Shown one piece after another: positions 1-32,000 of a stretch of DNA of 32,000 nucleotides. The notes below the pieces were generated by a model. It was given only the letters and a program-made list of their open reading frames with translations. It had not been told where the DNA came from and did not search any database. The position numbers were made by a program, and so were the translations under genes. Position 1 is the stretch's first letter; each line of letters starts with the position of its first letter. This stretch comes from Nostoc parmelioides FACHB-3921 (GTDB lineage: Bacteria > Cyanobacteriota > Cyanobacteriia > Cyanobacteriales > Nostocaceae), in contig NZ_JACJQL010000033.1 of NCBI RefSeq assembly GCF_014696625.1, positions 1 to 32,000 of the forward strand, read 5' to 3'.

Positions 1-81
1 CAAGATTTAGGCGTAGTCAAAGCCCTACGAAAACCAGTCTTCAAGCTGGATCTATCCCCTTTTCCTGCACCCTCTTGACAA

Positions 82-387
82 ATGTGCAATTACTTTAACC
101 TCTCACGGATGCAGCAGCCGTTAGATTATGGTCAAGCTGTGTTGGAGTTGAAAGCCGCAGCCGATACAGATACCGAAATTGCTCAATCAGTGCGGGAAGT
201 GGAAGCAACAGTTAATCAAGATGAATCCCCCAAGGCTGAGGAAATTCAGAAATTAGCCGCAGAAATTCAAGCGCAGCCAGCAATTGTTAATAACTTTGCC
301 AAGTTAGCAGAAAGTATCCAAGCTGAAAAAGGGGCAATGGTTGCCCAACAAATCACAATTCAGGAACAGCACAACACATACAACTGA
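82..387 (+). CDS. Hypothetical 101-aa helical, low-complexity module. It is in frame with the downstream NB-ARC/TPR gene and separated from it by a single TGA, so it is probably that gene's ancestral N-terminus.
   Basis: ATG at 82 and TGA at 385-387. The same frame stays open from 388 into the NB-ARC ORF. No recognisable catalytic motif. Confidence 0.35.
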   Translation: MCNYFNLSRMQQPLDYGQAVLELKAAADTDTEIAQSVREVEATVNQDESPKAEEIQKLAAEIQAQPAIVNNFAKLAESIQAEKGAMVAQQITIQEQHNTYN

Positions 388-456
388 CTACAGTCGCCCG
401 GACAGGAACGGGTAAAGTCAAATCCTGAAATACCGCAAAATTTACCCCTGAGTGGG

Positions 457-2787
457 GTGGTGAAATTTGTGGGACGTGATGAAGAACTGCAAGAACTCCA
501 TAAACTATTGCAGGAAAATAACCAAGTAGCCATTGCGGCAATTTTGGGAATGGGTGGACTGGGTAAAACAGAACTCGCCTTGCAATATGCCATGACTCAG
601 CGCGAAAACTACAAAGGTGGACTGTGCTGGTTACAGGCGAAAGCTGAGGATTTCGGCGTTCAAGTGGTGCGGTTTGCCAGAACTCAGCTTGATTTAAAGC
701 CACCAGAAGAATTTGATTTACCTGCACAAGTACAATACTGCTGGCGGAATTGGCGTGAGGGTAATGTGTTGCTGGTGGTGGATGATGTGACAGATTACCA
801 GCAAATCAGACCTTACCTACAGGGCGTATCTTCCAGATTTAAAGTGTTGATGACTACGCGCCAAAAGTTGGGTGCAGCCATCAAGCAATTATCTTTAGAT
901 GTATTACAACCAGATGCAGCATTGGAGTTGTTACGGTCTTTGCTGACAAAAACACCAGGGCGAATTGAGAGAGAATTAGATGTAGCAAAACAGTTGTGTG
1001 CATGGCTGGGGTATTTGCCTTTGGGTTTAGAGTTGGTGGGGCGATATTTAGCGAAAAAACAAGATTTGTCCCTATTGAAAATGATGGGGCGATTAAAGGA
1101 AAAGGAAAAGGAAAAGGAAAAGCCACTAGAACAAGCTGCGCTTAATAAGCCAGAAGCAGATATGACAGCACAACGGGGAATAAAAGCCGCCTTTGAGTTG
1201 AGTTGGCAGGAATTAGCAGAGGATGATAAGTTATTAGGCTGTGTACTCAGTTTATTTGCAACCGCACCCATACCCTGGAACTTTGTAGAACAGTGCTTAA
1301 CAGAGAAAGATGAGGATGAGTTAGAGGAAATTCGGGATGATAAATTATTGAATCTGCATTTACTCCAGCGCAAAGGTGAAGGAATCTATCAACTGCATCC
1401 CCTACTGCGGGAATTTTTCCAATCTAAGTTTACAGGTTTAGAGCAAGCAGAGGAATGTAAGCGATCGTTTTGTCAGGTAATGGTAGAAGTTGCTAAACAA
1501 ATTCCTTACACTCCTACACTTGAGGAAATTAACGCTGTTTCCCTTGCCATACCACACATAGCTGAAGTAGCAAACAATCCCATTCAATACGTCACTGATG
1601 AAGATATAATTTTGTCTTTCATCGGCTTGGGTCACTTCTATGAAGGAAAAGGGTTATATACCCAAGCCGAACCTTGGTATCAGCAGTGTTTATCAACAGT
1701 ACAAAACCGTTTGGGAGACAATCATCTCTATTTCGCCGTCAGCCTCAACAACTTAGCATTACTGTACCAATCCCAAGGAAAGTATGATCAAGCCGAACCC
1801 CTTTTACTCCAAGCTTTAGAACTATGTAAACGCCTGCTGGGAGAAAATCATCCCTCCGTCGCCGCCAGCCTCAACAACTTGGCAGGACTCTACCGCACCC
1901 AAGGAAAGTATGATCAAGCCGAACCTCTGTATATCCAAGCTTTAGAACTATGTAAACGCCTGCTGGGAGAAAATCATCCCTCAGTCGCCACCAGCCTCAA
2001 CAACTTGGCATTACTCTACAAATCCCAAGGAGAGTACGACCAAGCCGAACCCCTTTTACTCCAAGCTTTAGAACTATGTAAACGCCTGCTGGGAGAAAAT
2101 CATCCCTCAGTCGCCATCAGCCTCAACAACTTGGCAGAACTCTACCGCACCCAAGGAAAGTACGACCAAGCCGAACCTCTGTATATCCAAGCTTTAGCAC
2201 TCAGACAACGCCTGTTGGGAGAAAATCATCCCGATGTCGCCACCAGCCTCAACAACTTGGCATTACTCTACTACTACCAAGGGCGCTACGCTGATGCCGA
2301 ACCTTTAGCATTACAAGCGATAAAAATAGATAAAGAGACTTTAGGAGAAAATCATCCGAATCTAGCAACAGATATACATAATTTAGCTCTAATATATAGA
2401 GAGCAAGAACGTTATAGCGAAGCAGAAGAATTATTTGTGAAAGCCTTAAAGCTCAAACAGTATCTACTGAAAGAAGATCACCCTCTTGTAGCAGATACTA
2501 TATCCGCGTTAGGTTCTATGTATAGGATGCAGGGTCGCTACAAGGAAGCAGAAGAATTTTCTATAAAAGCATTGGAACTCGATAAACGCTTGCTGGGAGA
2601 CGAACACCCCTTGGTTGCTACCAGCCTCGACAACTTGGCATCACTCTACCAACACCAAGGAAAGTACGACGAAGCCGAACCCCTGTATCTCCAAGCTTTG
2701 AATATTTTCGAGGGAAGTTTAGGCGCGAATCATCCTAATACTGTGAATGTGCGTAAGAATTTAGCAAATTTACGCGATTCTCTCTAA
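457..2787 (+). CDS. STAND NTPase: NB-ARC-type P-loop domain plus kinesin-light-chain-like TPR repeats
   Basis: Walker A GMGGLGKTELA, Walker B LLVVDDV, then about 10 TPRs of 42 aa (NNLAxLYxxQGKYDQAEPLxxQAL). The track start is a GTG. The frame is open from 388, and the conserved junction NLPLSGVVKFVGRDEEL begins before 457, so the 5' boundary is uncertain. Confidence 0.9.
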   Translation: MVKFVGRDEELQELHKLLQENNQVAIAAILGMGGLGKTELALQYAMTQRENYKGGLCWLQAKAEDFGVQVVRFARTQLDLKPPEEFDLPAQVQYCWRNWREGNVLLVVDDVTDYQQIRPYLQGVSSRFKVLMTTRQKLGAAIKQLSLDVLQPDAALELLRSLLTKTPGRIERELDVAKQLCAWLGYLPLGLELVGRYLAKKQDLSLLKMMGRLKEKEKEKEKPLEQAALNKPEADMTAQRGIKAAFELSWQELAEDDKLLGCVLSLFATAPIPWNFVEQCLTEKDEDELEEIRDDKLLNLHLLQRKGEGIYQLHPLLREFFQSKFTGLEQAEECKRSFCQVMVEVAKQIPYTPTLEEINAVSLAIPHIAEVANNPIQYVTDEDIILSFIGLGHFYEGKGLYTQAEPWYQQCLSTVQNRLGDNHLYFAVSLNNLALLYQSQGKYDQAEPLLLQALELCKRLLGENHPSVAASLNNLAGLYRTQGKYDQAEPLYIQALELCKRLLGENHPSVATSLNNLALLYKSQGEYDQAEPLLLQALELCKRLLGENHPSVAISLNNLAELYRTQGKYDQAEPLYIQALALRQRLLGENHPDVATSLNNLALLYYYQGRYADAEPLALQAIKIDKETLGENHPNLATDIHNLALIYREQERYSEAEELFVKALKLKQYLLKEDHPLVADTISALGSMYRMQGRYKEAEEFSIKALELDKRLLGDEHPLVATSLDNLASLYQHQGKYDEAEPLYLQALNIFEGSLGANHPNTVNVRKNLANLRDSL
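1095..1122 (+). repeat. In-frame hexanucleotide microsatellite (AAAGGA) x about 4.7, encoding KEKEKEKEK
   Basis: Read directly: aaagga aaagga aaagga aaagga aaag inside the NB-ARC gene. Confidence 0.85.
1735..2300 (+). repeat. About 4.5 near-identical 126-bp tandem units (one 42-aa TPR each) inside the NB-ARC/TPR gene
   Basis: Units start at 1735, 1861, 1987, 2113 and 2239 (gccNNcagcctcaacaacttggca...ctgggagaaaatcatccc). A diverged copy lies near 2617. Confidence 0.85.
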
Positions 2788-2842
2788 TGAGAACACGAAA
2801 ATTTACCTTCCCAACCTCATCACTCTAGCTTTTATCTCCAAG

Positions 2843-3052
2843 TTTCCTGTTTTGAACTCAAAGTTTCATGTTCAGAACCCGAAGTTTCGTGTTCCAAACG
2901 AGAATGTTCCTGTTTCCAACTAAAGCATTCTTGTTTCCAGTGAGAACGTTCTTGTTCTAAACGAGAATGTTTCTGTTTCAAACGAGAACGTTCCTGTTTC
3001 CAGTGAGAATGTTCCTGTTTCAAACGAGAATTTTCTAGTTCTGAGGTCGAAT
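2843..3052. repeat. Intergenic tandem array: 10 copies of a degenerate 21-bp unit, consensus GTTCCTGTTTCAAACGAGAAY
   Basis: Counted by hand with exact 21-bp phasing. The last units are 3011-3031 and 3032-3052. Each unit is an imperfect palindrome GTTC-NN-GTTT-N-AAAC-NN-GAAC. Confidence 0.9.
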
Positions 3053-3069
3053 GATGGTGTTTTGAAGGT

Positions 3070-3238
3070 GTCTACGGTGTATACACATATTTGTGCTGAG
3101 TGCAAAATGTGGTTCGATCCCCCTAAATCCCCCTTCAAAAGGGGGACTTTGATTCTTGTTCCCCCTTTTTTAAGGGGGGCTAGGGGGGATCAAAACGTTA
3201 TGGGGCTAGGTTATTAGACTTGTGTGTACACCGTAGAA
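3070..3238. mobile_element. MITE-like nonautonomous element with terminal inverted repeats and nested G5/C5 hairpins
   Basis: Left end TCTACGGTGTATACACA (3071-3087); right end TGTGTACACCGTAGAA (3223-3238) is its imperfect reverse complement. Internal hairpins cccccttcaaaaggggg and cccccttttttaagggggg are bracketed by gatccccct.../...aggggggatc. No ORF. Confidence 0.5.
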
Positions 3239-3415
3239 AGTTGTAGGGGAGAGGTTTTCCAGATTCCGTGAAAAGTCAGGAGCATCATCAAGTAAATTCA
3301 CGGACGATATGTGGAGTATAACGGGTTTGTTTTGAAAGTGGCGATCGCTTTGATATGATGATCTCATGAGAATATGCTATGTCTCATTATTATTGAAGCT
3401 TGAGGTACTAAAAAC

Positions 3416-3658
3416 ATGGCAACACTTCAACTTAATATTGAGCAAGTTATATCATTGGTAAAGCAATTAGCAGTTCCAGAACAGCGTATGATATTACAAG
3501 CCATCAAAGCAGAACAAGATGCTTGGTGGCAAAGTAGACTTGATGACGGAGAATTACAGATGCGCTCTTTGAGTGCGTCACGCGGGCTTAATTGGGATAT
3601 TATGACCGAACAAGAGCGAGAATACTTTATAGATGATTTGATGCACGAATCTAAATGA
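3416..3658 (+). CDS. Small antitoxin-like protein (addiction-module-type N-terminal helix), 80 aa
   Basis: Its stop overlaps the start of the PIN-like ORF by 4 bp (ATGA). The N-terminus LNIEQVISLVKQLAVPEQRMILQAI resembles cyanobacterial antitoxin components. Family not verified. Confidence 0.5.
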   Translation: MATLQLNIEQVISLVKQLAVPEQRMILQAIKAEQDAWWQSRLDDGELQMRSLSASRGLNWDIMTEQEREYFIDDLMHESK

Positions 3659-3798
3659 TCTCTTATATAGTTGTTTTTGATACAAATACGCTCTTTTCAG
3701 GGTTAGGCTGGCGAGGTAGTCCTTATAGTTGTTTAGAACTTGCAAGAAACGGACAGATTGAATCTGTAACTTGTCGAGAGATTTTATTGGAAGTATAA
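3655..3798 (+). pseudogene. Truncated PIN-domain toxin remnant (47 codons; full-length PINs are about 130 aa)
   Basis: My own translation gives MISYIVVFDTNTLFSGLGWRGSPYSCLELARNGQIESVTCREILLEV*. VVFDTN carries the first PIN acidic residue. The ORF ends at TAA 3796-3798, well before the other catalytic acidic residues. Confidence 0.6.
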
Positions 3799-3955
3799 AT
3801 CTAAGTGCGCTGGCGTTCTGCCCAGTGGAGGCGATCGCTTATAAGTGTCATTGTGCAGAGTATAATTAGCTTGCCCCAATGCAGGCAATACCCACGGTAA
3901 GCTATGCTAACGCTGGTGTGGAAAAAATCAGCTAGGATAAATCAAAGCAACTTGG

Positions 3956-4423
3956 ATGAGTCCAACTTCAACTGACTGTGGCAAAGATGTATCAATGACA
4001 GCAGAAACTCTTGAAAGTCATTTATTAATTCTTGAAGACGACCAAGGTCGTAAAGAATTTTCTTTAGACCAGCCTTTATACTCCATTGGTAGAGACAAGG
4101 AGTCCAATATTCGTTTAGTGTCGCAATTTGTCTCTCGTCGCCATGCTACATTAGTGCGACTGCCAAAAAATAATAATAGTTATTATTACCGCATTGTCGA
4201 TGGTGATGGTAAAGGTAAAGCAAGCGCCAACGGTCTGATGATTAATGGTCGCAAAATCCCAGCCCATGATTTAAAAAATGAAGATGAGATAGTTTTTGGC
4301 CCGAAAGTACGTGCCATTTACTACTTATTAAAGAATACTCAACGCTCAGGACAAACAGACGCTAGTGAATATGACATTACCCTTATCAATCCGGGTATGA
4401 CTGAGGATGTAGAAGAACTGTAA
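3956..4423 (+). CDS. FHA domain protein
   Basis: YSIGRDKESNIRLVSQFVSRRHATL ... ANGLMINGRKI ... DEIVFG matches the FHA core (G-R ... S-x-x-H ... N-G). An internal Met at MTAETL is an alternative start. Confidence 0.85.
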   Translation: MSPTSTDCGKDVSMTAETLESHLLILEDDQGRKEFSLDQPLYSIGRDKESNIRLVSQFVSRRHATLVRLPKNNNSYYYRIVDGDGKGKASANGLMINGRKIPAHDLKNEDEIVFGPKVRAIYYLLKNTQRSGQTDASEYDITLINPGMTEDVEEL

Positions 4424-4464
4424 ACTTCTGACTTGATGAGCATTACTCGCCCAAATTATGATAC

Positions 4465-4481
4465 GGTGGGCGCTGCCCACC
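4465..4481. repeat. GC-rich palindromic mini-repeat (GGTGGGC-GCT-GCCCACC) between convergent genes; possible bidirectional terminator
   Basis: Perfect 7-bp stem and 3-nt loop, read directly. No adjacent T-run. Confidence 0.3.
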
Positions 4482-4577
4482 CTACAAATACTTAAATTTT
4501 GGCAAGGCTAAAATTGGTTTTTAGCATTACCAATTACCAACTCCACAGATATCAATTTTTAATTTTGAGGCGCGATG

Positions 4578-4988
4578 TTAGCCAGCCAGACTTTCGAGAA
4601 GATGCCAATGACGACTACCTTCAATCGACTGCTTAACAAGTTCAAATACTTGCCGACAGTGATTATCCAAGTAGAGGGGTAATTCTTCATTTTTAATCAC
4701 AATACTCATCCGGCTTTCTGTCTCAGTAGCCGTTGATTTATCAATCAGTACTTCCACTTTCACCAATTTAGGAAAAGGAACAGTCCCAGGAATCTCACGG
4801 GCCAAAATGTAATCAGGTGTGTGGTATTGAATTTCTAAATCACAGTCCTGTAACAAGTCTAGAAGCAATGGCTGGAGATAGTCGAAACGGATAGAAATCA
4901 CAAATGAACACGTATAGCGAGCCATAATAGCCCCAAGCCCCTTACAACACTCCGTCCATCCTATAATATCGAAGTAGCAAAACGGCAA
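4578..4988 (-). CDS. Hypothetical protein (114-136 aa)
   Basis: Open frame with no repeat content. The more plausible start is the ATG at 4925 (MARYTCSF...). I recognise no motif. Confidence 0.5.
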   Translation of the reverse strand: MPFCYFDIIGWTECCKGLGAIMARYTCSFVISIRFDYLQPLLLDLLQDCDLEIQYHTPDYILAREIPGTVPFPKLVKVEVLIDKSTATETESRMSIVIKNEELPLYLDNHCRQVFELVKQSIEGSRHWHLLESLAG

Positions 4989-5209
4989 GTAATTATAGAT
5001 TCCTTAAACAAAAATGCTGATTTTAGTGGGAGGTGAATTCCGTTGGAATGCTTGACTACAAAGGGATAGGGATTTTGGTAACAGGTAATGGGTGATTGGT
5101 AATTTGACTCTTATCCATTACCTACTGCTAAAGTAGCTTTGGCAATAACTGTATGTTTTTATACGGATAACAAGGCGCATCAAGGGCGGAGTTTAGAAGA
5201 AAAGGTGTT

Positions 5210-5941
5210 TCAGAATTTTTTTCGGATATAAACTGCACCAATAGTCATGGCTACAATCTGCATCCAGTAGGCTAGGCTTGGTTGATTGACTCCCACCGGG
5301 GGAATGTTTAAACTACCAATGCCATAAAATAACTGTTGAATATACCACCATAATGAATAGAAAGAAGCAGGTAATTCAATGGGAATATAAATAAGAATTA
5401 ACGGTAAAATTGTGTCTATTTTGACCTGAGAAAATTTAATTATATAAGCCCCCAAAACTGCGGCGATCGCTCCATTTGCACCAACAAGTGGTACAGTCAA
5501 ATTTGGTTCAACTATAATTTGCGCTAACCCTGTGATAATACCAGCAACCAGATAAAATCCTAAATAGCGCCTATGTCCTAAAATATTCTCTACTGCTTTA
5601 CCAAACACCCATAAAAATAACATATTCCCCAATATTTGGCTAAAACTGCCGTGGATAAATATGGCGAACAACAAAGAGAATAAACGCCCAAACACAACTA
5701 CCAAAGCCGCAGGATTTATCAGTACATTATTAAGTGTTGTGCTAATCTGGGATGGGACTAAACCCCAAGTGTTAATGAAAGAACTTAATTCACCACTCAG
5801 TTCTAGTTTGATTTCCCAGAGGAAGATAAAAATATTAATACCAATCAACCAATAATTAATAATCGGTCGTTCACGAAAATGTAAGTTATCACTAATAGGA
5901 ATCATTAAATTTGTTAGTAAGGGCAGGTTTATAAAGATCAT
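5210..5941 (-). CDS. Rhomboid-family membrane protein with substituted catalytic dyad (probable pseudoprotease)
   Basis: Rhomboid signatures IHGSFSQILGNMLFLWVFG and GANGAIAAVLGAY, multiple TM helices. The GxSG serine is Asn (aat) and the TM6 AHxGG histidine is Gln (LAYWMQIVAM). Confidence 0.8.
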   Translation of the reverse strand: MIFINLPLLTNLMIPISDNLHFRERPIINYWLIGINIFIFLWEIKLELSGELSSFINTWGLVPSQISTTLNNVLINPAALVVVFGRLFSLLFAIFIHGSFSQILGNMLFLWVFGKAVENILGHRRYLGFYLVAGIITGLAQIIVEPNLTVPLVGANGAIAAVLGAYIIKFSQVKIDTILPLILIYIPIELPASFYSLWWYIQQLFYGIGSLNIPPVGVNQPSLAYWMQIVAMTIGAVYIRKKF

Positions 5942-6085
5942 CGTCTGAGAGTGCGGATATTTGTAAACCCGCCCGTACAGTGGTCAGTAGTCATTAGTTA
6001 TTACCCCCTGCTTCTTCTCCCCGCACCTTAAAGAATCTGTGGCAAGATTGGAATCAGACACAATGCACTCAAGTAGGTAAACTGG

Positions 6086-8209
6086 ATGCTGGGAAACACA
6101 CTTGTTGGAAGATACCAAATTATTAGCCACTTGGGAGGAGGGGGATTTGGTGAAACTTTTGTGGCTTGTGATACTCATCTACCAGGATTACCTAAGTGTG
6201 TAGTGAAAAAACTCCAACCCCAAGCAAACGATTCGGCTACGTTGGAAATAGCCAGGCGATTATTTGATACAGAGGCGCAAGTTTTATATAAGTTGGGAAG
6301 TTGCGATCGCATTCCTCAACTTTTGGCTTATTTTGAGGAGAATGCAGAGTTCTATCTGGTACAGGAATTTATCCCTGGTCACGACCTGAGTAAAGAGTTA
6401 ACGCCAGGAAAAGTCTTTACTCAAGATGAGGTGACAATACTATTACAAGAGATTCTGACCATCTTGGAATTTGTCCATCAGCAAAATGTGATTCACCGTG
6501 ATATTAATCCGCGCAATTTACTCAGGCGACAGGATGGTAAGTTAATTCTCATCGACTTTGGGGCAGTGAAGCAAATCACAACCCAAATAGTGACCCCCAG
6601 TGGTGAAAATAAATCTACTGTGATTATTGGTACACCAGGTTACATACCCGGAGAACAAGCCCAAGGTAATCCCAAATTTAGTAGTGATATCTATGCTGTG
6701 GGGATAGTTGCAATTCAAGCACTGACGGGATTATTACCCCATCAACTAGAACATGATGCTGATACTCATGAAATTATCTGGCAAAATCATGCTCAAGTCT
6801 CGTCAGAGTTTGCCAGATTTATAGACAAAATGGTGTGTTATGATTTCCGCCAACGCTATGGTTCAGCGACGACTGCATTACAAGCACTCACAGAATTAAC
6901 ACAACCAACGTCTGGGACAATCGCCATAACTCCCACTTTACCACCTGCCAAATTTAGATTTAATCACGCTAAAAAAAATATATTCATCAAATTATTATTA
7001 GCAATTTTATTAATTAGTGCGACTGGTACAGCTTCAGTATTTGTTGTCAATAGTATTAATAGTAATAATGCTACAGAATTGGCTAAACAAGGTAATACTT
7101 TTTTTGAATTGCAACGATACAAAGATGCTTTATCTGCTTATAAAAAAGCGGTTGATATTAGACCAGATTATGCTCCTGCTTGGTATGGCAAAGGAAAAAC
7201 TTTATTTCGACTCAAGCAATATCAAGACGCATTGACAGCTTATGATAAAGCCATTCAAATCCAACCAGATTATGTAGAAGCTTGGAGTGGTAGGGGTTTT
7301 AGTTTGCAAAGTTTACAGCGTTATGCAGAAGCGATCGCCTCTTTTGATAAAGCTTTACAACTCAATGAAAATTATCCAGAAGTCTGGAATGCTAGAGGGG
7401 AAGCTTTTAGTAATTTAAAACAGTATGATCAAGCAATTAAATCTTATGATAAAGCTATTGAATTTAACTCAGATGCTTACGAGAGTTTTTATAATAAGGG
7501 ATTAGCTTTGCAAAGCCTCAAAGAATATAATGAAGCCATAAACGCTTATAATAAAGCCATCGAAGTTAAATCAGATTATGAGAGAGCATGGTATAATTTG
7601 GGAAACTCTCTAGTGAATTTAAATCGCTACGAAGATGCTTTTAATGCTTATGATAAAGCAGTACAATATAAAACAGATTATGCTATAGCTTGGTTATCTA
7701 GAGGTAACGTCTTGATTATTTTACGACGCTATCCAGAAGCGATTGAGTCTTTTAATCAAGTTATAAAATTTAATCCTAATAATTATCAAGCATGGTATGG
7801 CAGAGGTTGGTCACAGCATCAAAACCAACGCTATGCAGAGGCGATAGAATCCTATAAGAAAGCGGCAACAATTAAGCCCAGTAATTATCAGGTTTGGTAT
7901 AGTTTAGGCAATTCTCAGTATATTTTACAGCAATATCAAGAGGCGATCGCATCCTATAATAGGGCGGTGCGTTACCGACCAAAGCATATTGAAAGTTGGT
8001 ACAGTCGGGGTAATGCCTTATTTAGTTTAAAACAATACAAAGAGGCGATCGCATCCTATGAACAAGCAATTAAACATAAACCAGATTATAACCAAGCAAT
8101 TAACGCCCGTGACGAAGCCCAGCGTCAACTCCAAGCTGCAACACCAAAACCTGTAGTTATCCCAGTCATGCCTACTCCTGAATTTACTAATCCTCCGCAA
8201 GACAATTAA
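6086..8209 (+). CDS. Hanks-type Ser/Thr protein kinase with a TM segment and about 10 TPR repeats
   Basis: GGGGFGETF glycine loop, VVKKL lysine, HRDINPRN catalytic loop, DFG, GTPGYIPGEQ. A hydrophobic helix IKLLLAILLISATGTASVFVV follows, then 34-aa TPRs (AWYxxGxxLxxLxxYxEAIxxYxKAI). Confidence 0.92.
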   Translation: MLGNTLVGRYQIISHLGGGGFGETFVACDTHLPGLPKCVVKKLQPQANDSATLEIARRLFDTEAQVLYKLGSCDRIPQLLAYFEENAEFYLVQEFIPGHDLSKELTPGKVFTQDEVTILLQEILTILEFVHQQNVIHRDINPRNLLRRQDGKLILIDFGAVKQITTQIVTPSGENKSTVIIGTPGYIPGEQAQGNPKFSSDIYAVGIVAIQALTGLLPHQLEHDADTHEIIWQNHAQVSSEFARFIDKMVCYDFRQRYGSATTALQALTELTQPTSGTIAITPTLPPAKFRFNHAKKNIFIKLLLAILLISATGTASVFVVNSINSNNATELAKQGNTFFELQRYKDALSAYKKAVDIRPDYAPAWYGKGKTLFRLKQYQDALTAYDKAIQIQPDYVEAWSGRGFSLQSLQRYAEAIASFDKALQLNENYPEVWNARGEAFSNLKQYDQAIKSYDKAIEFNSDAYESFYNKGLALQSLKEYNEAINAYNKAIEVKSDYERAWYNLGNSLVNLNRYEDAFNAYDKAVQYKTDYAIAWLSRGNVLIILRRYPEAIESFNQVIKFNPNNYQAWYGRGWSQHQNQRYAEAIESYKKAATIKPSNYQVWYSLGNSQYILQQYQEAIASYNRAVRYRPKHIESWYSRGNALFSLKQYKEAIASYEQAIKHKPDYNQAINARDEAQRQLQAATPKPVVIPVMPTPEFTNPPQDN

Positions 8210-8664
8210 CTTATTCTCACAGATAATAAGTAATGGGTAATTGGTAAAATAAATTATAAAATTTTATCTGCAATGGGATAGAGTATTAAACCACATCAAA
8301 AACAATTTAAAGACAATATACTTATTAGTTATTACCGTTTTGTTTGAGTTGCACGGGTATTTAACTTATCCATTGGCTGGGTGTATATTCTTACTAAATG
8401 AATTAACTACATTGTAAATAATAAATACGGATAAAATTGTTATTTAGAAATCTGCCAAAATGGCAACTTAAAGAATAATTGCTAAGTTATCTTTAACGAG
8501 CATCAATAAGATTGAAACTTTTGTTATCACTGTTTATTGAGTATTTTAAAAGTATTATCTCTTATATCTAAAGTCTGACTAAGAAAGTGTGTGACTAGCA
8601 CATCAAGATCACATACTGAGAATATTTTCCTTCATCATAAAGTTCATATACCTTTAAACCCATC

Positions 8665-9600
8665 ATGCTCACAGCTATTTGTACTTTATTTGAAGGTGAT
8701 TACCACTACGGTGTGGGAAACCTGGTAAATTCTCTCTATCATCACGGTTTTCGTGGTGTAATTTGGGCGGGATATCGGGGTAATTTACCACCTTGGACTG
8801 CATCTGTTAAAAACGATGAAAACTATCAGGAATTTACTGTTGCCCAAGATTGTGTAATTCGTTTTATTAAGTTAGATACTTACAAGTGTTTTACAAACTA
8901 TAAACCAGATTTTATGCTGCAACTCTGGGAAAATTACTGCCCAGAAATTGAAGCAATATTTTATTTTGACCCTGATATTGTCAACAAAAGGCGCTGGGCT
9001 TTTTACGAAGAGTGGGTTGGTAGAGGCATTACTTTATGTGAAGATGCTTATGATTATATGCCTGCCAATGATCCTAATCGCATTGCTTGGCAGGAACTAG
9101 CAGAGCGCCACGGTTATCGTTCTCTTCGGCAATTAGATAGATATTACAATGCAGGTTTTATTGGAGTAAAACAAACTCAAAAAGAAATACTAGTATTGTG
9201 GAAAAATTTGCTAGAAACTTTTGAATCTGCTGGATATTTTGACCTCCATAATTTTCATCTTTATTCGGAGCAATATCCCTATTTTTTAACTGATCAATGT
9301 GTTTTGAATTTAGCAGTAACATTGTCTAATGAACCATTGAGTACTGTTAGCCGCTTGGGTATGGATTTCGGCAATGCCAGTACTTATCTGATGTCCCACG
9401 CATCAGGGGCAGCAATCAAGCCGTGGCGCAAAAAATTGCTTTTAAAAGCTTTGGGTGGCGTTCCTCCAAGCTTGACTGATAAAGCCTATTGGCAACATAC
9501 TCAATCACCAATTCAACTTTATCCGAGACGGTCATACTTGACGAAAAGAATTGAGCTACGCTGCGCGTCTGCTATTGGGCGCTTTATCAGACGTTCTTAG
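8665..9600 (+). CDS. GT8-like nucleotide-diphospho-sugar transferase-fold protein (putative)
   Basis: FYFDPDI (DxD), YYNAGFIGV and DQCVLNLA resemble GT8 motifs. A 455-bp AT-rich gap precedes the gene. The functional assignment is weak. Confidence 0.55.
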   Translation: MLTAICTLFEGDYHYGVGNLVNSLYHHGFRGVIWAGYRGNLPPWTASVKNDENYQEFTVAQDCVIRFIKLDTYKCFTNYKPDFMLQLWENYCPEIEAIFYFDPDIVNKRRWAFYEEWVGRGITLCEDAYDYMPANDPNRIAWQELAERHGYRSLRQLDRYYNAGFIGVKQTQKEILVLWKNLLETFESAGYFDLHNFHLYSEQYPYFLTDQCVLNLAVTLSNEPLSTVSRLGMDFGNASTYLMSHASGAAIKPWRKKLLLKALGGVPPSLTDKAYWQHTQSPIQLYPRRSYLTKRIELRCASAIGRFIRRS

Positions 9601-9623
9601 TTTAATTAGTCATTGCTGATTAC

Positions 9624-9690
9624 TCAACGGTCAACGGTCAAAAGTCAAAAGTCAACAGTCAACAGTCAACAGTCAACAGTCAACAGTCAC
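9624..9690. repeat. STRR heptamer array (TCAACGG x2, TCAAAAG x2, TCAACAG x5)
   Basis: Counted directly. The array lies between convergent genes. Confidence 0.9.
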
Positions 9691-9709
9691 TAATTCTTCC
9701 TCCAGTCTC

Positions 9710-11206
9710 CTAACTCCTGTTATCAATTTGCGCGCGTTGTAAACTGCCGGAAAAGTCTACGTAAACGCTTTTCCATTCTGTGAACACATCTAAAGCGGTG
9801 GTGCCGGCTTCCCGGTGTCCGTTACCGGTTTGTTTGACACCACCAAAAGGTAAGTGTACTTCTGCGCCAATGGTGGGGCCGTTGATGTAGGTGATACCGG
9901 CTTCAATGTCGCGCATGGCAGCAAAGGCGCGATTGATGTCACGGGTGTAGACTGAGGAGGAAAGACCATATTTGGTATCGTTAAGGATAGCGATCGCCTC
10001 TTCAAAGGTGCTAACCTCAATCAATGCCACTACAGGCCCAAATATCTCTTCACGAGCAACGCGCATCTGTGGGGTGACGTTATCTAAAATCGTGGGTTGA
10101 AAAAAGTAGCCCTGTTGTAATTTTCCCTCGGTGGCAATTTCCCCACCGATTAAAATCTTGGCTCCTTCTTCACGGGCAATATTCATATATTCATGTACCC
10201 GTTGCAACTGTCGGTTATTAATTATCGGCCCAATATCTGTCTCAGGTTCATTACCAGCACCCAAACGTAATTGGCTGGCACGTTCACGCAACATGGTTGT
10301 AAATTTTTCTTTGATGTCACGATGTAAAATTAAGCGACTGGTAGCTGTACATCGTTGCCCTGTCGTGCCGAAGGCTCCCCACAATGCCCCATCAAGGGCA
10401 AGTTCTAAATCTGCATCTTCCATCACCACTTGAGCATTTTTCCCGCCCATCTCCAAACAGACGCGCTTGTGAGTGCGTCCACAAGTTTCGCCAACATACG
10501 CACCAGTGGCGGAAGAACCAGTAAATGAAACTAAATCAATTTTTGGATGTTCGACTAAAGCTTTCCCCGCTTCCTCACCCACTCCATGCACCAAGTTAAT
10601 TACGCCCGGTGGTAAACCTGCGGCGGCGAAAATCTCGATTAATTTTGTGGCACAGGCGGGGGTGTCTTCCGCAGGTTTGAGAATCACCGTATTGCCACAA
10701 ACCAAAGCTGGCATTGCTTTCCAGCAAGGAATAGCCACAGGGAAGTTCCAGGGAGTAATTAAAGCACAGACTCCAATGGGCATTCGCACAGTCATGGCGA
10801 ACTTGTTGGGCATTTCCGATGGTGTGGTTTGCCCAAACAACCGCCGTCCTTCACCAGCACTATAAAAGGCGCAGTCAACGCCTTCCTGCACATCGCCCCT
10901 AGCTTCAGTTAAGGGTTTACCCATTTCCCTACTAATGAGCTGGGCTAGTTCTTCTTTATGCTGGAGTAATAATTCGCCGACACGAAAGATATATTCGGCT
11001 CTGGCTGGGGCTGGGACTTTGCGCCAACTGCCATAGGCTTGACGGGCGGCGGCGACGGCTCTATCTACATCGTCAGGTTGGGAACGGGGGAAAGTGGCAA
11101 CAATTTCGCTCTTGTTAGCAGGGTTGTGACTGTTGAGGGTGGTTTCTGTGGCGGCGTTTAACCATTGACCATTGATGTAATTTTGGCAGTTTAGGGGAGT
11201 TTTCAT
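9710..11206 (-). CDS. NAD(P)-dependent aldehyde dehydrogenase family protein
   Basis: 498 aa. LEMGGKNA (catalytic Glu region), FGTTGQRCTA (catalytic Cys), PWNFP, EEIFGPV. Confidence 0.92.
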   Translation of the reverse strand: MKTPLNCQNYINGQWLNAATETTLNSHNPANKSEIVATFPRSQPDDVDRAVAAARQAYGSWRKVPAPARAEYIFRVGELLLQHKEELAQLISREMGKPLTEARGDVQEGVDCAFYSAGEGRRLFGQTTPSEMPNKFAMTVRMPIGVCALITPWNFPVAIPCWKAMPALVCGNTVILKPAEDTPACATKLIEIFAAAGLPPGVINLVHGVGEEAGKALVEHPKIDLVSFTGSSATGAYVGETCGRTHKRVCLEMGGKNAQVVMEDADLELALDGALWGAFGTTGQRCTATSRLILHRDIKEKFTTMLRERASQLRLGAGNEPETDIGPIINNRQLQRVHEYMNIAREEGAKILIGGEIATEGKLQQGYFFQPTILDNVTPQMRVAREEIFGPVVALIEVSTFEEAIAILNDTKYGLSSSVYTRDINRAFAAMRDIEAGITYINGPTIGAEVHLPFGGVKQTGNGHREAGTTALDVFTEWKSVYVDFSGSLQRAQIDNRS

Positions 11207-11208
11207 TT

Positions 11209-11270
11209 GGGGGATAGGGGGATATAGGGGTGTAGGGGTTTAGGGGTGTGGGGGATTAGGGGTTTAGGGG
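11209..11270. repeat. G-rich heptamer-type array (GGGGTNT/TAGGGGT units)
   Basis: gggggatagggggatataggggtgtaggggtttaggggtgtgggggattaggggtttagggg, immediately upstream of the ALDH start codon. Confidence 0.8.
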
Positions 11271-11417
11271 TAAAACTCTTACACCCTTAAACAGTTAAAT
11301 AAGTTTTAAATAAGTTTGGCTTGACTTCTAGGTTATCGTCTAGTTTACGGAATGGACAGGAGACATCAAGACAACCAATCACAGGCAAATTACACAACCA
11401 AACATGAAAATATTTTT

Positions 11418-11483
11418 CCCTTACACCCTTACACCCCCACACCCCTAAACCCTTACACCCTCACACCCCTATACCCCCACACC
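11418..11483. repeat. C-rich array, an inverted copy of the 11209-11270 repeat family
   Basis: cccttacacccttacacccccacacccctaaacccttacaccctcacacccctatacccccacacc. Its reverse complement is the same GGGGTNT family. Confidence 0.8.
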
Positions 11484-11487
11484 ACTA

Positions 11488-12246
11488 TCAAGGCGCTAAT
11501 GCCAAAACTCCCACTGGCGAACCTGAGCCACCGCGTAATCTAAGGATTGCGATCGCCAGATTACTACCTTTTGCTGGTAGTTGATGCAAATTTGTCAAAT
11601 TTTCTAACACAATACCTTGTTGCGCCAATACTAAGCGGTTGGTAGCAAAACTGGTGTCTTGTCCAGGGTCTACCCCATGAGTATCGATTCCTACGCCTGC
11701 AATCTGTCGCTCCTCCAAGAGGAATTGGGTTGCATCGCTACCAAAACCCGGAAAGTGCATGATTCCTGCGGCATCTTGGTTGAGAAAAGCGTTTTTATCA
11801 GACCATTTATTCTGCCAGCCAGTGTGTAGTAATACTACATTACCAATAGGAATTTCACCGTGTTCTGCTTCCCAGGCGAAGATATCATCAATTGTGAGTT
11901 TATAATCGGCGTTGACTGCTGCGGCTGCCTGTATATCTATGACTACAGCAGGGACAATGAGCGACTGAGCCGGGTATTGGTCAATTCCTATACCTGCTTG
12001 ATAAAAACTATTAGGAGCATTGATATGAGTGGCGCTGTGTTCCCCTATCGAGAAGCCCCGTAGATAATAGCCATCATCAGGGAGTTGGGCAACGGTGGTA
12101 AATTCAATGGGAGGGTCGCCAGGCCATTGGGGAATACCTGGGTCAATTATATGACTTAAGTGAATCACGCGGGAGTATGCGATCGTTTTTAAGCTTGACA
12201 CTCTAATCACCCACTGCAAAAATGTCTCACCATCAGAACCTACCAC
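11488..12246 (-). CDS. Cyclase-family (kynurenine-formamidase-like) metal-dependent hydrolase
   Basis: HSATHINAP matches HxGTHxDAP, and GVGIDTHGVDPG matches the second metal-binding region. GTG start lies 15 bp downstream of the WD40 gene stop. Confidence 0.8.
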   Translation of the reverse strand: MVGSDGETFLQWVIRVSSLKTIAYSRVIHLSHIIDPGIPQWPGDPPIEFTTVAQLPDDGYYLRGFSIGEHSATHINAPNSFYQAGIGIDQYPAQSLIVPAVVIDIQAAAAVNADYKLTIDDIFAWEAEHGEIPIGNVVLLHTGWQNKWSDKNAFLNQDAAGIMHFPGFGSDATQFLLEERQIAGVGIDTHGVDPGQDTSFATNRLVLAQQGIVLENLTNLHQLPAKGSNLAIAILRLRGGSGSPVGVLALAP

Positions 12247-12261
12247 TTATTTTGCTAGACT

Positions 12262-15200
12262 CTATCGCCCAGGAGTTTGGCATGACGGCAGCTCTTCTAA
12301 AACCTGTGGATGGGCTATCAGATAATTATTCAGCAAGTTGCAACCAGAGTGTAATAAGTTATCGAAATATAAATCCCAGAAAATGATGGTTTTATCACCA
12401 CCTGCGGTAGCTAACTGTTTACCATCGGGGCTGTAGATGATGCTTCTCACCCAATCACTATGACCAGTGAGAGTTTTTAGGACTTGACCACTGTTGACAT
12501 CCCAAATTTTAATTGTGTTGTCACGACTGGCGGAAGCTAATTGTTGTCCGTCGGGGCTGTAAGCGACGCTTCTCACCCAATTGCTATGACCAGAGAGAGT
12601 TTTTAAGGGTGTACCTCTGCTTACATCCCAAATTTTGATGTTATCACTGGCGGCAGCTAACTGTTTACCATCGGGACTGTAGACAACGCTTTTGACTGAA
12701 TTCTGATGACCAGAGAGAGTTTTCAGGAGTTTACCATTGTTGACATCCCAAATTTTGATGGTTTTGTCGTCGCTGGCGGAAGCTAATTGCTTTCCATCAG
12801 GGCTGTAGGTGACACTCCTCACCCAACTGCTATGACCGAAGAGAGTTTTTAGAAGTTGACCACTGTTGACATCCCAAATTTTGATTGTTGTGTCACCACT
12901 AGCGGAAGCTAATTGTTGTCCATCGGGGCTGTAGGCGACACTAATCACCCTATCTTGATGACCAAGGAGAGTTTTTAAGGGTTGACCAGTACTGACATCC
13001 CAAATTTTGATGGTTTTGTCGCTACTAGCGGAAGCTAATTGTTTTCCATCGGGGCTGTAGGTGATGCTTCTGACCCAATCACTATGACCAGAAAGAGTTT
13101 TGAGGGTTTGACCAGTGCTAATATCCCAAATTTTGATGATGTTGTCACCACTACCGGAGGCTAATTGTTTTTCCCTGGGACTGTAGGCGATGCTGATAAC
13201 AGAATCATTATGACCATAGAGTATTTTTAAGGGTTTACCGATGCTGATATCCCAGATTTTGATGGTCTTGTCACCACTGGCGGATGCTAATTGTTTGCCA
13301 TCGGGACTGTAGGCAATACTATAGACTGAATTGCTGTGACCGGAGAGGGTTTTCAGGAGTTGACCACTGCCGACATCCCAAATTTTGATGGTCTTATCAC
13401 CACTGACAGAAACTAACTGTTGTCCATTGGGACTGTAGGCGATGCTATAAACAGGCTGGTCATGACTAGAGAGAGTTTTCAGGAGTTGACCATTGCTGAT
13501 GTCCCAAATTTTGATGGTCTTGTCGCTACTGGCGGAGGCTAAATGTTTGCCGTCGGGGCTGTAAGCAATACTAATTACCCCATCACTATGACCAGAAAGA
13601 GTTTTCAGGAGTTGACCACTGTTGATGTCCCAAATTTTAACTGTCTTGTCTCGACTAGCGGAAGCCAATTGTTTTCCATCAGGACTGTAGGTAACGCTTC
13701 TTACTGCATGATTATGGCCAGAGAGAGTTTTTAGGCTTTTACCAATGTTAATATCCCAAATTTTAACTGTCTTATCATCACTGGCAGAAGCTAATTGTTG
13801 TCCATCGGGACTATAGGCGATGCTGATGACGGAATCACGATGACCAAAGAGGGTTTTCAGGCTTTTACCACTGCTGATATCCCAAATTTTAATTGTCTTA
13901 TCACCACTACCAGAAGCTAATTGTTGCCCATCGGGACTATGGGCGATGCTGATGACGGAATCATTATGACCGGAGAGGGTTTTTAGGAGTTGACCATTGT
14001 TAATATCCCAAATTTTAACTGTCTTATCACCGCTACCAGAGGCTAACTGTCGTTTTTGTGGGGCAAAGGCGACACTACTCACCCAATTTTCATGACCTGC
14101 CAAAGTATTCACCTCTGTGGCACGATTTTCTTTATATTCATTGGGCTGTAAGTAGATAGCTCGCTGTAAAGTTGCCGCAGTTTGTATTGTGGCAGAACTT
14201 TTTTCTCTCTCCCACGGTGTACCCTTGAGTTTGTTAGCTGCTTTTAGTGCTTCTATCAAAGCATCAGGATATTGTTTAGAGACAAAAAAAGCTTCTGAAG
14301 AATTATTCAAGGCGTTAATTTCGTTAATTCCGGCGCTAATTTCGGCGTTTTGTGTCTGTTTTTTGGCTTCATTTGCTAACTGCACTGCTAAAGCGGTTAA
14401 AACAACAATACCTATACCCACAGCCACTGAACTAAACAAAGCACGTTGTAGAAAGCGGTAAAGTTTGGCTTCACTTAGTTTTCTTTGCTCTCTTTCTTTG
14501 TCCAGTTCCGCTATCACCTGTTTTAATTTTTGTTGTTGTTGCTGGCGGATAAAGGCGGCTAAATAGTCATGCACCAATTGATAACGGTCAGTGGGTTTTT
14601 CTGGGAGCAAAACAACTAAGCCAGATTTGACGAAAATATCTAAAACTAAATCGAATTGCTGGAGAGTTAAGATTTGCTCATTTCTCACAGGCTGTTGTGA
14701 AGATTTTGGCGTAATTTTGCCCTGTTTTTGCCGTGGTATTGGGGAAATTTGTGCAGATTCCACATCATAAGCAGAAAAATATTGCTGAAAATCCCGTTCT
14801 AATTCCCCCCGTGTCTTTAGGGGACGAGTTCCTCTTTCATCGGTCAGAGAATACAGCAGAAACTCCGCCAATTGCTGATTTTCTTCGCCGCAGTCATGGA
14901 TAACCTCATTTAAATAATGCTGCACTAAGTCTTGTTTGGTGCCGAAACGCCGATATTTTTCTAAGGTGGTGATATTCTCGGTTTGTAATTGCGCTCCCAC
15001 AATTTGCAACTCAATGGGGCGAACTTCACCCAATTCTCCTGCTAAATCTTCTACCAGTGCATCTATTAAGTCAGGTTCTAAGTTAAAGCTAGTATTTGCA
15101 GTTAGACGCTGGATAATTGACTTTGTATCATTGGGGGAGAAGTTTCCCAACTTGTAAAGCACGTTATTACTAAGAATGTCATTACCAATAATCTGAAATT

Positions 15201-17157
15201 CCGGCAAATCATTACATTCCAGTAAATAATGGATGTAATCTACCCGCAGCGATAAAATAACTTTCACTGAAAGAACGTGCAGACATTCCCCCAGAAACTC
15301 AAAAAACTGCTTTCGTTGTCCTAGTTCGGGGTAAACGAAGAAAAATTCCTCAAATTGGTCAAACACTAACACTGTGCGGAGGTTGCGTTGTTCATTTTCA
15401 CGCAACTGGGCGATGAGGAACGAGGAGACAATAGGTTCTGAACTCGAACGTTGGGTTTCTCCTTCTCCTTTTCCCCCATCCTTTATCAAAATGCGCGCCA
15501 ACTCTTGCAGCCAGTTGGTGTAAACACGCATAACGACGACTAAATTATCTTGCACACCAATGGCTTTTTTCTTTAAAGCGGGAACTAAACCTGCATTAAT
15601 GAGGGAACTTTTACCCACACCCGATTGCCCATGAATGACTATCAATTTATAATCAGGGCGACCGACGCGTTCTATTAAACGTTCTACATCTAATTGACGA
15701 CCAGATGCAGCAATTTCTAAGGCAATATTATCTTGTAGAGAAGTTGTAGGTAAGGTTTCTAAATGTGTTTGCTTACGTGCTTCTAATCTTCCTGCGCCAA
15801 TAAAAGCCCGCAAGCCAAATTGTTGTTCAATGGAAAGTAATTGCTGTTTAATTTCATAGGCTGCAAGATATTTTTTTTGAGTGAAATAAACATTATGTAA
15901 ATAACTGAGAATATGCAGATAAAGCCTGACATCTTCTTGAGGATTTAACTTATTTATAGCATCTTCTAAGTTAGCGATCGCCTGGGGAATTTGCCCTAAA
16001 TTATATTGAGAGCAACCCTGAATAAATCTATATAAGCTTAATTCTGGTGCTGAGAGTGGATTATCTGATTTATCGGCTGATATAAAATCTAATGCTTGGT
16101 TAATTAATTGATTTGCCTGTCGCCAATTTTTTTCGGCTAAAGCCACATCTGCTAAACAAGCATAATTCCTAGCAATTTCTCTATTATTATTATCTGCTTG
16201 ATGAATGATTAAAGCTTTTTGAGATAGCTTTTCCAACTGTTCCCAATCGTTAAGATTACGTAAGATTATAGCTAACTTATAAAGAGATTTAGCAATTAAA
16301 TCTGCGCGTTGAATCTGGTTAATAAAATCGATATATGCTTGAGTATAACGCCTCGTATTATGCCAAGATATATGATTAATATCTTGATATTTATAACTTT
16401 GAATATAATAACAAAAAGCAATCTCTAAAAGAATAAATTCTTGAGGTTTAATTAAATCAAGCTTTTGCCATAAATCACCAGCCCGATGATAATATAACAA
16501 CGCATCTGTAACTTTATTGATATTCTTGTTAATCAAGCCCAGCAATGATAATAAATTAGCCGCTAATTCTATATTATCTATCTGTCCATCTATAAACAAA
16601 TCTCTTTGGGCTGCTAATAACTCAGTTTCTAGCTTGAGTGATTCATGAAAAGTCAGTTTAGTCTGATCACTCAAATATTGATGAGCCGTTTCAAGAATAA
16701 AATCAGTTAATTGTTGTCGGTCAATAGGGAAATTTTTCGTAACTGCCCAACTTTCTAAATCAGGTGCAACTTGAATTAATTGTTTATAGATTTCATCATC
16801 AATCCACAACACCAAAGGGAAATGAAAATGCTGGCGGAACTCCTCGCGCACTTGATTGGCTGAACTTAACATCACTGCTAAATCCTGCACTTTTTCCAAC
16901 CCGATAACCATCACACAACCAAGAATCTCTGCGCCAAATTCATCCCGAATGGCAGTATAGAGGGTTTTATCAGATTGCTGGACTTCCAAGACGCAAATTT
17001 CCGCTTGGCAAATTTCTTGTAATCTTTTGATTAAGCGATCGCGCAAGCTGGCATAATTACACCGTGCCAAAATCAACTTAAACTGCCCTACAGAAGCATC
17101 AATCGCCCAAGCTAATTGTTGCAGAGAGCGATCGTTATTCACTAAATCATTTGTCAT
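12262..17157 (-). CDS. Giant STAND-type protein: unassigned N-terminal domain, TPR-like helical repeats, nSTAND-like P-loop NTPase, TM helix, 14 WD40 repeats
   Basis: Walker A GQSGVGKSSLINAGLVP (DNA about 15608-15640), Walker B VLVFDQFEEFF, hydrophobic helix ALFSSVAVGIGIVVLTALAVQLA, then 14 units of GHxxxVxSVAYSPDGxQLASASxDKTIKIWD. Confidence 0.92.
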   Translation of the reverse strand: MTNDLVNNDRSLQQLAWAIDASVGQFKLILARCNYASLRDRLIKRLQEICQAEICVLEVQQSDKTLYTAIRDEFGAEILGCVMVIGLEKVQDLAVMLSSANQVREEFRQHFHFPLVLWIDDEIYKQLIQVAPDLESWAVTKNFPIDRQQLTDFILETAHQYLSDQTKLTFHESLKLETELLAAQRDLFIDGQIDNIELAANLLSLLGLINKNINKVTDALLYYHRAGDLWQKLDLIKPQEFILLEIAFCYYIQSYKYQDINHISWHNTRRYTQAYIDFINQIQRADLIAKSLYKLAIILRNLNDWEQLEKLSQKALIIHQADNNNREIARNYACLADVALAEKNWRQANQLINQALDFISADKSDNPLSAPELSLYRFIQGCSQYNLGQIPQAIANLEDAINKLNPQEDVRLYLHILSYLHNVYFTQKKYLAAYEIKQQLLSIEQQFGLRAFIGAGRLEARKQTHLETLPTTSLQDNIALEIAASGRQLDVERLIERVGRPDYKLIVIHGQSGVGKSSLINAGLVPALKKKAIGVQDNLVVVMRVYTNWLQELARILIKDGGKGEGETQRSSSEPIVSSFLIAQLRENEQRNLRTVLVFDQFEEFFFVYPELGQRKQFFEFLGECLHVLSVKVILSLRVDYIHYLLECNDLPEFQIIGNDILSNNVLYKLGNFSPNDTKSIIQRLTANTSFNLEPDLIDALVEDLAGELGEVRPIELQIVGAQLQTENITTLEKYRRFGTKQDLVQHYLNEVIHDCGEENQQLAEFLLYSLTDERGTRPLKTRGELERDFQQYFSAYDVESAQISPIPRQKQGKITPKSSQQPVRNEQILTLQQFDLVLDIFVKSGLVVLLPEKPTDRYQLVHDYLAAFIRQQQQQKLKQVIAELDKEREQRKLSEAKLYRFLQRALFSSVAVGIGIVVLTALAVQLANEAKKQTQNAEISAGINEINALNNSSEAFFVSKQYPDALIEALKAANKLKGTPWEREKSSATIQTAATLQRAIYLQPNEYKENRATEVNTLAGHENWVSSVAFAPQKRQLASGSGDKTVKIWDINNGQLLKTLSGHNDSVISIAHSPDGQQLASGSGDKTIKIWDISSGKSLKTLFGHRDSVISIAYSPDGQQLASASDDKTVKIWDINIGKSLKTLSGHNHAVRSVTYSPDGKQLASASRDKTVKIWDINSGQLLKTLSGHSDGVISIAYSPDGKHLASASSDKTIKIWDISNGQLLKTLSSHDQPVYSIAYSPNGQQLVSVSGDKTIKIWDVGSGQLLKTLSGHSNSVYSIAYSPDGKQLASASGDKTIKIWDISIGKPLKILYGHNDSVISIAYSPREKQLASGSGDNIIKIWDISTGQTLKTLSGHSDWVRSITYSPDGKQLASASSDKTIKIWDVSTGQPLKTLLGHQDRVISVAYSPDGQQLASASGDTTIKIWDVNSGQLLKTLFGHSSWVRSVTYSPDGKQLASASDDKTIKIWDVNNGKLLKTLSGHQNSVKSVVYSPDGKQLAAASDNIKIWDVSRGTPLKTLSGHSNWVRSVAYSPDGQQLASASRDNTIKIWDVNSGQVLKTLTGHSDWVRSIIYSPDGKQLATAGGDKTIIFWDLYFDNLLHSGCNLLNNYLIAHPQVLEELPSCQTPGR
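12340..14100 (-). repeat. 14 tandem 126-bp (42-aa) WD40 units with high DNA-level identity
   Basis: Aligned by eye from the translation. Unit 12 is one codon short (AAASDN-IKIWD). Confidence 0.9.
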
Positions 17158-17164
17158 TTGTTAT

Positions 17165-17262
17165 TTGTTGTTGGTCAATAGTCAATAGTTAATAGTTCAT
17201 AGTTATTCTTCTTTACTCCCCCTGCTCCCCCTGCTCGCCTGCCCCCTGCTCCCCCTGCTCCC
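17165..17262. repeat. Intercistronic repeat block: TCAATAG-type heptamers, then CCCCCTGCT units (G5 runs on the sense strand)
   Basis: ttggtcaatagtcaatagttaatagttcatagtt ... ctccccctgctccccctgctcgcctgccccctgctccccctgctccc. Confidence 0.85.
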
Positions 17263-18615
17263 TCATCCCCCCATCTCCTTTGCGCCAATCAAAATGGGAT
17301 TGACATCAAACCAAGACTCGCCGCCATCTCGATATTCAAAGACAAAACGACTACGGATGAGTTTTTGGTAGCCGTGGTCATCGCTAACTTTTTTCTTCTG
17401 TTGGACATGGCGTAATAATTGCCATTCTTCTTCGGAAATTGGCAAAATCATTTCGTTGCGACGGGAACGAATAACTTGTTCTAAAGTATTGCGGGTGAGG
17501 GGAAGCGCCATTTCTTCCATAATCCAGCTATTCAGGAGCCGCAGCAAGTCACGCACATGACCACCACTCAAGATACATAAACGCTTTAAGGTGTCAGCAC
17601 TATCAAAAATCTCAGAAATTTTGTCTAGGCGTTGTTCTGGTTGCAAGTCAGGAAAGGCTCTGGCTAATACCATCTGTTGCATCAGCTCCATTCCTTGCTC
17701 ATGCACCCTACCATCAGGCCAATGTAAGGGAACCATAGGTAATACTTTGGGGTCTTCGGGAAAGCGCTGAGTCAGCATTCCGTAATCGTTGGAAAACTTG
17801 AGAGACAGGGGCATGGTGTAGACTAGATGACAATTTAACTTGGTGAGATATTCACCTTGGTCTACAAATAAATATTCCTGCTGGGGTCGTCCCCAAGACT
17901 TAGGACGGTTATCTATGCGGTCGAGGTTATCGACAATGACAACTAGACCATTTTTACCTTGTTGTTTGAGTTTAGCGATCGCCGGCTGCAATAATTCTTG
18001 ATTAATCGCTTCCAACAGCTTGATTTTTTGCGGTGCGAGATATTGATTGATTTTCTCTCGTAGTGTGGGGTCACTTTTAATTTTGGTGGTGATTTCACCA
18101 ATACCTACAGATAGAGATAACTTTTCTTGCTCTACACTGACACCGACATCACCCACTACGGGAACTTTGGTTTTAATCCCCGTCACCTCAGAGTTTAAAA
18201 CCTTCCATGCACCTAGTAGCAAATCATTAAATTTGTGAGTCTCCCCCAGAGTGATTTTATCCAAACTTTGGCTCACACGCCGAGCGATCGCCAACAACAC
18301 ATCGGCTATATCAACATCGGTCATTTCTAAGTCATCACTAGACTCAAAATAAACTACATGAAAGCCTAACTTTTCTAATTCTGCTTGTAAGCGGATGAGT
18401 TCCGTCGATTTACCACAACCAATATGTCCTGTAAATAAAGTGCAGGTAGGTTCATCTGGCTTAAAAAAAGTAATCTTTTGTTTGAGCTTACCGATAATAT
18501 CGCCGCCACGCACCGAAGAAAAGTCAATGTAGTATTTTTTATCTGTGTCCTGATTGAGAAATAGAGTCCGACTAGGGTCTGTAGCCTGAAAAAATCCCCG
18601 TAAATCTATAGCCAT
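17263..18615 (-). CDS. P-loop NTPase of unassigned family (450 aa)
   Basis: Walker A TGHIGCGKSTEL (DNA about 18404-18430) and Walker B-like LVVIVDNLDRI. I recognise no other domain. Confidence 0.85.
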   Translation of the reverse strand: MAIDLRGFFQATDPSRTLFLNQDTDKKYYIDFSSVRGGDIIGKLKQKITFFKPDEPTCTLFTGHIGCGKSTELIRLQAELEKLGFHVVYFESSDDLEMTDVDIADVLLAIARRVSQSLDKITLGETHKFNDLLLGAWKVLNSEVTGIKTKVPVVGDVGVSVEQEKLSLSVGIGEITTKIKSDPTLREKINQYLAPQKIKLLEAINQELLQPAIAKLKQQGKNGLVVIVDNLDRIDNRPKSWGRPQQEYLFVDQGEYLTKLNCHLVYTMPLSLKFSNDYGMLTQRFPEDPKVLPMVPLHWPDGRVHEQGMELMQQMVLARAFPDLQPEQRLDKISEIFDSADTLKRLCILSGGHVRDLLRLLNSWIMEEMALPLTRNTLEQVIRSRRNEMILPISEEEWQLLRHVQQKKKVSDDHGYQKLIRSRFVFEYRDGGESWFDVNPILIGAKEMGG

Positions 18616-18803
18616 AAGTTTAGTAATCTAGTTCTCTTGGCAACCCTGTATAACAGTGATTACCAAGATAAGAGTACTAATAGGAATTCGTAATTCGTAG
18701 TAATCCGTAAAATTAGCGCAAAAAGCTAAAACCTTGATTTACGGGAAAAACCAAGGTTAGGGTATGGGTGTTAAATTTTGGTAGGTGCGTTATGGTTTCA
18801 TGT

Positions 18804-19538
18804 TTAAGCTACTAACCCAGAACGTAAAGCACGTACAGCCGCTTGGGTACGGTCATCAGCGCAAAGTTTATTCAGGATGTTGCGGACGTGGGTTTTAACT
18901 GTACCAACAGTAATATAAAGTTTTTCCGCAATTTGACCATTACTACAGCCAGCAACAATCAACTCTAGAATTTCTAATTCCCGTTGTGTAAGGGGGTAAG
19001 TTTCTAATACTTGTTCATATTCCGAAGGTAGAGCCTCAATTTTGACGGTTTTGGGCTTATCAGATGATTGACTTTCTCCGGGGATGCCTTGGCGCATCTT
19101 CTGTAATACTACATTAGCGATCGCTGGATCAATCCATGAGTTGCCGCCAAAAGTCGCTTGAATTGCTTCTGTCAGCCTACTAATGCTGGTTTCTTTCATG
19201 TAGTAAGAGTCTGCCCCAGCTGCAAAAGCCGCCAGTACTGCATCTTCGGTATGATCCATTGTCAGAATGAGAATCTTGGTGTGGGTTTGCCCACTCTCAG
19301 CTTGATAACGCCTAAACTTGCGAGTGAGTTCAATGCCATCCATGTCCGGCAAGCCAATATCTACCACCGCTACATCCGGCTTCGCCGTTTCCAAAAGTTT
19401 CAGTCCTTGAGTAGCATTAGCCGCTTCACCAATTACTTTGATGCCAGTGTTGGCCTGTAATGCAGCTCTTAGCCCCATTCTGGTTAGGTCATGATCTTCA
19501 ATTAAAATAATGCTGATTTCATTCATCGTTACACTCAC
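18804..19538 (-). CDS. NarL/FixJ-family response regulator (REC plus LuxR-type HTH)
   Basis: ILIEDHDL ... VVDIGLPDMDG receiver motifs. The C-terminal LTQRELEILELIVAGCSNGQIAEKLYITVGTVKTHVRNIL is a LuxR HTH. Confidence 0.92.
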   Translation of the reverse strand: MSVTMNEISIILIEDHDLTRMGLRAALQANTGIKVIGEAANATQGLKLLETAKPDVAVVDIGLPDMDGIELTRKFRRYQAESGQTHTKILILTMDHTEDAVLAAFAAGADSYYMKETSISRLTEAIQATFGGNSWIDPAIANVVLQKMRQGIPGESQSSDKPKTVKIEALPSEYEQVLETYPLTQRELEILELIVAGCSNGQIAEKLYITVGTVKTHVRNILNKLCADDRTQAAVRALRSGLVA

Positions 19539-19901
19539 TCTTGTCTAATTGCCTCTTGCAAACTAAGTTGTTTTTTCAATCACTTCTTTTATTTTCCCAA
19601 ACCAAAGATAGATGATATCTTGATGGGTCTGCATCCACCGATAGAAATAATAAATCTATTTTTTTTGGGTTTAGATAGAGATAAAAATCTGGCTAGAGAT
19701 ATATCGCTATTTTACAAGAAAATATAGAATACTGTGACAACCTATTGATTTTGACACAGGGAAAATAATTTCTGGTGAGTAATACTTTAAATTTAATTTC
19801 AGCTTATGACAAAGTATTGTCAACAATATAAAAATTAGGTAGAAAATATTAATATATGGATAATTTGGATCAGGAATATAAATACAAAGTCTGATTACTC
19901 A

Positions 19902-19932
19902 GATCCCCGACTTCTTCAAAAAGTCGGGGATC
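19902..19932. repeat. Palindromic mini-repeat GATCCCCGACT-N9-AGTCGGGGATC; possible terminator for the RHH gene
   Basis: Perfect 11-bp stem, read directly. It is followed on the + strand by ttgttt. From memory, this type of sequence recurs in Nostoc genomes. Confidence 0.55.
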
Positions 19933-19983
19933 TTGTTTAGAATTTTTATGAAGGTTAATCAATAGCACTCAATAAGCTAACAA

Positions 19984-20133
19984 TTACTCACTTTTACTAA
20001 CTTTCTTTGACAGACCCCGAATAAACTCACGCAGTACATCGGTTTTAGTCCTTGACACTTGCTCACAGTATGACTCTAGTAAGTCCAGTTCTTTCTGCGG
20101 AATCCTTATTGTTAGCTTTCTTTCGTCTTTCAT
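19984..20133 (-). CDS. 49-aa ribbon-helix-helix (CopG/Arc-like) DNA-binding protein, divergent from tnpB
   Basis: My own translation gives MKDERKLTIRIPQKELDLLESYCEQVSRTKTDVLREFIRGLSKKVSKSE*. The beta-strand KLTIRIP followed by two helices is the RHH pattern. It falls below the ORF-track size cut-off. Confidence 0.5.
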   Translation of the reverse strand: MKDERKLTIRIPQKELDLLESYCEQVSRTKTDVLREFIRGLSKKVSKSE

Positions 20134-20158
20134 TGTCTGCTAATATGCTGTACAATGT

Positions 20159-21382
20159 ATGCTACTAGGATTTAAGACAGAACTCAAGCTCAATAATAAG
20201 CAGCGCACTCAGTTGTCAAGGCACTGTGGCGTTGCAAGACACGCTTGGAACTGGGGACTGTCTTTAACTAAGCAGATACTTGACCACAACAAAATCAACC
20301 CAGAAGAGAAAATTAAATTTCCTTCAGCAATTGACCTGCATAAGTGGTTGGTAGCGATGGTAAAGCCTGAGCATCCCTGGTATTTTTATGTGTCAAAGTG
20401 CGCACCTCAATATGCCTTGCGTGACTTGCGAACAGCGTGGGATAGGTGTTTCAAGAAAGTGTCGGGTGTTCCTAAGTTTAAAAAGAAAGGGAAATTTGAC
20501 TCATTCGAGTTGGATGGAACCATTAAAATTCGTGGAACACGCAAAATCCAACTTCCCCGACTAGGTGCATTAAAAACCTATGAAGATTTGCCCCAGGTTC
20601 AACCCAAGTCAGTCACCATCAGCCGTACTGCTGACCGTTGGTACATTTCCTTTCGGATTGAGGTAGAGCCAAGGGACACGCCCAAAACAATTGATGTTGT
20701 AGGCGTTGACCTTGGCGTTAAATCCCTCGCCACACTTTCCACTGGTGAAGTGCTTGAAGGTGCAAAATCCTACCGCAAACTAGAGGCGAAACTATCTAGA
20801 CTCCAGTGGTTGAATCGTCACAAGCAACGCGGTTCAGCCAACTGGAGAAAAGCGCAAATCAAAATTGCAAAGCTGCATCAACGCATAGCCAACATCCGCA
20901 AAGACACATTACACAAACTTACTACCTATCTAGCCAAGAACCACGGCGTGATAGTGATTGAGGATTTAAACGTGTCTGGGATGATGGCGAACAGGAAGTT
21001 AGCTAAGGCAATAGCTGATATGGGCTTCTATGAGTTCCGTCGTCAGCTAGAGTACAAAACTCAGCTTTACGGTAGTGAGCTAGTAGTTGTAGACAGGTTC
21101 TACCCCAGTAGTAAAACCTGCTCCAATTGCGGAACAAAGAAAGAATCTCTATTACTATCAGAACGTGTTTTCAAATGCGAAAACTGCGGTTTTGAGTGTG
21201 ATAGAGACTTGAACGCCGCAATTAATTTGAGCCACTGCGTTGCTTTGGTTCCCAAAGTTGTAGCAAGTGGCGTGTCTAAGGCGGTGAGTCACGCCGTGCC
21301 AGCTTGTGGAGTGGATAACGCCGACGTTGCCACAGTGAAGCAAGAAGATTTCAGTTTGTTAGCAAACGTTAGTAAATTATGA
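20159..21382 (+). mobile_element. tnpB: IS200/IS605-family (IS1341-type) TnpB, an RNA-guided RuvC nuclease; no tnpA is present
   Basis: N-terminal GFKTELKLNNKQRTQL, RuvC D (VGVDLGV), E (VIVIEDLNV) and D (CDRDLNAAINL), zinc finger CSNCG...CENCG, and a typical tail ...ACG...VKQE. Confidence 0.92.
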
Positions 21383-21400
21383 ACGGATGTTTGTATGATA
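21230..21400 (+). ncRNA. Expected position of the TnpB omega (right-end) RNA scaffold; boundaries not determined
   Basis: Placed only by analogy with characterised TnpB loci, where the guide RNA overlaps the tnpB 3' end. A small hairpin gtttg-ttag-caaac lies at 21354-21367. Confidence 0.25.
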
Positions 21401-22921
21401 ACTACAAGCAATCAAACAACTCCAGAGAGCGATCGCCACTCTGAAAATATAGCAAAAATGGCCCCTGTTGGCATATTTCATGCAGACTTAGCGGGTAATT
21501 GTCTTTATGTCAACGAGCGTTGGTGTGAAATGTCTGGTCTTTCTCCAAAACAATCATTGGGTCGAGGTTGGCAGGTAGCTATTCATCCAGATGATTTGAA
21601 ACTATTACAGGCGCAAGCCCGGTTTATTTTGTCACAGCAGAAGTCATATAAAGCTGAGTTGCGCTTGCAAGACCCTCAAGGCAAAATTACTTGGGTATTA
21701 TCAGAAGCAGTAGCAGAAATTGACGAAAATGTTCGCATAGTCGGTTATATCGGCACAGTAGTCGATATTAGTGAACGTCACCAGATAGAAGAAGCATTGC
21801 GTGAAAGTGAAGAACGATTCGCAATGATGGCGAATAATGCACCTGTGATGATTTGGATGTCAGGATTAGACAAACTCTGCAATTTTTTTAATCAAGGCTG
21901 GCTAGACTTCACAGGACGCACAATGACAGAAGAATTAGGTAATGGTTGGGTAGAAAGCGTGCATCCAGAAGACCGAGAATGTTGTATTCACACATATACT
22001 GCGGCCTTCGACCATCGAGAAATTTTCATGATGGAATATCGCCTCAAACGTTTTGATGGTCAATATCGCTGGATTTTCGATACGGGTACACCCAGATTTA
22101 ATTCAGATGGTAGTTTCGCTGGTTATATAGGTTCCTGTGTTGATATTAACCCCCGCAAGCAAGTAGAAATTACCCTCCAACAACGAACCAAACAACTGAC
22201 CCGCTTAAATACTATCCTGGCGAAAACCACCACGTTGTTGCAACAACGCAATCAAGAATTAGACCAGTTTGCTTATGTTGCATCCCATGATTTAAAAGCA
22301 CCTTTACGGGCGATCGCTAGTTTATCAGAATGGTTAGAAGAAGACCTCGCCGACCAACTTCCCGAAGAAAATCAACATCAGATGCAGTTGTTACGGGGTC
22401 GGGTGCGGCGCATGGAAGCCTTAATTGATGGTCTACTGGAATATTCGCGTATTGGCCGCGTCCACACAGAATTAACACAGGTCAATGTGGACTCATTACT
22501 CAGGGAAGTAATCGACTCGTTGCAACCACCAGCAAGCTTTCACATCGAAATCCAGCCAAAAATGCCTACTTTAGTCACAAAGAGAGTTCCCTTACAACAG
22601 GTGTTCGCTAACTTAATCGAAAATGCCATTGAACACCACACACGAATCGATGGTAGGGTGAAAATTTCGGTGCGAGATTTAGGGAAATACTACGAATTTA
22701 GTGTGGAAGATGATGGCCCTGGCATACCTGTAGAATATCAGGATAAAGTTTTTGTAATTTTTCAAACTCTTGAACCGCGCGATCGCAAAGAAAATACGGG
22801 GATTGGTTTGGCGATCGTCAAAAAAATTGTCGAAACGGAAGGGGGTTCCATTAATTTGAAGTCTGTCTTTGGGACTGGAAGCACATTTTGTTTTACTTGG
22901 CCTAAACGTTCTCTTGAGTAA
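21395..22921 (+). CDS. Soluble PAS-PAS sensor histidine kinase
   Basis: Two PAS/PAC regions (GIFHADLAGNCLYVNERW; MIWMSGLDKLCNFFNQGW), H-box ASHDLKAPLR, N box NLIENAIEH, G boxes DDGPGI and GIGLAIVKKI. Confidence 0.9.
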   Translation: MITTSNQTTPESDRHSENIAKMAPVGIFHADLAGNCLYVNERWCEMSGLSPKQSLGRGWQVAIHPDDLKLLQAQARFILSQQKSYKAELRLQDPQGKITWVLSEAVAEIDENVRIVGYIGTVVDISERHQIEEALRESEERFAMMANNAPVMIWMSGLDKLCNFFNQGWLDFTGRTMTEELGNGWVESVHPEDRECCIHTYTAAFDHREIFMMEYRLKRFDGQYRWIFDTGTPRFNSDGSFAGYIGSCVDINPRKQVEITLQQRTKQLTRLNTILAKTTTLLQQRNQELDQFAYVASHDLKAPLRAIASLSEWLEEDLADQLPEENQHQMQLLRGRVRRMEALIDGLLEYSRIGRVHTELTQVNVDSLLREVIDSLQPPASFHIEIQPKMPTLVTKRVPLQQVFANLIENAIEHHTRIDGRVKISVRDLGKYYEFSVEDDGPGIPVEYQDKVFVIFQTLEPRDRKENTGIGLAIVKKIVETEGGSINLKSVFGTGSTFCFTWPKRSLE

Positions 22922-23120
22922 AATAGCTCAAGCTTATGGTACACAATGATTTTCTCCAACTCTCACTAATGGGTGAGGACGTGCGTTCAGTCGCTCTTTT
23001 ACAATTGGGTTGAAGCTTAACTCAAGTATTTTATATTACTTAGTAAAAGCTTAGTCTGCGAAAGCACTCAGCATTTGTGTAGTAAGCTAATGCGCGCCTA
23101 AATTGCACAACTACTAATCA

Positions 23121-23164
23121 GGGCTGTTAACTGTTGACCGTTAACAGTCAACGGCCAACAGCCC
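23121..23164. repeat. Hairpin built from inverted STRR (CAACAGT-type) units
   Basis: gggctgtt...aacagccc forms the outer stem. An imperfect inner palindrome is centred on gttaac. Confidence 0.6.
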
Positions 23165-23216
23165 TCACTATGGATTATCCAACTTAAAGGCAGAACAGCT
23201 TACTAATTACTAATTC

Positions 23217-23708
23217 ATGAATAATTATTCACGAATTAGCGATCCTCCTATAAAAAGCATAGTTTCTATACAAAAAATGCAGGAAAGAGTGATTAACATA
23301 CTATTAGTGGAGGATGATGAAGTTGATGTTATGAATGTCAAACGAGCATTCCAAAAAGTTAATATCACTAATCCTATTTACTTAGCAGATAATGGCTTAG
23401 AGGCTTTAAAAATTTTGCGTGGTGATCATGCTCAAACGCCAAAGTTTACCAATGAGCGTCGTCTAATTCTGCTAGACTTAAATATGCCTAAAATGGGTGG
23501 TATTGAATTCTTGCAAAAATTAAGAGCCGACCCCCAACTACGACTAACTCCCGTAGTTGTGATGACGACATCAAACCAGGATAAAGACCGTGTAGAAGCT
23601 TACAACTTAAACGTTGCTGGTTATATCCTCAAGCCTGTAACATTCTCTAATTTTGTAGAAATAATAGCAGCACTCAATAAATATTGGGTATTCTGTGAAA
23701 TGCCTTAG
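23217..23708 (+). CDS. Single-domain CheY/Rcp1-like response regulator
   Basis: ILLVEDDEVD, ILLDLNMPKMGG and a conserved KP. The likely true start is the Met of MQERVINILL, near 23277. Confidence 0.88.
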   Translation: MNNYSRISDPPIKSIVSIQKMQERVINILLVEDDEVDVMNVKRAFQKVNITNPIYLADNGLEALKILRGDHAQTPKFTNERRLILLDLNMPKMGGIEFLQKLRADPQLRLTPVVVMTTSNQDKDRVEAYNLNVAGYILKPVTFSNFVEIIAALNKYWVFCEMP

Positions 23709-23936
23709 TCGGTCTGACTATAGTAGTTTTAACTTATATGAATTATCTCCTATTAGGTTGTTCTAAACAAAATGAGAAACACTGATTTTTATGTTTGATA
23801 TTGAGAATCAGACCTGCTCAATTCAAATATGAAAACTAACAAAGACTATATTCAAGAAAATCAAATTTTTAATTGAACAATTTAAAATCAGAAATGTTTG
23901 AAATCAACCTGTATTTGGCAGCAAATATAAAAACCG

Positions 23937-25268
23937 ATGGAAGAGACGCTAAAGATTTTGGTTGTAGACGATGATGAAGTAGACCGTATGGCAGTCCGCC
24001 GTGCCTTGGTTAAAGCTGGGGTACGCATGGAAATGTCAGAGGTAGGTGACGGGAATACGGCGCTCTCCGTCTTAAGCAATACCTCTTTTGATTGTGCCTT
24101 TATCGACTATCGTTTACCCGACCAAGATGGTTTAAACTTAATCGAAACAATTCGTAGCTTAAATATCAAAATTCCTTTAGTAGTTTTGACTTCTCAAGGT
24201 GATGAACAAATTGCCGTGGAGTTAATGAAAGCCGGTGCAACAGATTACCTATCTAAATTTAGAATTTCATCGGAAACCTTAGCTCAAGTTTTACGCAATG
24301 CGATACGGCTTTATCGTGCGGAAATGCAGACTGCTATCGCCTACCAACAACTGAGAGAAAGTCATGAGCAACTGGTACGCAAAAATCAAGAATTAGAACG
24401 ACAACGGCAACAAATCCAAATTCAAAACTTAAGGTTACTCGAAGCATCGCGGCTGAAATCTCAATTTCTCGCTACCATGTCCCATGAATTGAGGACACCA
24501 ATGAACGCGATTATTGGTTTTTCCCAGATACTATTACGCCCTAAATTTGGCAATCTCACAGGTCAGCAAGCCGACATGGTAGAACGTATTCTGAATAATG
24601 GCAAACATTTACTGATGCTATTAAACGAAGTTTTAGACTTCTCCAAATTAGAAGAAGGAAGATTAGAACTGAAGCCAGAATTATTTGATTTAACGAAAGT
24701 TATTAACGCCGTAGTTATGGAAATGCGTTCTCTAGCTGAGGCAAAAAAGTTATCTTTGCTAGTGCAGATTGATTTACAAAATCCTTTGCTAGTGAATGAT
24801 CCAGTAAGAATTAAACAAATTTTGATAAATTTATTATCTAATGCCATTAAGTTTACAGACTCTGGTAGTATTTGGATTAACGTTAAAGACTTACCAGGAA
24901 GTTGGATAGAAATCACAGTAAAAGATACAGGTATTGGCATAGCATCTAAAGATTTTAAATATATTTTTGAGGCTTTTAGACAAGTTGATCAAAGCATTAC
25001 TCGCAAGTATCCAGGCACAGGTTTGGGATTAGCAATTATCAACTCATTAGTGCAAATGATGAGTGGTAAAATTTTCTTAGAAAGTGAATTGGGAGTAGGT
25101 TCAATTTTTACAATTACATTGCCAAGACAATTGCCCTTATCAAACTCATCCCTATCTTCATCATCTGTGCAAGATGCTAGGGAAATGATACAGCCAGATC
25201 ACAAAGTACACCACCCTAAGGCTAAATCCAACCCAAACGCCAGAAAATATCATAATCTTAAGTTATAA
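23937..25268 (+). CDS. Hybrid REC-HisKA-HATPase histidine kinase
   Basis: ILVVDDDEVD and FIDYRLPDQDG (REC), SHELRTPMNAIIGF (H-box), [24 protein letters not shown]. Confidence 0.9.
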   Translation: MEETLKILVVDDDEVDRMAVRRALVKAGVRMEMSEVGDGNTALSVLSNTSFDCAFIDYRLPDQDGLNLIETIRSLNIKIPLVVLTSQGDEQIAVELMKAGATDYLSKFRISSETLAQVLRNAIRLYRAEMQTAIAYQQLRESHEQLVRKNQELERQRQQIQIQNLRLLEASRLKSQFLATMSHELRTPMNAIIGFSQILLRPKFGNLTGQQADMVERILNNGKHLLMLLNEVLDFSKLEEGRLELKPELFDLTKVINAVVMEMRSLAEAKKLSLLVQIDLQNPLLVNDPVRIKQILINLLSNAIKFTDSGSIWINVKDLPGSWIEITVKDTGIGIASKDFKYIFEAFRQVDQSITRKYPGTGLGLAIINSLVQMMSGKIFLESELGVGSIFTITLPRQLPLSNSSLSSSSVQDAREMIQPDHKVHHPKAKSNPNARKYHNLKL

Positions 25269-25295
25269 ATTTATATATATAACAAATTTATTATC

Positions 25296-26405
25296 ATGTC
25301 TGTTGTGGAAAATCATAAAATCGATCGAATTTTGGCTGTTGACGACACTAAAGATAATCTGATTTTAGTGCAAACAATTTTAGAAAGCGAAGGCTATGAA
25401 ATTGATTTAGCCAGTGATGGCATTTCAGCTTTGCAAAAAGTAGAACAGTCTCCACCGGATTTAATTTTATTAGATGTAATGATGCCGGGAATGGATGGTT
25501 ATGAAGTGACGCGACGCATCCGCAATAACCCAGCCCTAAGTTATATACCAATATTGTTGATTACAGCTTTTCACGAATCGAGTGTTGTGGAAGGTTTGGA
25601 CGTAGGCGCGGATGATTTCATTCGCAAACCATTTGATACAGATGAACTATTGGCTAGAGTGCGATCGCTCCTACGCCTCAAGCACAGTCTGGACGAACAA
25701 AAGAAAATGGCACGCCAAAGGGAAGACTTTGTGTCACGCCTGACCCACGATTTACGCACACCACTAGTAGCAGCCGATCGGATGTTGGACTTATTTCAAC
25801 AAGAAGCTTTTTGCAAAATTTCGCCAGAAATGAAACAGGCGATCGCTGTCATGATTCGCAGCAACCAAAATTTGATGCAAATGGTTAATACCTTGCTTGA
25901 AGTTTATCGCTTTGAAGCCGGTAAGAAAACATTAAATTATGAAACCTGCAACTTAAAAGAAATCGCTCAGGAAGTAGTTAGCGAACTCACAACTCTAACT
26001 AATGAAAAAGGTATCACCTTAAAAATAGATAGTAGTCACATAGATAACTTAGGCGAAAAAGCAGGTATAGTCATGGGCGATACCCTCGAACTACGCCGAG
26101 TGTTATACAACTTAGTAGCAAATGCCATCAAGTTTACAGACACTGGCGGCATTGAAATTCGCTTTTTTGAACCCAATAGTCATTGGTTAACAATTGAAAT
26201 CGAAGATACTGGTTATGGTATTGCGCCCGAAGACCAAGTAACCATTTTTGAGCGCTTTCGTCAGGGAAGAAATAAACGCTCAGGTAGTGGTTTAGGTCTG
26301 CATTTATCCAGTCGTATTGTTGAAGCGCACGAAGGTATGATTAGTTTGGTTTCTGAAGTAGGTAAAGGTAGTAAATTCACAGTCCAACTACCTAAAAATA
26401 TTTGA
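25296..26405 (+). CDS. Hybrid REC-HisKA-HATPase histidine kinase (second copy)
   Basis: ILAVDDTKDN and LLDVMMPGMDG (REC), THDLRTPLVAA (H-box), NLVANAIKFT, DTGYGI, GSGLGLHL. Confidence 0.9.
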   Translation: MSVVENHKIDRILAVDDTKDNLILVQTILESEGYEIDLASDGISALQKVEQSPPDLILLDVMMPGMDGYEVTRRIRNNPALSYIPILLITAFHESSVVEGLDVGADDFIRKPFDTDELLARVRSLLRLKHSLDEQKKMARQREDFVSRLTHDLRTPLVAADRMLDLFQQEAFCKISPEMKQAIAVMIRSNQNLMQMVNTLLEVYRFEAGKKTLNYETCNLKEIAQEVVSELTTLTNEKGITLKIDSSHIDNLGEKAGIVMGDTLELRRVLYNLVANAIKFTDTGGIEIRFFEPNSHWLTIEIEDTGYGIAPEDQVTIFERFRQGRNKRSGSGLGLHLSSRIVEAHEGMISLVSEVGKGSKFTVQLPKNI

Positions 26406-26468
26406 CGAGGAATTTCTCTGACTTCTGAAATTAAGTTATGGTCATTTAAAAAAAATGCAATAAATACT

Positions 26469-26502
26469 ATAGTAGAAGGGTATGAAATCACCCCTCTACT
26501 AT
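26469..26502. terminator. Hairpin between convergent genes (12-bp stem, one mismatch); possible terminator
   Basis: atagtagaaggg-N10-cccctctactat. On the minus strand a T8 run follows, about 13 nt away. Confidence 0.3.
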
Positions 26503-26608
26503 CATCTACTTGCAGACAGGATTATGGAATTTGGTGTATAGCTGTAGCCAGATAGATCAAGATATCAAGCTAAGATAAAATCCTGAAAATTAAAGGATTT
26601 ATAATCTG

Positions 26609-26664
26609 TCAACAGTCAACAGTCAACAGTCAACAATCAACAGTCAACAGTCAACAGTCAACAC
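26609..26664. repeat. STRR heptamer array TCAACAG x8 (two variant units)
   Basis: Counted directly. The heptamer and its orientation match the array at 9624-9690. Confidence 0.9.
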
Positions 26665-26681
26665 AGCTATAATTAACAGGT

Positions 26682-26858
26682 TTATTCACGGCGACAATCG
26701 TAGCAATAGCGACAGAAGTATCTATTTCTTCTCTCACCTCTATCACCTCGCTCCCCTCGGAATTCTTCATCTCTACGGTCTTGACCTCCAGCCAGAAATT
26801 GTTGTTCTTCGACGGATAAATCTATGAGTAAATCCGTTGCAAAAGTTTGAGTTGACAT
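26682..26858 (-). CDS. 58-aa secreted-peptide precursor with a double-glycine leader and an Arg/Glu/Cys-rich 33-aa core
   Basis: MSTQTFATDLLIDLSVEEQQFLAGG | QDRRDEEFRGERGDRGERRNRYFCRYCYDCRRE. GTGAGG lies 8-13 nt upstream of the ATG at 26858; the GTG start at 26873 used in the ORF track sits inside this SD-like sequence. The leader fits L-S-x-x-E-x-x-x-L-x-G-G. Confidence 0.6.
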   Translation of the reverse strand: MSTQTFATDLLIDLSVEEQQFLAGGQDRRDEEFRGERGDRGERRNRYFCRYCYDCRRE

Positions 26859-27038
26859 GATCGTTAGCCTCACTTACGTTAATAGGTGAATAACACCTAT
26901 GGTTTTATATAAGTAAGAATTTGCCGAGATTAAATTATACCCAAGCTAGAAATTAGAAAATTGAATTTCTAGCTTGAGATTGATGTAATAAGTAATGAGT
27001 AATACCAATTTTCTATGAAGTTGCACCCAATAAATGAT

Positions 27039-27066
27039 GTAGAGACTTTGCACGCAAAGTCTCTAC
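27039..27066 (-). terminator. Perfect hairpin 30 nt downstream of the SBP stop (GTAGAGACTTTGC-AC-GCAAAGTCTCTAC); probable terminator or Nostoc palindromic repeat
   Basis: 13-bp stem, read directly. On the minus strand it is followed by AUCAUUUAUU. Confidence 0.5.
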
Positions 27067-27096
27067 AGTTCAGAATAAAGCACTGTAATTATCCAA

Positions 27097-28863
27097 TTAC
27101 TTATTACTAAGAGGCTGGATTTGCCGCCAATCTTTAATATTCCACGTATCGGTATCCCAAGGAGTCAAGTCTACACCGACTAGTCTATTGCTCACACCAT
27201 TAACATCAGCACGGGCAATCAAGGGAATTAGAGCAATATCTTTGAATAGCAAATCATTCATCTGAATAAATAGCTGCCGACGTTTTTCAGGATTTAATTC
27301 TGTGTTGGACTGTTGCCAGAGCTTGTCATATTCAGGATTACAATAACGTGAATAATTAGATTTTGACCAGTTATTCTTTTTTTGGGGAATTTCGCTACAA
27401 GTAAAGCCTTTCATATAAGCACCAGGGTCTACATTAGTATTACCTGTACTAAACATTTGTAAATCAGCTTGAAACCTTCCCAATGTGTCTGGGTTCGATG
27501 GGTCTCCAGAAAAGAAGATACTACCATCAATACTTTTTAGTTCCACCCCGACACCAATAGCGGTTAATCCTTGTTTAATAATTTCCTGAGTTTTCTGCCT
27601 CACTGGATTTACAGATGTCTGAAGCAAAACATTCATCTCTACACCATTTTTGTCTCGAATACCATTACCATTTGTATCTTTCCATCCAGCTTCTTCTAAT
27701 AAATCAGTAGCTTTTTTGGGGCTAAATTCATATTTAGTATTAGGTGAGTTATAAATCTCTGGTGCTAATAAAATATTGGCGGCAGGACGACCACTAGAAC
27801 CATATAATTGTTGATTTATTGTGTCCCGATCAATCGCATAGTTAAATGCTTGACGCACTTTAATATCTTGAAAAAAGGGATGAGGAAATTCAGTACTGGA
27901 ACGTTCGCCGTCTTTTGTTTGTTTATCAGGGTCGGTATGATTGATGGTAATCCGTTCTAAAAAAGAACCAAAACTAATCTGTAATTTGCCTTTGCCTGCT
28001 GCTTCTAGTTGCTTGAGAATTGGGGCTTCTACTTGCAAGTTCCAAGCGTAGTCTACATCTCCAGTTTGTAGTACTGCTCTAGCGGCTGATGTTGCATCAC
28101 CACCACCCTTGAGTTCTACTCGCTTAAAGAAAGGTTTATTAGCTTCACGGAACAGAGAATTAGCTTCATAGATAATGGTGTCACCTGGTTTAAATTCTGC
28201 GACTTTATGAGGGCCTGTACCTACAGGAATCAAATTACCTGGGGCTTCCCTGGCGTTACTACCGTTAAATTTCTCAAAAATGTGACGGGGAATAATCATT
28301 CCATTTAAGCCCACAAAAGGTAGTGACCAAGCTGGGTTAGGACTGTGGAAATTAATTTTGACAGTGTAATCATCGATGGCTTCGACGCTTTTCACGACTT
28401 CGTAATTAGCGGAAGTGGTAGCACCGACAGCCGGATTGGAGAGAAATTTGTAAGTAAATACCACATCCGCAGCCGTAAAAGGTTGACCATCAGACCATTT
28501 GACTCCTTGCTTGAGTTTCCAGGTAACTGATTTACCATCTTTGGCTATACCACCATTTTCTAGAGTAGGTTCCTCTGCGGCTAAAAACAGAACCAATTTA
28601 CCGTCTTTATCGTGGCTGGCCAGGGGTTCATAGACGATACGGCTGGCTTCAAAGTCTTTAGATCCTTGGGCTAAGTGAGGATTGAGAATAGTTGGTGCTT
28701 GCCAATAGAGTAGACGTAAGTTTTCGCCTGCACTAGAGTTTGTTAGAGGTGTAGAAGTTGTAGGAGTTTCCGCCTGAGGAAAAGAACAACCAGCAAGGAA
28801 AAATATATTTAGTAACGACCAAGTAAAAATTTGACCCTGACGAAATTTATTCAAGATAACCAT
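27097..28863 (-). CDS. ABC-transporter family-5 (peptide/nickel/opine) substrate-binding lipoprotein; no adjacent permease or ATPase genes
   Basis: 588 aa with a lipobox FFLAGCS. Its size and motifs (WSDGxPFTAxDVxFT; YxxxxxxxDxxxR) are typical of OppA/DppA-like SBPs. Confidence 0.88.
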   Translation of the reverse strand: MVILNKFRQGQIFTWSLLNIFFLAGCSFPQAETPTTSTPLTNSSAGENLRLLYWQAPTILNPHLAQGSKDFEASRIVYEPLASHDKDGKLVLFLAAEEPTLENGGIAKDGKSVTWKLKQGVKWSDGQPFTAADVVFTYKFLSNPAVGATTSANYEVVKSVEAIDDYTVKINFHSPNPAWSLPFVGLNGMIIPRHIFEKFNGSNAREAPGNLIPVGTGPHKVAEFKPGDTIIYEANSLFREANKPFFKRVELKGGGDATSAARAVLQTGDVDYAWNLQVEAPILKQLEAAGKGKLQISFGSFLERITINHTDPDKQTKDGERSSTEFPHPFFQDIKVRQAFNYAIDRDTINQQLYGSSGRPAANILLAPEIYNSPNTKYEFSPKKATDLLEEAGWKDTNGNGIRDKNGVEMNVLLQTSVNPVRQKTQEIIKQGLTAIGVGVELKSIDGSIFFSGDPSNPDTLGRFQADLQMFSTGNTNVDPGAYMKGFTCSEIPQKKNNWSKSNYSRYCNPEYDKLWQQSNTELNPEKRRQLFIQMNDLLFKDIALIPLIARADVNGVSNRLVGVDLTPWDTDTWNIKDWRQIQPLSNK

Positions 28864-28942
28864 TTTGGATTTTCTCTAGCAGTATTAGTTATTGGCTGGA
28901 TTGATTACAGCTGTGGTAACGGTAAATCATCAAACTTTAAAT

Positions 28943-28983
28943 GTAATAAATGGTACTACTATTTTTGAATGTTGTTTTAAAAT
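28943..28983 (+). promoter_or_regulatory. Candidate NtcA-type promoter: GTA-N8-TAC (28943-28956), 21 nt, then TAAAAT (28978-28983)
   Basis: Read directly. The spacing is within 1 nt of the canonical GTAN8TAC-N22-TAN3T. The motif is short and the region AT-rich, so a chance match is possible. Confidence 0.3.
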
Positions 28984-28989
28984 ACTCAG

Positions 28990-29239
28990 AAATAGCGTTT
29001 TTTTATTTTGTCAGTTTTGGCATTTTGGCAACTGATGGAAAATCGCCTATGATAACTTGATGGGAATTGTGAGGATGGAAATGATTAACAGCCCAAGTAC
29101 GGCATAGATCAACGTTCTTGTCGTTCACATCATTAATATTCCTTTCAATCTATTAAATTTTATTTTTCCTATTTTCCAGAGTCCAAGGTGTATTGCCACT
29201 TTCAAGCTACTTCGACGGGGTAAAACCCGTCTTTTTTTT
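28990..29239 (+). ncRNA. Candidate sRNA of about 250 nt, running from the NtcA-type promoter to a strong intrinsic terminator
   Basis: No + strand ORF exceeds 15 codons between about 28990 and 29213. The terminator lies at 29214-29239, and both flanking genes are on the opposite strand. Confidence 0.35.
29214..29239 (+). terminator. Rho-independent terminator (GACGGG-gtaaaa-CCCGTC followed by T8)
   Basis: Stem 29214-29219 pairs with 29226-29231; T8 at 29232-29239. Confidence 0.7.
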
Positions 29240-29409
29240 GGTAATAAATGAAAAAAGCGGATTAAATTACCTTAAATGTAATTATTAATACTAATATCGG
29301 CTAAAATCAGGCTTTTTGGCGTTTAGCTACATCCTATAGGAAGATGCGATCGCCTCAAAATAACAGGTACATTATTTCGGGATGTTGTTATGCACTGGAT
29401 TTATAGAAA

Positions 29410-29438
29410 GGTTTGGTGGTGAGCCAAACCTTTTTTTT
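29410..29438 (+). terminator. Rho-independent terminator (GGTTTGG-tggtgag-CCAAACC followed by T8)
   Basis: Stem 29410-29416 pairs with 29424-29430; T8 at 29431-29438. Confidence 0.7.
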
Positions 29439-29520
29439 GCACTGTGCGTCAGTTGTCACGAAGAGGAAAAGGAGCAGGGGGCAGGGAGATGAAGAGAATG
29501 TTTCCCCCTACCTCTTCCGG

Positions 29521-32000
29521 TTAAACAGTTTGGCTTCTATTTAAAAAAGCTTGAATTTGGTTGACAGCCTCTTCTAATTCTGTAATTAACTCCATGCTGC
29601 CTCTACGCTCTTGCTTGTTAGCCAGTTGTTCTAGCTTTTCAGCAGCTAAGTACATAGCTGTAGCTCCGAGATTGGTACTAGCGCCTTTAAGCTGATGGAC
29701 TTGTTGAGCCATTTGTTGAAAGTCAGTGTTAGCGATCGCCTCTTTAGCTAACTCTAATCTAGTTCGGACATCCTCAACGAATATTTGCAACAAATGCAAT
29801 TCAAATTCTGTATCGTTTTCGGAAAGTTGATGTAAGTGTTCCCAGTCAAGAGGAAGACTATGTCTATCAAACTCTACCGCCTGTCGTGCGTTTAGTATCA
29901 ACTGGCACCAATATTCTAATGCTGTTGCCAATTGTTCTTTCATCACAGGCTTGCTCAAATAATCATTCATGCCGACATCTAGACACATTTGTTTGTCTTC
30001 TTTCATAGCATTAGCAGTCATCGCAATAATCACAGGGCGATGACCGCTAGCAAAGGAACTTTCTGCCCAACGATGAATTTCTTTCGTGGTTTCTAAACCA
30101 TCAAGAATTGGCATCTGACAATCCATTAAAATCAAATCGTAGGGAATTTGTTTTATTAGTTGTAAAACCTCTTTACCATTAGCAGCAACATCAGCCGTAT
30201 AACCAAGGCTTTGAAGTTGTTTAAGAGCCACTTTTTGGTTAACTAAATTATCCTCAGCCAGTAGGATTCTAGTTTTTTTGGAAACAGAACTTTGGGACTG
30301 GATAGCAGGAAAATTATGATTTTGGCTGTGATCTAAATTGTTATTTTCCAACTCTTGTCCCTTTACTTCCAATTTCTCTGCTGCCAATTGTGGCGGAGTT
30401 TTTAAAACACTCGTAATAGTGTCGAGCAACCGAGATGATTTTACGGGTTTGACCAAATAAGCAGCAAATCCAATCTTAATCGCCTGTTGCACTTCGTCAC
30501 GTTGATTAGTAGAAGTAAGCATAATCAAAGGTATTGGCGGAATAGCAGAATTGGCCTTAATTTGTTTTCCCAAAGCCATCCCATCCATTTCCGGCATCTG
30601 CATATCGATTAAGATGACATCGTAGGGCTGGTTCTGCTGACAAGCTTCAATAATCATGCTTAGAGCAGCAACAGCTCTATCAGCTTGATCTACCTGCATT
30701 CCCCATCGACTAACTTGGTGATAGATAATTTTTCGATTAGTGGCGTGGTCATCCACCACCAGTAAACGACGATTGTTTAACAGTCCACAATCTTCTACAA
30801 AAGAAACAGGCTGGAGTTGTTTGGCGAAAGGAATTTCAAACCAAAATTTAGAACCTTTGCCTAACTGACTTTCTACGCCAATTTCTCCTCCCATTAACGT
30901 CACTAGTTGTTTGCATATTGCTAATCCCAAACCAGTACCACCATACTTACGTGTGGTGGAAGCATCTACTTGAGTAAAAGGGGTAAACAGTTTTTGTTGG
31001 TCTTCTAAAGTAATGCCCAGGCCACTATCTGTAACGGCAAAGTGGATGATAGCTGTAGTCGGAGTTTCCGATCGCAATTCTACTCGCATTACTACTTCCC
31101 CAAAACTAGTGAACTTGATAGCGTTGCCAATCAAGTTCATAAGAATTTGTCGCAAACGGCTAGCATCTCCTTGGAGTTGGATAGGAACGTGGCGATAGAT
31201 TAAAGCAGCAATTTCTAATCCCTTACTATGAGCTTGGGGGGCTAATAAATCTAAAACTTCTTCCACACAGGTTGATAAATTAAAATTCAAATTTTCTAAA
31301 GCCATTTCCCCAGCCTCCAGTTTGGAGAGATCTAATATCTCGTTAATCAGAGTTAAAAGTGCATCGCCACTAATGCGAATAGTCTCCATAAAATCTCGCT
31401 GCTCTTGGTTGAGAAGAGTCTCTAGCATTAAACCAGTCATCCCCAATACAGCATTCATGGGTGTGCGGATTTCATGGCTCATATTCGCCAAAAAAACGCT
31501 TTTAGCATGAGAAGCTAATTCAGCCTGACTACGGGCAACTTCTAGTTCCTGTCGCTGTCGAGTTTCCACTTCTAAGAGTTGGGCTTGGGCTACAGCAATA
31601 CCTACTTGGTCTGCTATTTGTCGTAAAAGATGGGTCTCAAAACTTGTCCATTGGCGGGAGTTAGCGCACTGATGGACAATTAGTAAACCACAGAGTTCAT
31701 CTTTGACAAGGATAGGTATAACTAAATTCGCTTTAACTCCAAACTTTCTGAGTAATTCTAGATGACTTTGTTGAATCTCTGCCAAATCTAGGTTGGCGAT
31801 CGCTTCTAGATGCCTCAGGCGATATTGTTGTAGACAATACTGTTGTTGATATTCTGTTTGCAAATAAAAATCAGTAATATTTTGTCCTTTAATTGCTGCC
31901 CAACCAGCAACGACTGCCTCAATAACCAGACTTCCAGAACCATCAGGCAGTAACTGATAAATTAAAACTCGATCAGTCTGGAGAATCTTTTGTACTTCTT
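29521..32000 (-). CDS. Hybrid sensor kinase GAF-HisKA-HATPase-REC-REC-HPt; 5' end lies beyond the window
   Basis: [10 protein letters not shown] (H-box), [24 protein letters not shown], two receivers ([19 protein letters not shown]; [19 protein letters not shown]) and HPt [12 protein letters not shown]. The track start at 31863 is a TTG. My translation keeps the frame open to 32000 with GAF-like [21 protein letters not shown]. Confidence 0.9.

Follow-up and report, generated by a model that had tools for sequence, protein, structure and literature searches.

An ATPase gene paired with a dead AAA+ partner in Nostoc appears to be a split form, so far undescribed, of the immune and cell-death switches of multicellular bacteria

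The two-gene locus and its surroundings

The window, by which we mean the whole 32,000-nucleotide stretch of Nostoc parmelioides FACHB-3921 DNA that was analysed, carries two neighbouring minus-strand genes, a short one encoding an ATPase (gene 1) and a very long one encoding a multidomain protein (gene 2, the giant protein; Table 1). The open reading frames (ORFs), spacer, motifs, domains, 15-bp gap and NarL gene described in a first-pass annotation of this DNA were all recovered where it had placed them. The tandem repeats of the spacer have a period of 7 (GTCAATA / AATAGTT type) or of 9/16 (CTCCCCCTG type).

Downstream of gene 2, and on its strand, lies an ORF for a cyclase-fold hydrolase (PF04199, E=1e-40), whose longest reading starts from a GTG 15 nt past the gene 2 stop, with no terminator between the two. 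The hydrolase in turn adjoins an aldehyde dehydrogenase, suggesting a metabolic pair. Upstream of gene 1, a NarL-type response regulator is encoded on the same strand, and a terminator-like hairpin stands between it and the ATPase. Other signalling genes in the window encode an STK-TPR protein, an FHA protein, a rhomboid, histidine kinases and response regulators, together with heterocyst-related sRNAs.

Table 1. Position of the two genes and their features in the window
Feature	Position	Strand	Basis or remark
Gene 1 (450-aa ATPase)	17263..18615	-	ORF
ATPase Walker A, GHIGCGKST (aa 63-71)	18403..18429	-	invariant in 36 orthologues and in the distant branch
ATPase Walker B, LVVIVDNLDR (aa 224-233)	17917..17946	-	D229, N230, L231, D232, R233 invariant (36 orthologues)
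ATPase lid motif, SGGHVRD (aa 350-356)	17548..17568	-	sensor-2-like arginine
ATPase C-terminal helical bundle and beta-hairpin (aa 375-450), winged-helix-like	17266..17493	-	AF2 secondary structure
Spacer between gene 1 and gene 2	17158..17262	.	105 bp, short tandem repeats throughout
Gene 2 (1631-aa partner)	12262..17157	-	ORF; dead AAA+ domain (modelled), TPR-like region, nSTAND1, TM helix, 14 WD40 blades
N-domain (aa 1-165), degenerate AAA+ alpha/beta	16663..17157	-	AF2 model, Foldseek
Helical TPR-like region (aa 166-465)	15763..16662	-	weak TPR_12, TPR_2 and TPR_MalT matches
nSTAND1 NTPase module (aa 486-786)	14800..15702	-	PF20703, E=7.9e-37, 128.2 bits vs cut-off 27.1
Single TM helix (aa 906-928)	14374..14442	-	19-residue Kyte-Doolittle mean 2.45
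14 WD40 repeats (two propellers)	12364..14121	-	Pfam WD40, 14 stretches, E=6e-181

Domain composition of the two proteins

Gene 1 is predicted to encode a small soluble AAA+ NTPase whose sequence is KAP-like and whose fold, made up of a core, a lid and a winged helix, resembles that of Orc1/Cdc6. Its Walker B is of the KAP-like D-x-L-D-R form and has no catalytic Glu after the Asp. All residues of the lid motif (S350, G351, G352, H353, V354, R355 and D356) are invariant, and of these SGG..R is unchanged in the distant branch too. The active-site motifs are invariant, and the NTPase appears to be active. A helical insertion of ~120 aa (aa ~100-222) lies between Walker A and Walker B; no TM segments were found in the ATPase, the highest 19-residue Kyte-Doolittle mean of the insertion being 0.87. 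At the C-terminus, the AF2 model contains the elements H375-421, E425-430 and E433-438. This model is mediocre (pLDDT 66), and its top Foldseek matches, Orc1/Cdc6 (best 2qby_A, E=6e-5) and ORC, together at E=6e-5 to 5e-4, have a TM of only ~0.2; further matches were to HslU/RuvBL, AAA+ proteins that contain insertions.

In a search against PDB profiles, the KAP NTPase 8fnu was the sole match covering Walker A to Walker B, and the Pfam KAP model (PF07693) gave a borderline 20.1 bits vs a cut-off of 20, with 21.5-31.5 bits in the relatives P0130, P0140, P0145, P0147, P0177 and the L082 paralogue. ATPase_2 (PF01637) remained below threshold in the window ATPase (24.9 bits vs a cut-off of 33.2) and exceeded it in some relatives only (P0128, 42.1; P0145, 35.1; P0169, 46.3), while nSTAND5 matched below or near threshold only. 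The ATPase, which the first-pass annotation could place in no family, does not fall into a characterised housekeeping family.

The N-domain of gene 2, earlier noted as lacking a P-loop, is confidently modelled (pLDDT 87, pTM 0.83) as a degenerate, catalytically dead AAA+ domain. RCNYAS stands in place of Walker A, and the motifs ANQVREEFR (aa 100-108) and APDLESW (aa 131-137) are conserved. There was no Pfam match for this domain; Foldseek matched it to Rad17, the Sir3 AAA+ domain, Orc3, Elg1, clamp-loader delta and TnsC (TM ~0.5, E=2e-4), with non-catalytic AAA+ subunits among its best fold matches. It was also recognised in the partner proteins of distant systems (hhalign probability 100% and 97%). 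The helical region that follows matches TPR_12 at E=4.7e-6, under the Pfam cut-off, and is the least conserved part of the protein (37-54% identity among Nostoc orthologues). Neither Pfam nor PADLOC models matched an N-terminal effector or effector-associated adaptor domain in the giant protein.

The earlier assignment of the giant protein to the STAND NTPases is borne out by the nSTAND1 model (PF20703, 128 bits vs a cut-off of 27). The module contains ASGRQLDVERL (aa 484-494), Walker A GQSGVGKSS (aa 510-518) and Walker B VLVFDQFEE (aa 596-604). A GR-x-x-x-x-E-type motif ahead of the P-loop is said to be a STAND hallmark, and ASGRQLDVERL is a motif of this type. The C-terminal, superstructure-forming repeat sensor is present in the form of the 14 WD40 repeats, each of 42 aa save one of 40 aa. 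A repeat alignment with per-column entropy revealed a conserved scaffold with a few hypervariable positions per repeat, and both the length of the array and its number of repeats differ among orthologues and species. The hydrophobic segment ahead of the array is kept in 31 of 32 complete orthologues. Its flanks carry a mean K+R of 5.05 on the N-terminal vs 1.53 on the C-terminal side, the N-terminal side being the richer in 59/60. From hydropathy and the positive-inside rule alone, the WD40 array is predicted to be extracytoplasmic.

Conservation and variants of the pair

An ATPase gene followed by an orthologue of the giant protein on the same strand was found in 80 of 80 Nostoc-type genome loci. 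The pair occurs also in Moorena (ATPase 58%, partner 38% identical) and on Acaryochloris pREB2. In a distant paralogous branch (ATPase ~34% identical), an N-domain ORF lies directly downstream of the ATPase in 64 of 68 evaluable metagenomic loci, and directly upstream in one further locus. ATPase and partner genes overlap by 4 bp in Acaryochloris and abut in L085 (stop and start at 9356/9357), and direct fusions exist in both orders (N-domain + ATPase in P0126, ATPase + N-domain in P0261). The gap between the two genes ranges from 73 to 1190 nt in the 80 related loci, with a median of 240, and the spacer is variable between genomes; with so long a Nostoc-type spacer, co-transcription of the pair is not assured. 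Found at 80/80 and 64/68 independent loci in two distant branches, the pairing is far beyond chance. The functional coupling of the two genes proposed earlier is supported, and their adjacency, far from being absent in related genomes, is strongly conserved there. The functional unit is these two genes only.

The coupling stands, but the first-pass reading of the pair as an ATPase plus a STAND missed the part of gene 2 that is conserved with the ATPase. As judged by comparison of the partner proteins, what is truly conserved alongside the ATPase is the dead AAA+ domain at the N-terminus together with the TPR region, not the nSTAND1-WD40 part. In the conserved module gene 2 always starts with the dead AAA+ domain, followed by TPR. 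Partners in the distant branch consist of N-domain and TPR only in 40 of 43 cases, 27 of which match the TPR-S sensor model, and the P0205-type paralogous branch has no nSTAND1-WD40 part. In Nostocales, Moorena and Acaryochloris, gene 2 has gained the nSTAND1 module, the TM helix and the two-propeller WD40 array. The P0205-type branch takes in unicellular cyanobacteria, indicating that the ATPase/N-domain core does not depend on a filamentous habit.

Neither the window module nor the DNA next to it encodes an effector domain. Relatives of the ATPase carry TIR (P0190, P0177) or CHAT+TRADD-N (P0166); these fusions tie the family to conflict-type signalling and support the earlier suggestion that the ATPase is the source of the output. 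Others are fused to a second STAND-type NTPase (P0128, P0145, P0169, P0180). In L082 an ATPase paralogue is followed by an ATPase-TIR protein and then by a partner with both N-domain and nSTAND1.

Several paralogous pairs occur per genome, and there are megaplasmid copies, three of them in one strain. PADLOC matches in flanking genes are scattered and form no uniform defence island. The Acaryochloris copy has toxin-antitoxin modules, integrases and a NACHT gene on its two sides. Housekeeping genes of the leuC/leuD type lie beside the pair in 44 of the 80 loci. No phage homologues were found.

Known systems and a possible split switch

As stated in the first-pass annotation, the pair matches no named defence system. 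Neither protein had a significant match to a PADLOC-DB v2 system model, the best being weak for the ATPase (PDC-S20, 22 bits, E=2.4e-5; mad8, 14.6 bits) and marginal for the giant protein (a generic TPR model only, E=1.6e-3). The nSTAND2 two-gene system, as set out in passages of Kaur, Iyer, Burroughs & Aravind 2021 (PMC8195603), offers a precedent: it pairs an active STAND with an inactive one, a hetero-oligomeric ring being predicted for the two, carries GT4 or HEPN effectors on the inactive module, and belongs to the conflict systems of multicellular bacteria. The window pair resembles the system described there in having adjacent genes for an active NTPase module and an eroded one (the ATPase, and the N-domain without Walker A). 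It differs from that description in that its NTPase is of another family, its inactive module is a bare AAA+ core with TPR sensors rather than GT4 or HEPN, effectors, if any, are on the active ATPase, and the lineage adds an nSTAND1-TM-WD40 receptor. The nSTAND2 model PF20702, which is in the library searched, matched neither the ATPase at E<=0.01 nor aa 1-463 of the giant protein at E<=1. The ternary iSTAND and iSTAND2 systems, in the passages devoted to them in PMC7159879 and PMC8195603, consist of MoxR-vWA and an inactive STAND. They share with the window pair an inactive STAND/AAA+-type module as the constant component next to sensor repeats, cyanobacterial enrichment, and, in the wider family, a repertoire of TIR, caspase-like and TRADD-N effectors. 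By those accounts, however, they have three components rather than two, and the partner ATPase here is of another family; no linked MoxR AAA+ or vWA genes were found among the window genes or the called genes of L081-L085, L166 and L167.

Like the nSTAND1 STAND/NLR-like proteins with WD40 or TPR sensors (Apaf-1-like, Avs), the giant protein has a bona fide nSTAND1 module and C-terminal WD40 repeats with a hypervariable-surface pattern. Unlike them, it has an N-terminus without effector or EAD, where the dead AAA+ domain and TPR would recruit a separate ATPase, and a TM helix between NTPase and sensor, which would place the sensor outside the cytoplasm. The ATPase shares with KAP NTPases (PF07693; e.g. 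RADAR RdrA-type, PDB 8fnu) a large insertion between Walker A and B and the D-x-L-D-R Walker B, but the insertion has no TM helices, the score is borderline, and the predicted lid and winged helix and the best fold matches are Orc1/Cdc6-like. ORC/Cdc6 and clamp-loader proteins are the best structural matches of both domains, with the non-catalytic Orc3 and clamp-loader delta subunits and the AAA+ domain of Sir3 among them, and likewise mix active and inactive subunits; this likeness is at the fold level only (11-16% identity, TM 0.2-0.5) and comes without a replication context.

With these comparisons in mind, we lean, if only slightly, towards viewing the pair as a split switch, a conserved two-gene module of an ATPase and a dead AAA+ partner with an NLR-like role in conflict, immunity or cell death. 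According to this model, the active ATPase would dock on its partner's dead AAA+ domain, an interaction that we infer only from synteny and the fusions, and the two would form a composite, slowly hydrolysing NTP switch like those of active and inactive ORC or clamp-loader subunits. The pair would thus be a split STAND, in which one polypeptide binds the nucleotide and the other carries the repeat sensor, and the nSTAND1 module of the giant protein could be a second switch in series. A ligand bound by the WD40 propellers, outside the cytoplasm by the positive-inside rule, would cause nSTAND1 to oligomerise at the membrane; this would cluster the dead-AAA+/TPR heads, and the ATPase would in turn be recruited or activated. 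The effectors on relatives' ATPases suggest that the ATPase is the output arm. In the effector-less version, an oligomer of the ATPase could itself be the output, or a factor not linked to the pair could provide it.

It is possible, though doubtful, that the same two-gene switch is a housekeeping or developmental signalling device instead, a membrane receptor of filamentous cyanobacteria whose WD40 array senses a periplasmic, envelope or intercellular cue and whose ATPase signals to physiology, for example through its winged helix. The ATPase is 75-85% identical across Nostocales, unusually conserved for an immune gene; in 44 of the 80 loci the pair is chromosomal and lies beside the leuCD-like genes; the window module has no effector domain and its surroundings are rich in signalling genes; and STAND NTPases also act as transcription regulators, according to a passage in PMC7159879. 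Such a role fits less well with the TIR, CHAT and TRADD-N fusions, the paralogous pairs and megaplasmid copies, the Acaryochloris neighbourhood, the unicellular members of the P0205-type branch, and sensor regions that evolve fast around a conserved core.

We think it unlikely that the ATPase serves its large, repeat-rich partner as a dedicated chaperone or assembly factor, remodelling the partner's dead-AAA+/TPR head or keeping it off as MoxR would in MoxR-vWA. Strict pairing with the N-domain/TPR protein, whatever else that partner carries, and an AAA+ fold with an inserted domain, as in HslU or RuvBL, would suit a chaperone, and pairs of an ATPase and a co-chaperone that set thresholds are a recognised theme of such systems according to PMC7159879. 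However, the Walker B has no catalytic Glu, a residue that remodelling AAA+ motors typically have, and TIR and CHAT on the ATPase itself better fit an output role.

A wider module, in which the cyclase-fold hydrolase or the NarL regulator supplies the missing effector, is most improbable. It was suggested earlier, and the 15-nt gap, the shared strand and the lack of a terminator between gene 2 and the hydrolase speak for it. The hydrolase, however, is adjacent in 0 of the 80 related loci and is not present at the Moorena, Acaryochloris, Calothrix or metagenomic loci, and it sits with the aldehyde dehydrogenase; the regulator has no adjacent orthologue in the 80 loci, only weak receiver-domain matches (25-31%) more than 3 kb off in four of them, and the hairpin cuts it off from the ATPase. 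On this comparative evidence, both are unrelated neighbours. Chance vicinity of two unrelated genes is scarcely credible, since the long repeat-filled spacer of Nostoc-type loci is set against the adjacency in both branches, the overlapping and abutting genes, and the fusions.

The effector fusions, the paralogous pairs, the toxin-antitoxin, integrase and NACHT neighbours on the megaplasmid and the fast-evolving sensors together favour an NLR-like role for the split switch in conflict, immunity or cell death, the strong conservation of the ATPase speaking against an immune one. Passages returned by full-text searches of the literature contain no description of the pair. It would appear to be a new variant in which a switch of the kind used for immunity or cell death in multicellular bacteria is split in two.

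A conserved two-gene unit

The first-pass annotation had proposed a candidate switch module of two minus-strand genes, and both are present (see table), separated by a 105-bp spacer filled with tandem repeats whose periods are 7 and 9/16. NCBI gives them nothing more specific than "P-loop NTPase fold protein" for the upstream ATPase (MBD2253541.1) and "beta-propeller domain-containing protein" for the giant partner (MBD2253540.1). The ATPase contains, as had been noted, Walker A GHIGCGKST and Walker B LVVIVDNLDR. The five-part reading of the giant protein also held: an N-terminal domain that has no P-loop (hereafter the N-domain) is followed by weakly TPR-like sequence, then by an NTPase, a single hydrophobic helix and, last, 14 WD40 repeats. 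The NTPase, earlier called nSTAND-like, matches nSTAND1 firmly (PF20703; E=7.9e-37; 128 bits, where the cut-off is 27), and its membership in this family is established at the level of the profile match. GC content is 0.34 at 16001..17000, in the N-domain/TPR part, compared with 0.45 at 17001..18000, in the adjoining ATPase gene, and 0.41-0.45 along the WD40 repeats; the low value could reflect amino-acid composition or a different history.

Eighty genome loci encoding ATPase relatives 82-85% identical to ours were searched with every protein of the neighbourhood. An orthologue of the giant protein lies 3' of the ATPase on the same strand in 80 of 80, with identities of 59-77% in the N-domain, 37-54% in the TPR region and 54-83% in the nSTAND1 region. 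The gap between the two genes is variable in these Nostoc-type loci (73-1190 nt, median 240). Many of the 80 contigs stop within the WD40 repeats, which itself indicates that the repeat gene is never missing.

The cyclase-fold ORF (PF04199) starting 15 nt past the stop of the giant gene and the NarL-type regulator upstream of the pair are both in place. As members of the unit, the hydrolase, the aldehyde dehydrogenase and TnpB were rejected, having no match at all in the 80 loci; so were the NarL regulator and the PAS kinase, which have no adjacent orthologue and, in a few loci, weak matches (24-33%) distant from the pair. A terminator-like hairpin separates the regulator from the ATPase. The sole other recurrent neighbours found by ORF clustering are leuC/leuD-like genes, located upstream on the opposite strand in 44 of the 80 Nostoc loci; since they are absent from the window, they were discarded as a third component and represent local synteny. 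The invariant pairing and the non-recurrence of the other window neighbours therefore define a unit of two genes.

Coordinates of the pair and of other features in the window
Feature	Position	Strand	Remarks
Second STAND protein	457..2787	+	unrelated to the pair; 776 aa, GTG start; NB-ARC (AP-ATPase, E=3.5e-16), then long TPR_12/TPR_10 array
Eukaryote-like signalling gene cluster	3956..8209		the next three genes
FHA-domain protein	3956..4423	+	part of the cluster
Rhomboid protease	5210..5941	-	part of the cluster
Ser/Thr kinase fused to ~10 TPRs	6086..8209	+	part of the cluster
ORF	8665..9600	+	311 aa; no Pfam match at E<=1e-4
Giant protein	12262..17157	-	1631 aa
ATPase	17263..18615	-	450 aa
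Terminator-like hairpin	18758..18730		between regulator and ATPase
TnpB and PAS-PAS histidine kinase	20159..22921	+	TnpB: IS200/IS605-family RNA-guided endonuclease (NF040570, E=8e-96), no tnpA nearby; the kinase gene follows after 12 nt
Two-component genes	23217..26405	+	dense
NsiR8	29060..29231	+	Rfam sRNA, 206 bits; between SBP_bac_5 gene and hybrid GAF histidine kinase
Cyanobacterial heterocyst sRNA	29379..29434	+	Rfam sRNA, 87 bits; same interval as NsiR8
Two-component genes	29521..31863	-	dense

The two-component genes comprise a stand-alone receiver, two receiver-HisKA-HATPase hybrids and a GAF-HK-2xREC-Hpt hybrid kinase.

The ATPase and the degenerate AAA+ domain of its partner

The ATPase is 98% identical to its counterpart in Trichormus variabilis and 73-85% identical to the other Nostocales-type matches listed. 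Clustered at 50% identity, its large family comprises 2720 clusters at E<=1e-3 and 300 at E<=1e-30. All named relatives in the inspected match lists are cyanobacterial, bar one Acidisarcina plasmid copy, and the family is annotated solely as "P-loop NTPase fold protein" or "hypothetical". We found no defence database entry that covers it. PADLOC returned nothing beyond a 22-bit PDC-S20 match for the ATPase; NCBIfam gave only a 15-bit local match to DS41_1_antiphage. No Pfam cut-off is cleanly reached (ATPase_2, 24.9 against 33.2; KAP, 20.1 against 20; nSTAND5, 18.8 against 34). In an AF2 model of moderate confidence (pLDDT 66), the AAA+ core is interrupted between Walker A and Walker B by ~120 aa of helical insertion; a helical lid follows, and a winged-helix hairpin closes the C-terminus. 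In Foldseek this model matched, at low TM-scores, Orc1/Cdc6 and ORC subunits best among PDB entries, followed by HslU and RuvBL, both AAA+ proteins that carry insertions. A single-sequence search of the PDB gave nothing meaningful, and the profile gave P-loop-local matches and one match running from Walker A to Walker B, to the KAP NTPase 8fnu. Unlike classical KAP proteins, which have transmembrane segments, the ATPase has none. It appears both KAP-like and Orc1/Cdc6-like, falling cleanly into neither group.

Invariant in the ATPase alignments are Walker A, the Walker B residues D229/D232/R233 and the lid motif SGGHVRD, whose Arg is a putative sensor-2-like residue. The Walker B Asp is not followed by a Glu, which in these families agrees better with a slow switch than with a motor.

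The N-domain (aa 1-165) has no Pfam model that we could find, and its profile retrieved only TPR matches from the PDB sequences and no sequence relative; it appears to belong to no known family. Its AF2 model, built on 47 homologues, is confident (pLDDT 87, pTM 0.83) and consists of a five-stranded alpha/beta domain followed by helices. Foldseek matched it to AAA+ modules (TM ~0.5, E=2e-4), with non-catalytic ones among the top matches, namely Rad17, the Sir3 AAA+ domain, Orc3, Elg1 and clamp-loader delta. In the beta1-alpha1 loop, RCNYAS stands in place of Walker A, and two motifs are kept family-wide, N-Q-x-R-E-x-F-R (aa 101-108) and A-P-D-x-x-x-W (aa 131-137). An arginine finger was considered and not assigned: the Arg preceding A-P-D-F is invariant in a distant paralogous branch and is Val in the window type. 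The homologue search, whose index favours short sequences, yielded short or fragmentary proteins only, and served as the basis for the alignment and not for architectures.

The partnership was found well beyond the Nostoc-type loci. In Moorena producens the order is ATPase (58% identical), N-domain ORF, and TPR-nSTAND1-TM-WD40 ORF (38% identical). There the partner occupies two ORFs, of 234 and 1337 aa (CP017599; L081 10001..14785), which could be a natural split, a frameshift or a pseudogene; short N-domain-only proteins of complete genomes (P0274, P0275, P0298, P0312, P0317) may be similar. On plasmid pREB2 of Acaryochloris marina an ATPase ~50% identical overlaps by 4 bp the gene of an 1830-aa TPR-nSTAND1-WD protein. 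A plasmid of Calothrix sp. NIES-4101 (AP018277.1, our locus L082) encodes in succession an ATPase paralogue, an ATPase-TIR fusion and a 1300-aa protein with N-domain (hhalign probability 100%, E=1.8e-45) and nSTAND1; the first 235 aa of the latter, upstream of the N-domain, have no Pfam match, and within a few kb of the trio there are three more TIR_2 genes (1..2414 and 10244..10960 of the locus). On a 319-kb metagenomic contig (L085) an ATPase 34% identical abuts a 996-aa partner in which the N-domain (probability 97%, E=1.2e-10) is joined to a long array of TPRs, with neither nSTAND1 nor WD40.

For the distant branch, typified by P0205, metagenomic contigs were scanned with a profile from a 9-sequence sub-alignment, the profile of 36 very diverse ATPases being too divergent. 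An N-domain ORF is directly downstream on the same strand in 64 of the 68 loci having at least 600 nt downstream, and directly upstream in one more. The nSTAND1-TM-WD40 part is absent from this branch: 40 of 43 complete partners consist of N-domain and TPR arrays alone (198-1092 aa), and 27 of those match the Pfam TPR-S "sensor" model. ATPase and N-domain are fused in 3 of 150 representative ATPases (P0126, P0261 and the deletion-type P0186). Taken together, the downstream N-domain ORFs, the TPR-only partners and the fusions indicate that the invariant partnership is that of the ATPase with a dead-AAA+/TPR protein. Among the loci examined, nSTAND1-TM-WD40 occurs in Nostocales, Moorena and Acaryochloris, and nSTAND1 also in the Calothrix plasmid partner. 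In five metagenomic loci (L112, and L118, L120, L121 and L122 at about 4050-7913) the ATPase has N-domain ORFs on both sides, the upstream one long and the downstream one short (198 aa), which suggests one ATPase serving two sensor partners.

Sensor, topology and a possible mechanism

The 14 WD40 repeats are 42 aa each (one of 40) with a mean mutual identity of 60%. Their scaffold is nearly invariant, and variation is concentrated at a few positions, namely after GH, at the V-x-S position, at the x of S-x-D and after WD, a pattern that in a WD40 propeller we read as a diversified binding face. The orthologues range from 956 to 2006 aa, with varying repeat number. Between nSTAND1 and the repeats, a strongly hydrophobic segment (aa 906-928; 19-residue Kyte-Doolittle mean 2.45) is kept in 31 of 32 complete orthologues. 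Lys and Arg residues are more frequent on its N-terminal flank (means 5.05 versus 1.53; N-terminal higher in 59 of 60), so that by the positive-inside rule the NTPases are predicted to be cytoplasmic and the WD40 propellers extracytoplasmic.

The pair appears to be a split STAND, in which a nucleotide-binding module with lid and winged helix resides on one polypeptide and a repeat sensor on another; the ATPase and the N-domain would be joined by an active/inactive AAA+ contact. Such contacts exist in ORC and clamp loaders, and a similar one is predicted for the nSTAND2 pair described in PMC8195603. In the window version, nSTAND1 would be wired upstream as an additional switch, together with the transmembrane WD40 sensor. 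Ligand binding would lead nSTAND1 to oligomerise and so cluster the dead-AAA+/TPR heads; these, once clustered, would bring in the ATPase or activate it. The ATPase, where TIR or CHAT is attached in relatives, would be the output arm; that of the window bears no effector domain. By eye, no short amyloid-like motif comparable to the NLR-associated motifs of filamentous bacteria was evident as common to the ATPase C-terminus and the partner N-terminus.

Links to conflict systems and meaning

Several ATPase relatives are fused to other domains: P0190 and P0177 to TIR_2; P0166, whose context is mobile-element-like (ArdA and a UvrD helicase), to CHAT and a TRADD-like N domain; and P0128, P0145, P0169 and P0180 to a second STAND-type NTPase with TPRs. 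Two papers (PMC7159879, PMC8195603) assign effectors and adaptors of the TIR, CHAT and TRADD-N types to NTP-dependent conflict systems of multicellular bacteria. The distant branch, also cyanobacterial and including unicellular taxa (Rippkaea PCC 8801, Microcystaceae), coexists with the window type in Nostoc "cyanobiont 232" and Aetokthonos, so that single genomes carry several paralogous pairs. Copies are also found on megaplasmids, including three plasmids (CP151100-CP151102) of Nostoc sp. UHCC 0302. Some strains possess more than one copy of the window type, on these three plasmids in UHCC 0302 and on two contigs (L025, L056) in Nostoc sp. UHCC 0251; identity to the window ATPase is about 79-84% for each. 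The Acaryochloris copy neighbours HicAB and RelE/ParE modules, two integrases and a NACHT gene. The effector fusions, paralogous pairs, megaplasmid copies and Acaryochloris neighbourhood all point to conflict systems.

In a more far-reaching reading, the ATPase and the dead-AAA+/TPR protein would form an unrecognised family of split NLR-like receptors, with many paralogous pairs in cyanobacteria, switch and sensor on separate chains, and an active/inactive AAA+ interface. The window version would be a transmembrane NLR whose WD40 sensor, turned towards the periplasm or lumen, passes on a danger or non-self signal from outside the cytoplasm, via nSTAND1, to the cytoplasmic ATPase. Taken as a whole, this reading is possible though unlikely. 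Some observations do not suit a simple defence island. PADLOC, run without a control set on 113 ORFs flanking the pair, gave scattered matches (Cas6/Cas8, MkoA, PD_DExK, PDC candidates), and the ATPase is far more conserved than is usual for immune genes. Phage homologues, too, were absent by DNA in a phage collection and by fold in BFVD, giving no sign of phage origin, and PHROGs returned two functionless families only. Among the alternatives, it is quite possible that the pair serves filamentous cyanobacteria as a receptor without an immune role. That the ATPase acts like a chaperone is doubtful, and the first-pass idea that the cyclase-fold hydrolase is the effector, contradicted by the synteny, is very improbable.

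We place the pair in a known kind, the NTP-dependent STAND-type switches of active and inactive modules; what is unusual is the split design and the predicted extracytoplasmic sensor. PADLOC has no entry for the ATPase/dead-AAA+ pairing, which is also absent from the passages retrieved by keyword from Aravind-lab papers and a 2026 STAND survey, and full-text literature searches on Ava_155x / Q3MCV6 and on KAP/STAND/WD40/TPR proteins in cyanobacteria gave no description of the pair.

STAND/NLR proteins are normally single polypeptides combining effector, nucleotide switch and repeat sensor, and are thought to sense intracellular ligands. The module suggests, instead, a split design where a minimal ATPase is coupled to sensors via a pseudo-AAA+ docking domain, which would let one ATPase family serve many TPR/WD40 sensors and itself carry the effector (TIR, CHAT). 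It also suggests a membrane-spanning arrangement that would place the WD40 sensor outside the cytoplasm; if true, no STAND/NLR-type receptor before the window protein would have been shown to sense there. Conserved motifs offer genetic handles, namely K69 and D229/D232 of the ATPase and R104/R108 and W137 of the N-domain. If the pair is an immune or cell-death switch, it would represent a new organisational principle for bacterial NLR-like immunity; if its role is that of a receptor in development, the Nostocales would possess in it a signalling device that is widely conserved yet unstudied.

Follow-up and report, generated by a model that had tools for sequence, protein, structure and literature searches.

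In Gram-positive bacteria, class II bacteriocins and pheromones such as ComC, BlpC and the plantaricins carry a double-glycine (GG) leader that is cut by a PCAT; their genes lie in unlinked operons that share a promoter element and form a regulon, their cores are hydrophobic or amphipathic, and an immunity gene is usually present. Bacteriocin-like competition is the default role for GG-leader peptides of this kind. The prochlorosins (ProcA) of Prochlorococcus and Synechococcus join one leader, of the Nif11 type, to hypervariable cores that are encoded by scattered genes, served by a single trans-acting machinery and lanthionine-cyclised by ProcM. GG-leader peptides are abundant in cyanobacteria, and to our knowledge almost none of them has a known function, the EbfG peptides being the only characterised set. 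EbfG1-4, which belong to the PteB system of Synechococcus elongatus PCC 7942, are biofilm matrix proteins and not antibiotics (PMC4997328, PMC11345509), which implies that cyanobacterial GG peptides need not be bacteriocins. The census of Wang et al. (2011) was confined to precursors lying no more than 20 kb from processing genes and, by its authors' own account, missed distant ones (PMC3140520). A study of HetC, whose substrate is not known, raises the question of whether the gene for that substrate lies at another place in the genome (PMC10986499).

Here we describe an orphan gene for a 58-aa peptide with a GG leader, found in a 32-kb stretch of DNA that was analysed as a whole (the window). 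The gene lies outside the reach of the 2011 census because that census was cluster-based with a 20-kb limit, and it is present in the model strain Nostoc sp. PCC 7120 as asr3763. We put at roughly 0.68 the joint probability that it is a genuine monocistronic gene for a GG-leader precursor peptide and that its product is exported in trans. Genes whose products share its C-terminal motif are referred to below as the RYxCRYCYDC subfamily, and all peptides sharing its leader as the family.

The locus resembles several described systems in part. With the CTB family (NF038167 cyan_ocin_like; PF28158) it has in common the leader type, the upstream module and the taxa, and the peptide family likewise includes HlyD-PCAT clusters. 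It differs from CTB in its unrelated core with a C-x2-C-x2-C tail, in its length (58 aa, compared with 72 positions in the NCBIfam profile and 112 aa in a canonical CTB gene) and in its arrangement, as RYxCRYCYDC genes are never in a tandem array or beside an exporter (13/13 loci orphan). Unlike EbfG, to which no sequence similarity was detectable, the window peptide has no amyloid-prone hydrophobic segments (GRAVY -2.42), and whereas the ebfG genes adjoin pteB the window gene is an orphan. As in the prochlorosins, the peptide family combines a conserved leader with hypervariable cores, with one machinery for many scattered substrates; the window peptide differs in having no Nif11 or NHLP match, and no maturase gene was found in the window or in related loci. 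The unlinked genes with a shared promoter element recall the Gram-positive class II systems, from which the window gene departs in that 61% of its core is charged, no small membrane-protein gene is adjacent, and the promoter element is a palindrome and not a set of direct repeats. Finally, like PatS, HetN and PatX the peptide is small, contains much Arg and Gly and is confined to Nostocales, whereas those peptides lack a GG leader.

A conserved 58-aa reading frame

An earlier note on this DNA had reported a 58-aa ORF at 26682-26858, which is present exactly there on the minus strand (Table 1). Read from the sequence, its product consists of the leader MSTQTFATDLLIDLSVEEQQFLAGG followed by the 33-aa core QDRRDEEFRGERGDRGERRNRYFCRYCYDCRRE. 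The same note had placed a GTGAGG element at -13 to -8 relative to the ATG; the element is indeed there, but it occupies -15 to -10. Its GTG is also an alternative start, giving 63 aa, and is the one annotated for asr3763 in PCC 7120. The ATG appears to be the likelier start because the N-terminus MS.Q is common to the whole family, and the start codon of asr3763 in the PCC 7120 annotation is probably wrong. At the other end, a terminator-like hairpin 3' of the peptide gene is kept in 3/3 orthologous loci, and with its T tail it probably ends the peptide transcript.

Table 1. Coordinates of the peptide gene and of its associated sequence features in the window.
Feature	Position	Strand	Remark
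58-aa ORF	26682..26858, stop codon included	-	orthologue of asr3763, Nostoc sp. PCC 7120
Leader, residues 1-25 (MSTQTFATDLLIDLSVEEQQFLAGG)	26784..26858	-	predicted C39 cleavage after Gly25
33-aa core: 20-aa zwitterionic D/E/R spacer, then 13-aa tail	26685..26783	-	
Tail motif R-Y-F-C-R-Y-C-Y-D-C (C-x2-C-x2-C)	26694..26723	-	subfamily alignment
Shine-Dalgarno GTGAGG	26868..26873	-	9 nt 5' of ATG; kept in most family members
Inverted repeat ATAGGTG-N5-CACCTAT	26882..26900	-	putative RNA hairpin or operator
TATAAT, -10-like box	26934..26939	-	nATAAT at the same place in most of the family
35-bp palindrome CAAGCTAGAAATT-N9-AATTTCTAGCTTG	26942..26976	.	abuts -10 box; may bind a regulator
Whole conserved non-coding upstream module (promoter and 5' UTR)	26856..27005	-	nhmmer E 4e-31 (profile built partly from its own matches, this stretch included)
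Terminator-like hairpin (26469-26502) with T-rich tail	26455..26502	-	putative transcript 3' end

Orthologues with 81% identity were found in PCC 7120 and Anabaena FACHB-709, and with 79% identity in Anabaena CCY 9910 and Trichormus variabilis. In pairwise comparisons among three orthologues, third codon positions accounted for 13/21, 14/22 and 9/13 of the differences, replacements were conservative, and the sole indel was one of 3 nt, in frame. Moreover, at every invariant Tyr and Cys position of the tail both synonymous codons are in use among 12 subfamily members from several genera, which points to selection on the amino acids and not on the DNA. The earlier note had considered the case of an ORF missing from close relatives in which the surrounding repeats persist; the reverse was observed, the ORF being retained in related genomes that have 8, 2 or 0 copies of the heptamer repeat beside it. 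Taken together, the orthologue comparisons show that the peptide gene is real and under purifying selection.

Of the readings weighed here, the least probable holds that the ORF is spurious, that the locus makes a non-coding RNA, or that the product is a small protein of the cytoplasm and never loses its leader-like N-terminus. Such a reading would suit the non-coding DNA upstream, which equals the ORF in conservation, and the absence of any proteomic detection of asr3763: the accessible portions of the proteogenomic and RNA-seq supplements contained neither expression nor proteomic evidence for this gene, and a full-text search of the searchable literature returned no mention of it. It conflicts with the codon-level signature of purifying selection and the in-frame indel, with the retention of the amino acids across genera despite divergent DNA, and with the occurrence of the same leader on PCAT-linked genes. 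The proteomic silence, for its part, can be attributed to trypsin, which would shred so Arg-rich a sequence.

The leader defines a peptide family of Nostocales

All leader positions listed in the earlier note (G-1, G-2, L-4, E-8, S-11, L-12 and L-15) were confirmed, so that the N-terminus has the form expected of a double-glycine leader, with 15-30 residues ending in Gly-Gly and the typical residues at -4, -8, -11/-12 and -15; position -7 is Gln, where a hydrophobic residue is usual. The search of leader-family HMMs that had been proposed as a check gave NCBIfam NF038167 (CTB family bacteriocin) as a match to residues 1-28 with an E value of 3.3e-5. These residues align to profile positions 1-25; the leader alone aligns, and the 58-mer scores 24 bits against a curated cutoff of 32. 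A precomputed match to PF28158:CTB exists for orthologues and is graded 'weak', the local Pfam copy gave no match for the peptide or its orthologues, and neither Pfam nor NCBIfam returned an NHLP or Nif11 leader for the peptide. An AlphaFold model based on an 11-sequence alignment is uninformative (pLDDT about 50): its sole predicted element is a helix at residues 16-23 of the leader, the core is predicted to be disordered, and the free 58-mer probably lacks a defined fold.

When 1.84 billion representative proteins were searched exhaustively with HMMER (E <= 1e-3), 38 matches were obtained, all of 43-78 aa, with the near-identical leader MSxQxxxSDLLVDLSTEEQQLLSGG and very different cores. Five of the 38, which come from other genera and match over their full length (E 3e-15 to 2e-11), carry the tail Y-x-C-[RD]-Y-C-Y-[DK]-C, and in these homologues both the leader and the C-x2-C-x2-C spacing are kept, as the earlier note would have it for a genuine precursor; the leader match is not a chance one. 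Profile searches of a 5.8-billion-protein database gave 75 and 98 clusters, and every cluster for which the source assigns a taxon is from Nostocales or from a cyanobacterium. The genera represented in the family include Anabaena, Nostoc, Trichormus, Desmonostoc, Komarekiella, Dolichospermum and Nodularia, together with Halotia, Aphanizomenon, Cylindrospermum, Cuspidothrix, Sphaerospermopsis and Umezakia. Among the species genomes of GTDB a scan located 40 family loci, whose peptides fall, by our own grouping, into about nine core types. Several of the sibling cores are Gly/Tyr/Arg-rich and of low complexity, and look structural more than antibiotic.

By these sequence relationships the RYxCRYCYDC peptide is one core type of a family seen only in Nostocales. 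We regard the window gene as a new core type among the double-glycine-leader peptides of cyanobacteria and do not file it as a CTB member, since it falls below the HMM cutoff, has no CTB core and is not in a clustered arrangement. The gene is real and of an ordinary kind, and it represents no new system; its interest lies in the Cys/Tyr/Arg tail and in the regulatory cassette that extends through the family.

A promoter and 5'-UTR module precedes the family genes

About 150 nt of DNA upstream of the gene are conserved as much as the ORF itself, even between copies in different contexts. A search with an nhmmer profile that was built partly from its own matches, the window stretch included, found 70 sense-strand copies of this module in about 45 loci, at least 15 of the matches being new; one full copy lies in the window. 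Each copy that was compared with ORF calls sits directly 5' of a GG-leader ORF, and the module matches include one directly 5' of a canonical 112-aa PF28158 CTB gene in T. variabilis (locus L058). For the window gene and the canonical CTB genes, common descent of promoter, UTR and leader is indicated by these matches. The module that the family shares is made up of the palindrome, the nATAAT box 2 nt downstream of it, the inverted repeat, the Shine-Dalgarno sequence and the ATG.

The palindrome is kept in subfamily genes from differing contexts, and its family-wide, imperfect form reads AAAGCTAGAA..TTCTA.CTTT. It spans the -35 region, as an operator or a class-II activator site would. A simple -35/-10 scan did not call the TATAAT box, because there is no -35 match, and from the position of the box a transcription start would lie near 26927. 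The inverted repeat of the 5' UTR occurs 22-29 nt 5' of the ATG in 22/52 listed peptide genes with various core types; 81% of cells pair, with little covariation, and the repeat is stable in the RNA fold of the window, so the element may act either as an RNA hairpin or as a DNA operator. RNAalifold on 29 UTRs recovered a 3-bp CCU/AGG pairing and nothing more, and Rfam gave nothing credible over 26400-27150 (best E 0.46).

Three further candidates were rejected. A 10-bp helix that sequesters the Shine-Dalgarno sequence in the window UTR (z -2.87) was dropped as a general mechanism, because its upstream arm, compared by eye, shows conservation only within the PCC 7120 clade. The J-Box of SigJ (GGGaAtacT, PMC6495340) was compared with the family box GGGATAAT, which has the G trio and not the conserved A, and the PCC 7120 copy reads GAGTATAAT, so that this reading is not supported. 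A candidate NtcA site, GTA-N8-TAC, lies upstream of the window gene but has no conserved counterpart in PCC 7120.

Since each peptide gene seems to be equipped with a separate copy of one shared promoter and UTR, the family suggests a regulon. Limited literature searches found no mention of a family-wide regulatory cassette, and the palindrome together with the 5'-UTR hairpin could reveal the regulator of the whole peptide family.

Probable export in trans by a PCAT encoded elsewhere

The orphan status of the gene, as asserted in the earlier note, held throughout the 32 kb of the window, in which there is no ABC/C39 exporter, maturase or immunity-like gene. In the subfamily, likewise, none of the 13 loci examined has an ABC-like ORF within 6-10 kb. 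Elsewhere in the family the picture is different: in 20/40 GTDB loci a 720-790-aa ABC protein is encoded just upstream of the peptide genes, and the five of these proteins tested all combine C39, ABC_membrane and ABC_tran domains (Pfam). The catalytic Cys and His motifs of C39, QLSEEDCGAACL and HWVVL..DP, were present in all six PCATs inspected, whose peptidase domains thus look intact. A gene for an HlyD-like protein of 500-560 aa precedes the PCAT gene, and peptides with the same leader are encoded directly downstream. Both kinds of locus, an unlinked RYxCRYCYDC gene and a PCAT cluster of this sort, are present in Nostoc sp. B(2019), K. atlantica, K. delphini-convector, D. vinosum and Nostoc sp. 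MG11; in T. variabilis they coincide within the species, in different assemblies.

Judging from these related genomes, the window peptide probably has its cognate PCAT at another place in its genome. The mechanism best supported by the comparison is export in trans, with the leader cut off behind Gly25, given that subfamily genes are unlinked in every case and that six or more lineages combine the orphan with a PCAT cluster of the same leader. In PCC 7120, the genes alr1200 (HlyD), alr1201 (PCAT) and asr1202 are named in PMC12267927, and by gene order alr1200 - alr1201 - asr1202 looks like the equivalent of the hlyD-PCAT-peptide cluster. In this strain, asr3763 offers a tractable orphan substrate with which to find out which of the PCATs Alr1201, Alr5147, Alr7014, Alr1927 and HetC works in trans.

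The proposed sequence of events is as follows. The gene would be transcribed from its own promoter, where the nATAAT box is abutted by the palindrome, and the palindrome would probably be bound by a regulator common to the whole family. The leader of the 58-mer would be recognised by a PCAT encoded elsewhere, in an hlyD-PCAT-peptide cluster of the family, and after cleavage behind Gly25 the peptide would leave the cell through a PCAT/HlyD type-I-like system. The product outside would be a disordered, zwitterionic peptide of 33 residues with a monoisotopic mass of 4345.96 Da, of which the Cys/Tyr/Arg tail may be the functional part, acting outside the cytoplasm, and the D/E/R spacer a fast-evolving low-complexity linker.

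HetC is itself a PCAT, and the peptide might instead be a developmental signal of heterocystous cyanobacteria, for example as the substrate of HetC; we consider this highly improbable. The restriction of the family to Nostocales would agree with such a function, as would the search for a HetC substrate that is perhaps encoded elsewhere in the genome (PMC10986499) and the 20-kb limit of the census of Wang et al., which would miss orphans. Against it, motifs of the RGSGR type (RGSGR or RG[ST]GR) are absent from all subfamily sequences, the window peptide having RGERG and RGDRG; PCC 7120 has many other GG peptides; and a more economical choice of exporter is at hand in the ordinary 720-790-aa PCATs, beside which this leader also occurs. 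The RYxCRYCYDC peptide is one of many candidates for the HetC substrate, with nothing specific in its favour. A broader proposal, distinctly unlikely in our estimate, is that heterocyst-formers have a co-regulated secretome whose peptides are hydrophilic and hypervariable, and in which the RYxCRYCYDC peptide, unlinked throughout and unusually conserved, is no bacteriocin but an extracellular factor of multicellular life that serves in thiol/Tyr-based signalling, metal handling or matrix cross-linking, and is possibly a substrate of HetC. If it were true, each gene, exporter-linked or scattered, would have the same palindromic operator, 5'-UTR hairpin and leader.

A charged spacer and a conserved Cys/Tyr/Arg tail

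Recounting the 33-mer gave 11 Arg, 9 Asp/Glu, 3 Tyr and 3 Cys with the C-terminus RYFCRYCYDCRRE, in agreement with the earlier note. The note had further called this core unusually hydrophilic, which is true in comparison with classical class II bacteriocins and does not hold within the family, where hydrophilic cores are usual. Asp, Glu, Lys and Arg make up 61% of the window core, and with a GRAVY of -2.42 it is the extreme of a range in which all eight other core types sampled lie between -0.9 and -1.6. By this comparison the charged core is a family trait and no peculiarity of the window gene. The hydrophilicity argument for metal binding or signalling is consequently weak, charged cores being the family norm, PCAT-adjacent members included. 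Within the subfamily, the spacer varies in length and sequence through DR/DK repeats, whereas the tail is kept, with Y47, C49, C52, Y53 and C55 unchanged across 15 members that represent six or more genera.

The tail could make the exported product a thiol-based peptide, either metal-binding (Zn, Cu(I) or another thiophilic metal) or redox-active, or one that forms intermolecular disulfides, by means of its Tyr-flanked C-x2-C-x2-C motif. This reading is compatible with export in trans and is no alternative to export; we hold it to be unlikely. Three Cys and three Tyr are invariant, and the odd number of Cys, which leaves a free thiol, makes intermolecular disulfides or metal binding plausible. 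A sequence search of the PDB with the core gave as its only match the N-terminal YFCRYC segment of dynactin subunit 4, at an insignificant E value of 0.37; this segment is presumably a zinc-binding site. Close to some copies of the gene a ZIP transporter, a tyrosinase or a P-type ATPase is encoded, and the neighbours all3764-67 and orrA are upregulated in a zur mutant of PCC 7120 (PMC12282138). However, the neighbour associations differ between genomes, no fourth ligand is conserved, no Fur- or Zur-box-like sequence was found, and the palindrome is common to family members without Cys.

An improbable alternative is a RiPP precursor whose Cys/Tyr tail is cross-linked ahead of export by a PCAT, for instance by an enzyme of the radical-SAM or P450 type with its gene at another locus. 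A short, conserved, Cys/Tyr-rich C-terminus behind a long variable spacer does resemble a leader/core layout, and scattered precursors are processed in trans in cyanobacteria, the prochlorosins being an example. The surroundings of the genes argue otherwise, as no maturase-type gene lies within 6-10 kb in 13 subfamily loci, no Pfam family recurs in the subfamily neighbourhoods, and the HlyD-PCAT clusters examined hold peptides, HlyD and PCAT only; the leader, moreover, is of neither the NHLP nor the Nif11 type.

For the role of the exported peptide, our rough split places bacteriocin-like competition first, as a tentative assignment; a matrix or adhesion function of the EbfG kind is possible and somewhat less likely, thiol-based metal or redox chemistry and signalling are both unlikely, to the same degree, and any other role is less likely still. 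The strongly conserved, short Cys/Tyr/Arg motif represents chemistry that is accessible by synthetic peptide.

Genomic neighbourhood of the subfamily genes

From the position of the ORF between an orphan peptide-type SBP gene and a group of sensor kinases, the earlier note had proposed an arrangement of secreted cue and receptor. Only in the window, in PCC 7120-like genomes and in Anabaena CCY 9910 does the peptide gene stand between the SBP gene (alr3762) and convergent RR-HK genes (all3764-67, followed by orrA). In Desmonostoc vinosum, an Anabaena lineage (two assemblies), locus L013 and Komarekiella atlantica the subfamily gene stands in unrelated contexts, with neighbours that include ThiS, an aminotransferase and PNPOx; CbiJ and a P-type ATPase; glycosyltransferases and LuxR; or a tyrosinase, a rhomboid protein and a ZIP transporter. 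The only gene family to recur in these subfamily neighbourhoods is that of the ubiquitous response regulators. The proposal of a cue and receptor did not survive this comparison, the synteny being confined to one clade and the other lineages being unrelated in context.

We judge it very improbable that the adjacent SBP (orthologous to alr3762) and the sensor kinases all3764-67 sense the secreted peptide as a cue. The conserved order in the window, PCC 7120-like genomes and CCY 9910 would be in keeping with it, as would the place of alr3762 on the KEGG quorum-sensing map. The three syntenic genomes are close relatives, however, so that their shared order carries little weight, and no SBP_bac_5 gene adjoins the subfamily gene in five other lineages. 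Furthermore, the peptide gene and the SBP gene are each separately equipped, the former with a promoter module and the latter with a terminator-like hairpin.

Start codon and 5′ untranslated region of the peptide gene

The GTG start annotated for asr3763, the PCC 7120 orthologue of the peptide gene (BAB75462.1; 63 aa), falls within the Shine-Dalgarno sequence GTGAGG, while the ATG five codons downstream yields the N-terminus MS.Q seen throughout the family; the annotated start in PCC 7120 is therefore probably wrong. RNA folding of the window's predicted 5′ UTR indicates that UCUUACUUAU can pair with GUAAGUGAGG, an arrangement that could sequester the Shine-Dalgarno sequence around the conserved hairpin (minimum free energy -17 kcal/mol, z -2.87). 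Inspection by eye of the family-wide alignment of upstream regions revealed no conservation of the upstream arm of this helix beyond the PCC 7120 clade. The 5′-UTR inverted repeat, which occurs family-wide, has a left arm, AGGTGAT, that is Shine-Dalgarno-like, and a right arm, (A)TCACCT, that resembles the anti-Shine-Dalgarno sequence at the 16S rRNA 3′ terminus. One core type carries the repeat as a perfect palindrome, AGGTGAT-N-ATCACCT.

Features in and around the peptide gene (window coordinates)
Feature	Position	Strand	Description
orrA locus equivalent	18804-26405		PCC 7120 genes alr3768 (orrA) and the all3767-64 kinase/regulator operon
TnpB-like ORF	20159-21382	+	407 aa, IS605 OrfB; domains HTH_OrfB_IS605, OrfB_IS605, Cas12f1-like_TNB
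Tandem heptamer	26608-26663		GTCAACA x8, TGTTGAC on the peptide gene's strand; 3′ UTR, immediately past the stop codon
Putative Shine-Dalgarno-sequestering helix	26850-26930	-	Within the predicted 5′ UTR
Shine-Dalgarno sequence	26868-26873		GTGAGG
5′-UTR inverted repeat	26882-26900		
Terminator-like hairpin	27038-27067	-	Directly past the SBP gene

Flanking repeats and neighbouring genes

Because the heptamer numbers two copies at the PCC 7120-like locus and none in CCY 9910, against eight in the window, the array is, on this comparison of orthologous loci, a variable repeat lying outside the peptide gene proper. The terminator-like hairpin beside the SBP gene (the alr3762 orthologue) lies within a stretch of about 85 nt that has no counterpart in the aligned PCC 7120-like and CCY 9910 fragments, a comparison that is incomplete since the stop codon of the SBP gene lay at, or shortly after, the start of these fragments.

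The TnpB-like ORF is located between the gene for an orrA-like LuxR response regulator and that for a PAS histidine kinase, with no adjoining TnpA candidate (no neighbouring ORF of at least 100 aa); the PCC 7120-like locus has only about 440 nt at the corresponding site. In PCC 7120, orrA and all3767-64 are reported to be 2.7- to 5.6-fold upregulated in a zur (furB) mutant (PMC12282138).

Sibling peptides and their clusters

Sibling peptides with the same leader are encoded at four compared loci of related Nostocales genomes (L019 6955, L033 7250, L040 7276 and L054 7210), and their cores consist almost entirely of Gly/Tyr/Arg(/His/Trp/Phe) repeats, examples being GYGRGYGRGYGHHYGRRY, RGWGGYGRG and FGYGGYGGYGRGF. 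These cores look more like low-complexity structural or adhesive sequences than like bacteriocins. A convergent alpha/beta-hydrolase gene follows the HlyD-PCAT-peptide cluster in both T. variabilis (L058) and Desmonostoc vinosum (L060), so the chromosomal location of the cluster may be conserved among Nostocaceae.
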